Made by a program: the position numbers and the translations under genes | Shown: positions 1 through 64,000 of the stretch, one piece after another | Layout of the letters: the number at the start of each line of letters is the position of its first letter | Position numbering within the stretch: the stretch's first letter is position 1 | NCBI GenBank assembly: GCA_024679065.1 | Contig: JAGIQG010000025.1 | Location: 19,344,001-19,408,000, forward strand | DNA from: Sphyrna mokarran | Lineage: Eukaryota | DNA: 64,000 nucleotides | Direction of reading: 5' to 3' | Notes under the pieces: generated by a model | Told to the model about the DNA's origin: nothing | Databases searched by the model: none | The model's input: the letters and a program-made list of their open reading frames with translations, nothing else

Positions 1-462
1 GTCAGACATGGATGAGTGCAACACTCAAGAAGCTTGACGCCATCTAGGACAAAGCAGTCCGTTTGATTGTGACCATATCTGCAAATCCTCCACGACCAAT
101 GCTCGGTAGCAGTAATCTTGGACTATCTACAAGATGTACTGCAGCAATTCATCAAAGATTCATAGGCAGCATCTTCCAAATGCACAACTACTTCCATCTA
201 GAAGGACAAGAGCAGCAGATACATGGGAAACCACCACCTGCAAGTTCCTCTCCAAGGTACTCACTATTCTGACTTGAAATATACCACTGTTCTTTTGCAG
301 TTGCTGAGTCAAAATCTTGGAAATCCCTCCTTAACGTCATTGTGGATCAATCCACAGCATATAGACCTCAGCGGTTCAAGGTGGTAGCTCACCACCACCT
401 TCTCAATGGTAATTAGGTGTGGGCAATAAATGCTGGCCATGTCCCACGAATGAAAAAAAAAA
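1..462 (+). mobile_element. 3' end of a CR1/L2-clade LINE with poly(A) tail
   Basis: Degenerate 'TLKKLDAI*DKAVRLI' RT C-terminal coding remnant; ends gggcaataaatgctggcc...gaatg followed by an A-run. Confidence 0.6.
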
Positions 463-479
463 ATAGTGCTAATGTCATT

Positions 480-560
480 TTTAAATACAGTCTTAATGTC
501 ATCTTTAACCAATAAAGCAACTCCACCTCCTGTTCCATCTTGCCTATCCTTTCAGAATAT
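480..560 (-). mobile_element. CR1 endonuclease fragment
   Basis: Minus strand reads KDRQDGTGGGVALLVKD, the typical APE-domain GGGVAL motif. Confidence 0.55.
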
Positions 561-1376
561 TGATTGGCACTTATAGAGGAGCAGCCCTGTGAGATGCAAC
601 GCATTATGAAAGAAAAGGAAAATTGGCAAAGAAATTGCTACTGAGTAGAGAGATGGGAATTATCTTCTAATCCCTGTCACACTGAATTTTTATTCATGAT
701 GGAACACAATGCTTTTGAATAGTTTGCATTTCCTACTTTTCTTGTAACTGGTTCGTTGAAAACTGTTATTTCATCATAATGTTTACAACGTGGAGTTAAT
801 GATTTTGCATCACTACAGTTTATAGTTTGTATGCAGGAAACTTTGTATTTCTGCATACCTTAAAAATGTCAGCTCCTAGCAATAAAAAATAATTTTAACC
901 ATCTTAAAAATCTCTCATCACACAACATTGCTGAACAAACAGAAAATCAACTTTTAATGGTTTCAATACTGGGAGATCATTTGCTCATTAATTAGACAAT
1001 TACATTTTATTTAGTTACAAGATTGAGCACTTAGAACCTACTTGACCAGAGTTTGGGGTTGTCTCCTGGATCAGATTATTGGAATTTATAAATGCAATCT
1101 GACATATGTTGGCTGGTATTTTTCATGCTTTGATAGGTGATGGGATTAGAAATGACCATGTATTCTGTCTGAATAGGATCATGTATCATTCCTCTAAGTT
1201 GGGTCACCTTTCATGCTGATGCTAATGGAATTGGATCTAATGGTTGTTGGGCTACTGTAAATGGATTAATACCTCAAGAAAAGATTCTTTATTATCCATA
1301 TGGTGCACATCTTTCATATGACATTCACATGAAACTTGTGCCACTATAGGTCTATGGAGACGAAACAGGATGGAAG

Positions 1377-1703
1377 AGAACAAAAAACAAAACAGCACGG
1401 TAAACAGGCCCTTTGGCCCAACGAGCCCACGCCGCCACCCCGATGTTTCCACCTCTACCCATGATCCCTGTCTATGTTTATAGATCTATGGAATAAAAAC
1501 CAAATTTGAGACAATTTAGGGAGAATTTGTTTTGCCAATTAGCCTAAGAGCACATTTTTGGGATATGGGAGGAAACCAGAGCACCCAGAGAAAACCCATG
1601 CAAGCATAGGGAGAACGCGCAATCTCCCACAGACACAGGCCCAAATCCATATATCTGCACACACAGCGATAGTCACTCAACTGTCGTGTTGCCCACCAAA
1701 TGG
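1377..1703 (-). mobile_element. V-SINE-derived element with CR1-type tail, same subfamily as 17037-17359
   Basis: V-domain core (gggttttctctgggtgctctggtttcctccca on -), tail gggccaaagggcctgtttaccgtgctgttttgtt; aligns end to end with 17037-17359. Confidence 0.85.
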
Positions 1704-1830
1704 GATTTATAATCACATTCTAAAACTAATTGAACTGTAGAATTTCATGTTTTAAGTAAATTTCTCCATTGTACTATACATTGTAAAATCATTTCAATTT
1801 TTGATCCTATAATATAACTAGCTTGGAATA

Positions 1831-2117
1831 AGGGCAGCATGGTGGCAAGTGGGTAGCTTTTGCCTCAGTTCTAGGGACCCAGGTACGATTCTGGCCTTGG
1901 GTGATGTCTGTGAGAAGTTTGCACATTCTCTATGTATCTGCATATGTTTTTCTTCCAGGTGCTCCAGTTTCCTCCAGGTTAGGTGGATTGAGTATGCTAA
2001 ATTGCCCCATTGTGTACATTGATTATCAGTGGGCATAGAGTACAGGGGTGGGCAAGATGCTCATTCTGCAAACATGATGGACTGAATGATTTCCTTCTGC
2101 ACTGGAGGGATTCTATG
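1831..2117 (+). mobile_element. HE1/V-SINE
   Basis: tRNA-like head gggcagcatggtggc...ggtacgattc, V core gagaagtttgcacattctc...ggtgctccagtttcctcc, CR1-like tail ending gggattctatg. Confidence 0.8.
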
Positions 2118-2209
2118 GATCAATGGTTTTATGCAGGGGTTACTGGACTAATTCTGGTTTCAAGTTGAAATCCCATTACAGCAGCTGAGAAAATTAAGGT
2201 TTTTTTAAA

Positions 2210-2943
2210 AAGCATGATTTCTGCAGCTTTCACAGCTTCAGTGGTGTATGTCATTGTTGCTAGCTTGACTAGAAATGTCCTTTTATTGCTACTTGAGTGG
2301 CTTAAATGGGGTTGTTTGTGTTTTCTCTGGGATTCATTTTATGATCCTGCATTGTTGGGAGGACAGTCTTGTATTTTGGACAGTCTTTTTCATTTTCAGT
2401 TTACAGCTGCAGGTTTGAGTTTTTAGTTTAAAAAAGACAGCAAGCTAAAAAGAAGTGTTTTCCCTGTCTCCCTGTTGTTTTGGAAATTCTCTCATTCTCC
2501 TGAAAGGTGAATATCTGCTGGACGCTTTAGGAAGCTGCTTTGACTTCAAACTGTTCAGAGAGAATCTAGAGAACTACAGACTTCAACTAAAGGACTCAAT
2601 TTCCATTATCATGTGAGCAGTAGCCATTGCATTATTAAACCTATTTAAGGGGTTTTGTCTATGGCAAGGGTTTTAGTTTGATTGAAATAGATTAGATACT
2701 TTTAAGGGTTATACATTATATAGTGGTTGTTTTGTTTCTTATTTGTAATTGATAAAAGTTCTTGCTAATTTTCTTACCATATATGTTAACTATACTTTGT
2801 TTGACAAAAGTTCCCAGTGGGTCTTTTGAATCACACCTGAAGTGGAACATATCATGCTTACCCTAGACAAAATCAAGATGCAAAATTTATGATACAGGCA
2901 GGCTTCATAAAACACTTTGAAATTTCTAACCCGAACCATAACA
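2210..2943 (+). mobile_element. Possible old solo LTR (Gypsy-like)
   Basis: About 730-bp non-coding block ending ...ccataaCA; 5' boundary and TSD not clearly resolved. Confidence 0.35.
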
Positions 2944-3087
2944 CTTTGCAAAACAAATTTATTCATAAATAGTTTCAACAGCTGAAGAATAAAATGGAAA
3001 CGTTATTCTTGTCTTACTGTGCCACATTACAGTTACAATACCCATTAATAAAGTCAAATTAAATGTGCACATGCTTTGAAATCTCAC

Positions 3088-3140
3088 CATGTTCCTTTTT
3101 GAGGACTTTCCCCTGGCTCCAAGACAGTCAGTGATTCCAT
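3088..3140 (-). CDS. RABEPK: RABEPK (Rab9 effector protein with kelch motifs) first coding exon; gene continues left out of the window
   Basis: Minus strand tttatttcAG|gtttatcagaaggtt-ATG...ACA TG|GTGAGA gives MESLTVLEPGESPQKGT(W), matching the remembered human N-terminus MKQLPVLEPGDKPRKATW. Full exon is 3088-3155. Head-to-head with PPP6C as in human. Confidence 0.9.
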
Positions 3141-3908
3141 AACCTTCTGATAAACCTGAAATAAAGTTGCCTGATATTGAACAATTATATTTTTAAATTA
3201 TAGGAAATGTATAAAAATTAGTTTCATTATAATTTAATCCTTATTAAAATATACTCAGATGAATACTTACATCTATTCATGACACAGCATATTGCAGGCT
3301 CAATGGGATTTTAAAATATTTAATAAAAATCTGACACAGGCATTAAGATCATGGTATGTGCTATCGATAGTATACTAACTGTCCAACAACAGTCTGCAGT
3401 TTTGAAATTGTGTTAATTTGATTTATCATCACATATATTGGGATACAGTGAAAATATTGCTTCTTGCGTGCAATAAAGCATACTCTTCATAGATTACATA
3501 AGGAGAAAGAAAGAAGGTGCAGAATATAGTGTTACTGTTATAATTAAGATGCAGAGAAGGATCGGTTAGGTGATCAGCTTAGGTATTACCAGTCACCCAA
3601 GCTTTCCTATCAATGAAAGGACTTCAAAGCTGTTGGGACTCTGGAAATTTGTCTAATAATGAAGATATTTCAAATGTTTATCTTAATCAGCTTCCGAAAG
3701 AAGTATCTTGGACTTAAGGTAACATTATTTGGACTTCTTTTGTAACTGATTTAATTTTAGACTCCGAAAATATGTCAAATGACAGCTGCACCAGCGTCCG
3801 ATCTGCAAGACAACACTGATGCAAATCATTTATTTTCAGCCTTCTTTTCCCATTGCAGGACTCATTTATCCATCACAAGCTGCAGCACCTTTTCCTTGCT
3901 ATACTTAC

Positions 3909-3990
3909 AGGGCTGTGATAGCAAAGCTCCGTGCCCCCTTTCCTCGCTGACTTCTTCGCGTTGCTATGGGGGAATCTGCGACCCTTGAAC
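3909..3990 (-). other. RABEPK: Probable non-coding exon 1 of RABEPK
   Basis: Consensus minus-strand donor ccct|GTAAGT (plus-strand acttac 3903-3908) next to the CpG promoter; the TSS end is approximate. Confidence 0.65.
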
Positions 3991-4250
3991 TTTGAACTGC
4001 AGCACCGCGCCGACCAATGAAGAGGGCGGCGCTTAGGGAGGGGGGGTGATTAAACTCCCAAGGAGAGGGGCCAATGGAAGTTCAGCGTGACTTGGGGAAT
4101 CCGACTAATCTAAACAAAAGAAGGCAGAAGAGGTCACTGGTGAGCGATCGGGAGGGTGAGCTTAAGGGTTAAAGTCAGCCGGCACTTCCGAACCGGAAAC
4201 GCGTCATTGGCCCGGGGCCCGCTTAGCCTGTGTCCCAAAATGGCGCCTCT
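3960..4250. promoter_or_regulatory. Bidirectional CpG promoter RABEPK/PPP6C
   Basis: CCAAT at 4014-4018 and 4071-4075, ATTGG 4206-4210, paired ETS-like sites cacttccg 4183-4190 and ccggaaac 4193-4200, YY1-like caaaatggcg over the PPP6C ATG, X-box-like gttgctatgg 3960-3969, no TATA. Confidence 0.85.
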
Positions 4251-4314
4251 GGATCTGGATAAGTATGTGGAGATAGCTCGGCAGTGTAAATACCTCCCGG
4301 AAAATGACCTGAAG
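4240..4314 (+). CDS. PPP6C: Protein phosphatase 6 catalytic subunit, exon 1
   Basis: [25 protein letters not shown], donor AAG|gtaaca. Confidence 0.98.
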
Positions 4315-5139
4315 GTAACATCTTAACCTATCTCTCTAAACTCAATTCATTCTGTATGTTGTGCTAAGTCTCTCTGATGTCTCAGTCGGTGTGAAATTTA
4401 TCTGACGCAATGGAAACTGTCAGGACTACAGGTTTAGGCTGTATCTTTATGTTTTGGGGCCTTCAATCTTCTGTCTTAAATCCCTGCCTGCTTTGGGTTT
4501 TGATATTTATGTATAATGTGGGATAAGTGGAACCTCCCACCCCGTCTCAGGACTATTTACAATGACGCTGCTATCCCATTAGAATAAAAACATCACGAAT
4601 GCCGGCCGTACCACCACCCACCGCAGGAGGAGGTGTAACTGCATTTGACAAGTATAACTTGTCTGTCCAGAGTGGGACATATACAAGTACATAAAATTTT
4701 AAATTGTGTGGTTCGTTTCATTAAAGACAGCTTTCTTTCTCCGTTGCCTATTGGTTTTGGATGGAATTAATCACTTAACAAAGCTGAAAGATCCGCGATT
4801 TTCAGGAGTTTGTTCAGTCGAGAGATTCTGTCTTCAATTTAAGACTCTTTAATCAGATAGCTAATTCCAAGCTATTGTTTGTTTCAATTCGTTCAAAATA
4901 GATTGACTTCACTGCGTATAAAATGCTGTATTGTTCAGTTGTTTGTAACGGGGCTGGAAAGCTTTCAAATTAAGTTGTGGAAAGCTAACGTTCTTCAAAA
5001 ATGCTTAGCTCCTTTGCAACAATTTTTGAAACTCGAATAAGGTATTGGTTATTGTTTAAGTGAAAGAAGTAATTGTGGCATTTTAAAGCGTTTGATGAGG
5101 ACTACTTTATAAAAAACCAAGGTGTTTGGTGTCATCTAA

Positions 5140-5820
5140 CTTGGGTAGAGCAGTGGCTAACTAACAGAATAAGAGGGGCATTTTCATGATTGTAACTTGT
5201 AATAAGTGCTGCATGGGTCAGTGCTGGGACTATGGATTCATTACAATTGCATTCTAATGATTTGAATGTACTATTGCCATGTTTGCAAATGATAAGATAG
5301 GTGGAAAGACCAGTAGTGAGGATGACAGTCTACAGAGGAATATGTACAGGTTAGATGAGTGGGCAAAAATTGGCATATAACGTAGGAAAATGTGAAGTTA
5401 GGTATTTAAATAGGAAGAATAAAAGAGTTGAATATTTAAATGGCAAAAGCAGCCATATAGGAATTTGGTAGTCCTCATGCATAAATCACAAACTAGCACA
5501 CAAGTTCAGTAGGTAATAGGGAAGATAACTGGAATGTTAACTTCCTTTATTTAAAAGGAAATGAAGTAATAAGTACTAATATTGGAGGCAGTCCAGTGAA
5601 GGTTCGCTAGTTGATCCTGGAAATGGAGGGATTTTCTTAGGAGGAAACTAGGCTGGGCCTGTGCTCAATTTTGGAAGTTTCAGAGGTGATCAGAGACATC
5701 AGGGAACTTAATAGAATAGATTCTTCTGAGAGATAGTTTCCCCTTCTAGGAAAGTCTAGAACCAGAGGACATCGTCTCTGAGAAAGGCCTCACCTATTTA
5801 AGACATGAGGAAGAATTTCT
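5140..5820 (+). mobile_element. Old degenerate CR1 LINE fragment
   Basis: Remnants of RT motifs (FAND, acaggttagatgagtgggcaaaaat, aaatgtgaagtt). Confidence 0.7.
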
Positions 5821-6059
5821 GCTGTGACAGTGCAGAAGCAAGCCATTGGGCCCATCAAATCTGCACTAACAATACCACCCATGTCCTATTCTCATAACCC
5901 CACATATTTACTCTGTTAATCCCCCTGGCACTAAGGGTCAATTTAACATGACCAATCAAGCTGACCAATGGAGAGGCCATTGTACGGTAAGGTGGTGTTT
6001 AGGTCCTGAGCAGAAGGACCAGTGAGAATTTGGCTTCCGTGTGAAACTGAGCTATTCTC

Positions 6060-6945
6060 CAAAATGAATGGAATTATTAGCAAATGTATGTGGCACAGTT
6101 TCAAAACTTGCAGACACCACAGAACTTAAAAGTAGTGTTGTGAGCTATGTGGAGGAGAGTTAAACTTCAGGAGGACAGACAGGTTGGTGGAATGGATGGA
6201 ATTATGACAGATGAAATTAAATGCAGAAAAGTGTGAAATGATCCTCCCTGATGGGAGGAACTAGGACAGACAATATAAAGTAAAGGACACAATTTTAAGG
6301 TGGTTTTAGGAACGGGGGCTTTGGGGTATATGTGTGTAAATTTTGAATTTGGGATTGAGTAGAGGCTAAGGGAGTGGTGAATAAGGCATACAGGATCTTG
6401 ATTAGAAGGATAGAGTATAAAACATTGGAAGTTGTGTGTAAACCCTTATATACTAGTTCAACCTAAACTGGAATGTTATTTCCAATTCTGGGCACCATGC
6501 TTTAGAGAGGATGCAGATAAAATTTGGGAGGATAGTTCCAGGTGTAAAGGACTTCATTTATATGGATAGATTGAAGAACTTGTCCTCAGAGGAAAAGACA
6601 TTTGAGGAAACTTGGTGGAGATGTGAAAAATCATGAAGTTGACAGTTTCAATGGAGAGAAACTGATTTCTCTGTTGGAAAGGTTGCAAACCAAAGGATAT
6701 TGATATCAGGTGAATGACAAAAGCATCAAAGGCTACATGAGGAAAAACCTTTTTACATAGTGACTGGTTAGGATCTGTTGCTTTGCCTGTGTGATGGAGG
6801 CAGATTCATTCTTGGCTTTCAAAAGGGAATTGGATGGGCACCAGAAGGAAGAAAATGTGTGGGGCTATGGAGGAAGTCAGGGGAATGGGAGTAGTTTATG
6901 AACCCTGAACAGAATTGGCATGGACACCAATGGCCAAATAGCCTT
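6060..6945 (+). mobile_element. Old degenerate CR1 LINE 3' part
   Basis: KLAD/KCEM/QFWAP remnants and CR1-like 3' UTR. Confidence 0.7.
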
Positions 6946-8996
6946 TTGAATCCAAATATTGTTTTGTGCTTTTTTCATATTAATGTAAAGAATTGTGTGC
7001 AATTTGTATTTGTACTGTGCCTTTCATGTTCTAACAAGTCCCAAAATGCTTAACAAAAATGTAATCTGACAAAAAGGCGCTGGTCTTAATCGAATTCAAA
7101 CATCCCAAGTCTTCCCCCACTTCACACTGTGCAAGCAGAGACAAAAATCATCAATTGCCCTTTATGCAATCTTTTGAAAGTAATTTGAGCCCAATTTAGA
7201 GAAATCTGGAAATCACTGAACAGTCTTCATTCACCTATAATTCTCATCTTCGCACTTAAGTAGCATTTTGCCTCTAACTGGATGTGTCCTCTTTTTGAAA
7301 AGAACTTTGCATGTTCCAGAGTCGCCTGATAAATAACACCCCTGGAATGCTTCGGTATAGTCCAGATGATGGCTGTAATGAATATTTCTTTGCACATAAC
7401 CCTGTTGTTCACTGCAAGCTGTAAATGTGATTACAGCAACATTGTTTAACCACAAATGAATTCTAGCGAAAAGCATTTTGTTTACATTTCTACCATAGAA
7501 CTGTATGCACTTGAGTGTTTTTACTTAACTAATCACCAAAAGTAACATGAGATGGTCAGTGATCAAAAAAACACTTGTGCACATCTGTTTTTTCTGTTGC
7601 CAAACGAATGCACAAAGATTGAAGTACATCTATTATACAGTTGTGCACATTATACAGTGAATATTATTAAAATCAAATGACTTAGTTTCTATAATTCAGA
7701 AATGCAATTAATCACTTCTGCATAACAGTAATTCCTCACCTCAGAACAATTCTATTAAATCTGTGTTTTCTCATATCTTGATGTCCCTAGAATTAAACTG
7801 ACTCCTCCCATTTGGAACCAAACTAATGCTTTGTTTGGATTTAGTGCAACCTCCAGACTTGTGCTCCATGTCTTTAGTTTAAAGCTGGGGATCCTAGATG
7901 CTGTTGTTAATCAGCCCATCTACTTCCATTTGGGACCTGAATTTTGTGCTCCATGTTTCTCTTTTAAAGTCCAGGATTGCATACAGTGCTGGTGTCTTTC
8001 CGTTCTTGCCCCTATGTGTTCTGAAGAATTAATTCTGTTTCTCTCTACATCGGTGCAGCCAGGCCTGCTGAGTATTTCAGTACTTTGCCTTTTTTCAGAT
8101 TTCCAATATTTGCAATATTCTGTTTTTATCATAATTGTAATCTTATTACTGTTAGCCCAAAAAAAGCATCTATGTAATGATAGAAAAAAGTTTGTCTACG
8201 TGTGGGAATCTAAGTGAATAGAGAAAAAATAATGTTGTACATCCCACTGTATAGTTCAACTTCATCAATTAAAAACTTTTGTACTTCACAAAACTCAAGT
8301 TTCTTCAGTTTTAACCTGAAATTTGATACAGGCAAACATTTAGTACAACTTCTATTCATAATGTGGTCCACTTCCTTACTGCAGATTAGAAAATATCTCA
8401 TTTGCAATATTTGAAAGTTGCAATAATAGAAAGTAATATTAATTGAGTCATTAATTCACTTTTGCACCTTGTCCAACTGCTTCTGAGGATCAAAGCACTT
8501 TACGTGTTTTTCCTCTATCTGGTATTACTACTTTGTAACAGGAAACTAAGGTTGGCTATCTCAATTAAATATTTACTTATTCATTAGTCACTTTTTGTTT
8601 GCAATTCTGTTTAACACCAGGGAATACAAGTAAATTTACCATGTTAAGTGTTCACCTTGCAGTTCTGGTAACTGGTTACATTGCTGTGTAGAATAATTTT
8701 GTCATTGAAACTAATCAAACTGAAAGCAGGTGCTCACAGCTAATTAAATTTTATTTTTACTCTGCTTTGTGTTTACTGTTTTGTATCTTGATCGTGAGAA
8801 GTAATTTATACTACATGAGAAGGGTGCTGGTTTGGTTTGCCAGTGAAATTTACTTGGGAAAAGGCATTGCGATGGACAGTGCAGCAGGGATCAATTAGCT
8901 ACTAAGCTTTCTAAATTCAAACCAGGCAAGTTGACTTTGGTCAAAACCATGCCACGAGAAATGAACCAAGGATTCTATGCTTGGATGTAAAAGTCA

Positions 8997-9161
8997 TGAT
9001 GTAGAGATGCCAGCGTTGGACTGGGGTAAACTCAGTAAAGTCTGGCAACACCAATTTTAAATCCAACCGATTTATTTGATAGTAAATCTGCAAGCTTTTC
9101 GCCCTTTGTGGCCTTCGTCAGGCCAGGTTGGATTTAAAATTGGTGTTGCCAGACTTTACTG
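8997..9161 (-). mobile_element. Penelope-derived fold-back mini-element containing a hammerhead motif
   Basis: Homologous to the Penelope terminus at 43050-43180; perfect 36-bp inverted repeat 9033-9068/9126-9161; TSD ggatg(t/a)aaaagtca 8983-8996/9161-9174. Confidence 0.85.
9088..9126 (-). ncRNA. Minimal type I hammerhead ribozyme motif
   Basis: Minus strand ctggc-CTGACGA-ag-gcc acaaag ggc-GAAAa-gc-TT-gcag. Confidence 0.6.
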
Positions 9162-9446
9162 GATGAAAAAGTCAGTGCTGGGACATGTTCTTTACGTTTA
9201 CAAAGAACAGGGCTTTGTTTTAATAAACGTAGTTTCTAGCAGTATAAGTGAGCCACATTGCAAACTCAACTGATTTTAAATTGATTGTTGGCACAATTGG
9301 TATTGTTTAGTAAGTGTCATCAATTATGCAAGCACATTTAATATTAAATATTCCAGAGCAAGCATGAACTGATTTTGGTCAGTACTTTTCCATATTGCAT
9401 GTTTCCATGAGCCGTTGGCTATTGGGATGTGTGACTTGCACATCTT

Positions 9447-10069
9447 TGGTAAAAGACACCTCTGAGACTGTTAGCGTCAAACTACAATAAGTTTTATTTC
9501 AAAGCTTTTGGGAGAAACCTGGTCCTAACAGTGGTTTATCAGGCTTTTCATTGAACACAATTGGATATTTATACATCATTAGTCCCAGTATCAATCACGA
9601 CGCAAACTCCCGATTCCGGTTAGGACTGCAGGTCTTCCTACTTTGATCACGACGCAAATTCCCGATTCAGCCAGGACTCTGTCCATCTGGCAGCTGCAGT
9701 CACGATATAATGTTCGATCCGATCATGACCCACAATGCTTCCGGCCGCATCGGCATCTCCTTCCTTGAAGTTACTTGGGCGGCCGCGGCTGTCCCAGCAG
9801 GACTCTTCTTGTTAAAAAGCCGGTATCGCAACCTACCAGCTGCAGCTGTGTAACGATATTCACTTAGCACAAACAGGTAAGGTTCGCAATGTCTGCAAAA
9901 TAACATTCACATTTGACTATCTGTCAAAGTAAGGAAAACATGAATAAATAATTTATATTGATACTAGGAGCAGTATAAGCTTAACGAGATCAGCCATGAG
10001 GAAGGGTTATGTTTGTGATATATGCTAGGTATAAAATGCATTAAATTCATTAACCCGTTCCATACTTCA
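9447..10069 (-). mobile_element. Young solo LTR (ERV or LTR retrotransposon)
   Basis: TG...CA termini, ATCTT 5-bp TSD (9442-9446 and 10070-10074), minus-strand TATAAAT (9567-9573) and AATAAA (9493-9498), U3 direct repeats, CpG-rich. Confidence 0.85.
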
Positions 10070-10144
10070 ATCTTGCATCACGCTGGCACTGATTTATTTG
10101 TGAGGTAGGCAGGTTGTCTTTCTGTTTTGATGGCAACATTCTGT

Positions 10145-10740
10145 TTGTGGAGAATATCACTCGTGTTGGAACTGAATAGTACAGCATGAAATGGCAAGTT
10201 TCACGTTGTTCAAATGTTTGAGACGCCTAACCTTTCCAGGGTAATTTGAGGTATACTGGATGCTTTCCAAGAACAAAGGTGGCAGGCTTAAACCAATTAA
10301 GTTTACATGACACACAGCAAGCAGTGACCTGATCACAGGGTAACCATTTTCCTGCAGAATGGTTTTGTTGCTCTCTATTTCAACCTGTAAGGCACGAAAT
10401 ATAGGAATCTGAATGTATATATTAGCAATGAAGGTGGGCTTGCAGTAGACCTTAGTAGGGAATCCATTGGATTTCTCAACTTGCTTTGTCGAGGGAAGCG
10501 AACTCAGCTGACTGCTCCATGTCAAAGGTGAATTTCAACACAAGGTTGAACATTTAAGGTGTGTAAGGTCATTCTTGTGTGCAGCTGCAATTCAAATACA
10601 GCAAATGTATCATCTACTTTTTGGAAATGTACGAAGGGTTGGAGGTTGGGATTTATTCCATCAATGAAGATGTTAGTGAGAGATGAACCTGGCTGGGATC
10701 CCATGGCCTCATCACCTATTTAGTCATGCATGGTAGTTGA
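10145..10740 (-). mobile_element. Old Penelope-like RT fragment
   Basis: MGSQPGSSLTNIF...KVDDTFAVF and TKVYCKPTF resemble PLE RT motifs MGSPLGPxLANIF, RYVDD and VYRKPT. Confidence 0.7.
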
Positions 10741-11329
10741 GTTCATAAGTTCAATAAATATGTTTTACTTCACACATTTTTTCATTTGTTTACTTTTGCC
10801 TTGCCCAAAAGGTAGTGGCTTTGTTGAGGATTGATTCAGTAGGTGTTGGCAACCTTGTAAATCTTTTTGAGCAGTGTCAGTGTGACCACACCTAATTTTT
10901 CCTCACCAAGCATTATTGTGAATGATTTCTAGTAGCCGTTAGAGAATAGTAATCATGAACCTGAAGGAACTTAATTTGACTTCCTAATTTGGCTCTGCAA
11001 TTCTTTTTCAATGATTTTGTTTTATTTCCCTAGCTGAGCTCTGAAATTCAAAATAGATGAGGAATTGAATTTGGGATCCTTTCATTCTGTGACATTGCAA
11101 GGCATGTTGAGAAATGCCTTGCCTTCAATCATGTCTGCTTGCCATTAATAAGAGTTTCAAGTTCGTTTTTTGGACTTTTTTCTCTTTTTATTCTATTTCA
11201 CTTTGTCTGAAATTGTTAGAATGCTAAAGGGTTTAGTTGGGGAGAAGGAAGATTAATTGTCACTTACTAAATCATCTGATTTTTGGAATATTGACTCCAA
11301 TTCAAATCACCAGGAAAATATGTACAAAG

Positions 11330-11455
11330 AAAACCCAAGGTGGCATGAATGGATACTACCTGAATGTGGGCTGGCAATGAAGGCAGCAGAGAATAGAATT
11401 CAATGGAGAAAATTTGTTAATGGTATGGCCAATCTTTGGAATGAGGACTGATGAA
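11330..11455 (+). mobile_element. RTE-clade LINE 3' end fragment
   Basis: ORF end '...MKAAENRIQWRKFVNGMANLWNED*' resembles an RTE C-terminus. Confidence 0.5.
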
Positions 11456-12028
11456 AGGCATAAACATTCCAATGTTTGTATGCAAAATGTATTTTTTTTT
11501 TTTTTGAAGACTTCCCTAACTGTTCAGTTAAGGCAGTGACATTTGGTGAAAAATACTTTCCATTCAGTTTTATTTATGTTTATATTGCTTTCTGTAGTTT
11601 TGCATGCTACAATGTGATTGTTGGAGGTAGCTTGCAGGTGTAAATGTGGAGATTAGAAGAGTCAGTCCAAGTTACGGTCAATGAATGTCATGTTTGTAGT
11701 GCCAACAGAGGATTGTGAAAAGTGAGAAAAGTTTCTAAATGAACACGATTCTTTGTACATGTTTGGGAACCAATGTGAGACCACAGTTCACTCATCTGCC
11801 CTATTGTCAATCCTTCAGGAAATGCTGTTTGTTATTAATAGACAGAGTAACACTGTCAAGAATTATGCTATTCTGAAGAAAATCTTTATTGACTTTTGTA
11901 ACTTGGTTACCCCATGCCCAGCACAATGTTCACGGTGTTCTATTGAATGATTGCGAACCTGTATTGTTGGACTTTGCTAGAAATTTAGTGGTTTTAATTT
12001 GTGATCAAAATGTATTTTTATATTTTAG

Positions 12029-12124
12029 CGACTGTGTGACTATGTGTGTGACTTACTTTTGGAAGAGTCTAATGTTCAACCAGTGTCTACACCAGTAACT
12101 GTCTGTGGGGACATACATGGGCAG
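12029..12124 (+). CDS. PPP6C: PPP6C exon 2
   Basis: ttttag|[32 protein letters not shown]|gtgagt; contains GDIHG. Confidence 0.98.
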
Positions 12125-12948
12125 GTGAGTTTATTTTCTATTTTAAAGAACAGTTACTTCAGGCTAACAATTACCAATTTCAGAAATCTATAGCTAACTC
12201 CTCCTAACTAACGCCTAAAATTGCATTAGCTGCTAACTTTGGGACTGTAAGTGGATTATTCCTATCTCATGGCTGTCTAATTGGTGCAAATTAGTGTGAA
12301 TTTCTTAAGTTGGGTTGAGTTTTTTGTATGTAACTTTTTTCTCTAAACCTGTCTGTGCTGTTTTGTATTCATCAAGGTGGACATTTTGGTGCTTGGGAAT
12401 GGAACATTTTTCTATTTTTTGGGTATCATATTCACCTAAGCCATCAATGTGTCATGTTTGCCCTACAGTTATCATTTTGACTGAGGTTGTTGATTTGAGG
12501 GGTATTTTGTGTTTTATTACACATTTTCACTCCTCTCATCCCATCAGTCTCAAATAGATTTGAACATGGATACAAAATCCTAGTATATTACCTACCAAAC
12601 AATGAGTAATTCAAATGACATTCTCCATTTCCATATGACCAAATGATATTGCTCAATGTGGTTTTTTCCTGGCATCCTGACATAAATATCACTTGCAGCC
12701 AGTTGGGTTACTGCTATGAATCTCTAATTCTCTTATCCACATTTAAAAATTTACTTTGGAGGCTGAATTGTACAGAAATTCTGTATGTTGCATCACATGA
12801 AAGAAAACATTTTTAAGTTCAGTAATTTGGGTATAGGACAAGCGGGTTGAGGCTATTCAAATATCATGTTTCCTATACAGTGATTTTTGCATTAGATTTT
12901 ATGTTTGTAATGTACAAAATGTTCACTGGATTTTAAATTATTTTACAG

Positions 12949-13014
12949 TTCTATGACTTGGGTGAGCTGTTCAGGACTGGAGGTCCAGTTCCTGACACAA
13001 ATTATATTTTTATG
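12949..13014 (+). CDS. PPP6C: PPP6C exon 3
   Basis: ttacag|[22 protein letters not shown]|gtaagt. Confidence 0.98.
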
Positions 13015-13488
13015 GTAAGTAATTGTTTAAAACTATATACTATAAATTCTTTGAATTTTAAAAATATTTCTTTCATTAAAGTTCAGTTGTAAGTTTGAAA
13101 CCTGACTATCTGGTCTTGGCACTTAATATTGCTTTGATATCTCAAATTGACAGAAGTATTTTGTAAACCAATTTATGAAAATAAGAGGAATTTGGTACTA
13201 TTTATTAAGAATATTTTAGATGTGCACCTAAACCATTAAAAATGAATATAGGAACTATATTGTTAGGTTTAATACTTGAGGTTTGTATATTGATTGTAGA
13301 TTTACATAGATGCACAAGAAAGCTGCTTGCTAATACCACGTATAGCATTTAAAGATTGCAGGAATAGATTGGACTGAAAAGTAGCAATTTTTTCTAATGT
13401 TATATAAGCATAAATATTTTGTTTTGCATCATATTTAATTACATGTTTTTTTAAATTGTCTGTCATACTAACCTAATTTTGTTAACAG

Positions 13489-13630
13489 GGTGACTTTGTG
13501 GACAGAGGGTATTATAGTCTTGAAACTTTTACCTACCTCCTTGCATTGAAGGCAAAATGGCCTGATCGCATCACACTTCTCAGAGGAAATCATGAAAGCA
13601 GGCAAATCACTCAAGTCTACGGGTTCTATG
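13489..13630 (+). CDS. PPP6C: PPP6C exon 4
   Basis: aacag|[10 protein letters not shown]...[17 protein letters not shown]|gtaatt; GDFVDRG and GNHE motifs; TACTAAC branch point 13466-13472. Confidence 0.98.
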
Positions 13631-13752
13631 GTAATTTGAGTGGGTTTTAAGTTCTTTTGAAAACTAGCTTATCTGGGGGAAAATAAGGATTTCTTGATCA
13701 AATTCTAGTCTTTTGAGTGGTCAGAAAAACTAAACATAATTTGTTTTAACAG

Positions 13753-13832
13753 ATGAGTGCCAAACTAAGTATGGAAATGCTAATGCTTGGCGGTACTGTA
13801 CCAAAGTCTTCGACATGCTTACAGTAGCAGCT
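13753..13832 (+). CDS. PPP6C: PPP6C exon 5
   Basis: aacag|(D)[26 protein letters not shown]|gtaagt. Confidence 0.98.
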
Positions 13833-14384
13833 GTAAGTAAATATTTATGTTGAAAAGTTCTGTGAAGTATTTGGATGTATTCTACTAAAATTGGATTTTG
13901 AGCAGTTAACAGCCCCTATACCAAAGAATTGTTACAATTTGAGAACTTCATGGTAGTAAAAAGAAACTCGGTTTGGCAAGTGCAACCTCACTCCTTTAAT
14001 GATCTGGTCATAAAATATTCTCTCTACATGGGAGTAACTTGTGTTTAGGAGAGCAGTATCTATAGCCTGTGTTAAGGAGAAAATACCTTTTCAGTAAAAC
14101 TTAGAAGCCCCTCCAGTGGGCAGAAGATACTAGCTGGCTTCTGTAGATTCAACAAACACTGTTCTCACTGAGCACTAACCCCCATGAATGCATTTTCAAG
14201 GGTGAGTGATCAGAGTAGATGTTAAGTACGCACATTGAAAAAAATATCACCTGGTAACTGCAACACTTATTTGAGATTTTTGAGATCAAAGGACATAAGT
14301 TTTGATCAGAATACCATAATCTATATTAATCAACTTTAAAAATGTAGATGTGCAAAAATTGATCGTAATTCAAGTCTCCTGTAT

Positions 14385-15416
14385 CATAGAGTCAGAACCA
14401 TATAGCGCAGAAGAGAACATTTGACCCATCAAGTCCTCACCAACACATTGGAGACATCTGATCTCACATATAGCAGTACTTGATCCATAGCCCTGAATGT
14501 TATGATGTGCCAAGTGCTCATCCATATATCTTTTAAAGGATGTGAGGCAACCCATCTCTAACACCCTCCAAGGCAGCACATTCTAGAATCCTACCACCCT
14601 CTGAGTTTAAAAAAGTTTTCTTCACATCGCCCTAAACCTCCTGCCCCTCACCTTGAACCTATAGTGGTTCACACTGCTGCCTCATAGCACCAGGGATCCA
14701 GGTTCAGTTCCCGGCTTAGTTCACTGTTAATGCAATGTTTGTGTTCTCCCCACGTTTGCATGGGTTTCCTCTGGGTGCTCCAGCTTCCTCCCACAATCCA
14801 GAAGCTGTACTAATTAAGTGCATTGGCCGTGCTAAATTGCCCCTCCACAGATACCAGAGTGTAGTGATTAGGGACTTTCACAGTAACTTCATTGCAGTGT
14901 TAATGTAAACCTACTTGTGATAACAAACTTTGTCTCCTCTGACTGAACCTTCAACTAAGGGGAACAGTTGCTCCTTATCTATCTATCCATGTCTCTCATA
15001 AGCTTATACAACTCACTCAGGTCACCCCTCAGTCTTCCCTGCTCCAACAAAGATAATGTTGTGGTTGGTCTTGACAGCATGGATGGCATTGCATTGTGCT
15101 TGGGTGATGTTTGGGGCTGTCTTGAGTGTGGTTGATGAATCTGGTGTTAATGCACCTCCTGATGGCTTGGGCACACGTCCAGTTGAGGGCAATGGCCTTC
15201 CGGAGGAGTCCACTTTGACCCTTTCCTCTTTGGTTGCTGCACTGCAGTTCCCTCTGTCAGTTTGTCGTCAAAGATAACCCAAGTATATCCAATCTTCCTT
15301 TGTAACTTGATGCTGCCCGGGATGGAGCATTTCTGCAGAATCTCTACTGCATCCCCTCCAGTGCAAAAACATCCTTCCAATTAATATGGCATTCAACTGT
15401 ACACAGTACTCCTGCT
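14385..15416 (-). mobile_element. CR1 LINE 3' part, interrupted by a V-SINE (about 14663-14930) and a Penelope fragment (about 15053-15273)
   Basis: CR1 tail and 'FKRYMDEHL' on -; V core at 14740-14795; PLE motif NITQAQCNAIHAVKTNHNII. Confidence 0.7.
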
Positions 15417-17359
15417 GTGGTCTCTTCCTTGGACACAGGTGAGGTCCCAGAGGACTGGAGAATAGCTAATGTTGTACCGTTGTTTAAAAAGGGTAGTAGG
15501 GATAACCCTGGAAATTATAGGCCGGTGAGTTTGACGTCAGTGGTAGGGAAGCTGTTGGAGGGGATCCTTAGAGATAGGATGTATAGGCACTTAGAGCGTT
15601 GCGATCTGATTAGGGATACGCAGCATGGATTTGTTAAGGGGAGGTCGTGCCTTACAAATCTGGTAGAATTTTTTGAGGAGGTGACGAAAACGGTGGACGA
15701 AGGGCGAGCCGTTGATGTCGTCTATATGGATTTCAGTAAGGTGTTTGACAAAGTCCCTCATGGGAGGTTAGTTGAGAAGGTCAAGGCTCATGGGATACAA
15801 GGACAAGTAGCTAGATGGATAAGTAACTGGCTTGGTAATAGGAGACAGAGTAATAGTGGAAGGATGTTTCTCTAGCTGGAGGTCGGTCACTAGTGGTGTG
15901 CCGCAGGGCTCGGTACTGGGACCTCTTCTATTTGTAATATATATAAATGACTTGGAAGAGGGAGTAAGTGGAGTGATCAGCAAGTTTGCAGACGATACAA
16001 AGATGGCTGGACTTGCGGATAGTGAGGAGCATTGTCAGGCGATGCAGCAGGACATAGATAGGCTGGTAGCTTGGGCAGACAGATGGCAGATGGAATTCAA
16101 TCCTGATAAATGTGAGGTGATGCATTTCGGGAGAAAGAATGTAGGGGGGAGGTATATGATAAAGGGTAGACCTATTAAGAGTATAGAAACGCAGAGGGAC
16201 CTGGGGGTGCAGGTGAACAAGTCTCTGAAGGTGGCAGAGCAAGTGGAGAAGGTTGTGAAGAAAGCATACAGTATGCTAGCCTTTATAGGAAGGGGTATAG
16301 AGTACAAGAGCTGGCCTTTAATATTGCAGTTGTATAAAACGCTGGTTAGACCTCATTTGGAATACTGCGTCCAATTCTGGTCGCCTTACTACCGGAAGGA
16401 CGTGGAGACTCTGGAGAGAGTGCAGAGGAGGTTTACCAGGATGCTGCCTGGTATGGAAGGTCTGAGTTACATTAGGAGAGATTAGGCAAATTGGGAGTTT
16501 GAATTGTTTTCCTTAGAAATTGTTTTCCTTAGAAAGACGTAGACTTAGAGGAGATCTAATAGAGGTGTACAAGATTTTGAAGGGGATAGAGTAAACAGGG
16601 CTAAGCTTTTTCCTAGGATGGACTCAAATAGCACAAGGGGTCACGGGCTTAGGGTGAGGGGGGTAAGGTATTATTTGTATTCTAGGGGGAGTTGTTTCAC
16701 ACAGAGGGTGGTGGGGGTATGGAATGTGCTGCCAAGTAAAGTGGTGGAGGCAGGTACTCTGGAAATATTTAAGGAATACTTAGATGGGCACATGAACAGA
16801 ATGGGAATGGAGAGGTATAAAAAACTGATTTAAAATAGGGATCGTGAGCCTTGGGAGTCCCTGGGAAGTGTGTAAATAGATGATGATATTGATGTACTTG
16901 TTTTTATCCTACAGTTGCTTTGGTCCACCTTGTTGTCTAACGAGGGGCATACACGCAATGGGTCGTGAGAGGACTGCTCTTGGATCTTTTGAGAGTATCC
17001 TACTGCTTCACGTCGTTAGTGTATGCTTGACCTGCACCATCTGATGGGTAACACGACAGCTCAGTGACTATCGCTGTGCAGATACATGGATTTGGGCCTT
17101 TGTCTGTGGGAGTTTGCGCATTCTGCCTGTGCTTGCGTGGGTTTTCTCTGGGTGCTCCGGTTTCCTCCCACATCCCAAAGATGTGCTCTTGGGTTAATTG
17201 GCAAAACAAATTCTCCCTAAATTGTCTCAAATTTGGTTTTTAATCCATAGATCTATAAACATGGACAGGGATCGCGGGTAGAGGTGGGAACATTGGGGTG
17301 GTGGCGTGGGCTCGTTGGACCGAAGGGCCTGTTTCCTGTGCTGTTTTGTTCTTTGTTCT
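15417..17359 (+). mobile_element. Young 5'-truncated CR1 LINE (RT with few frameshifts) with an extended 3' UTR containing a V-SINE-derived segment
   Basis: ORFs 15417-15875, 15832-16485 and 16618-16833 (PEDWRIANV, NYRPVSLTS, GVPQGSVLGP, KFADD); the CR1-type tail appears only at 17310-17359. Confidence 0.9.
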
Positions 17360-17374
17360 TTATATTCCAAGTTT

Positions 17375-18115
17375 TTCAGGGTTAAATTCTGCCCATTTGA
17401 TCATTCCATCTATATCTCTATTAACCACCCAGCCAATCTTTCTGTCATCTGCAAACTTAGTAATCTTACCCCCCCCCTCCTGCCGCCACCTCCCCACATT
17501 ATCATCAATGCCCCTTATATAAATGACGATAAGGGGACCGACAATCCTTGCAGAATGCCACTGGCTTCTAGTCATTAAAGCAGTCTTCTATCATATTCTG
17601 TCTCCCATAACTGAGCCAATTTTGAATCCATTTTATCAAATTCCCTGTATCCTATTATGAAATTAACTTCTTTACAATTCCCCATGTGGAACTTTTGTTG
17701 AAGGCTTTGCTGAAGTTCATATAAACTACAGTGACTCATGTACACACTTAGTCACCACCTCAAATTCAATTAAGTTTTTTGAGTGTGCCTCCCCTTAAGA
17801 AGCCATGCTAACTATCGCTAATCAAGCTTTGCCCCTCCATATAGAGATAGATGCTCTCCTTTAGAAGCTTCTGTGATAGTTTCCCTACCACTGATGTGAG
17901 ATTCACTAGTCTTTCGTTCCCTGGTTTATCTCCTACAACTCTTCTTAAATAACAGAACCGTGTAAGCTGTTCTTCAGTCGTCTGGCACACCCATGACCAG
18001 AGAGGAATTGAAAATTTTGAGTCGGAGTCCCTGCAATTTCTCTTGCCTCCTAGAGTGCTTGGAGCACAATTCATCTAGACCTGGAGATTTATCTATTGTA
18101 AGGTTGCCAGCATCT
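17375..18115 (-). mobile_element. Continuation of the old minus-strand CR1
   Basis: KITKFADDRKIG and DKPGNERLVNLTSVVGKL on -. Confidence 0.75.
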
Positions 18116-18866
18116 CCAATACCTTGTCCTTCCTTATGTCAGTTTGCTTAGGAACCTCACTGCCTCAGTCAAAGAACAGTCCTTCAATTCCATACCATCA
18201 TCCTTATTCTTGAATGAAAATGGATTTGCTCTTTGCCTGGGTGCGCATGTGCAGTACTGGCCACTGTGCTGCTCCATTACCCAGAGGGTTAACTACAATT
18301 GGGTTCCTGATTGTAGTTATCCTCTATTTCTGAAATCTTCCCTGGTTCTCCTAAGGTCCTCAGTCTTACCATTGGCACATTCCCGATCATTCTTGGGTCT
18401 TTTGTGTTTTTGGGCCATTTCTCCACATTAAAGATTCTGTGTAAATGCATGTTGCTTTTGACATAAACTCTGGAGACTTAAAATACATGTGTTGTGTGAT
18501 TTTTGAAAATGCAGCTTTAGCATGGTTAAGTAAATGAATGCTGTTAAAATTGTAGGTTGAAGGGAAATGATACATCCCAAAAAAGGTGCTAATTCCAGTT
18601 CTGTATATGAATATGTATTTGTGCATGTGGGAACCAATTAAAATGTGAATTTGGCATCACAAAAGTCAGGGGTTGGGGAGGATTTGAAGCAGAAGATGTG
18701 GAACTCTGGGGAGTATGGGATCAGTAGGAATAGTTTTGGATTTCTTAGGTTTCCTTGTCTTTCAGTTTATTTAGTTTTAGAGTTAATATATGCCAGCAAT
18801 AATTTCTACTCAGTATTTTTATAGGGCATTTAATTATAAAAACAATTTATATTTTTGTAATATCAG

Positions 18867-19076
18867 TTGATAGATGAACAGATCTTGTGTGTGCATGGTG
18901 GACTTTCTCCTGATATCAAAACTCTCGATCAAATCCGAACCATTGAGCGTAACCAGGAAATCCCACACAAAGGAGCCTTCTGTGACCTCGTATGGTCTGA
19001 TCCTGAGGATGTCGATACTTGGGCCATCAGTCCTCGAGGAGCAGGTTGGCTCTTCGGAGCAAAAGTTACAAATGAG
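18867..19076 (+). CDS. PPP6C: PPP6C exon 6
   Basis: tatcag|[16 protein letters not shown]...[16 protein letters not shown]|gtaaat. Confidence 0.98.
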
Positions 19077-19254
19077 GTAAATTGTCAACTCTAGACTTCA
19101 AAAGAACTTGAATTTTGGGAGTTTGAGGGAAAACTTTTTTTTAAAAAGAAGTTTGTTAATTGTTATGCTTAATTTTGATAATCAGATTATTCTGATCAAA
19201 TCGTGGATTCATACTTAATCAGTTTTCCACATTTTTCTCTCCCATATATTTGCC

Positions 19255-19780
19255 ACAGAAATAAGTCATTCAGCCCAACCAAACTATGGTGGTATTTATG
19301 CTCCACTCGAGCCTTATCCCATCATTCCTCATCTAAATTTGGTGTCATAGTCTTCTGGTTTTTTTTCCTCCCACATATGCCTGTCCAGCTTCCCCTTAAA
19401 TATGTTTATGCTATTTGCTTCAACTATCTTGCTCTAGTAGCAAGTTCCACATTCTAATAGCTTTTAGGAAGTCAAGAGACACTCTTGTCCACTGTTGGAT
19501 TTCTTGGTGACAATCTTGTATCTCTAGTTATGCTGTTTCACATGAGTGGAATCATTCTCTAAACCCTCTATCAAACCTTTTCATTATTTTAAAGACTTCA
19601 ATTAGGTTGCCTGTCAGCATTATTTCAACAACGATCTAGTTTTAGATTTTTCTGGTATCATTTTGTCTGCACCCTCTCCACTGTTTCAAATCCTTTTAAT
19701 ATTATGATGACCAGAACTCTACACAGTAGTTCAAGTGTGGTCTAAACAAGATTTGATACACATTTAGCCTAACTTTTCTA
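19255..19780 (-). mobile_element. Old CR1 3' fragment in PPP6C intron 6
   Basis: Reverse-complement remnants of CR1 'RPHLNYCVEFWS' and 3' UTR. Confidence 0.6.
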
Positions 19781-20294
19781 TGAAGTGTTTTTATGACCTG
19801 GTTGTGTACAATATTAGGAGATAGGCCCATTGTCTGGAGAAAGTAATCTTGATTTGTATGACAGAAGTGTCAGGTATTAATAGATTTATCTCTAATAGAG
19901 ACATATTCAGGAGGACGGAGATTTATTTTTATTTTCTTTCCTCTGGTTTTATCATTTTTTTCCTGTCCTCAAACTTAGTATGCCAGAAATAAATTGAACT
20001 GAACTTTATTATTGCTCTGGCTGAGAGGTTGACTCAACACAAGCTGGAGATTAGACTTCATGGTCTTGGTATAATGGCTTTTTGTTTTTTTTGGAAAATG
20101 TTATGACTTTGCCTTTCCTCTCCTTCAAAATGAGTTGGTGCAATATGCACCATAAAGATGTTGATAGCGTTGCATGTTCAGAGTACAGTATAATTCAGAA
20201 ATGGAACACTAAGTGGCGCTCTGCTCCTCAACTTTGGTATTCAGCCTAGGCATTTCCTTCATGCAGTTTTTTAAAAATTCTTTTTGTTTTGTAG

Positions 20295-20543
20295 TTTGTT
20301 CACATCAACAACCTGAAACTAATCTGCCGAGCGCATCAGCTAGTTCACGAAGGATATAAATTCATGTTTGATGAGAAGTTGGTGACTGTATGGTCTGCTC
20401 CTAACTATTGTTACCGTTGTGGAAATATTGCATCAATCATGGTCTTCAACAACGTGAACTCAAGGGAGCCAAAATTATTTCGTGCGGTTCCAGATTCAGA
20501 GCGTGTAATTCCACCAAGAACAACAACACCTTATTTCCTTTAA
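20295..20543 (+). CDS. PPP6C: PPP6C exon 7 (last coding exon)
   Basis: ttgtag|[15 protein letters not shown]...[11 protein letters not shown]...RTTTPYFL*; total CDS 918 nt = 305 aa; RAHQ, SAPNY and C-terminal YFL motifs. Confidence 0.98.
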
Positions 20544-20678
20544 GATATATTTTGTTCTCGGTAAAAGATTTCTTAAAATACAGTGCACAATGGACTGTAA
20601 ACATACATTGTGTTGCATAGACAAGAGTGAAGATGTAGAATTTCAACCATTCTATCAAATATTTTAAATGCTAATTTG

Positions 20679-20871
20679 AATAAAGTGGTCTAAAGGGCTG
20701 CCTTTTTCTTTGTTTTTAATGCTAGCAGATATTGAGAAACTGATTTATGTGCTCCCGTAATTAAAAATTTGTACATTAAAATAATTGTATTGATCAGTTT
20801 TCAAATTTCATTGTATTTTAATATAGTAATATGGTGACTACAACTCTCATAGGTTAAATATTGGAAATAAA
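20679..20871 (+). terminator. Candidate proximal PPP6C poly(A) signals
   Basis: AATAAA at 20679-20684 and 20866-20871 in an AU-rich 3' UTR; a more distal one at 22578-22583. Confidence 0.5.
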
Positions 20872-22039
20872 CTGCTTTATTATTAACTCAAATGTTCACT
20901 GCCCTTTCTGATTTAAATCAGTGATATTTAAACTTACTGGGAGTTAGTTCATTATTACAGTAGAGTACATTAGCTATGTACTGTATGTCCTGAAACATCT
21001 GATCTTTTATATAATTAGACCACTGACATGCAAACTAAGCATTTAATGATGTAGGTTATTTAAAACTGTTTCCAAAATATAGAACATTTTATATTGAGAT
21101 GCTTTAATATTGTATTTGCTTTTCATGTTTGAATATTTTGAAACTTCAAAACTGACCTTTTTAAAAATGTTGGAGTAATTAACTAGTCTCATTTGGCGTT
21201 AAAAGCTTTCTTCTTGTTGTTGAAACACATTGAAAATTTTTACTTTTCGTCCTTGTGAATATATTCGCTTCTCTTGGAATGTGGCTCCAGTATCCTGCCA
21301 AAGTTGTCATTGGCCCAGATTTAAGCTGCAGTAGTAGTGGTATAATTCAGCATTCCACATCATTACTGACAAAGCTTTGGAATCCATGCATGATTAAATG
21401 CAGAATAAGTTCCATCCTTTGTTCTGTATTTCCGCATAAAGTGCATTCTTGCAATCGCCATGTACTTAAAGGAAAAAAATTCTTCTTTCATGCTAACAGT
21501 CTCACTGTAAAAAAATCTTGGGAGAAGCTGCACCATTTTGCATGTGTAACTGATTTTTATAGTGCACTAAGTTCAGGCCCTGGAAAAACTGACAGTATTT
21601 GTAAATATCAGATCTTTTTAAAGACCTGAAGTTTGGAAAATTTTTTTGCTTCTACCTTAATCTTGTGTGTATGTCCCAATTTTTCTTTTGCTGTCTGTAA
21701 CATTGTAAGGATCATTTTAATTCCTAGTTTGCTGCTCGAAATTTCTTCAAAGGGATCTCTTTGACTTGCCACCAGATCCAAATTGAGTTGGGGAAAGTTG
21801 AAATCCATAGTGCAGAGATTGGTAAATCTTTAAGCAGCTGCCTCCAAGATTGTCAGCTGTCTTAAATCTAGCTGAATTAGTAACTTTTCAACTTTGATTT
21901 TTTTTGAATACTCACATCAGCTGTGCCAGCTAATCCAACTGATTTCCTCAAGTACAGACAAGCATTTTGAACTACTATTGGAAAAGATTTTTTCCTATTG
22001 AGGGAATTAATATTGTGTAATTCCAAAATGCTGAAACCT

Positions 22040-22330
22040 GAGTTTATGCACTTGTAAAGTTGGCTCAGCGATGGTACTGCTGCGTTCCATCTCTTGCACG
22101 GTCTGGTCAATACCTAGTCCTGACCTTGTGCACAATCTAGGCTGATATTTCCTCAGTAATGTAGAGAGATGACACCTTCCAAATCAAGCAAAGATTCCAT
22201 TGGGTATATTTAGAAGCTCCAATGGTTTTTATTCCTACAAGAGCAGGACATTCTTCTGGCACCCTGGTCAACTTTTAACCTCCTCCACCACTACCAAAAA
22301 TAGATCATTCATTTAATTGTGCTATTGACC
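22040..22330 (+). mobile_element. Old Deu-domain SINE (SacSINE1-like)
   Basis: tggctcagcgatggt head; aatctaggctga...gagcagga...ccctggtcaac core shared with the 39650 copy. Confidence 0.55.
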
Positions 22331-23269
22331 TAATTTAGTTGTAAAGCTAGAGCAGGTTTGACTGTGAACTATCCCAAAGATGTCTAACTGTGTTTTCTGA
22401 ACTTTACACAATAGGAATGACTCCAATCGTTTGGATGACAAACAGTTGCATGATTTATGCTCGTGGAGCCATAACCCAATGAGGGAGAAGGCTGGAGAGG
22501 GTGGGATAGGTGGGGTCCTGAGGTTTGAGCTGAATATTTTACTGTTTGGTGTACTACTGTGTTCCTAAACTATAGAAAATAAACTTATAACATTGCCATG
22601 ATTAAGTCAACATGGTATTGATATGGTTTACAAAACAAGCAATTTTAGCTTAATTTTGCTAATTAATTGCAGTCTTTCACTTTTAAAGGAATTGAAGTTT
22701 GATTATGTAGCATTATTTGCTGGACTTTAAATACAATGCAAAAATGAATGATTTTATTTGCAGTAGGGTTGAGGAACTGCTGTCTACTAATGAAGTCATT
22801 GATCTGCTTAGTTTATTTAATTGTAAGCAATTATGCATAATTTGAAGTATTGTGGTGTTACTACGTTATATTGTAATAATTACTTATCAGAAGGTGACTA
22901 TTTTATCATAGTAAAGTATACACAGTGATACAAGTATGAGGCCTCTTGGTAACTATAGAATTAAAGTATACTTCTTGAGGTATGAATAGAATCTAGATGT
23001 CAAGAATATCTATAATTGTGTTCACTGTGTGGAACTGTGCTTGCACATAGTGTGTTGGAAAATGCACTGCAACATTGCCATTTATATATCCACATTGCCA
23101 TTGTGAACAGGCTTTCTGCTGGAATCATGCAGTTGCAGAGTTAACAAATCTCTTCCAAGCATTTTCTCATGCCCATTCCAACAAAACTGTTGTATCCTGA
23201 ATTTCATCCTTTTGACTTCTCCATTTAAATATTATTCTAGTCTAATAATTTGACACAAGGATTAATTGA

Positions 23270-24280
23270 GGAAAACCAGCATAGATCTGTTAAAGGCAAA
23301 TTGTGTTTCCAAAAAAAACTTAATCTAGTTAGAAGTAAACAGAGGGTTGAAGAGAGTAATATGCTTTATGAAATGCCATATTTTGAAGTTCAAACTATGG
23401 AATAAAACTGTATAGATTAAAAAGTTGAATAGTGGTTTTGTTTTTGGGACAAGAGAAAAGTGTGCATTGGTTGGTATTAGAAAACTGCTTTTCTCAATCT
23501 GTAATGATGACCTAGACTTACTACGCAGTATACACTTTTTAAAATTTGCAGACACACAGAAGTATTGTGAACTGTGAGGAAGAGTGATTAGATCTTGCGG
23601 ATGGGCTGGTGAAATAGAAGGACATGGTAGATGAAATTTAATGCCGAGAAGTCAAGTGATATATTTGAGTAGAAAGAACAAAGGCAAATAAATTCAAGGA
23701 TATTTTCAAGTGCAGAGGAATCTAAGTGTATGTGCAAAATTTGAAGGTTAAGAAATTGGTTTATAAGGCAAATGGGATCCTGAACTTCACAAATAGATGC
23801 ATAGCATATAAAGCATGGAAGTTTTGGTGAACTTGTGTAAAACACTGGTTAATAAGTTGTTGTCAAATTGCCACACTTTTGGAAGAATGGAAAGGCTTTA
23901 CTGGGATGATAAAGATTCCTGTGAATGTGTCAAGGGGGAGGGGCTTCAGTTATGTTAAGATTGGAGAAGCCAGGGCTCTCTTCCTGAGACGAGGTTGGAC
24001 TAAGATGGAGTGGAACATGTTCCCAGTGGCGCAAGGAGAACAGTGATGGATGATGAATTGTGAAAGAGCCAAATGACATGAAGAAAACCTATTTTACACG
24101 GCACAAGGATCGGGAATCTACTGCCTGAGTATAATGGTTACAGGTTCAATTGATTTTCAAAATTAGATTATTTGATGAGAAAATAAACTTAAGGACTTGA
24201 ATGGAAGAGGAGAGCTGCAACCATAGCTAACACAGACATAAAGGGATGAATGGCTTTTCTGTGCTCTAACTATTCTATGA
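23270..24280 (+). mobile_element. Old CR1 LINE fragment
   Basis: GKLC, KFADT and MKFNAEK remnants plus tail ttctgtgctctaactattctatg. Confidence 0.65.
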
Positions 24281-25734
24281 AATTGCACATAAACCAATAA
24301 CATCTTAAAAATTGACCCTTCTATTTACCCCAGCTTTCTGCTGCACTTACACTGATATTCAAAATTAGATTTAATTTTTCATTTGGCTTGATGGTAATCA
24401 GACAAAAACATTCTTTTTGGCTCAATCCAGCAATGGTTTCCATTAACATTCCTGGCTGGCATCTTGGATTCAGCATGGAATCTTGGCAAATTTACTTATC
24501 AGTCCCTGAGTTTCCGACCTTCATTTATTAGATTACCACCTTTCAACAACAGTGCCTGCATGCACCTCTACTTTTCCCCTCAAACCTAAAACTGTGCCTT
24601 TTATCGTCAATGTTTACCTTCCTTTGGAAAAAGGTGCTTGAGCCAATGCAAGTACAATTTACAGCTTATTGAGAATACCATGGTTAATAATCCTTATTTT
24701 TTTGCTTTCAGTTGTTCTGCAACCTCTTCACGTCCTACCAGTAATATCCTTCAGCTGTAGTGTGTAGACACCCCACCCATATTTCTGACTTTGCCAGGAC
24801 GTAACCTAGCCATTCTGCTTCCACATCAACCACAACTCCTGCAAATCCATCCCTCAGTTTTACCACCTCTTAACTTTTTTTTTTACTTCACTTTTCTGTC
24901 TCAGTAGTTTTTGTGACAGTGATCTTCTTAAATCATGTCTTATTGTGCTGCACAACCCCTTCCATCCACTAAATTTTAACAAATTGCTACTGATGACTAA
25001 TCTCAATTTCAATTTTTAAAAAATTGTGATTTTTTTTTTGTTGGTTTGCTTTAGACTACAGTTACAGGCTGTGGAAAAATTATATTGATCATTAAGGGAG
25101 GCATAACTGTGCTGTGTATTTCTAGAAAGAGTATAATTCCACCTATATTGAATATACTAGAATATAAACGATCTTTATGCTCTTACAAACTAAAACATAC
25201 CCATGGTTTGTGTGGGAAGCATTCAAGATGTGGATTTAGTGTTATTATTCAACAAGTATTTTAAATTACAAATAACATTGAGATTTGGTATGGAGACTAG
25301 ATTAACACAATTTACTTAAATGCTGTGCAAAAGTGAAGATGCAAATATTCTCATGGCTGGGAGTATTTTCTCAAATGTAAATGTAATCTCAATTTAACAA
25401 AAAAATGATTTGTAACTTTGCTTTAATATTATTAAAAGTATGTAGTTATTTAATAAGTTGTGACATTTTCCACATTTTACAGCTAATAAAAACATTTTTA
25501 TGGAATTTAGCCATAGTTGATGCTTTATTGAACACAGTGAATTTTGTTTGTTTGAATTTCCTTCCAACCTCTTATGAACAGGAGTTATTTCCATTCTAAA
25601 GTACTTACATCGCAGGTCTTTTGGGGCCAATAGGTCTATGCACGTATTTATAGTAAGTCTTGTCCCAACAAATTTGTGTTACAGTCCCATTCTGCAAGTT
25701 TATTTAGTTTAGAGTTTATTTATTTACTAGTATC

Positions 25735-25977
25735 ACAAGTAGGCTTATATTACCACTGCAATGAAGTTACCATGAAAATTCCCTAATCCCTACACTGTGG
25801 CACTTGTTCAGGTACAGTGAGGAGAATTTAGCATAACTAATGCACCTAGCGAATATTTCTTTCAGACTGAGAGGAAACCCTTGCACATACGGGGAGAATG
25901 TGCACACTCGCACAGACTCAAGCCAGCTCCCTGGTGCTTGTGACATAACACTACTAGCGACTGTGCCACCGTGCTGC
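25735..25977 (-). mobile_element. V-SINE
   Basis: Reverse complement of head gcagcacggtggcacagt, V core, and tail cttcattgcagtggtaatataagcctacttgtga. Confidence 0.75.
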
Positions 25978-28439
25978 TTCGTGTCTTTATTTAGTTTCAG
26001 TCCTCCTCTGTATTACCTTGGACTCCAGTGTGGTGTTACCTGTAAATTCTGAAATTGGATTGCTGATTCTGAAGATCAAATCATTTATGTAAATTGTAAA
26101 GTCATTCTAATACTGATCCTTGGGGAATCAGTGCAAGTAACTACCTTTGATCCAACTTTTTTGTAACCAACTTAAGCCATGAGTCTAATGGTACCATAAA
26201 GGATTTTTTTTTTTGGAAATCCAAATATGTCCATTGTGTTACCCATATCAACCTTTGTTGCTACTTTCCTTCCCTTTAGTAGACTTGCATGTCTTTGAAC
26301 TAATACTTACAATGTCAAGAATGGAATAACCTGCTACATCACTAGTATTGTTTTATCATGGCATTAAAGCCAGAAACCATGTGGGATGCTGACCATGCTC
26401 TCCTGTCTACTCTCAATTGGTAAATGTAATACTATTGGATGATATCATTTAGGGTAAATTCAATAATAGAATTATTGACAAATAAGATACTTTGATATGC
26501 CTCCTTTGTACCATAAATGTTCTAATTTTTCAATGTATTTTTATGTTATAATGGCAAGTAACCAGTAAGATAATATTTGAGTTGTTTGAAGAAATTATCT
26601 AGAATCTTTTTAAAGATTACCAGATCTTTCAACTGTGATTTTGATGACATGTCTGCAAAGAGTGTATTAAGTGTTTCTTCATTGCTTCAACATGGGAATA
26701 GCTAGTTAGAACTGTAATCCTGGACTTAAAATCCCACCTCTTAAACCATTTTCTGGAATTTTAAAACCTCCTCCAGTACTTAAAATATCGTGAAAATGCT
26801 GCACAATTGTTCTAATAAGCAATTTGACATTTTTTATCAAAGCCTAAAACAATCCATTTTGTCTGGAAATTGAACAGGGATCTCCCAACCCTGAGTCTCA
26901 GATAGATGACTGGAAATATCCTGAGACACAATTCATTTCTGCCCTCACTCCTTTGCCACTCTGAGTCAAATGATGAAGCCCTTATCCCTGTTGAAGCAAA
27001 TTTCCCCCTTTATACCTTTACCTTTCCTACCTTTGCCTTGTCTCCTTCCTTTCTTTAAATCTCCTTTCCTCAACCTATCTCAGCGCCACTACTGCTGACT
27101 CTCCATTTCACTTTTCCACTTTTCCTCCTTTCTTCCCTTTACACCCAAATTATATAAGCAACCATCTTGTTTATTCCAGAAATAGAGCATAGTTTTATTT
27201 TGTTAGCTTTTAAAATTTGCATCACCTTAAAAAGGCAACACTTAAGTTTCTTCATTAAGAAAGAGTGGGGAAATCAGATAAATAAAATGTTGTACATAAT
27301 CTAACATTATTTGTGACCCTGTAACTACATTCCAGAGTTGGTAGTTACAAAAATCTTTTATTTCAATGTTTTACTGTTCCTATTGATTAATTTTGGCTTT
27401 AACTTTGCTTGTTCCATCTTGAAATGTTGCAGTGAGTTCTTGATCTCAACTGAGAAGGCAGTATGTTTATGTCGAGGATGTACCATTGTTGTACTCATGA
27501 TAAGAGCCAATTCAAGTATGATGTTGAGAACTGATCTGGAAGAGTCCGTTTGCCTGCCTTCTGTGCAAAAAGCTTTCACATTAACAAGCTCAGAAACTGA
27601 AGGAAAATGATATTGAAAAGTTGACACCTCAGTTAGAACTTAAACACCTACAAAAGAATGGGAGTCCCATGCAGTGTAATGATTCACTTTTAAATTATCT
27701 ATGTTTTATATATGGTACATCTACATTCTAAATATAGTTATTCTTCACTTCCACTAGGTTTGCAAAAGAAATTTTATTTTTCAGCTATGGGTTATCATTA
27801 TGATGTTATCTGTTTTTCTGATGAGATAAACATTAGTTGAAGTCAATCTGTGCAGAATGTTATATCTTATTTGATCAGTGTGAGTAATATATGCTCCTGA
27901 ACTGCAGTGAGTCGTTGGTAAACTGTTTGAGAATGTAATAAGAACAATATGAATCATCCACAGAATAAATGATGTACATTGAAATTGTAATACTGGCATC
28001 CCTAGTTTGAAAGAGTGTTTAGAATAATAGCATTATGAAGCCATTTTAAAGACACTCACAATTCCACTAATTTCATTTTGATGTATAATTTCCCTTCCTT
28101 TCTTTTTACTCTTTGAATTTGGCTGGAAATGACCACAAAACATTTGTTTTCAATAAATGCCTCTCTATATTGTAATTTGTCTTAATTTTAATGTAAGTCA
28201 TATCAGAGAAGAAGAAGAAAATAAGAATGTGCAGCAAGAAAACATTTGGCAATTTCCAAAGCTGGCACCAGCGCACAGAGATATCTTGCGAGCTGTCCCC
28301 AGCATACCTTCTAATTCTATCTTTTACTCTCATTTTGTGCTTTTAAAACTGTTCTCTAACTCTTTCAAATTCCCTAACAATGCTCTATTTCTACGATTGT
28401 AAAACTACATTCCACTCCCTCTCTTTCCCTTCTCCCCTA

Positions 28440-28705
28440 GGCAGCATAGTGACAAAGTGTTTAGTGCTGATGCCTCACAGAACCAGAGACTTGGATTTGA
28501 TTCCTGGCTTGGGTAATTGTGTGGAATTTGTGTTCTCCCATGTAAGCATCAGTTTCCTCCCATACTCTGAAAGATGTATGGATTGGCTATGCTACATTCT
28601 CCTTCAGTGTACCCGACCAAGTGCCAGTGTGTGGTGACTAGGGGATTTTCACAGTTACTTCATTGCAGTGTTAATATAAGCTGACTAGTGACTAATAAAT
28701 AAATT
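28440..28705 (+). mobile_element. V-SINE
   Basis: ggcagcatagtg head; tail gactaggggattttcacagttacttcattgcagtgttaat...aataaataaa. Confidence 0.75.
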
Positions 28706-30782
28706 TTTAACTTTATGTACTCTATGAATGGCATGTTTTGTCTCACAATGTGTAAGAAACAATACTTTTCACTGTATCCCAATACATGTGACAATAATAA
28801 ATCAAATCCTCTTCCCTATCATCAGCTGGTCATTAACTAAGGCCTCTCTCTGTATGAACTATTTTTCATCTCTCTCTATGAACTATTTTTCATCTCTCTC
28901 TGTTTCGCTCTCAACCATTTTCAGTCTACTCCGTGATTGTTTACTGTGTGAGCTACTCTTTAAGGAGTTTCCTTGTTCAAAAAAAAGTGGCTAAAGCTAA
29001 TCACTCTAACTACAGGCCAGTCAATTTAACTTCAGTGGTGGCAACTTTCTAGAAACAATAATTCAGAACACAATTAATAGTCACATGGACAAATGCAGGT
29101 TAAATAAAAAGCAGTATGATTTTCTTTAGGGAAAAGTTCAACTAACTTGCTCAAGTTTTTGAAGGGATAACAAAAAGGTTGATGAAGGTGAAGCTATTAT
29201 TATAGTGTACATGGACTTCCACAAGGTGTTTGATAAAATGCCACACAACAGCCTTGTGAGAAAAGTTCCAGCTCATGAAATAAAAGGAACTGTAGCAATG
29301 TCAATATGGAATTGACTAAGTGATGAGAAACAAATAGGAGTTGGTAATAGATTTTATTTGGGCTGGAGGAGGTTTTATGGTGGTGTTCCCAAGAGTTCAG
29401 TATTGTAACTGTTTTTTTTTTATGTATATTAATGACATAGATTTTGATGCACAGGACACAATTTCAAAGTTTGCAGATAATTTGGAAGCATTGCGAACTG
29501 TGAGAATAACAGTGATGAACTCCAAAAGGGCAGACGTGTTGGTGGAATAGGTGAACAGATTGCAGATGAAGTTCAATTCAGAGAAACATGAAGTGATTAA
29601 TTTTGGTAGGAGAAGTGATATAAACTAAATGGGGCAACTCCCTAAAAGGTGTACAGGGAATGTTTATGTATCTCAAAACATAAGAAATAGAGGGAGGAGG
29701 CAACCTAGCCCCTCGAGCCTGTCTTGCCATTCAATACAATCTGATCTGGTAGTGGTTCAGTTCCACTTATCCACCTGGTCCCCATGACCCTTACTTCCCT
29801 TATTGATCAGAAATCTAACCATCTGTGACTTAAACATATTTAATGAGGTAGCCTCCGCTGCTTTAATGGGCAGAGAATTCCAAAGATTCACTACCCTCTG
29901 AGAGAGATTCCTCCTCAACTCTGTTCTATGTTGACTGCCCATTATTTTGAGACTGTGCCCTCTACTTGTTTCCTTTCTAAGTGGGAATAATCTCTCTGTC
30001 TCTACCCTGTGTAGCCCCTTCGTTATCTTATATATCTCAATAAGATGTCCCCTCAGCCTTCAAAACTCCAATGAGTACAGGCCTAATCTACTCAATCTCT
30101 TCTCATAAGCTAACCCCGTCATCTCTGATATCAACTTGGTGAACCTTCTCTGCACTTCCTCCCAGGCCAAAAAAATCATTTCGCAAATAAGGTAACCAAA
30201 ATTGCACACAGTACTCTAGCTGTGGCCTCACAAGTACCTTGTACGATTATAGCAAGACCTCCCTGCTTTTATACTCCATTCCCCTCGTGAGAAAGACCAA
30301 CATTCCATTTGCCTTCTTGATCATCTGCAAACTGAGCTTTTGTGATTCATGCACAAGGACCCCCAGGTCCAGCATGGTGTAATTTTTCACCATTTAAATA
30401 ATAGTCCATTTTACTATTATTCCTTCCAAAGTGGATAACCTCACACTTGCCAATGTTATACTCTGTCTGCCAGATCCTTGCCCGCTCACTTAGCCTATCC
30501 AAATCTCTCTGTAGACTTTCCGCATCCTCCACGCAATTCACTTTCCCACTCATCTTCGTGTCATCAGCAAACTTTGTTACCCTACACTTAGTTCCCTCCT
30601 CCAGATCGTCAACATATATGGTAAACAGTTGAGGCCCCAGCACCAATCCCTGCAGCACACCACTAGTCACCAACTGCCAACTGGAAAAGCATCCATTTAT
30701 TCCAACTCTCTGCTTCCTGTTAGATACAGTAAGAAGTCTGGCAACACCAGGTTAAAGTCCAATCAGTTTATTTGATAGTAAT

Positions 30783-30825
30783 CCCACAAGCTTTCGGAAA
30801 CGGTGTTCCTTTGTCAGGTGTGTGG
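30783..30825 (-). ncRNA. Hammerhead motif with core mutation (CTGACAA)
   Basis: Minus strand cac-CTGACAA-aggaacaccgtttcc-GAAA-gc-TT-gtggg; G8>A relative to the 34575 copy. Confidence 0.55.
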
Positions 30826-31224
30826 AAGGTTCTGATCAGAGAAGGGCATATAAAGTCACACACTGTTTACAGAATACTGATTAGAATGCAAGTCTTTACA
30901 ATTAACTTGCTATTCAAGTCTGAAAGATGCAGACAATGTGAATGGGGATAGCATTGGCATAGGTTACAGAGATGTGCACTGTCTCCAGACAGGACAGTAA
31001 GTGAGATTTTACAAGCCCTGGCAAGTCCTAGAGCTTACATATAGTGCGACATAAACCCAAGATCCCAGTTGAGGCCATCCTTATGTGTGTGGAACTTGGC
31101 TATCAGTCTCTGCTCAACGACTCTGCGCTGTCATGTGTTGTGAAGGCCGCCTTGGAGAACACTTACCCAAAGATCAGAGACCAAATGCCTGTAACCACTG
31201 AAATGGTCACATTTCACATTTGAA

Positions 31225-32563
31225 ATGGGCAAAGTATTGGAGAGAATTATTAGGGATAGGATTTATAGTTATTTAGAGAGAAATGAATTGATTGGGGATA
31301 GTCAGCATGGTTTTGTGAAGGGTAGGTCGTGCCTTACTAACCTTATAGAGTTTTTTGAAAAAGTGACCAAAGAGGTGGATGGGGGTAAGGCGGTTGATGT
31401 GGTATATATGGACTTTAGTAAGGCGTTCGATAAGGTGGCCCATGGAAGGCTTCTGCAGAAAATGCAGATGTATGGGATAGAGGGTGATTTAGCTAATTGG
31501 ATTAGGAATTGGCTAGCAGATAGAAGACAGAGGGTGGTGGTTGATGGGAGATATTCATCGTGGAGTTCGGTTACAAGTGGTGTACCTCAGGGGTCTGTTT
31601 TGGGGCCCCTGCTGTTTGTAATTTTTATAAATGATCTGGATGAGGGTATTGAAGGATGGATTAGTAAATTTGCAGATGACACTAAAGTCGGTGGAGTGGT
31701 AGATAGTGAAGAGGGGTGTTATAGTTTGCAGAGAGACTTGGACAAGTTGCAGAGCTGGGCCGAGAGGTGGCAAATGGAGTTTAATGTGGAAAAGTGTGAG
31801 GTAATTCACTTTGGCAGGAATAACAAATGTGTAGAGTATAGGGCTAATGGTAGGATTCTTAATAGTGTTGATGAACAGAGGGATCTTGGTGTATATGTGC
31901 ATAGATCCCTGAAAGTAGGCAGTCAAGTCGATAAGGTTGTTAAGAAGGCATATGGAGTCTTAGCTTTTATTGGTAGGGGGATTGAATTTCGGAGCCGCAA
32001 CGTCATGTTGCAACTGTACAAAACTCTAGTGCGGCCGCACTTGGAGTATTGTGTGCAGTTCTGGTCCCCACATTATAAGAAAGATGTGGAGGCATTGGAG
32101 AGGGTACAGAGGAGGTTTACCAGGATGTTGCCTGGTATGGAGGGCAGGTCTTATGAAGAGAGGCTGAGGGATTTGAGGTTGTTTTCGTTAGAAAGAAGGC
32201 GGCTAAGAGGAGACCTTATTGAAACATATAAGATGATTAGAGGTTTAGATAGGGTGGACAGTGATAGCCTTTTTCCTAGGATGGAGAAAGCTAGCACGAG
32301 GGGACATAGTTTTAAGTTGAGGTGTGGTAGTTATAGGATGGATATCAGAGGTAGGTTCTTTACCCAAAGGTTGGTTAAAGTATGGAATGCCCTGCCTGCA
32401 GCACTTGTAGATGCGCCAAGTTTGGTGGCGTTTAAGAGGTTAGTAGATAAGTTTATGGACGAAAAGGGAATGGTTTAGTTTGGAGGGTCATGGCTTTTTC
32501 CTAATTGGTCGGCGCAACATCGAAGGCCGAAGGGCCTGTTCTGCGCTGTAATGTTCAATGTTC
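31225..32563 (+). mobile_element. Very young 5'-truncated CR1 LINE with an uninterrupted 417-aa RT C-terminal ORF
   Basis: ORF 31225-32478 without stops or frameshifts (QHGF, SCLTNL, GVPQGSVLGP, KFADD); tail aggccgaagggcctgttctgcgctgta(atgttca)(atgttc). Confidence 0.95.
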
Positions 32564-34574
32564 GCCAACAGGAAGGGAATGGTCTTGCCTGGTGATTGTT
32601 GAGTGACATTCATTCATCCGTTGTCGTAGTGTCTGCCTGGTCTCTCCAATGTACCATGCTTTGCGATATCCTTTCCTGCAGCGTATTTGGTAAACAAGTT
32701 GGCCGAGTTGCAAGAGTATGTGCCATGTACCTAGTGGATGGTGTTCTCACGTGAGATGATGTCATCCACGTCGATAATCTGGCATGTCTTGCAGAGGTTG
32801 CTGTGGCAAGGTTGTGTGGTGTTGTGGTCACTGTTCTCCTGAAGGCTGGGTAGTTTGCTGCGAACAACAGTGTGTTTGAGGTTGTGTGGTTGTTTGATGG
32901 CAAGAAGTGGGGGTGTGGGGATGACCCTGGCGAGATGTTCGTCTTCATCAATGGCGTGTTGAAGACTCTGGAGAAGATGTCGTAGCTTCACCACTCCAGA
33001 GAAGATGTCGTAGCTTCACCGCTCCGGAGAAGTACTGGACGACGAAGAGTAGTCTGTCCACTGTGTCCCACAGTGCAGAGGTCAGTGTGATTTTTCTCTG
33101 TGGCGCATCGAAACTGTAAAATGATGAGTCGAGCGCCATATCCTGTTCTTGTGAGAGCATCTTTCAGCATCTGGAGGTGTCTGTTGTAATCCTCCTCGTC
33201 TGAGCAGATCCTGTGTGTACGGAACGCTTGTCCATAGGGGATGGCTCCTTTAACATGTTTAGGGTGGAAGCTGGACAAGTGGAACATTGTGAGGTTATCT
33301 GTGGGCTTGTGATACAGTGAGATGATGAAGTGACTGTGCTTGATGAAGATGTATGTGTCGAAGAATGTCACCAATTCCAGAGAATAGTCCATGGTGAGTC
33401 TGATGGTGGGATGGAACTTGTTGGCGTCATTATATAGTTATTTCAGTGATTGTTCATCAATCAAGGATGGTCATTTCAGCACCTCATTGTACCGCAAGCC
33501 CACAAATAACATCACAATGCTCCATTTCTCCAGCTTCCACCCTAAACACATTAAAGAAGCCATCCCTTATGGACAAGCCCTCCATATACACAGGATCTGC
33601 TCAGATGAGGAGGATCGTGACAGACATCTCCAGACGCTGAAAGATGCCCTCATAAGAACAGGATATGCGCTAAACTCATTGATCGACAGTTCCAACGCGC
33701 CACAGTGAAAAATCGCACCAACTTCCTCAGAAGACAAACACAGAACACAGTGGACTGACAGATACCCTTCATTGTCCAATTCTTCCCCAGAGCAGAGAAG
33801 CTATGACATCTTCTCCGGAGTATTGAACACTTCATTAATGAAGATGAGCATCTCACCAGAGCTATCCCCACACCCTACTTCGTGCCTTCAAACAACTACA
33901 CAACCTCAAACAGACTGTTGTTTGCAGCAAACTACCCAGCCTTCAGGAGAACAGTGACCACAACACCACACAATCCAGACACAGCAACCTCTGCAAGACA
34001 TGCCGGATTATTAACATGGATGACATCATCTCACGTGAGAACACCATCCACCAGGTACACGGCACATACTCTTGCAACTCGGCCAACATTGTCTACCTGA
34101 TACGTTGCAGGAAAGGATGTCCCAAAGCATGATACATTGGAGAGACCATGCAGACGCTATGACAATGGATGAATGAACATCGCTTCCTGTTGGGGAACAC
34201 TTCAGTGGTCATGGGCAGTTGGCCTCTGGCCTTCGGTTAAGCGTTCTCCAAGGCGGTCTTTACGACGCATGGCACAGAATCGTTGAGCAGAGACTGATAG
34301 CCAAGTTCCACACACATGAGGATGGCCTCAACCAGAATCTTGGGTTCATTTTGCACTATCTGTAACCCCCATGACTTGCTTGGGCTTGTAAAATCTCAGT
34401 TACTGTCCTGTCTGGAGACAATACACATCTCTGTAACCTATGCTAATGCTGTCTCCACTCACATTGTCTATATCTTTAAGACTTGAATAGCAAGTTAGCT
34501 GTGAAGACTTGCATTCTAATCAGTATTTTGTAAACTGTGTGTGACTTTATATGCCCATCTTTGATCAGAACCCT

Positions 34575-34617
34575 CCACACACCTGACGAAGGAACACCAT
34601 TTCCGAAAGCTTGTGGG
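34575..34617 (+). ncRNA. Minimal type I hammerhead ribozyme in the Penelope pLTR
   Basis: cac-CTGACGA-a-GGAA caccat TTCC-GAAA-gc-TT-gtg; stem I CAC/GTG, stem II GGAA/TTCC, palindromic AAGCTT stem III. Confidence 0.75.
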
Positions 34618-35609
34618 ATTACTATCAAATAAACTGGTTGGACTTTAACTTATTACTGTGTTTACCACAGTCCAAAGCAGCATCTCTACATCATGACTGC
34701 ATCCTGTTAGATAGCCAATCCTCAATCCATGCTAACACTTTACCCCCAACTCTATGTACCTTAATCTTTTGCAGCAACCTTTTGTGAGGCACCTTATCCA
34801 ACACCTTCTGGAAGCCAAGGTGTTGGATAAAAACACCACATCTATTGGTTCCCCTCTGTCAACTGCACTCGTTACATCTTCATAAAAATCTAGTAAATTT
34901 GTCAAACATGACTGTAAGTCAGTTCATATGACAGGACAGGTTGAGAGAGTGATTAATAAAGCATGCAGTATAATCGACACAGGGGCACATAGAGTATAAA
35001 AGCAAGGAGGATTTATTTGACCTTGTGTAATTCACTAGTTTGGCCTCAGCATTGTATCCAATTCGGGGGACAATACTTTCGGAAGGATGTGAAGGTATTA
35101 GAGAAGGGGCAGAAAAGATTCATGAGAATTCCAGCAATGAGGAAATTCAGACATGAAAATAGACGGGAAAGTAAGAACTGTTTTCCATGGAGAAAAGTAG
35201 GTTGAGAGGATATCTAATAGAGGTGTTCAAAATCATGAGAGATCTGGTCAGGGTAGATGGAGAGAAACTGTTCCTACTCGTAAAAGGATCAAGATGAAAA
35301 AACACAGATTTAAAGTAATTAGTGATGTAAATAAAAACTTGTTCACACAATGGACGGTTGGAGTGATGATGAAGGCAGCTTCAATTGAAACATTCAAAAA
35401 GGAATTAGACTGTTATCTGAAAAGGAAGAATGTGCAGGATAATGAAGCGAAAGCTGAGAAATGGAACTAAGTGAGTTGGTCAATCAGAGAACTAGTGCTG
35501 ACATGATAGGTCTTCCTTCTATGCTAGAACAATTCTGTAATTCCAAATAAAGTTCAAAATACTCCCCCTTCTCTTACAAAGGAAATTAACATGCATATAA
35601 AGAAATTAA

Positions 35610-35965
35610 AAAGGCTTGCATTTATGTGGAAGCTTTCACAACCTTTGGATATCCCAAGGTATTTTACAGCCAATGATATAAATTTGAAGAGTAGTCACTA
35701 TTGTAATGTAGGGAATGCTGCAGCCAATTTGTATATAGCAATTTCCACAAACAAGAATGTGATAAACTAATACATAATCCATATCTTACAGATTTTGATT
35801 GAGATATAAATGTTGATTGGGATATCAGGAATAACAATCCTGTCCTTCTTTAAAATAGCGTTGTAGAATCTTTTATGTCCATCTAAGAGAGCTGACAAAG
35901 CCTGAGTTTAACATCTCATCGAAAAGATGACACCCAATAGTACAATGCTTTGTGATATTGTACTG
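35610..35965 (-). mobile_element. Deu-domain SINE
   Basis: Reverse complement of gtgtcatcttttcgatgagatgttaaac...aagaaggacaggattgttattcctg and tail ataaatgcaagcc. Confidence 0.65.
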
Positions 35966-36144
35966 CTGATGATGAAATGTTTTCCTATATCCAGTAGCTC
36001 TCAAGTCAATAGTTGAACACATATCCATTTTTATAGTTATCCATTTTGTGTGTGTGTGTATGTGTGCACATGTGCACATGATTGTGTTTTTATACCCCTT
36101 AAAGTAAAGTTGATAGATAGGTAACCAGTTGGGCAGAATATAGA

Positions 36145-37135
36145 TAGGCTTACATTTATATAGTGCCTTTCATTGTCTTACATCCTAAGCATGTTACAGC
36201 TAATGGAGCACTTTTTGAAGTGTAACCACTTGTCCTAATGCAGGAAGCACAAAAATTTGCACACAGTGAGTGCCACAAAGAGCAGTGTGAGGTAAAGCAA
36301 TATTGATAAATATTGGCGAGGATAATGGGGATAACACTAAGATAAAAGCAAATTAATGTGGATACTGGAATCTGAAACAAATACAAAAAATGCTGAAAAA
36401 CCTCAGCAGCTCTGACAATATCTTGGAGAGATAATGCGTGTAGTGAATGATTTGATTTGATTTATTGTTGTCACATATATTGGGATATAATGAAAGGTAT
36501 TTTTTCTTGCGCTCTAGACAGACAAGATGTGGAGATGCAGGCTTTGGACTGGGGTGGACCCAGTAAGAAATCTCTTAACTCTAGGTTAAAGTCCAATAGG
36601 TTTATTTGGAATCACAAGCACTATTCCTTCATCAGGTCAGTCATGATGAAGGAACAGTGTTCTGAAAGCTCGTGATTCCAAATCAACCCATTGGACTTTA
36701 ACCTGGTGTGATGAGACTTTTTACTCTATTCATATTATTTAGAGTACATAGGGGAGAAGGTAAGCAGAGGATGCAGAATATAATGTTACAGTCACAGCTG
36801 ATAAAGATCAGCTTAATATAAGATAGGTTCATTCAAAAGTCTGATAGCAGCAGGGAAGAAGCTGTTCTTGAGCTTGATGACCACTGTTCTCCACAAATGC
36901 TGTCAGATCTGCTGAAATTTTCCAGCATTTTCTTTAACGCCGGTAACAGCCTTGGCTCTTGAAATAGTGCTTTTGGATCTTTTTTACCTGACAGACAGGG
37001 CCTCAGTATTAACAAGACGGCACCCTCGACAATAGCGCTCTCTCCAGCAACGAACTGGAGTGTTAGCCTACAGATGTTCGTGCTCAAGCCTCTCGACTGA
37101 GATTTGGACCCGTGACCCCCTAATTCAGAGAGCTA
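36145..37135 (-). mobile_element. Deu-domain SINE interrupted by several short inserts (Rex/Babar-like end, Penelope termini)
   Basis: SINE tail at 36145-36340 and head at 36940-37135; inserts include (tgatt)n tail at 36447-36465. Confidence 0.55.
36526..36725. mobile_element. Penelope pLTR fold-back mini-element with degenerate hammerhead (36642-36674)
   Basis: Inverted arms 36562-36635/36644-36725; catgatgaaggaacagtgttctgaaagctcgtg. Confidence 0.75.
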
Positions 37136-37479
37136 TGGCTGGTGCAAATATAAGGACTAAAATTCTTGTAAATGTAAGTGGAATTCTGTCCTCCTCTCTT
37201 TCCCTTTGTTGGGAAAATGGAAACTTGGAAAGGTGCCAGTTTTTTTGTACGCTGTCAGTGTAGTGTTGGAGAGAGTAGGGAATTTCAGTTTGGGGGTGGG
37301 GGGGAGTTCGTTCATCCATGATGATGGCTGCATTGACTTTCTGCGTTAACCACTCTGCAAATTACAAAGTGTGCGGGGTGGAAAAAAGAATAATTTTTCG
37401 CCGATCTTGGCAAGGCGCTAAAAAAGATGGTGTGAACACTAAATAAATAATAGACGATTTTGGCATTTTAAAGAACCCA

Positions 37480-38170
37480 TCGCTCGCAACTCAGCAGCAG
37501 CGCATCGCCAGGCGCTCCCCGACTGGCTGAATGTGGCCAAGCGCGCTGTATTCTAGCCCTATTCCGGGGGGCCAACCGAACTTGATCGGCCCTCTTACCA
37601 CCCACCTTCGGTGGCATCATTTTATTGACGTCGATAGAAACCAGTGGAAGGAGAGTATGTCTGACAGTGGGCGGGGCCTATCGGCGAGAAAGAACCAATG
37701 CGGGACGGCCGGACATGGTGACTGGGAGGTGGGATTTTGTCGGCGGCGCCTGGAAGCCAGTGTGTGAGCCGCGCGCCGAGTCAAAGGCGGCGGGGGCCGG
37801 CTCAGAGCGGATGGTGGTTAGTTTTCTAAGGTACGGCGGCCGCCCATGGCGTTGAGGAGCCAAACGATATAAACCGACGGCGGCGGAAGATCCCAGCCAT
37901 CGGTGAGCGGGTGAAACTTAAAAAAAAACCGGGAAGAGTAAGGATCCGAGCCCGTAAATAAAGGGGGGGGGGGGGAAATCGGATGAGATCGGTGTGCGTG
38001 TGTGTGTGAGGATAACGGGAGGGATAACGGGAGGGATAACGGTCGTCGGTGCGAGAGGCTTCCTGTTTTCAAAGGCTTTGGCCGTCCCCCCCCCCCCCCG
38101 CTTCTTTCCCGAGTTAAGCTGAGTCTCCGGGAGGATTCACGACAGTAAAGTGGGGGGGTGGGGGGGGAGG
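37480..38170 (+). promoter_or_regulatory. CpG-island promoter and first exon region, probably SCAI
   Basis: CpG-rich; CRE-like tgacgtcg 37626-37633, GC box 37669-37676, CCAAT 37695-37699, G/C tracts downstream; SCAI follows PPP6C on the same strand in human (synteny inference). Confidence 0.75.
37811..37830 (+). CDS. SCAI: Putative first coding micro-exon of SCAI (MVVSFL[R])
   Basis: gagcggATGG context, donor AAG|GTACGG in phase 2; human SCAI starts MV and, from memory, its first exons end in phase 2. No downstream SCAI exon was found in the window. Confidence 0.45.
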
Positions 38171-39649
38171 GTGTGTGTGAACCACTGATGTGTGGGGAGT
38201 GTGAAACCTAACAGGCTGACAGCAGGTGGACATGTTGTGCGCTTCCTCAGCGAGAGAAGCACCTCAGAAAGAAGCGGCTGCATTCAGTGTGCGGAACAAC
38301 CGCTCGCTTGTTTATGCTCTTCCAGTTATCCCATTGTGTGTGCAGAATATCTATTCTAAATGTCCTAAGAACGCAGAGAACAAATTATCACGCTTAATTC
38401 AGCCTTTAACCGAAGGAAAGGGTGTTGGAGGGGTGGTAGCAATTTTTGCTATCATTAATAGTCACAATTGAAATGATTTAAAGAGACAGAATGTTCGTAC
38501 ATGACAAAAGAGGCAGATCATCATTTCAGGTTGCTCCTGGCGCCTCATTCCCTTGATTGGAGATTCGGTTCGTCATCAAGTGGCTTGTTTGTATGTCGTC
38601 CAGGGTCACTGTAGACTGATAGTTACACTCACGACGTTCCAAAGCCTTTTGCATCCAGTTAAGTTTTTTTTTGAATTATCACCACTGCTGTAATGCAGAA
38701 AAATGCAAGAACCACTTTCTGGATAGTAAAGTCCCATATTTGATTTGATTTTATAATTGTGGATCTATTGGTAGGTATCCTGTGAAAAGTATTGTTTGTT
38801 GATGTTATACAGACAAAACATATCATTCATAGAGAAGGAAAGGAGAGGGTGCAGAATTTAATGTGAAGAAAGATCAACTTGATATAAGAGATCCATTCAA
38901 AGGTCTGATGGCAGCAGGGAAGAAGCTGTTTGTATGTGATGGGTAATATTTGTTTTAATTGGCATTTGAAATGTTGGCCTGGAGATCAGGAAAAGATCCT
39001 TGCACCATTTGGATTAGTGTCAAAGGGCCTCTTGGATCTCCATGAACAAGCAGGTGGGTTACTGGTTTAGTATCTTGGGGGCTCCTCACCTGGATTGTTT
39101 GTGCAAGTCTCTAGAGGAGCTTAAACTCAGGAGTATCTTCTGATTTGGGTGCAAGAGTGGGCTACTGTTGAAATCTAGACATATTATTCTCACATTTCTT
39201 GTCTACTTCACTTTCTTTTTATGGTTCTCCTTTAAAGCCTGCTCTGACCAAGTTTTTGGTCAGCAGTCCTGTGGCTCAGTATCAGATTTTCATAAATGTT
39301 TTTATGAAGTGCATTGGGATATTTTACTGTGCTAAATTTGTAATGTAAATATAAGTTGTTGTGTACACATTTTCTCTTTGCTTTGGCCATTGTGCTGCTG
39401 AGAGCAGTGGAAGTGTAACTAATTGTATGTTGTGAGACATCAGATATAGACGTGTCTTGTCAGATGAAGTAAATGCAGGCTTTTCTGTTCCCTGGACATA
39501 AATTGTCCAATATTACTCTTGAAGTAAAACAGACAGTGAGATTGCTGACAAATAATAGCTCTTATTTTCTAGTTTTTATTGACTCATTAATATTTTCAAT
39601 TAAAATAAATAATAGCAGCTGGCAGTTTCTCATGAACTCTATGATGAAT

Positions 39650-40070
39650 TTAGCCGTTGCTCAGTTGGTTGTACTGTTGTCTGAGTCACAAGGTTGTGGT
39701 TTGAAGTCCCACTGCAGGATTGGAGTACAGAAATGAAGATCGACACTCCAGTGCTGAAATGAGCCTTCCTCAGTTGCACTGTAGGAAGTGCAGCCTTTCA
39801 GATGAGATATTAAACCGATGTTGTGTCTGTTCTTTCAAATGTGTGTAAAAGATCAATGGCAGTATTTGGAGAAAGAGCAGAGAGTTATCGTGTAATCAAC
39901 AGCTGAAAAAACAAGTTATCTGGTTATTATCAAATTGCTGTTTGTGGGACCTTGCTGTGCAGAAATTAGTTGCTGTGTTTCCTTGCATTACAGTATGGCA
40001 TTAGTTTTAAAAAGGTATTTAATTGTAGGCTGAAGTTGAGAACGGCAATATATAAATGCAAACTTTTTTG
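39650..40070 (+). mobile_element. Deu-domain SINE (SacSINE1-like)
   Basis: tRNA-like head agccgttgctcagttggt...gaagtcccact, core gcctttcagatgagatattaaaccg, tail atatataaatgcaa. Confidence 0.75.
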
Positions 40071-41044
40071 CTTTATTATGTTATGTTGTGCACAAATTGG
40101 CTGTTTTCTTTCCTACTTTACAACCACAGCTTTTCTGCAGAATTACTTAATTGACTATAAAATACCTTTGGAATGTTATGTGGTCATGAAAGGCACTGCA
40201 TAAATGCAAATCTTTTTTATTTCCACACAGTGAGCATGCTTTCTGAAGTACTTGAAGTGTATATTCAACAATGACATATTCCTGTGTAAGGATATGTAAT
40301 CTTAAAGTGTAGAAATACCACTCATCATATTTGGGACAGCTCTTTGAAAAAGCCATTCATGTATTGTACTCTTCAGCTCTGTTTTTCTTTCCAGATATAT
40401 TTCCAATAGGCTATTTGAAAGATGCCACTTAATTTGCTTCCACTACCTGTTCATGCTGTGCCTCATTCTCCTTCTGGTTCTATTGCAAGTTATTCATCCA
40501 TTGCTTATTTATCCACCTGCTACTGGAAACCATTTCTCCTCAGTGAAATTCAACCAAAGTCCCAGTTCTGATTGCTGTGCATGAACAATGAATGCAGACT
40601 AGGTTAGTCTGCGTTGTAGTGGATCCCAATGGTCACTGAACTACCACTGTAGTGAGAAATCATGAGGATGGAAGTAGCTGTGTCCTTGAGACAAAATGAT
40701 TTAAGCTGAGAATACTGTGGAAAAGGTAGAAGTTCAGGAAACCTGTTTGGGTGCATCAGATGTGAAGTACGCATGTGTTTCTTTATAAAGATGGCTTCCA
40801 GCCAATGCTATATATTTAATTGGAAGTGTTGAGCAAACGAGAAGTAATTATTTAGCTGCAGGAATGGGGAAGTTGAAGGGCAAGTAGTAAGGATATTTCC
40901 TCTATCTTTTAAATGTTGGCATTAGAATGGCAATGCAAGAAATCAATGGCTGACTATATCTCATGGTCAGGAAGGTTGGTGAAAATAAAATCCCAGCATG
41001 GAGGAACAAGTTGTGGAAAGAATATAAGAAATAATCATGTTTAT

Positions 41045-41300
41045 AAAAACATAAGAACATAATAGGAGCAGGAGTAGGCCATCCAGCCCCTCGAGCCTTC
41101 AGTAGAATCATGGCTGATCTGCAGTAGTTCAGTTCCACTTTCCTGCTTTCTCCCCGTAACCCTTAATTCCCTTGTCAATCAAAAAGCTATCCACCCTTGA
41201 CTTAAATATATTCAGCAAGGAAGCCTCCACTAATTCAGCAGGCAGAGAATTCCAAAGATTCGCCACCCTTTGAGTGAAGAAATTCCTCCTCAACTCTGAT
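41045..41300 (-). mobile_element. CR1 3'-end fragment
   Basis: Reverse complement of the same tail as 56990-57075, with (cataagaa) repeats. Confidence 0.8.
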
Positions 41301-41974
41301 TATAAGAACACAATGTTTAGAATATTTCTATCACATTTTGAGATTTAAAAATTTATATTGACCCAGATTTTTCATCTTCTGAATGATAAGAGACTGGATG
41401 TACCCTAAAAGATGTGTCATGGCACCCCCACCCCCAAGGTTCCAATATAAGAACTCCGTGGAGGAAGTTTGAACTTCCGCTGGAGAATTTCCCTGCTCCT
41501 GAGAATGCTCCGAAGAGTTTCCAAATCTGAATTAGATTTGAAGACTTCAAATGGTTCTGGCTTAGTTACTTGGAAAGTTATCAGGTAATGTTAGGCAGAA
41601 AAATCATAGTCTGAGTTCTGGATAACGACAACCGATATGCCAATTGCTCACAGTAACTTCCCTGACACAACCCAACTAATTCCCATCACTTGAGTCACCA
41701 CCTCTCCCCAAATGCAACCTGACCCATCTTTGACCTGGCCAATGTTTTTGACGTGACTCCTGCGACCCTACTTGTGCTGCTACTCTGCCCACTTACTTTG
41801 TCAACCCTACTCTCTTATCCACTCTCTCACTTCATCCACTTAGTTACTCGCTGTAGCTTTTCAAAGAAGTTTTGGAGCATTTGTGCTCTATTTACCAGAG
41901 TATGGTAGCTAGTGTTGTAAAAAGGGATGTGCCTAAGAAACTGTTCCATTTTGAGTATACTCTGCATTTCTGGT

Positions 41975-43178
41975 GGAAGCTCCAGCTTCCACCCTAGACA
42001 CGTTAAAGAAGCCATTCCATATGGACAAGCCCTCTGTATACACAGAATTTGCTCAGATGAGGAGGATCGTGACAGACACCTCCAGATGCTGAGAACAGGA
42101 TATGGCGCTCGACTCATCGATCGACAGTTCCGATGTGCCACAGCGATAAACCGCACTGACTTCCTCGGAAGACGAACACAGGACACGGTGGGCAGAGTAC
42201 CCTTTGTTGTCCAGTACTTCCCCGGAGCGGAGAAGCTACGACATCTTCTCCGGAGTCTTCAACATATCATTGATGACGATGAATATCTTGCTAGGGCCAT
42301 CCCTACCCCCCCACTTCTTGCTTTCAGACAACCGCACAACCTCAAACAGATCATTGTTCGCAGCAAACTACTGAACCTTCAGGAGAACAGTGACCACAAT
42401 ACCACACAACCCTGCCTCAGCAACCTCTGCAAGACATGCCAGATCATAGACATGGATGACATCGTCAAACGTGAGGATACCGTTCACCAGGTACACGGTA
42501 CATACTCTTGCAACTCGGCCAACGTTGTCTACCTAATACGTTGCAAGAAAGGATGTCCCGAAGCATGGTATATTGGGGAGACCATGCAGACACTACGACA
42601 GCGGATGAACGAGCATCGCTCAACAATCACCAGGCAAAACAGTTCCCTTCCTGTGGGCGAACACTTCAGCAGTCACGGGCATTCGGCCTCCGACCTTCGG
42701 GTAAATGTTCTTCAAGGGGGCTTTCGTGACACACGACAGCGCAGAGTAGCTGAGCAGAGACTGATAGCCAAGTTCTGCACACATGAAGACGGTCTTAATA
42801 GGGATCTTGGCTTCACGTCACACTATCTGTAACCCCCGTAACTTGCCTGGATTAGCAAACAACCTCACTTACTGTGCTGTCTGGAGAAAATACACATTTC
42901 TCTAACCAATGCTCAGGATTCCCTTCACACACATTGTTAGCCACTTTAACACTTGAATAGCAGGTTAGATATAAGGATTCACATTCTAATCAGCAATCTG
43001 TGACTGTCTGTGTTGATATGTGTGCTATTGCAGACCAGAACATGGCATTTGCCTGACGAAGACAGAAAGTTGAAAGCTCACAAATTTACTATCAAATAAA
43101 TCGGTTGGATTTAAAATTGGTGTTGCTAGATTCTTACTGAGTTCTTACTACCCCAGTTCAACGCCGGCATCTCTACAT
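41975..43178 (+). mobile_element. Young 5'-truncated Penelope-like element with an intact GIY-YIG endonuclease C-terminus
   Basis: ORF to 42832 with CxxxxCKTC...H, VVYLIRC...YIGET...RMNEHR...GLN; TSD catttctggt 41965-41974/43179-43188. Confidence 0.92.
43048..43084 (+). ncRNA. Minimal type I hammerhead ribozyme in the Penelope pLTR
   Basis: tttgc-CTGACGA-a-GAC agaaa GTT-GAAA-gc-TC-acaaa. Confidence 0.65.
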
Positions 43179-46100
43179 CATTTCTGGTTAAGCCAGGACT
43201 AGAAGTCCTGGCAGAAATATGGACTATCCTTAGAAAAATAGGAGCAGCGTGGCAATCCGATGGTGATTTCCACTCCTTGGAAAATACAATCCACTTAGTT
43301 TAAGTCAACATTGTTTTGTAAATCAAACCATAGTAGTCAACAGATTTTAATGCACACTGTTAATAGGCATTGCTTTTCAAATATAAGTCTGCACTCAACA
43401 TTATCTGACTTTCCTAACGTTTTGGTATATTTTATACAAACAACTTTTCTAAATATGCTATTTGTAACCAAATTAACAATTACTTGTTAATAGGATTATA
43501 GTGACTTTTATTTGTTGGACAGCGCATTGCATTACATTACAGAAATTAGGTTCATACAATTACATTCCATTTTCTTATGCACGGTTAGGGCATCTCTTTT
43601 TTTTTCCCCACACACACTGATGTAACAAGTGTGACTTAGCTGGGGGGATTGTCATTGCCAATATTTTCTCTGATTTTTGAATGATAATATTCAAAGGAAT
43701 TCCTATTATTTCAATTGAATTAAAATATCTGAAGCTGTACTGATCTCAAGATGAATTTTTTTTTTGAGTCATGAAATAATGACTGACACAATGAATGTAT
43801 CACAGTTTGGTGGGTGACCTTTTAACGCTGAACTATAATTGCATAGGTATACATTTGGTGGCTTGAACAACAAGTTTGTTATGGAAAATGTGGAGAGTTT
43901 TAACAATTTGTTTGTTTTGAAGATTTGTCAGAATTACATGATTGATTTCCAAAGAAGTAAGCTTTTTTAAAATTCTTGTTCATTTGATCATATTTACATT
44001 TGTTTCCAACATAACAGTTTTAAGTGTCAAATTTTTGAAATAAAAACTCTTCCCTTCATACCTTTTCTGAAAAGAATTTCAACTTTTATAAAGAATTGAG
44101 TGAGCCAGTGTATTTGTATATTTCATTTCTAATGTAATGTGAATAATTTGTGTATTTACTTTCAACAACAAAAGTGTGCAAAAAATTGAACTTGGACAGT
44201 AAGCATTTAAAAGCAATTTGAAGTACACTTCAGTAACCATGGCGAGTATTGCCTGTAATTTGTAATACATTCCAGAGTTGATAGTATAGTATTTGATTGT
44301 GGCTAAAAAAATGCATTTTGTCAAAAGTTGCGCTTTTGTCTTGCACTTATCAGGACAATCTCAAAATACCAGTGTCAGAGGAAGCAATTTTATATTGTGT
44401 GAGAAGAAAATGCTGGTTGGCAATTGGACTCTGAGTACGGGTGTTGCCATGGGGAGTGCACAGTTAATGGTGACTGGTATTAACTGTCAGGCATTGTGAG
44501 AAAATTTAAGCCAGGCAGCTTGATCGTAGCTGGTGAAGGCATTGCCTTGAGGAATGAATCAGTGAATGGCTATTACTTATTTTGTTTAGTTGAAACATGT
44601 ACGCAGTATTGCGCCTATTTCAGTTAAACAAAATAAGATGATGCATTGACCAATCAGAGTCAAGGTATCTGGATTAAGTTTTCAATCAATGTTTCGAGCA
44701 GAAACCAAATTTATATTTTTTTCAGCAAAATTCACATTCCAGCAGATCAGAATTGAATTTTTAACAAAAATGCTTTATGTTTAGTTTACCCTTGGTGTTG
44801 CAAATTATTCTGAAGTGAACAAAGCAGTGAAGACTAATATTGTACAACATGAATAACAAATCAAAATCTTTCTTGCATGCCAATTTGGCTGTTTGAACAG
44901 CATAATTGAGGAATAGCATTATTGTATATTGGCATTGGACAGCTGAATTCATGTTATATCGGTATCTGATGTGCTTTAAGAGATGTATGGCATCCATTTG
45001 GTGTTTGACCCTAATAGAATTTGACATTAATTCATTGTGTATCTTGATGAATGCAATCTAATGTAAAAAAATATGAGGGAAAAATCTGAACAACAATCAA
45101 CATTCAGTGGAGAGAACAGATAATTATAATATTTGAAATGTAGATTCTTCATCACTCCAGATTTTTGCTAATCAGCTAAGTGTTTCCAGCTTTTTTGATT
45201 TTATTTCTAATGCAAATATGATTTTGCTTTACAGTTTCACCCTCCCCAACCAGAACATTAGCCACAAACCTAAAATTAGGATTTATTTTCGAAGAATCTT
45301 TCCAGAAATATTTCCAATTAATTGGCAGTTAAGATTAGCATAAGTAATCTTAAAGCAACTATTATATTTAAAAGTTCTTTACAGTAAAAATATGATTTTC
45401 ATTTATGTGAAATGTTTGACTTGGTGTATAATTACAAGAATTCAATGGAAATTCAGTATTCAACATCTTGGGAGTTGAGCTGTAACTGATGTGTCAGTAA
45501 TGAACCTCTGGATTAGTACCTAGGGGGTTGATGAAGTGTAATTGAAGTGTCGGTAATATAACATTGATCTCTCTTTTTTTTATCCTGATGATTTATTGGA
45601 CAAAAAAACTGCCGCGTAGAAGAACTGGGTCACCAATTCTACTCCTGAATTGGACTGAGTTGGCTGATGGTAACAGTGAAAGTAGATCTTGTTCTCCTTT
45701 AATTAATAAAGGGATACTTTTGTTAAAGTTCCTGCTCCTGAATGCTCTTCATATCTCTTCCCTTGCTTCCATCTGTATTTTCATGTTGGGTGTTGAGTTG
45801 ATTGGGTGAAATATTGTCCACAGTTGAAAACCCTTCCAATATATGAGGGACTCGTATATTAGCATTAGATAATGAATGACGGGTGGGATTCATGATCCTA
45901 AACCACAGTTTAAAAAAAAGCCTCACCTGCAAGAGAGAAGTTAAAAACAAAAATATACAAAGTTAGATGTATGATGACTGAAATTGAGTTATTTCTATGA
46001 AACATAATTTTAGCAACAGTAACTGCTCATATAACAAACATTAAATTGCCTTACTATAAGAGCTTAAAAGCTGAAGAATGTGTATTTTGTAACATAGATC

Positions 46101-46518
46101 AGGTATTGAAATTTGAGTTCATTTTACACTGTTAAATCATACATCAAAGGCCTATCGATATATGTAAATTAGTATCACCTATATGAAGCTTATTCTAATA
46201 GGATGTTTTTGTATGGTTACCATGCGTATTCAGTCTTTCTTAAAACAAACTGCTGCTTCCTTTTGTTGTCCCTCTCCTGAACCCTTGCTGTAAAAGGGAA
46301 TGAGGGAGCGAGAGAGGAGGCGAAGGGGAGGGAATTTTGAGTAAATGAGTATTTAACAAGGAATGTTGAGCTAAATAATTTAGTTACAGAAGAAAAATAT
46401 AGCTTAACCTACTCTTAATTCTTGGTCTTGAAAGGTGCAAAGGTGTGGAAATCTATATTATAGAGATCCCTGACAACATGTTAAGTGAACATGCCTTTTA
46501 GCAATACAGTTTTGAAAA

Positions 46519-46537
46519 TGGCCACCAGGAGGTGTAT
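46519..46537 (+). promoter_or_regulatory. Candidate CTCF site
   Basis: tggccaccaggaggtgtat versus consensus TGGCCACCAGGGGGCGCTA. Confidence 0.5.
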
Positions 46538-49500
46538 CAAGTCTCTGGATAATTGTAGTTTTTCATTTGCAAGATCACAGTTCCTGAGTGAATAGTTGAA
46601 GTCTGTGCAGGAGTAAAACAGATTGAATTCTTGTAAAACTAATCAGAATTATGTGTATAAATTTACTGGTTTCAGAATTATGAAAATGTGCAAAAATCAA
46701 CCCAATCAAACCACAGCTAAAATCACAACAATGAAAGATGTGATTACTGATTAGAATATCTAATTGGCCATGTCTGTTTAAAATTTATCCAAAACATAAA
46801 ATACTGTTCCAGTTGTAATTGGATAGACTCTGAGGCGTCCAGGTGGTAGGAGGAAATAAATATACATAAGGCTCAATCCAAAACTGCATGGTTAAAATTT
46901 GTATATGCTAAATGTTTGTCCTTAAATAAAAAGTGAACATCAGTGCAGCACAATGGTCCCAAGATAGCACATCAGTAGAGCAGATTGCCTGTGGTTTTTC
47001 CACACAGTATGTATGATAGAGAGATGCAGATTAAATTGGAGTACAATCTTTTTTTTTTCCCCCACAAACATGCTTACTTGGATTGGTTGATAGGATATAG
47101 CTACAAGTTTGGGTTTGCTGTGGATTCTTCCTTTGGTTCAGTGGAGTCTTTTCCTCTTGAAAATTTCTTCCTATTACATGATGGAATGGACTCTCACTGT
47201 ATGTTATCTACTTGGAAGGTATCACAACTTGTGTATAACCATAATACCCTCTTGTAATTGGAGCCAGAAATTCTTATTTTTTTCCCCCCAAATGCTTGCA
47301 TAATTTTTTTTAAGGTGAACTGAGAAAACACTTTCAGATTAGGCCAGGAAGAGCTCTTTATTCATAATTAATAAACATTATTATGGAGTAATAGGAAAGA
47401 TTGAATGGTGAAAATCCAATCTGTATATCTTGTCTTCATATAATGTAAAATAATAGTCAGTATACTTTCCCGCCTTAGTGATTCTATTGTGTGACTTTAT
47501 CAGATTGACTCCTAACCATCCTCTTTTCAGTCTAAATAAAGGCTGTCCTCTAAAGCCCGATTGCCATATTTATATTTTCATCTGAGGGAAGACTATTGCA
47601 GAATATTCTGAGTCTAGCAGAATGGGTGTCATTTGTTTATCAATTACCAAGACAAGCTAACTAATCATTTATTGTTTGCAGTCTATGGGGAAAATTGACA
47701 TTTTACACAATCCCCATCCCATGATTTTAAAAAAAAAAGCATGTCTAGATTTTTTTAAAAAAAAGACAATTAAATGTTTTTTTTACACCAAATTGATTCT
47801 GTGCATAGTTAATTTAAAAAAAAGTCTACAGATGGTTTGTTTGATAAATTTTCATATTCACCATTTGGGCATTCAATTAAGTGTTATTTCATGTAAAGCT
47901 ACAAGTTGAAAAAATGGCTGAGTTTTAATTAGCTAATTTTAATCCCTCACTATGTCTGAAGTTGGATAATTATACAAATGTAAAATTAATCCAAATTCAT
48001 ATATACAAAAGAAATATTAATGCACACAGATTGCACACTTGACTGAACACTCATCACATAAGAAACAATCATTTTTGTTTACAATTTGTTTTCATATGTT
48101 TCCTGATAAATATAGTTCCAATGTTAGCTCATTCTGGTTCAACAAAAGCTTGCTATTTATATTTATAGAACCATAACCAATCTGTCGTGGCATGAAACAA
48201 TACTTCAGTCTCTTGATTATCAGCCACTATCTGAAAGTAAAACAAGCTAAATCTATTTTTGTGTTACCCTTCATGGTGAGAGAAAAATTAAAGCTTATCC
48301 AGTCATGTGATACAAGGTCACTGCTTGTCAAATTAGATGATTTAATTTCACAAGTTTGTCATGGGAAAGGATAAAAATGGTCTGATTTTGAAGGATTCTG
48401 TCATCTGAAACTATTGATATTACGCTCTTTCAACATTGTCGACCATTTGGTTAGTGGAATACCTGTCTGTAACTGTGCTAAACACTGATGACCATTCTGA
48501 ACTGAGGAAACTATATATTGGATCTAAATATTTCTGTAGACGTACAATTGAATTGCTTTGACTGAAATCATTCATGTGCCCAGTAAAACTGCAATAGCTT
48601 AGCTACATAAACAGTTTAGGCCAAAAAAGCTTTCCCCTACCTAGATTTCATTGATCATCAATGGAGTAAATTCTTTGGCTGCTTTTCTGATACAGATACT
48701 ATTTTGGAGTGTTATTTGTAATCTTGCCAGCTATGTTAAACTCGGGGTTAATCTTCCACTGAGATCAATGGATACATTTAGGCAATTCTTGCTTTTATCC
48801 TCTTCCCTCTTACTCCCAAATCAATTTAAAAAAAAATAGTAAAATTATGAAATCAATGGAACATTTTGGAAACTGAAGATGAAAATCTTTTGAGGTTTTT
48901 TGTTCTTTAATTTCATCAGATCAGTATGATTTGAAGTACAGTACTTTGTGAGAAGTCCTGGAAACTCATAATCTTTAAAAAGAAATTTGAACTTAAAATG
49001 AACAGTTGAAAGGATGACGTGACAAGTTTCATATTTTAAGACACTGGAATAGAACTTCCCTTTTACTTTCGTTGCAACTTAAAATTTCACTCCAGGATTA
49101 CGCTTAACATTTATTCTTAAGTAGACATTCAGTTTTAGGAGCAGTCCAAAGTGATCCTTAAATCCCCTAATTTTACTTCCATTTTTTCCTTTTCCAGCTT
49201 GCTAACTTGATTTCAGAACCATCCTTCATTTTCCTGGAGATTCTGAGGTTAAACCAGGAAAATCTTCCAATCTCTCTTTAAATCTCATGAAGTTGGTCCT
49301 TTCGATCTGAACATGAGCTTTCACCCACATTGCTATGCTGTGAATTATTGAAACTTACTACCTCTATCTGCATCCTCTCTCTCCGATCTTGGCAGACTGT
49401 CTTCTCTGTCAATCCTCGTGAATTTTTTTTCAGTCCGCTCTCTCATTTGTGCAGTGAACTATAGAGACTTGCTGCCTCTATTTGCTCCTTTTCTCTGAGA

Positions 49501-51929
49501 TCCTGGCAGTTTCCCCTGTCTGTAAAAGGTTGCGGATGTATTTGAAAAGAACCTTGTAATCTTTTCTGACAGCAGTTCTGGTGCATCCTTTCCCCCCTCA
49601 AAGTCCATCTCCCTGAACCACGTGTTTTGTTTCTAGTTAAAAATACTGACGAGCAATCTTTTAGACCACCAGCCCCAGTCTAAGTCTAACTGTTTACAAA
49701 ACCTGACATTGTTAATGCCTTCCTGGGACTTTGGAGACTAGTAGTTTATCCACTCTCAGCACAAATGCTTCTGCGATTATCTACCAGTGTAAACATCTTG
49801 TACCACCTTCTCTGCAAAAAGTTTGCTGTCAGCAGAATTCAGAATAGGTCACATGACCTCTTCTTCCATTTTTACTCTTTTTAAAAAAAAACAGTCTCAA
49901 GACAACAATCTTTTAAAAACTTGCACTTGAGACAAATAAGTTGTAAATTATTGGAATATAAATCACCAATCTGGCAATGTTTACTTAGAGGATTATTGAA
50001 ATTATATTTTGTATTCTAACATGCAATACTTCATATATTTGATTGGAATTTCCACTCTGCTATGTTTTCCCTTCCATAATAAATGGGTTAGTGCAGTTTG
50101 TGGTGAATGTACAAACTGCTTGTGCTTGAGGTATCCCATTGTGTAATCTCTGCATATTTAATTAGACAATTGATAAAAAAGACACCCTAGTGATTTCATA
50201 TATCCTGTTCTGGAGTTAAATTATTTTTATTTTCGCTCATCAAAATTGCATGCAAGAGGGAGGCAGATCACTTTCCTTTTTAGGCATTCTACATCTGCAT
50301 TTGTTAAGACAGAACTTGGTTAGACATTGGTTTCCTTTATCCCAATTTCAGTAATGTGATTAATTCTCCATTTTAGATTATTACTGTTATACCATTTCCA
50401 TTTCCTATACTGTTCATTCTTGTAACCAGTTTGAAACATTACCATTACATTAGGCACAGTTTTATACTGAAGTATTAGGAATTAGCTTGGGATTGCCCAA
50501 AGTCGTTTTGCATAAAGACCTTGAATTTCTTAGAAACAGTTTGTGTGTATGCTGGGTCTGAGAACATGGATGCAGCTATTGTTGATTTAGCTTTGATTAT
50601 TAAAGTGTGGCTTCAGCAGCAGCATTTTCTAGAAATTGAGCTGAAATCTTGAATTTATTTCCTTTATTATCTTGCATCTTTATATCGTGCTCATCACAAA
50701 TATGCCAAAGTACATAATGTTTGATAACAGTGACTGCACCTATAAAGGAATTTGTTTAGAAATATGGCATTCAAAATCATGCAGGCTGTCAGCTGAATAA
50801 TCTGTTTAATTGTGTGCTTTTGTGTGCTGTTAGTTACCAGTACATTATTAAGATCCCCCTGCACCTAATGGTGCCATGTTCTTGCATCCACTTGAGTCGT
50901 GGTCTTCATTAAAAGATATTTCTACAAATTAATACTTGAGTGCCAGTCCTTTTTTGTATTCCTTCTTGGAGTGAGGCTTCAGCTGAGGTTTTCAATCACA
51001 TTTCATCACATCAATTAATGTCATGTAATAGTTTATGTTTTAAGTAAAATAATAGTGGTATTATTTCCATTCTCTTTGCAAGTGATAATGAATAGGTTGC
51101 AAGTAATATAATGTATATTCTCATATGTGAAGCTGATTGTTCATTTATTTGCTAATAAGTTGGTTATTTTCAAGTAAAGGTAAGATGTCTTACAACGCAC
51201 TGGTTAACAAAAAGATAAGGGGAAAAGAATGGGAAATCAGAAAAGTGATCAACTAAGATGCGGTGTGATAAAATGTTTAACTGTGGGGATTGTGCAAATT
51301 TGTAGTATTTGCCATGGTGGCAGCTTCTGCAAGAGTGATGATAGAATCTGGTTCATTGATGGTGGAATATTGCAGGACTTGTTTCATAAATGGCAGAAGT
51401 AAATGACACTTCATATAACATCTTCACCAGTCCTATTTCCAGTACTGCATTGTGCTTTATTTGTATTTTGAAACAATAGTCAAAAACATAACAATCAGTT
51501 GTATACGTGGAATAATAAATGGCTGGTTACCATGGTGAAGAGCATTTAGGTTCTTCTCTGGATTGGTGGCCATTTGTTCTGTGATATTATTGAGTAGAGA
51601 CTTTGCTTTGTCAGGTGAGATTGTTTAAAAAGATCTAGATAAATGTCGCAGTGCAGCAAAATCAACACTGCTTGGCATTGTGGAAACAACACAAGTCATT
51701 ATTTGCTATCATTATGCTATCTTCTAGCAGCCTGAAGAGAAATAATCAGTGTGTTTTTAGTTTCAGTTCTCGTATAGAAACAGACTATTTTCTGTATTGG
51801 CATGCAACACAGGATTTAAGATCACAGTTAGTTTAATAAATAAATTTGCTTAATTGCTATAGATTAATATAAACCAGTGTTGGTCAATCTTTAAGAATAC
51901 CATTGAAAATACCAAATATCATAATTTCA

Positions 51930-52284
51930 ATAAGGCAGTTGCCAGTTGATGGATTATTGCATGCCCTGTTAAATGACACAGCCATGGTTAAGTTCCAGGA
52001 ACAGACAAAATATGTACTACCTCAGAAGAAAGCTGAGGACAATACCTGAGCATACTAGAGACAGATTCACTTCAAATGAATTATATTGTAGGCTAGATGT
52101 GAGGGAACTTTACAAAGTTAACAGTAGGTACCTTGCAGTTTTTCAGAAGGGTCTAGGGAAAATAGAAGGAACCAAGGCCAAGATCTACTTTAACCTTAGT
52201 GCTACACCTAACCATTTCAGAGACAGATGAGTTCCTTACATTATGTTGAAGAAGCTAGAAGCCTTGAATGCTTGGATATTATAG
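51930..52284 (+). mobile_element. Gypsy LTR retrotransposon pol fragment (pre-RT)
   Basis: AVFQKGLGKIEGTKAKI...PNHFRDR*VPY resembles the Gypsy protease-RT linker. Confidence 0.65.
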
Positions 52285-53840
52285 TTTTCTTTGGCCCTCA
52301 GCGTTGAGGATGACTTGCTTCTACTACATGGAAGCAGTGAAGGTTGGCTTTATGGTGGCTGAATAGTCCGGGCCTGGGCCACAGGTTTGGCAGGTGGTGT
52401 TTGATGAGATGAATGAGACTTTCTGGATTCTATGCTGGCTTTCTGCTGTTTACACATGGCCTCTGCATGCTCCACATAATGTTGAAGTTGATTGCTGCCT
52501 TTGTGGATGTTTCTCTATTTTGTACACTCTAAGACGAGTGATCCCCACATGTTGATGGGAAAGTTGCATCTACTTTGGGAGGTTTTCAGAGTGTCCTTTT
52601 AGCATTTCCTTTGCCCTCCTAGTGATCGAGTGCCAATATGGGGCTCGGAATAGAGCACTTCTGTGTTGGGCATACAGACAATATGGCCCGCCCTTTGCAG
52701 CTGGTCGAGTGTGACCTGTGCCTCAATACTGGGGACGTTGACTTTGGAGGTGACTTGCAAGTTGGTACATCTATCTTGCTGCTGGATTTGCAGGATTTTG
52801 TGGAGGCAAACGTTGGTGATCCCTCTCTAGGAATTTGAGGTGTCTGCTATACATTGTCCATTTTTCTGTGGCATATTGGAGGGCAGGAACCATGGCTGCT
52901 CTATAGACAATGAGCTTGGATTGGATTTGAAGTCTCAGTCTTTGAACGCACTGTTCCTCAAGCATACGAAGGTTGCACAGGAACATTGAAGTTGATGTTG
53001 GATTTCAGTGTCTGTCTGTGCTGAGAGGAGGATCCCAAGGTATAGGAAATGATCCATGGTGTCCAGGGGCTCACCATGAATTTTGATTTGTGTGGCAGGA
53101 GCAGGCTGATAGAAAATTTTGTTTTTCTGGATGTTTATTCTGAGGTCCATTCTCTCATGCGCCTCAGTGAATATGTTGCCAGTGGTTTTCAGCTCGGACT
53201 GTGAATGTGTATTCACAGGAATCGTCTGCATACTGCAGTCAAATGACAGAAGTTGGAGTAGTCTCAATTCTGCTCTAAGGTGTCTGAGGCTGAACAGTTT
53301 GACCACCAGGTTAGCCCCATTACAGTGGAGAGCTTCAGGAAAAGTTAGGGTAGATTGTTGCTACAAGGAATACGGAGGAAAAGCATTGGTGCAATGTTTA
53401 ATTCCATTTTGCATTTGTGGGTTGTGGTGTTTCCATTGGTGAGGATTATGACTTGGATGTTGTCCTAAAACAGGCTGAGAATGATGACGAATTTCTATGG
53501 GCAGCTGAATTTTAGGAGATGTTCCACAATCCTTCACGGTTGATGGATCAAAGAAGGCCAGGTACACAGGTTGATGCCGGTCCCTGCACTTTTCCTGGAT
53601 TTGTCACTTGAAGATCATATCTATTGCACCTCTTGATAGGTGGAAACTGTCTGGAGACTTGAAGGGCTGTTCAGCCACTTGGAGAAGACAATTGAGGATG
53701 ATTCCCATGGCTGAATAATGAAATCCGTCTGTAATTTCTATAGCTGATCTATGTCCTTTTTGAAGATGCTCACAATTAAGGCATCTCTGAAGTCACTTAG
53801 CATGCTCTCTTCCAAACTAGGATGATGAGGTTATGAATTC
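52285..53840 (-). mobile_element. RTE-clade LINE, degenerate; resumes at about 61545-61730
   Basis: MYLAFFD, LRINIQKNKI, FLYLGILLS, VYRAAMVPALQYATEKW; KVSTDGIPTKVLK at about 61.57 kb. Confidence 0.8.
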
Positions 53841-53864
53841 CTATCAAGAGTGTCCCTCTGTTGC

Positions 53865-56800
53865 ACTTTTTTTGATACGTTCTTTGAAAATATTCTTATA
53901 TTCTACAAATAAATACAGATTCATATAGTGCTCACATATACATGCCAACAACTGGGCACAGGGCTCCCTGTGGCCAGAGTACAAGCCCCTGATATCCCCA
54001 GCACCCCCCTGTCTAATTGCACTGGTAATGACGGTAATAAAATAAAAACAAAAAAAGGCATAGGCATGCCACTGGAGAACCACTGAGTGCCCAAACAGCC
54101 CAGGCTATAAACTAGCGAGCAAAGAAAAAGAAAGACAGCAAAGGAGAGAGAAAAAGTGAGGGAGATATGTTCTCTTGTTGGTCCCACACCTCAGCAGGGT
54201 GGGCGAGTGTACTCGGGTAAAGGGCCAGGACGTCAACACCAACTGGGGGGAGTTCTGTGGGAGCACCCGGGGTCCTTACGGAAACGTTGTGGAACGTTAG
54301 TGGCCGCTACGGAAACATGATTGCCGGGGGACAAGGACTGGGAGCTGAATGTTCATGGCTATCAGGTGTTTAGGAAGGATAGACAGGAGGAAAAAGGGGG
54401 TGGGGTGGCTTTGTTGATTAAGGATAGTGTCAGGGCGGTGGTAAGAAGGATATAGGTCCCAAAGAGAAAATGTGGAATCGCTGTGGGTGGAGATAAAAAA
54501 AAAAATAAGGAGGGGAGGAAGACGCTGGTGGTTGTGTCTATAGGCCCCCAAATAACAACTTTGAGGTGGGAAGGGCTATAAACAAAAATAAGAGATACAT
54601 GCAGAAATGGGACAGTGTTAGTAATGGGTGATTTCAATCTGCATATTGACTGGGCGATGCAAGTCGGACACGGTGGGCTGGAGGAAGAGTTTTTGGAATG
54701 CTGTAGGGATGAGTTCCTTGAACAGCTTGTTACGGAACCGACGAGAGAGCATGCTATCTTAGATCTGATACTATGTAATGAGGTAGGTGGAATTAAGGAT
54801 ATTCGTGTGAGGGATCCTCTAGGGATGAGTGATCATAGTATGGTAGAATTTATGATTCAGATGGAGGATGAGGTAGTAGTGTCCCAGACCTGTGTACTAT
54901 GCTTGAACAGAGGGGACTATGATAGGATGAGAGAGGAATTAGCGACTGTGGATTGGAGGAGTGCGCTGATTGGTAGGACGGCTAGGAAACAGTGGGGGAT
55001 TTTTAAAGAGATCTTTTTCAGTACTCAGCAAAAATATATTCCGATGGTGAAGAAGGACTGTAGGAGAAGGGAAACTCAGCCATGGTTCTCCAAGGAAATT
55101 AAGGAGAGTATTAAATCAAAAGCTGAGGCATTCTGAACAGCTAAAAATAGTGGGCGATCAGAGGATTGGGAAAGTTTCAAATAACAGCGAAGAGTGACTA
55201 AAAAGGAAAGATAGAATATGAGGCTAAACTAGCTCAAAACATCAAAAAGGACAGTAAGAGTTTTTATAAATATGTAAAGAATAGGAGGATGGCCAGAGTT
55301 AATGTAGGACCCTTGGAGGATGAGTGGGGTGGTTTAATGGTGGATAACAGGGATATGGCGGAGACCTTGAATAAGTTTTTTTGTCGTCTTTACAGAGGAG
55401 GATGTAAATAGCTTGCCCGAAATTAAGGATAGAAAGGTGGTAGGAGATGAGGTCCTTGAGATTACAGTCACTAGAGAGGTGGTGCTTGATAGGCTAATGG
55501 GGCTGAGGGCAGGTAAGTCCCCGGGACTGGATGGAATGCATCCCACGGTTCTCAAGGAAATGGCAGAGGTGATAGCGGATGCCCTGGTAATTATCTTTCA
55601 AAATTTGCTGGATTCCGGAAAATTGGAAAACGGCTAATGTTACGCCGCTGTTTAAAAAAGATAGCAGACAGAAGGCAGGGAACTATAGGCCGATTAGTTT
55701 AATGTCTGTAGTAGGAAAAATGCTTGAATCTGTCGTCAAAGCAGAAATAACGAGGCACCTGGATACGAACTGTTTGATCAGGCAGACATAGCATGGATTT
55801 GTTAAGGGGAAGTTGTGCTTGACGAATTTATTGGAGTTCCATGAGGAAGTGACTAGTGCGGTAGATAGAGGGAAACCGGTGGATGTGGTGTTTTTGGATT
55901 TCCTTAAAGCATTTGAAAAGGTGCCTCACAAAAGATTGCTGCAGAAGGTTAAGGTGCAGGGAGTTGGAGGTAGGGTATTAGACTGGACAGAGGAATGGTT
56001 GTGTAATAGGAAGCAGAGGGTAGGTATTAATGGGTGCTATTCTGATTGGCAGCTAGTGACTAGTGGAGTGCCCCAGGGTTTGGTGCTGGGGCCTCAATTA
56101 TTTACCATTTACATAGCCCCTTCCTCCAGATCATCTATGTGTAGGGTGACAAAATTTGCTGATGACATGAAGATGAGTGGAAAAGCAAATTGCGCGGAAG
56201 GTGTGGAAAGCCTGCAGAGGGATCTGGATAGGTTAAGTGAGTGGGCAAGGACCTGGCAGATGGAGTATAATGTTAGCAAGTGTGAGGTTATCCACTTTGG
56301 TAGGAATAACGGTAGGAGGGATTACTATTTAAATGGCAAAGTTGCAGCATGCAACGGTGCAGAGGGACCTGGGGGTCCTTGTGCACGAATCGCAAAAACA
56401 CAGTATGCAGGTGCAGCAGGTGATTAAGAAGGCAAATGCAATGTTGGCCTTTATAGCTAGGGGGATAGAATATAAAAGTAGGGAGGTTCTGTTGCAGCTG
56501 TATAGGGTGCTGGTGAGGCTGCAGCTGGAGTACTGTGCAGTTTTGGTTGCCGCATTGGAGGAAGGATATATTGGCCTTGGAGGGGGTGCAGAGAAGGTTT
56601 ACTAGGCTGATGCTGGAGATGAGGGCGTTGGATTATGAGGAGAGACTGAATAGACTAGGTTTGTACTGTTTGGAGTTGAGGGCTGAGAGGGGATCTTATA
56701 GAGATGTATAAGATAATGAAAGGGATGAATAGGCTAGAGGTTGAGAGACCCTTCCCGCTTTGCCAAAGATAGCAGGACTGGAGGGCACAGCCTCAAGATT

Positions 56801-59800
56801 AGGGGGTTGGTTCAGATCGGAGTTGCGGAGGGGTTTCTTCACGCAAAGGGTGGTGAATCTTTGGAATTCTCTGCCTGATGAGGTGGTGGAGGTTTCCTCA
56901 TTGAATATGTTCAAGTCAAGAGTGGATAGGTTTTTGATTGACAAGGGAATTAAGGGTTATGGGAAGAAAGCGGGAAAGTGGTACTGAACCACTACAGATC
57001 AGCCATGATCTTACTGAAATGGCAGGGCAGGCTCGAGGGGCTGTCTGGCCTACTGCTCCTATTTCTTGTTATGTCCTAGGACTATTGGACAGCTACTGAT
57101 CTGGCTCTAACTGCAGCATCCCAACGTGCGCTATAAATGGTTGCTAGGTCTTTTAGAACCTAGCAGTGTAGTGCGTACCTCATCGTCTCCAGCTCGATGG
57201 TACCTACCACTACCATCACCCATTGTAAGTGTGTTGGAGGAGCACCTGATTTCAACTGAAACAGGATTAATCATCTTGCCAGGAATGTAGTGAAAGCTAC
57301 AAAATCCACTTGCAATTTCGATAGCGGTGGATTTAAAGGGCACGACGCCAAACAGGGCACCCTGGAAAATACACTTATGTCCTGATCTAGCATTACCTCA
57401 TTTGTCTCAGATCGGTGTCTAGTAATTATACAGTGATGGGCAAGGTCAGAACATATGGAAGAGGTGGCAGGAACTTGGTGGCGCTATTCACAAATGGGGC
57501 TTGTGCCTGGCTACATTCTAGAGAGTCTCACCCTTGTTAGATGTGCTCTGTGAAGGAGTCGCATCCAACTTAACACATATTGAGGAGCGTACTCTACAGC
57601 ATGTCCCAATCTTCCTCTGAAAACTCCTCCCCCCAGTCTTGTTCCCATAAAGATTTAGTCACTGACAGTTTTGGGACAGAATTTCTAAATAAATAGAAAT
57701 GATACCATGCATAGTAATAGAAGCCACTAAGAAAACGTCAATGAAGGCACAAGATGGGAGTATTGGAAATTGGGGATTGGTCCTATACACAAGGTTTTGA
57801 ATTTGCAAATATCTGAAAGTGCATTGCAGGTAAAGCAAACTTATCCACGATCTGCTGGAATGACACAAACACGTAAACAACATACAAGGCCTGGAATGTT
57901 CTGATCCCATGCTTGGTCCATATCTTGAAGGCACCATCCAAAACAAATGAGGAAAAACATGGTTAGCCAACACTGGCAAGACTGGCTAAAGTGATGTCCA
58001 AATTCTAAGATTTGACTTGACAAGTGACTCCTAATATACTGGGAGGAGGGAAAATTTATTGGGTAACTTATCAAGGCAGCCAGGGAAGATGAAGCACAGA
58101 AGGAAGATTCCAACTGTAGCCAACAAGGAACCTTCTGTTGCCTCTCTCCCTACACCCAACACAATATACTGTCATGTTGGCTGCCCAATATAAAAGAGGA
58201 AATTGGGAATCCCATACTCTCTTCCCATTTATATCTTTGTAAGACTGTCCTTCATATTCTTGCATTTTTCCTACTCCAGACAAAGCTTGAAATGAGTTGA
58301 TTAAGTCTGTGAAGAAAGGATTTGGGGATGAACACTGAGATGCACTGAAAGAGATATAAAAACTTAGTATGTTCACTTTCACTGCATTGATATGGCACAC
58401 TAACGATAACGGTAGGGTGGACCAACATTTTGAGGTCCTGTTCCATCCATGAGTGAAGCAAAGTTAGCTCAAAAAAGCCCACTAAATTTGCTAATCACTT
58501 GCACTCCCAAGTAAATAAGCTGCCTAGTGACAATCTTGAAAGGCAGCGTGTGAAGCAGGAGGGTACAAGCCTGGTGTGGTAGACTTTTGGCAGAGAATTG
58601 GTGCAACTGAAGAGCTAGTAGCTTGCTTGCCTTGTCCCCATGCTGATAATGTGTTTACCTAAATTTGAACAGCACCTCTTCTGCTTGATGTGAGGATAAT
58701 GTCTCAAAACACTACCTGTAGTGGTAAACATTTGTTATATACCTCTGGGGATACGAGACATTAACTTGGATGATGCGCCCCAGCAATTCCGATTAACCTC
58801 CTATCTCTCTGCTTCACCTTGTGTCTGAATAAGATGTGATCTGGCTTCTCAACCCTTCAATGTCTCCTGTAAAGTAGCTGCCGAGACTCCTGGAATATTG
58901 TTAAACTCTAAGAAATCATCGATCTGGGTTAACAGAAATCTAACAAATTCATCATTAGAGAGCAAATGAGTATTAAATTGCCAAGGTATATAGAGACCCA
59001 CCCTCCTCCCCCACTACCAAGTCCATTGTCAAGGGATCATGGTCCGATATTACAATGGTCTCATAGGAGCAAGAGCACACAACCGGCAGCAACTTATTGA
59101 TGGGACAATAATCTATACGCGAATACCATAAAAACCATACATTCGATGGACAGGTGAAAAAAAATCCCTACTTGTGGGGTTAAAAAACCTTCATGGGTCC
59201 AACACTGCATATTCCACAAGAAATGATTTTCAATTTCTGCCGACTTGGAAGATATAGTGGTCCTGGGAGAGAAGTGGTCCAGGACAGGATTCAACCAACA
59301 GTTGAAATCTCCAGCTAGTATCGACTAATGTGAATTCAAATCTGGAAGTAGCATGAGAAACAACTGGAAAAAGTTTTCAGTCCCAGTCTGGGATATAGAT
59401 ATTGGCTGACATCAGGGGTGTCTCATAATTTACCCATGAGTGACATATCAGTCATTTGAGTCAGAAATGATATTGGCTACTACCAGGGGTAAGAATTTGT
59501 GGATGAGCATGCCATCCCCTGCACCTTGATGTGAAAAGTTGAATGAAAGCATTGATGCCCCATCCTGTATGATTCCTTAAATAGTCCACTGGCCTGAGGT
59601 GGGCCTCTTGGAGGAATGCAATTTGGGTACCCAGTTGTTGAAAATGTTGAAATATCTTGCAGCGCTTAACCAGATGATTTAATCCCCTGACATTGCAGTT
59701 AGTGAACTTGATTGCTGTGAGGTCAGGATGCAAGGGTCTCCCAGCCAGCATCCCACATTTCTAACAGTAGTCTGGTAATCTCTCCTCCCTGCGGAGTTTC

Positions 59801-61290
59801 CCCCACAACCGCTGACATTGACAGACTCCATGTGCCAGGGCCCCACCCCTCACCCTCTCCACCAGCTACAGGGAGCCAACCACAAGAGTGTGTGGGCTTG
59901 CAAGAGGCTAAATCACACTCACAGAAATGATACAGCAAAGACACAAAAACATTTTCAAACAGTGTCCCTCACCATCCCCACACGCGCCCTCCCAAACGTG
60001 TGGCGTCTCCAGGTGTTGGAGGCGGCTGTTTCTCTCAACACCTCCTTATCACAGTGCCTTCACGGCACTCCATGTGAGACACAATCTCCACCTCCATTCC
60101 CATTGCAATTACGGATGCTTTAACCCCAGAGGTCTGTAGAAATACCTAACACTTAACCTACGATGGCAAAACCCATTTCCTTTCCTGGTTGACGATTCGA
60201 TTCTGTAGCATGCAGGTTCATAAAAAAAAAAATCGGTTTACATCCACTGTGTTGTCAGCCAATTCAGATGTTTGCTGCACAAATTTCATTGCTACCGCTG
60301 GATCTGTGAACTTTTGCTCAGCTCCATTGTTGAGAGTAATCCTCAAGCATGCTGGAAAGTGAAGCCCAAACTTGACTCCAGGACAGTCACGCAGAAATCT
60401 TTTTGACATCAGTGATGGCCGCCCTTCTCCTTGCCACCACTGGGGTAAAATCTGGAACTGTGCACTGCTTGCCACAGGATTCTGTCTTGTGCTGAGGTAT
60501 AATGTATTCATGCAATATTGGGTTGAGGAGCCCTGCTTGGGCTTTGCCTGTAACACTGCATTATCCAGAAGCCGCTCGTGTTCCAGCATGTTCCTGAGTA
60601 GCTGGGTGAAAAGTCTGTGACATTTAGGCTCTCAATGCCCTCCAGAAGGCCTATCAGACGGATCTTATTTTTGTCTTTGACGTCCTTCCAATTCATCCTG
60701 TTTCTCCCTTCGAGACTTAACCTCCAATGTTAAATGAGTAACTCGGCTCTTCGGTTCTGAGATAGTGATTCCACTAAATGCCCTCAAGTTCCTTCAATCG
60801 TTTCTCATGGGCGATGGTGACATCTTAGAAATTTAACAGATGATCTGAGCTTCCCTCTCAGCTCGTCTATCTTGGCTTGCAATCCTGGCCCACCATCTGA
60901 CTTTCCAATCTTTGCATGGTCCCTTACTTTACCCTTAATTGGGCGAACAGAAGCAGCCAAGTGTTTCCACCTGAGTTGCAAGTTGCAATCCTCCTTCATT
61001 TTAATTCACCCTTGATTGGGTGAAAAAAGAAATAGCGGTGTCCCTGGGTTGATCTGACAGTTGTAGTTGTTATGACACATGAGTTCTTCACTGGACTGCC
61101 ACCCATCCTAAACCAATTTACACTTGACTGAGTGAAAAAACTGAGATGGTTCCAAGCTGAACTGCAAATCCCAACATGTCCCTCATAAGAGCTCTAGCTG
61201 CAAAAAAAATCCAAAAGTAGAAATATCTTTATTCTTCGAGCAGCTAGCAACTTGCAGCAAGACCTCAATGGTTCCTGCTTCCCATTTTAA
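53865..61290 (-). mobile_element. Near full-length degenerate L1-clade LINE, interrupted by CR1
   Basis: ORF1 remnants KNKIRLIGLLEGIE and FGLHFPACLRIT; EN NVRGLNHLVKR...IAFLQEAHL; C-terminal LAR*LILF; A-rich tail at about 53865. Confidence 0.75.
54290..57078 (+). mobile_element. CR1 LINE with EN and RT (frameshifted)
   Basis: GGVALL, VMGDFN, LDLIL, SDH, KSPGLDG, GVPQG, KFADD and CR1 tail. Confidence 0.92.
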
Positions 61291-61789
61291 TTCACCCTTG
61301 CGTGAAAAAAGAACAGAGTTTGCAGAGAGCCCACAGCAAATTCCAATTGGCAGAACAGAATCTAAAAATAACCCTTTCCAGCTCAACTTTAAATGTTCTC
61401 CCTGCAGCTACACTCCAAATATATTTAAGGCTTGCTTGATGTACATTAACCCCTCTTCAGACCTCAAACAGCTGGATTTCAAGAAGGATCTCGCCACCTG
61501 TGGATCATGTTTTCTTTCACACTAGCGCCATCTTTGATTCCTCTCTGCCACATTTTAATACTTTAGTGGGGATTCCATCTGTGGACACCTTGTTGGTTTT
61601 TTTGCTGTCAGATGGTATTTTCGACCGCATGGTGAGTTGGTTTTGTGCTGGTGGCAGATAGCATGTTGCGTGATGAGCAGTGCCTACACTACATATTGGG
61701 TATAATAAGGCCTGTGCAATTTGCTGAATAGGCTGCATCAGTAGTTCTTGTTCTTGAATTTGACCAGCTTGTCTTTTTGTGACTATAAA

Positions 61790-63700
61790 CTGACAGTTAC
61801 TCAGGACTCCAAATTCAATAGGTATCTCATAACTTAGCATAGAAATCTTTGATCCAATTAACGGGAGCAAGATGTTCTCCAAGTTGGACATGAGCCAAGC
61901 CTACCTTGAACTTGAGTTTGAACTGGATGAGTCCGTCAGAAAATATGTAACATCGTTTCACATAACGGACTCTGAGTATACCTGTTTTCCCTTTGGAGTC
62001 TCGTCAATGTGGGCCATCTTCCAAAAAATTACGGAGAACATTCATCAAGAGCTATCCAAAGTAGCAGAGCACTTAGATGATCTTCATTTGAAGAGGAAGA
62101 AGTGTTTTTTTTTTCGAGCGACCAAAGTAAACTATTTAGGCTACCAAGTAGATGGCAAGGGATTATATCTAATAGAGGATAAGGTAAAGGCTATCAAGGA
62201 AGCACCAACCACAAGAACAGCACAGTTAAAATCCTTCCTGGAATTCATCAGTTACTATGGAAAATCATCTGTCCTAAATTTGCTTTCTGTTCTGGCCACC
62301 TTGCATACCCTGCTCAAAAATACTATACGGAGAGCATCCTGGAAGCTCCACAGGCAGAGGCTTTTTTCAAATTAAACATCATTACAGTTATCTAATTTAC
62401 TGGACCATTTTGACCCTGAGAAATAACTAACTTTCAACTTGTGATGCTTCACCATACAAGGTTGGTATGATGTTGTCACATGGCTGAAAATATGGGATGG
62501 AAAAACCCATTGCATATGCCTCCAGGACCCTTTTTAGATCTGAAACAAAGGTATTCTCAAACTGAGAAGGAAGGGTTAGCTGATGTATTTGGTGTGAAGA
62601 ACTTCCATCAATACATGTATTTTTTTTATATACTTACCAACCATAAACCCTTACTGGGTCTCTTCAAAGAGCACAAGGCAATTCCCCTCATTACCTCCAC
62701 TTGGGTACAAGGCTGGACCTTGTTATTGGCAGTCTCAGAATATCTTCTGGAACATTACCCTGGAATATTGATAGCTAACACTAATGCTGAGTTGCCTCCC
62801 ATTGCCCACAAGCCTGGCTTCTTTGCCAGCATTGGAAAAGGTTGTGATGACTCTGGAGACTTTGTTAGCAAGGCAGATTAAAATCTAAACTCAAAAATCC
62901 AATGATATCTAAAATAAGGCGCATGATCCTATATTATGGATTCTAAAGATAGCCTTATTAAGATCTACCTTATTAAGAAAGCTGAACTTTGTGTTGAAGA
63001 TGGGATCACTCTTTGAGAATCTAAGTAATTCTGCCCCAAGACAATGCCCAATATTAAGGGAACTCTGCCTGGGATTATCAAAAACAGAAGATGCTGGCTA
63101 GGAGTTGCATCTAGTGGCCAGATCTTGACTGGTGAAGCGATGTGACTTGTGCAGGAAAAACAAAACCCCTTGGCCTCTTCCTCCCTGCACCCACAGGAAT
63201 GGTCTAACAGGCCATGGGTGCATATGCATGTGTGCTTTGCAAGCCCCTTTTATGGGTTCCATGTTTGTAATCATCTTGGTCGCACATTCCCAAATGCTTG
63301 GAGATGTATTGTCTAAATTCCATGGCATTTCAGGATATGATCCAGAAATTACATCAGGGCTTCAATACAACACAATATCAGAAATCCTCTTCTGATAAGG
63401 GCATAGCCTTGACTAATGGTCATTTCCAGAACTTTGTGCTCTTCAATGGTGTCCGACATGTCCGAATTGCACTTTACCACCCGTTGGTCAAATGGGCTGG
63501 CAGAACGGGTGGTTCAAACTTTTAAAAAATGGTATGAAGAAACAGCCAGTGGCAGCTGTGGAGATTGAACTGGCATAATTTTTGTTTGATTATAGGACTA
63601 TACCACTATCAACAACAGGTGTTGCTTCAATGGAATTGCTAAAAGCACATTTTGTGCCAGATTGAACCTGCTATTCCTAAACTTGACAGGAGGTGAAATT
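61790..63700 (+). mobile_element. Gypsy pol remnant (RT, RNase H, integrase)
   Basis: FSKLDMSQAY, FPFGVSS, YLGY, YSQTEKEGLA, TNHKPL, APFMG, RIALYHP. Confidence 0.85.
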
Positions 63701-63702
63701 CC

Positions 63703-63733
<31 letters not shown>

Positions 63734-64000
63734 AATCAGAATGGTGTTGGATGGGATTGTTATGGAGAAAATGGGAGAGTAAAACCCTAAAGTACTTGGA
63801 TCATCTCAGAATCAGAGAGTCCCTGCCTGAGCAGAATGGGGCCTCCAGGTTGGAGCAGAACCTGAAGCTGAGCCCACATTAAATAACCCTGCTGTGGTGT
63901 CTCAAAGAGAAGGGTCCCTGTTTGATTTACACCATCTGACCCATCCCTGCCTTTAACTAACATTCAATCATTTCATACATAAAGTACCTCCTCACAGTGC

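Follow-up and report, generated by a model that had tools for sequence, protein, structure and literature searches.

Truncated copies of EN+ Penelope-like elements (PLEs) are the closest described relatives of the locus reported here. As characterized in PMC8557442, for Pen2a_Av (PMC3846280) and for Penelope of D. virilis (PMC2377424), such copies carry a head-to-head inverted 3' end, a tail of 30-40 nt on one side only, TSDs of variable length and a minimal hammerhead ribozyme in the pLTR, and the parent families encode a C-terminal GIY-YIG domain. PMC8557442 describes an inverted 5'-truncated copy with a 30-40-bp tail at one end, PMC3846280 gives inverted pLTRs with TSDs of 8-10 bp and a tail of 31 bp, and what PMC2377424 and PMC8969392 report agrees with this layout of inverted pLTRs and a one-sided tail. 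The minimal hammerheads of metazoan PLEs, as presented in PMC4209133, have a CUGANGA core, an extra nucleotide after position 9, a G10.1-C11.1 pair and a tiny palindromic helix III; they occur as pairs, with 100-700 bp between motifs on opposite strands, and also as thousands of solitary motifs that derive from truncated copies.

Two further systems are relevant. PAc, a Poseidon of Anolis carolinensis, is an autonomous tandem element that, according to PMC11167929, nicks both target strands ∼ 13-15 nt apart and extends both, initiates reverse transcription within the RNA, at two positions that correspond to the ends of the tail and lie 111-118 nt into an ORF starting at helix II, and copies uncleaved RNA. 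It needs RNA to +172, a downstream segment, and is reported as the only PLE tested in vitro; the available text of the same paper does not describe the formation of an inverted arm for PAc. The non-LTR retrozymes (PMC7229834; bioRxiv 10.64898/2026.07.22.740005) are described as small, non-coding, hammerhead-bearing elements related to PLE pLTRs, arranged head to tail in tandem, every unit having its own complete type I hammerhead, and expressed as circular RNA.

We analysed a 165-bp hairpin in a 64-kb stretch of Sphyrna mokarran DNA (the window). It differs from the EN+ PLE copies described in the papers above in size only, being 165 bp long with no ORF or direct pLTR left, and its likeness to Penelope and Poseidon is one of layout. 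That layout is the published PLE norm, and the hairpin is a minimal inverted PLE insertion of a known kind. It is small, non-coding, hammerhead-bearing and related to PLE pLTRs, as the retrozymes are, but it is single and inverted and carries a damaged minimal motif. Unlike PAc, it is not an autonomous tandem element.

The hairpin in intron 1 of PPP6C

The insert lies in intron 1 of PPP6C, with the strand of its ribozyme antisense to the gene. PP6 catalytic subunits of vertebrates match the last exon of PPP6C (20295-20537) at 96% identity.

4240-20540, plus strand: PPP6C; at least six coding exons located, at ∼ 4240, 12029, 12949, 13489, 18870 and 20295
4240-4314, plus strand: PPP6C coding exon 1; exon 2 starts at ∼ 12029
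8982-8996, plus strand: left TSD copy, 15 nt, from the TSD comparison
8997-9161: the insert, 165 bp, a PLE 3' end plus an inverted arm
8997-9032, minus strand: PLE 3' tail, 36 nt; it matches the tail of the coding copy at 43 kb at 34 of 36 aligned bases, with an additional 5-nt gap
9033-9068, minus strand: pLTR stem arm of the tail-bearing copy; against 43103-43139, 34 matches, 2 substitutions and 1 gap
9069-9085, minus strand: pLTR spacer from ribozyme to arm; 9069-9084 identical to the 43-kb copy at 16/16 positions
9086-9125, minus strand: degenerate minimal type I hammerhead, its anatomy compared with that described in PMC4209133
9126-9161, plus strand: second copy of the pLTR end, inverted and without the tail; it reaches outward to the pLTR/tail border
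9160-9174, plus strand: right TSD copy; it differs from the left copy at 1 position, and its first 2 nt also belong to the arm end

The arms (9033-9068 and 9126-9161) are complementary at 36 of 36 positions with 57 nt between them, and the 36-nt tail is present on one arm only, both as the initial annotation had described. None of 200 shuffles of the insert folded as stably (z = -12.3). The TSD had been given as 14 bp with one mismatch; the duplication is real and the single mismatch stands, but its length is 15 nt. As a control, none of 3000 random position pairs matched over 15 nt or more with at most one mismatch, the longest match being 13 nt. The right TSD copy overlaps the end of the arm by 2 nt, and the last 5 nt of the left copy recur where another copy of the element ends (34694-34698). 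The borders of the element are therefore uncertain by 2 and 5 nt; the 5 nt are a possible priming microhomology.

The PLE terminus occurs elsewhere in the window at 43051-43181, 34582-34698, 30727-30794 and 36520-36725, and the first of these belongs to the closest sister copy.

41975-43181, plus strand: PLE copy most closely related to the insert; truncated at its 5' end, lacking an inverted arm and flanked by a 10-nt TSD
41921-42832, plus strand: GIY-YIG ORF remnant in this 43-kb copy (GIY-YIG domain, E = 1.3e-4)

Downstream of the ribozyme, 84 of 88 aligned bases of the insert are identical to 43087-43180, and the ribozyme region is identical to that of the 43-kb copy at 30 of 38 positions, with three gap columns. 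The best matches to ORF 41921-42832, among 15 listed, are RT-bearing (PF00078) elasmobranch proteins annotated from Heptranchias and Scyliorhinus, with 76-78% identity. Because of its identity to this copy, which lies behind a GIY-YIG ORF, we read the insert as a PLE 3' end: judged by sequence, it is the last 129 nt of a PLE (hammerhead, pLTR end and tail) joined to 36 nt of the pLTR end copied in inverted orientation. It is homologous to the 3' pLTR of an element with RT plus a GIY-YIG domain at the C terminus, and it has the head-to-head inverted 3'-end copy, the one-sided tail of 30-40 nt and the TSD of variable length that mark EN+ PLE copies. The Penelope pLTR and tail identity that had been proposed is borne out, since coding PLE copies elsewhere in the window are homologous to the insert. 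Between the outer end of the tail and the beginning of helix II there are 117-122 nt, compared with 111-118 nt for the tail end in the account of PAc, and, like PAc insertions there, the insert would have been copied from uncleaved RNA (PMC11167929).

A short insert with inverted repeats and a flanking TSD might also be a MITE, that is, a non-autonomous DNA transposon with terminal inverted repeats. However, the repeats are not terminal, with the 36-nt tail between arm and TSD, the entire insert is homologous to the 3' end of a retrotransposon, and the TSDs of the PLE insertions in the window vary in length (10, 15 and 17 nt). The homology to PLE termini refutes the MITE reading, whose probability we consider negligible.

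Both arms share a 2-nt deletion that is missing from the other copies in the window. They must therefore come from the same template or locus, which is compatible with every model of their origin. The identity of the arms (36/36) does not differ significantly from that of the TSD copies with their 1/15 mismatch (Fisher p = 0.29), and the 95% upper bound for arm divergence is 8%. Perfect arms beside a mismatched TSD and at least three ribozyme lesions count against the reading as a one-off truncated insertion set out below, and gene conversion or a ready-made hairpin is a possible source of the arms.

The hammerhead remnant

The initial annotation had called the minus-strand hammerhead almost intact. 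Its parts are as follows, all on the minus strand.

9125-9122: 5' strand of helix I, cut by the junction
9121-9115: CUGANGA core, followed by an extra A at 9114
9113-9101: helix II
9100-9092: GAAA box with one extra A
between 9092 and 9091: presumptive cleavage site; 9091-9086 is the 3' strand of helix I

That description holds for the CUGANGA core, the extra nucleotide and the G10.1-C11.1 pair, all of which are kept together with the small palindromic helix III, as in the motifs of PMC4209133. It fails for the remainder. Helix I has only two contiguous pairs beside the core instead of 4-5 bp, because its 5' strand is cut by the junction; helix II is interrupted by a G.G mismatch at pair 2; the GAAA box contains its extra A; and the motif has no partner in cis, in all of which it departs from the hammerheads described in that paper. 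No perfect motif could be recovered by one or two single-base removals, and three removals gave two solutions. Every base by which the ribozyme departs from a perfect motif lies in a homopolymer run (9123-9124, 9112-9114 and 9096-9099), and each of the three gap columns in the alignment to the 43-kb copy is likewise one surplus base within a run. On the minus strand, 9096-9124 holds a cluster of three to four such surplus bases. They could stem from RT slippage in structured RNA, from a different source subfamily or from an assembly error.

In the predicted fold the core is sequestered and both helix-closing pairs have a probability of 0.0. Forcing the active fold costs ∼ 10 kcal/mol, compared with 2.8-3.5 kcal/mol in three other copies, a comparison in which the helix I pair of the 43-kb copy could not be forced. 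These predictions suggest that the ribozyme is likely inactive. However, the PAc hammerhead is reported to cleave only with protein (PMC11167929), and for this reason misfolding in silico is no proof of inactivity. The best-preserved minimal hammerhead in the window is at 34583-34622 (plus strand), with an intact core, a 4-bp helix II and a 3-bp helix I, and it is a better candidate for a cleavage assay.

Rfam gave no match at E <= 1 over the whole window. On 8950-9200 it gave seven matches below the gathering score, two of them weak and the others to generic miRNA-hairpin models, and no hammerhead family was among them; the hammerhead call consequently rests on motif anatomy and on homology to the sister copies. 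The likeness to miRNA-precursor models raises another reading, in which the hairpin has been exapted by the host as an intronic source of miRNA or siRNA, or as a splicing or editing element, with its arms under selection. PPP6C intron 1 is transcribed, and the hairpin is also stable on the host strand (z = -10.7). Nevertheless, a score of 53 bits against a gathering score of 90 reflects generic hairpin shape, on which ground we rejected the miRNA-model matches, and perfect arms are expected of a young insertion within the divergence bound given above. We regard exaptation as very improbable. Eulor and UCON hairpins may be remnants of PLEs, a proposal weakly supported by the listing of UCON13 under Penelope (PMC5753468).

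Inverted PLE insertions in the window

Four PLE insertions were found, together making up ∼ 6.6% of the 64 kb. A profile built from six segments of the window gave seven matches at E < 1e-5 among 10 listed, six of which match by construction; it revealed no further copies in the window, all seven matches being inside the four known insertions. Besides the hairpin and the 43-kb copy these are:

30727-34696: large inverted PLE insertion; tail-less left arm, tail on the right arm, 17-nt TSD with 1 mismatch
36520-36725: small, older PLE palindrome of 206 bp; two head-to-head hammerhead remnants, arms ∼ 85% identical where aligned

An inverted tail-less arm is present in three of the four (the hairpin, 30727-34696 and 36520-36725); the fourth, 41975-43181, is simply truncated at its 5' end. 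To within 1 nt, one motif marks the end of every tail-less arm (the ends at 30727 and 36725 included), but no two of the three insertions have the same junction; they measure 165 bp, 206 bp and ∼ 4 kb, the last including a nested LINE. This RT-encoding LINE, which we take to be a CR1, interrupts the left arm of 30727-34696 at ∼ 31209-32558 (427-aa RT ORF at 31195-32478). The tail-less arm of the same insertion reaches ∼ 110 nt further 5' and into the ORF than its tail-bearing counterpart; neither arm can therefore be a copy of the other. The palindrome at 36520-36725 has no clear TSD, the best candidate being 8 nt in T-rich sequence, and both its junction and its subfamily differ from those of the hairpin. 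In both small inserts the turn falls within ∼ 10 nt upstream of the hammerhead core, which suggests a stop or 5'-end hotspot at helix I. We consider the hairpin very probably to be a one-off truncated inverted PLE insertion and a dead copy.

The initial annotation had offered a self-propagating element, retrozyme-like but resembling a MITE, as one of two explanations. Such a non-coding family would consist of a fixed palindrome of PLE ends with a vestigial hammerhead, moved as a unit in trans by PLE protein, and would be distinct from the tandem retrozymes. Perfect arms, a clean TSD and a private deletion common to both arms speak for it; non-autonomous PLE derivatives exist, as the Chlamys derivatives described in PMC8557442 illustrate, and non-LTR retrozymes are reported from genomes that include one chondrichthyan (bioRxiv 10.64898/2026.07.22.740005). 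Against it, the 20-mer spanning the junction (9116-9135) occurs once in the 64-kb window at up to three mismatches, and the hairpin shares neither junction nor subfamily with the second small palindrome. The locus has a single damaged ribozyme and no tandem array, whereas retrozymes consist of head-to-tail units each with a complete hammerhead. The insert also preserves bases from either side of the cleavage site. Its end coincides with the RT start site and, if PAc is a guide, it would lack the ∼ 55 nt beyond it that PAc needs, so that by this analogy the binding segment is missing; the pLTR end, as modelled, would moreover be locked in a 36-bp duplex. The retrozyme-like or MITE-like proposal thus finds no support here, and we judge a self-amplifying family improbable. 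The search covered 64 kb, and a family with this fixed junction may exist elsewhere in the genome. A comparison with prokaryotic genome contigs gave no match to the junction and is uninformative for an animal repeat. No self-amplifying PLE hairpin family appeared in the titles and abstract openings of the literature searched, which is weak evidence of absence.

Other features of the window were noted in passing. A separate short perfect inverted repeat with a 14-nt seed lies at 34794-34830, ∼ 100 nt to the right of the 30727-34696 insertion. Related LINE remnants with RT-like ORFs, presumably CR1-like, are present at 15100-16700, 29660-30720, 41040-41300 and 54500-57070. Degenerate RT-like ORFs at 61833-62881 (plus strand) give a weak PF00078 match (E = 6e-4) and resemble the pol remnant of an LTR retrotransposon. 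The segment 37600-38200 is CpG-rich and promoter-like, with G/C tracts and a 12-nt tandem repeat.

Formation of the insert and its significance

By analogy with the biochemistry of PAc and Poseidon, we suggest that a GIY-YIG/RT protein would have nicked both strands of the target ∼ 13-15 nt apart, with reverse transcription starting at either of the RNA sites that bracket the tail. The cDNA begun at the outer site, which includes the tail, would have run for ∼ 130 nt and stopped in helix I of the hammerhead, whereas the cDNA begun at the inner site, without the tail, would have stopped after 36 nt. Joining and filling in of the two cDNA ends would then have given the hairpin and its TSD, leaving a copy with no further mobility of its own and a ribozyme that would not cleave. 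The copy includes sequence from both sides of the cleavage site, which means that the ribozyme had not cut the template or that the template had been re-ligated. A fixed inner RT start site would also account for the shared end point of the tail-less arms.

We are about evenly divided on whether two separately primed cDNAs were involved. The other explanation in the initial annotation, an extreme fold-back truncation, survives in that the insert is a truncation with an inverted arm, as homology and two insertions of the same layout indicate; simple fold-back, however, is neither the sole mechanism nor probably the best one. A rival account shares the dead truncated PLE end and parts from the two-cDNA account on mechanism only. 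Following a proposal of Arkhipova and colleagues, the inverted arm would have arisen by self-priming, or fold-back, of one nucleic acid, and an endonuclease would have resolved the tail away from one end. In PMC3846280, palindromes at inverted junctions are the basis for inferring self-priming, and PMC8557442 attributes the tail to EN-mediated resolution. At the present locus, four bases of the junction lengthen a small hairpin with helix II, a 6-nt palindrome is found at the centre of the 36-kb palindrome, and the tail-bearing arm is the longer one in both small inserts, as fold-back predicts. The large insertion at 30727-34696 behaves differently. There the arm that reaches further inward is the tail-less one, which plain target-primed fold-back cannot yield, and PAc, in the account of PMC11167929, extends both nicked strands and has two start sites that match the tail ends, which also counts against fold-back. 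Arms of which neither contains the other favour two separately primed cDNAs over simple fold-back, although the asymmetry of 30727-34696 could come from later deletion. Taken alone, the 165-bp insert cannot separate double priming from self-priming followed by trimming. We consider the self-priming account a serious possibility, somewhat less probable than double priming. The titles and abstract openings of the literature searched held no report of twin priming in PLEs, again weak evidence of absence.

Whichever way the arm was made, we think it highly probable, only marginally less so than the one-off origin of the copy, that a single abortive PLE insertion explains the locus as a whole, comprising a PLE 3' end with a 36-bp inverted copy that is likely dead. 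The hairpin is most likely an ordinary dead by-product of PLE insertion.

As one of four PLE insertions in the window, the locus itself carries little weight. Inserts of this type mimic MITEs or miRNA hairpins and are therefore at risk of being mis-annotated. If its junction did prove to be amplified as a family, the hairpin would represent a new form of non-autonomous retroelement. The formation of inverted PLE structures is named as an open question in PMC8557442. Tiny PLE inserts with intact TSDs are natural records of how these structures form, and a genome-wide census of PLE inverted junctions could test double priming against self-priming directly.

Follow-up and report, generated by a model that had tools for sequence, protein, structure and literature searches.

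The window, that is, the whole 64,000-nt stretch of DNA that was analysed, contains many CR1 copies and V-SINE-type elements and resembles intronic sequence from a cartilaginous fish. The translation of an exon at about 18873-19076 is a segment of a protein phosphatase, which we take to be PPP6C, and the unit at the centre of this study (15417-17359, plus strand) is in sense orientation to this host gene. As originally predicted, the whole unit is flanked by an older CR1 element on the minus strand, whose two parts remain collinear on both sides of it, with alignment edges at 17363 and about 15423 (Table 1). The 3' part of this host element is further interrupted by a V-SINE (about 14664-14930) and by another insert of about 200 nt (about 15055-15270). 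At the breakpoint occupied by the unit, about 76 host codons are missing, and the search for a target-site duplication found no shared 4-mer or longer between the two junction regions. Such a gap may have been made at insertion, as a target-site deletion, or afterwards; in the second case, two separate insertions could have been fused by the deletion.

Table 1. Features of the unit, of the CR1 element that hosts it and of the copies with which it is compared
Feature	Position	Strand	Remark
Old host CR1, 5' part, codons 196-461 of reference P0096	17360..18102	-	
Old host CR1, 3' part, from codon 538 of P0096 to its own tail	14390..15416	-	
CR1 ORF2, 5'-truncated, RT domain to native stop	15417..16833	+	Frame closes at TAA 16831-16833
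Unique stretch, 203 nt, no CR1 tail, putative 3' UTR	16834..17036	+	CpG o/e 0.59
Predicted long imperfect hairpin within the unique stretch, 92 nt	16943..17034	+	-35.2 kcal/mol
9-nt leader	17037..17045	+	7/9 bases common to second copy
Decayed tRNA-derived head	17046..17105	+	Weak A box, no B box; shorter than old V-SINE heads
Putative V-domain body and downstream continuation	17106..17226	+	Homologous to four other in-window V-SINE-type copies
Spacer	17227..17297	+	Common only to second copy
CR1-type tail, stem-loop and short terminal repeats	17298..17359	+	Closest in window: 31225 CR1 tail
Second copy, 327 nt: leader, dead head, V body, spacer, tail	1377..1703	-	
Comparison CR1 outside the unit, open RT frame	31225..32563	+	85-nt short tail

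Within this breakpoint, a CR1 reverse transcriptase (RT), a unique stretch, a V block and a tail are contiguous on one strand, which confirms the observation from which this study started. The RT is that of a CR1 element: its nearest relatives are CR1-type ORF2 proteins, with 63-82% identity to the full CR1 ORF2 protein P0059, 65-74% to proteins on unnamed or contaminant contigs and about 50% to many bird and turtle proteins, and its best database matches carry PF00078. Within the window, its nearest relative is the RT of the 31225 CR1. The unit's RT has four indels (near 15848, 16469, 16490-16530 and 16585), and its 5' boundary at 15417 is uncertain by about 7 nt, where it overlaps with host sequence. 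Two short database proteins, P0121 and P0124, belong to the same subfamily (4 hits among 4 candidates) and have the C-terminus in common with the unit at 82-85% identity (58 of 71 residues for P0121; 35 of 41 over the stretch compared for P0124). Because P0121 terminates at the same residue, the unit's stop is the subfamily's own, and the reading frame was thus not severed at a random junction.

The 31225 copy is itself a young CR1, with an open RT frame of 417 codons that is 95% identical to P0070. It interrupts another repeat, whose halves lie at 30727-31208 and 32559-33275 and match 41980-43181 and 33528-34694. Copies of the 41980-43181 repeat also contain a pair of 36-nt inverted repeats that match perfectly (9033-9068/9126-9161), as well as the window's most stable local fold (about 36541-36740). 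Vertebrate-type CR1 sequences are also found on short contigs of Aeromonas, Carnobacterium, Klebsiella and Proteus assemblies (L001:183-520; P0059, P0088, P0094), probably as contamination by host DNA.

The region downstream of the stop codon sets the unit apart from the other CR1 copies in the window. The original prediction held that no CR1 tail directly follows the stop at 16833, unlike in the 31225 copy, and this is what we find: the distance from stop to tail end is 526 nt in the unit versus 85, 90, 87 and 80 nt in four other in-window copies, so that the short 3' UTR of 80-90 nt found in the other copies is absent from the unit. A tail profile built from eight in-window tails, the unit's included, gave 18 matches in the window at E<=20, none of them between 16834 and 17297. 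Likewise, the roughly 200 nt of unique sequence noted earlier proved to be 203 nt long, and neither blastn nor nhmmer found a further significant match to it in the window (next best nhmmer E=4.3). The predicted hairpin in this stretch was more stable than all shuffles (0 of 200 as stable, once its ends had been chosen), and equal stability was reached in 9 of 315 window segments, itself counted. We regard the hairpin as a modest hint that the putative UTR may be structured.

The tail that closes the unit matches the tail profile at E=4e-10, the unit's tail being itself part of that profile, and matches the 31225 tail at E=3e-5 in an independent blastn comparison. It has the 3' stem-loop and short tandem repeats by which membership in CR1 is recognised. 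The nested hairpin of the 31225 tail is reproduced in the tail of the second copy and degraded in that of the unit, which folds no better than its shuffles (z +1.29). Since insertion of a CR1 copy requires a tail, this one must have used the tail at 17298-17359, unless it used another that has since been deleted. The tail could have arrived with the SINE, if a whole SINE was captured, or it could be the LINE's own, if a V block entered the UTR; either origin is compatible with what we see. None of 39 profile hits corresponds to an ORF-end relic behind the V block, and the pairwise score for such a relic was not significant, being reached by 24 of 110 G-rich control windows for the unit and by 7 of 110 for the second copy. 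Two short direct repeats between the stop region and the spacer (D3 and D7) were considered and rejected (alignment z=1.2).

A second copy of the leader, head, V body, spacer and tail lies on the opposite strand. It is 89.9% identical to 17037-17359 over 327 columns, with 29 substitutions in 323 aligned bases (91% identity) and one 4-nt indel. The dead head and spacer attributed to this copy in the original prediction are indeed those of the unit, but the hexamer said to be shared upstream of the head carries less weight, as its CCAT is possibly derived from the target. CCAT at the 5' end of the second copy recurs 3 nt past its tail and may be a 4-nt target duplication or a junction microhomology; if it is a microhomology, the template still extended 9 nt above the head. 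This is where the copy begins, and 7 of the 9 leader bases match those of the unit (nominal P=0.002, with the boundary picked post hoc).

We take the sequence at 17106-17226 and its four in-window relatives to be V-domain and V-SINE sequence, labels that draw on general knowledge of the V-domain and on likeness among the copies in the window. A profile search, with the profile made from its own members, found six V-SINE-type copies in the window, among which the unit and the second copy form a group of their own, with 92% mutual identity across head and V body and 54-59% identity to the other four. The head is as degraded as had been described, with no recognisable B box: against the B-box consensus, the best match has 4 mismatches in both copies versus 1, 2, 2 and 3 in the four old V-SINEs. 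The A box has 2-3 mismatches in the unit and the second copy, and no tRNA or Rfam match was found. By definition, a SINE carries within itself a pol III promoter made up of an A box and a B box (PMC3531059), and neither copy has the promoter that an active SINE would need. Taken as a protein-level proxy for linkage, the antisense frame across the head and V block gave no candidate.

The decay of the head predates both copies. Against leave-one-out consensuses of the old V-SINEs, the state common to the unit and the second copy scores 64-68% identity and the old copies themselves 72-78%, so that the common sequence had already diverged from the old V-SINE consensus to the extent seen in dead genomic copies. 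Relative to the consensus of the four old in-window copies, identity is 79% in the V body and 48% in the head, the latter figure being depressed by uncertain gap placement; the head is shorter in both copies, and the position of the gap is ambiguous. A different old V-SINE on the minus strand (about 25895-25979, in the region of about 25.8-26.0 kb) has a head gap at a similar place, apparently of independent origin, which indicates that such losses recur and counts against the reading favoured below. These comparisons show a common source that was already a decayed V-SINE lacking a B box. Because both copies have the same dead head, an ordinary pol III SINE is argued against as the source, and an ordinary SINE inserted beside a LINE is an unlikely explanation of the unit. 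Three of the old V-SINE-type copies (14664-14930, 25718-25977 and 28440-28704) have a common 3' end, unlike the CR1-type tail of 1834-2120, and at least three tail types therefore accompany the V body in this window.

We favour a model, to which we assign a probability of roughly 0.6, in which the unit was inserted as a single piece, copied from a CR1 lineage in whose master element the 3' UTR had taken up an old V-SINE. The 327-nt copy is then probably a shorter truncation of the same LINE RNA. The chimeric LINE-SINE master of the original prediction stands in part: a single composite insertion is favoured by the one tail, the native stop, the decayed head common to both copies and the matching ages of the parts, whereas the step from there to a family has one join behind it. 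The strongest point against our model is that the sole short copy starts approximately at the head (1 of 1, 9 nt above it), as an ordinary SINE would. Random truncation is estimated to land that near the head in only a few percent of cases.

The same starting point, together with the host gap and the lack of a target duplication, would also follow if, in a one-off event, a member of a young V-SINE subfamily that has a leader of 9 nt and ends in a CR1 tail had inserted in sense orientation into a resident CR1, within its long 3' UTR, after which the LINE tail and about 230 nt of host sequence were deleted, for example between the two similar tails. V-SINEs with CR1 tails are the known state in sharks and rays (HE1/HER1; PMC3747384, in excerpt). 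However, such a history requires an active SINE with no B box and a head of 48% identity, as well as a CR1 UTR of more than 200 nt when the four measured have 80-90 nt. A subfamily with two copies in 64 kb would have had to strike a target of a few hundred bases, and the deletion would have had to stop exactly at the SINE tail. We consider it unlikely that the unit formed in this way.

The ages of the parts are consistent with a single composite insertion. In the V block, 9 changes were assigned to the unit and 12 to the second copy, with 8 unassigned; the unit's V block thus has 9 to 17 changes in 323 bases, or 2.8-5.3%. In the RT, 8 of 201 residues that are invariant in seven reference proteins are altered in the unit, compared with 3 of 201 in the open 31225 copy. 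The unit's value corresponds to about 2% DNA change (0.8-3.6%, from a binomial interval and simulation), or the RT is about 4% changed if its 18% protein distance to P0121 is divided evenly. The observed-to-expected CpG ratio is 0.46 in the RT, 0.59 in the unique stretch and 0.45 in the head and V body, against 0.07, 0.08 and 0.21 in three old V-SINEs and 0.31 in the window as a whole; about 11% of 203-nt window segments reach the level of the unique stretch. The RT and the V block seem to be young to the same degree, each about 1-5% from its source, and in composition the unique stretch does not resemble old intron DNA. Equal ages would also fit two elements that were active simultaneously. 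Elsewhere in the window, a CpG-rich region at about 37250-38150 (up to 24 CpG per 203 nt) may be a promoter island or a GC-rich repeat of recent origin.

The dead promoter and young age are explained equally well by a pol II-transcribed, non-autonomous element made up of the unique stretch, V block and tail and mobilised in trans by CR1, if reverse transcription switched template to a CR1 mRNA and so produced a single chimera. Template switching has been proposed for CR1-mobilised SINEs (PMC5729268, in excerpt) and for Alu/L1 chimeras (bioRxiv 2025.02.02.635956, in excerpt). In the latter, however, as far as the accessible text describes them, the LINE is on the 3' side, which is the opposite order, and a switch at this locus would need to land at or just past the native stop. 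We therefore hold this origin to be distinctly improbable. The changes assigned to each copy bear on another possibility, in which a single event at this locus or close to it produced the composite, a read-through or host intron transcript then gave rise, exceptionally, to the 327-nt copy, and there is no amplified family. The two copies do lie only 15 kb apart in one window, and the unit is sense to the gene that contains the 18873-19076 exon. Against this, both copies have changes of their own (9 and 12 assigned), as expected for two daughters of a third source, and LINE copies do not usually insert locally; we rate such a local origin as very improbable.

The favoured model, capture of a V-SINE by a CR1 master, suggests a simple route of propagation. 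The RT, unique stretch, V block and tail lie contiguously on the same strand inside one breakpoint of the older CR1. A source whose pol III promoter was dead would have been transcribed within a longer RNA, for which the LINE mRNA is the simplest candidate. Stringent LINEs recognise their own 3' stem-loop, as shown for zebrafish elements (PMC4176376, in excerpt), and CR1 tails contain a hairpin and microsatellite (PMC5729268, in the accessible text). In such LINEs it is established that ORF2 protein binds the 3' stem-loop and that reverse transcription starts at the tail, as would presumably hold here. With this start, the span between stop and tail is copied first, so synthesis would in most cases stop within the 526-nt UTR and leave copies that resemble SINEs. 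The master would have arisen once, either when the transcript of a tail-less CR1 continued across neighbouring DNA and a dead V-SINE as far as a compatible tail, or when the V block inserted or recombined into the UTR.

It is plausible that this structure belongs to an amplified family, the RT-to-V join being seen in one copy; a second copy of the unique stretch was not found in the window or in the collections searched. Two properties expected of such a family, a promoter-dead source and parts of equal age, are present. A more specific proposal, that an autonomous CR1 lineage of cartilaginous fish has amplified with a captured, promoter-dead V-SINE as its 3' UTR and has preserved the V-domain (79% identity) better than the head (48%) because the V-domain or the neighbouring 90-nt hairpin aids the LINE RNA, is tentative, and we consider it rather doubtful at present. 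If such a lineage exists, some "SINEs" in these genomes would be truncations of LINEs, and V-domains could pass from SINE to LINE and back. A family would also reverse the usual flow, in which a SINE takes the tail of a LINE, and would allow conserved SINE bodies to spread without pol III; repeat annotation would be misled, with short copies filed as SINEs. In addition, since a LINE UTR lets the promoter decay, any extra conservation of the V body would point to a role in the RNA, which makes this a natural test. If the structure is confined to a single locus, it is an ordinary accident of nested insertion.

Searches elsewhere covered collections of other kinds. An exact scan of GTDB genomes with 25 nt of the spacer gave 0 matches, and blastn of 16700-17359 against plasmids and phages gave no match; these collections are not expected to hold the element. 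A scan of GTDB for the RT C-terminus returned 117 pattern matches at two loci. One, on a 547-nt contig, is the end of an ordinary CR1 with a short tail that belongs to another subfamily; the other is a match of 14 residues. A 54-residue frame in the unique stretch had one hit among 1.84 billion proteins, a TPR-repeat protein; with no tblastn match to the region, we attribute it to chance. Blastx of the unit's UTR against 125 fetched proteins found nothing at E<=1.

In the literature searched, which did not extend to Repbase, Dfam or subscription journals, we met no description of a V-domain in the 3' UTR of a LINE, and the structure may thus already be catalogued there. The accessible text of PMC11481361 contributes nothing further on this point. 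The accessible text of a Repbase-wide comparison of LINEs and SINEs reports no V-domain in a LINE 3' UTR (PMC5786205), but that survey set aside 3'-terminal similarities, so such a case could have been passed over. The elements Ingi-3_AC (Ceph-SINE-like) and RTE-1_DAn (tRNA-like), described in the accessible part of the same work, resemble the unit in having a SINE-like stretch in a LINE consensus, possibly through LINE-SINE recombination; unlike in the unit, these stretches are short, lie in the 5' UTR or at an unspecified position and are not near-complete SINEs at the 3' end (PMC5786205). The unit shares with the vertebrate CR1 LINEs of the chondrichthyan clade an RT domain, 5' truncation, a 3' stem-loop and short terminal repeats (PMC13343379, in excerpt), and differs in its 526-nt 3' UTR with a SINE-derived block in place of 80-90 nt. 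In its accessible parts, this vertebrate-wide survey mentions UTR structure for the 5' end only, and the length of ScyCan_CR1-3b is, by our own arithmetic, compatible with an ordinary short tail (PMC13343379). A motif search of the first 400 bases of the shark CR1 consensuses from that source gave 0 matches, a result with no bearing on 3' ends.

Finally, several known systems combine the same kinds of parts. Alu/L1 and U6/L1 chimeras are, like the unit, sense-oriented joins of SINE and LINE with matching ages, but their SINE is 5' and their LINE 3', and they are individual chimeric insertions (bioRxiv 2025.02.02.635956, in the accessible text). In the MITE MER6/MER6A, a V-domain was likewise captured and spread by another mobile element, although the carrier is a non-autonomous DNA transposon and not a LINE 3' UTR (PMC6887750, in excerpt). 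HE1, a V-SINE, and HER1, a CR1, are the known pair in sharks and rays (Ogiwara 1999, 2002, as cited in the accessible parts of PMC3747384 and PMC4824008). This pair has in common with the unit a tRNA-derived head, a putative V-domain, a CR1-type tail and a CR1 partner, probably in the same animal group. In contrast to that pair, in which the SINE borrows the tail of the LINE, the head of the source is dead here and the V block lies downstream of CR1 ORF2.

Follow-up and report, generated by a model that had tools for sequence, protein, structure and literature searches.

The window analysed here, i.e., a stretch of 64,000 nt of the Sphyrna mokarran genome (contig JAGIQG010000025.1, positions 19,344,001 to 19,408,000), contains, at positions 12029-20540 of the plus strand, exons of a gene for the catalytic subunit of a PPP-family phosphatase, as well as a CpG-rich stretch near 4 kb. 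We assume that this gene is likely PPP6C. A CpG island spans 37450-38100. It includes a splice donor near 37830 as well as motifs of the CCAAT, GC-box and CRE-like types, and probably represents the promoter of the next gene together with its first exon. Moreover, the window holds four insertions (A, B, C, and D) of a Penelope-like element (PLE), which carry the five copies of a hammerhead motif named in the first-pass annotation, i.e., 9088(-), 30783(-), 34575(+), 36642(+), and 43048(+). From the copy at 34575 it is about 14 kb back to the phosphatase stop codon and about 2.9 kb onward to the CpG island; its site is therefore probably intergenic.

Insertions of the element and the encoded protein

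Insertion A (8997-9161, minus strand) is a solo pseudo-LTR (pLTR) fragment, localized antisense within an intron of the phosphatase gene, before the exon at 12029. It starts 2-4 nt before C3 (9121) of its hammerhead, has an extra A in GAAA, a 36-nt inverted arm (9126-9161) and a target duplication of 13-15 bp. Insertion B is composed of two arms, i.e., an inverted, tail-less left arm (30727-33437, minus strand), carrying the hammerhead at 30783 with a G8A change, and a right arm (33454-34696, plus strand) being a 5'-truncated PLE that is 76% homologous to 41980-43181. The right arm comprises a decayed thumb-linker-GIY-YIG frame (to about 34365), a 3' pLTR with the hammerhead and a tail. Both arms, which differ at 37 of 378 sites, are enclosed by a single 17-bp target duplication (30710-30726 and 34697-34713, plus strand, the left copy with one mismatch); the copies at 30783 and 34575 are therefore arms of one insertion and not independent. 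Insertion B splits an older LINE-type copy (30064-30726 and 34697-34913), and its left arm was later split by a LINE RT fragment (about 31209-32558) with a 427-codon open frame, which we take to be CR1-like.

Insertion C (36519-36725, both strands) consists of two pLTR fragments arranged head to head with 8 nt of spacer between them, and its flanks show no clear target duplication. Insertion D (41975-43178, plus strand) is again a 5'-truncated PLE, with an open thumb-CX4CXXC-GIY-YIG frame to 42832 followed by a 3' pLTR. Its exact 10-bp target duplication (41965-41974 and 43179-43188) overlaps the tail end by a few bases; among about 396 random flank pairs the longest match was 14 bp, and matches of at least 10 bp occurred in 15 pairs. 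If the CpG island at 37450-38100 begins the next gene, insertion D would sit in an intron of that gene, on the sense strand.

The 3' ends of the arms are placed either 54-61 or 84-99 nt past the predicted cut site of the hammerhead (the arm of the 34575 copy has a 15-nt gap there), and two such ends about 35-40 nt apart are a PLE tail signature. The other hallmarks of PLE insertion, as defined in the available text of PMC8557442, were also found, namely 5' truncation, an inverted 5'-truncated arm and a tail confined to one end. Each of the three short pLTR arms bearing the core (9121-9125(-) and 36635-36644) starts 0-4 nt from C3, and none starts at the cut site. Pairwise identities (85-89% within pairs and 66-79% between them) divide the copies into three subfamilies, which agrees with the earlier statement that at least three shark subfamilies are represented.

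In both insertions B and D, the hammerhead is localized about 220 nt 3' of the stop codon of the GIY-YIG ORF. The frame 41921-42829 encodes a GIY-YIG domain (PF01541, E=1.3e-4, with a score at the curated cut-off) with the invariant Y-x-G-x-T and H residues, whereas stops and frameshifts interrupt the frame that precedes 34575. The best homologues of the protein come from sharks (77-82% identity among the top matches). The RT core has been truncated off in the window copies; PF00078 is present in close homologues, and the start of the 5' ORF was not found within the window. Before the endonuclease, there is a CX4CXXC linker (C165, C170, and C173 of the 41921 frame). According to the available text of PMC8557442, a CX2-5CXXC linker between RT and EN marks Neptune and is common also to Nematis. 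Judging from its predicted protein, the shark element is thus a PLE with a Neptune/Nematis-type linker. The position of the motif downstream of a GIY-YIG ORF whose nearest protein relatives are shark ones bears out its initial identification as a PLE minimal type I hammerhead.

The hammerhead at 34575 and the other copies of the window

The intact minimal type I hammerhead occupies 34580-34615 of the plus strand and was recognized by reading of the sequence, by a descriptor and by an nhmmer profile. The core CUGANGA...GAAA...UH runs in type I order (34583-34612). Stem I is formed by CAC (34580-34582) and GTG (34613-34615), i.e., 3 bp, and is followed by CTGACGA (34583-34589) and by A34590, the extra base after the core that had been noticed before. 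This A is the single base that stays unpaired between 9 and 10.1. Stem II consists of 4 bp (GGAA/TTCC, 34591-34594/34601-34604) closed by a 6-nt loop, with G34591-C34604 as the pair G10.1-C11.1. GAAA (34605-34608), GC and TT follow, helix III is reduced to the palindrome AGCT (34608-34611), and the cut is predicted after 34612 (CUU). With the core, the extra A, both stems and AGCT in place, the motif is as complete as it was originally described.

A strict descriptor (core, stem II of at least 4 bp, stem I of at least 3 bp and a 2-nt palindrome) gave one match in the window, at 34575, and none in 200 dinucleotide shuffles, while a loose sequence pattern gave six matches against a shuffle mean of 2.31, and two of 100 shuffles reached six. 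The latter excess is just 2.6-fold, the Rfam scan of the window gave no matches to hammerhead families at the gathering threshold, and the fold z-scores are unremarkable (-1.56 to +0.61), all of which might speak for a chance resemblance, or for a pLTR signal conserved merely as DNA or as protein-coding sequence. Such an explanation is hardly credible to us when set against the strict descriptor, against the two-sided changes observed among relatives that were found without using the motif (see below) and against the agreement with the published PLE consensus.

The nhmmer profile built from the copies recovered seven stretches of the window, i.e., the five named copies, an inverted twin of 36642 and the 36-nt arm near 9088. 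Homologous copies of the core are thus present at all five places given in the first-pass annotation, but they are not five independent ones and only that at 34575 is intact (1/5): all 36 motif positions are retained there, and the other four are damaged. The copy at 30783(-), with C3 at 30817 and H17 at 30788, carries G8A at a CpG. It had been put forward as a negative control, for which it is still usable, although the change reflects ordinary decay at a CpG in the arm twinned with that of 34575. The copy at 36642(+) is homologous, but it cannot count as a core in the strict sense: it reads ATGATGA, so C3 is missing, its stem I keeps only 1 bp in register, and G.U occupies 10.1-11.1. In the inverted twin, both GAAA and the 3' strand of stem II are missing.

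The copy at 9088(-) reads GAAAA-GC-TT, with an extra A, and in the family register the second pair of its stem II is a G.G mismatch. Its stem I has only 2 bp; the CTG/CAG pairing assigned to it previously is out of register and uses C9126 of the inverted arm, and has to be abandoned. The hammerhead of insertion D (43047-43085, plus strand, delimited by the nhmmer alignment) has an intact core and a 3-bp stem II, with G.U at 10.1-11.1. The TTTG/CAAA proposed as its stem I does pair, but the closing pair by the cut site is a C x A mismatch. The reduction of stem III to AGCT applies to four of the five window copies, the exception being 9088 with its extra A.

Covariation with distant relatives and decay of inserted copies

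When only the five window copies were considered, 78.8% of 33 cells were paired (11/500 shuffles as high), the covariation score was 0.314 (4/500) and two-sided changes were found in three of seven pairs (45/500). This covariation is modest and within what relatedness alone can give.

Using protein alignment alone, eight loci with relatives of the element were found in metagenome contigs. In three of the eight, a minimal hammerhead is present downstream, with other stems and with AGCT, ATATAT or ACGT as palindromes; those with ATATAT and ACGT (L010:1201-1235 and L013:1072-1098, respectively) lie downstream of distant PLE ORFs, and the core of L013 is CCGAGGA (U4C). No motif was found in the 334-839 nt downstream of three weaker protein matches (L012, L014, and L015), and two other loci end 112-117 nt downstream. 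For the eight sequences and five pairs, 82.5% of 40 cells pair, the score is 0.629 and there are nine two-sided cells, values of which neither the score nor the number of two-sided cells was reached in any of 500 shuffles; the count took in just the first two pairs of stem II, and this alignment places 9088 and L010 out of register. As the structure was read from the same sequences, this is support and not proof. The stem covariation reported earlier is therefore clearer once the three relatives are included (0/500 shuffles), but marginal on the window copies alone.

Sequence-pattern scans of viral and prokaryote contigs yielded 209 loci, none of which is a family member; L173 and L143 matched the searched pattern only. 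None of the 27 candidates from a protein scan of viral contigs was confirmed. An nhmmer search over all 217 fetched loci indicated the protein-found locus L009 as the sole full-length match. In L009, 54-67% identical to the shark copies in this region, a tentative 8-bp stem downstream of the hammerhead is kept (1030-1082). In the window this possible stem extends over 34637-34677 of the plus strand (also 43102-43162), with its 3' arm in the PLE tail, and across five sequences it shows only G.U-type one-sided changes and no compensatory ones.

Decay of the inserted copies was assessed on contigs from four of 21 listed runs, aligned over 34440-34720, with variant rates taken from depth-weighted contigs under an 80% identity filter and among the variants listed. 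The search for runs yielded none from the host that is made up of raw reads or is confirmed as RNA, X1 and X2 being only presumed RNA runs. Among these variants, G8>A accounts for 6.5-22% of depth and G12>A and C11.1>T for 10-15% each, and C>T at the loop CpG accounts for 8-23% in the same contigs. The listed motif variants are all at CpG, except for one stem I change in two contigs of X2, and the common non-CpG variants among those listed are in loop II and outside the first three stem I pairs. For X17, none of 26 non-CpG sites varies within the motif versus 23 of 149 outside it (p=0.019, among the variants listed), a difference that is lost if two of the seven unlisted variant sites fall inside the motif. 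The contigs over 34440-34720 show no pile-up of ends, and contigs cannot show RNA ends. A rise in depth over 34590-34620 was considered as a trace of 5' ends at the cut and rejected, since divergent stem II loops explain it equally well.

As G8 and G12 decay at the CpG rate, like the loop CpG, selection is likely to act on mobile source elements and not on insertions. The motif is thus likely to be kept in mobile lineages, with neutral decay after insertion. The claim that the ribozyme has been held under selection may be upheld for those lineages, in view of the three of eight relatives that have it, but does not extend to the inserted copies, four of five of which are damaged and which decay at the CpG rate.

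Predicted activity and comparison with known systems

The reading which we favour with considerable confidence is that 34575 is a minimal hammerhead in the 3' pLTR of a shark PLE, likely inert and simply carried along in an old 5'-truncated insertion. Tandem transcripts of the source element would carry two hammerheads, whose AGCU palindromes would pair into helix III; each of the paired hammerheads would then cleave after CUU, at a slow rate and probably with the aid of the protein that the element encodes. RT likely starts on RNA that is still uncut, at two sites about 60 and 95 nt 3' of the cut site, and for this reason every insertion would copy the hammerhead. Inserted copies would subsequently decay neutrally, purifying selection being exerted only via the spread of source elements.

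We infer dimer or protein-assisted cleavage in the shark source element from other PLEs. In the available text of PMC4209133, two motifs on one RNA pair their palindromes into helix III, and monomers are uncut while dimers are cut weakly. For the anole element, the accessible part of PMC11167929 reports that cleavage needs protein, that RNA-seq ends at the cleavage site were not found and that two 3' ends are tied to two RT start sites. Why PLEs retain poorly active hammerheads is presented as an open question in the portions of PMC8557442 and PMC11167929 at hand.

Cleavage at 34575 itself seems unlikely, because there is no helix III for a monomer and no intact same-strand partner nearby (the nearest same-strand copies, 2 kb and 8.5 kb away, are both damaged), and because the antisense twin pairs with it. 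Any plus-strand RNA reading through the site would also include the antisense arm, which is 90% complementary, and the predicted duplex energy is -98.8 kcal/mol. In the predicted lowest-energy fold of 34575, helix I is slipped by two bases and U17 is paired. The active monomer has -5.3 versus -9.4 kcal/mol for the MFE structure, and the dimer -9.7 versus -21.7 kcal/mol; core tertiary contacts are ignored in these energies, which are no more than suggestive.

The same features bear on the idea that the host has kept 34575 as a working ribozyme, e.g., one that terminates read-through RNA in the interval separating the phosphatase gene from the next promoter. It is true that this sole intact copy of the five lies on the strand of the upstream gene, in the interval between its stop codon and the CpG island; however, 36 unmutated positions are not improbable at a decay of about 5% per arm, helix III and the loop contacts needed for monomer activity are lacking, and the antisense twin would sequester the motif. 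We regard such a host function as very improbable.

Another proposal is that in this family the main role of the hammerhead fold, together with the downstream stem, is that of a landmark for protein binding or RT and not that of a cutter, so that short copies stop or fold back at the core. The starts of the core-bearing short arms (3/3 within 0-4 nt of C3) are in line with it, as is the lack of a start at the cut among the seven nhmmer matches; moreover, all elements run 54-99 nt past the cut site and, according to the available part of PMC11167929, the anole hammerhead is dispensable for insertion in vitro, its mutants being without effect. However, the three arms come from only two insertions, the same ends would be expected if transcription started, or a splice site lay, just upstream, the downstream stem shows no compensatory change, and the catalytic core kept in distant relatives is not needed for a landmark. 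On balance, we consider this proposal unlikely, and the same low probability is given to its extension, in which RT would start at two sites round the stem and stop or fold back at the core, giving rise to a short non-autonomous element beginning there and not at the cut.

The preferred reading, a PLE hammerhead carried along passively, places the motif within a known class. As far as the available text of the 2014 study (Cervera and De la Pena 2014, PMC4209133) describes them, the minimal hammerheads of metazoan PLE pLTRs have the same type I layout (CUGANGA with an extra base), G10.1-C11.1, a short helix I and a palindromic 15.2-16.2, follow the RT-EN ORF and form many families per genome; their Fig. 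S4A also shows a second copy lying on the other strand. In their Chrysemys picta example, GC/UU and, downstream, CAAAUAAA are common to the shark motif. Unlike the motifs of that study, the shark ones have a stem II of 4-5 bp. All sequence features listed in the first-pass annotation are already in the 2014 consensus, to the extent that it is given in the text seen, and the dimer model and the minimal class are likewise already in print. No shark is named in the available text and readable supplement of PMC4209133, and a literature search outside subscription papers found no description of the shark PLE hammerhead motif, the one review retrieved mentioning the shark solely on account of the name. 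The preprint bioRxiv 10.64898/2026.07.22.740005 mentions hammerhead retrozymes and PLEs in the sole Chondrichthyes genome sampled, and its supplements may list this family.

The animal non-LTR retrozymes described in the same preprint likewise contain type I hammerheads, derived from PLE pLTRs, but in its available text these elements are arranged as head-to-tail tandem repeats, every unit of which has its own hammerhead, whereas the shark copies are dispersed, solo or inverted. A retrozyme, which needs at least two consecutive tandem units with a complete hammerhead, was accordingly rejected as an identity of these copies. Poseidon of Anolis carolinensis (Frangieh et al. 2024, PMC11167929) resembles the shark element, in the portion of the paper at hand, in having a hammerhead within the pLTR, insertions that keep it uncut, and two 3' ends bounding a 30-40-bp tail; it differs in that the shark element has the CX4CXXC linker, which marks Neptune/Nematis rather than Poseidon. 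With respect to these systems, the finding adds one more shark family to a known class and changes nothing in principle, but the very many copies in three subfamilies would allow mapping of ends and the separation of source-level selection from post-insertion decay.
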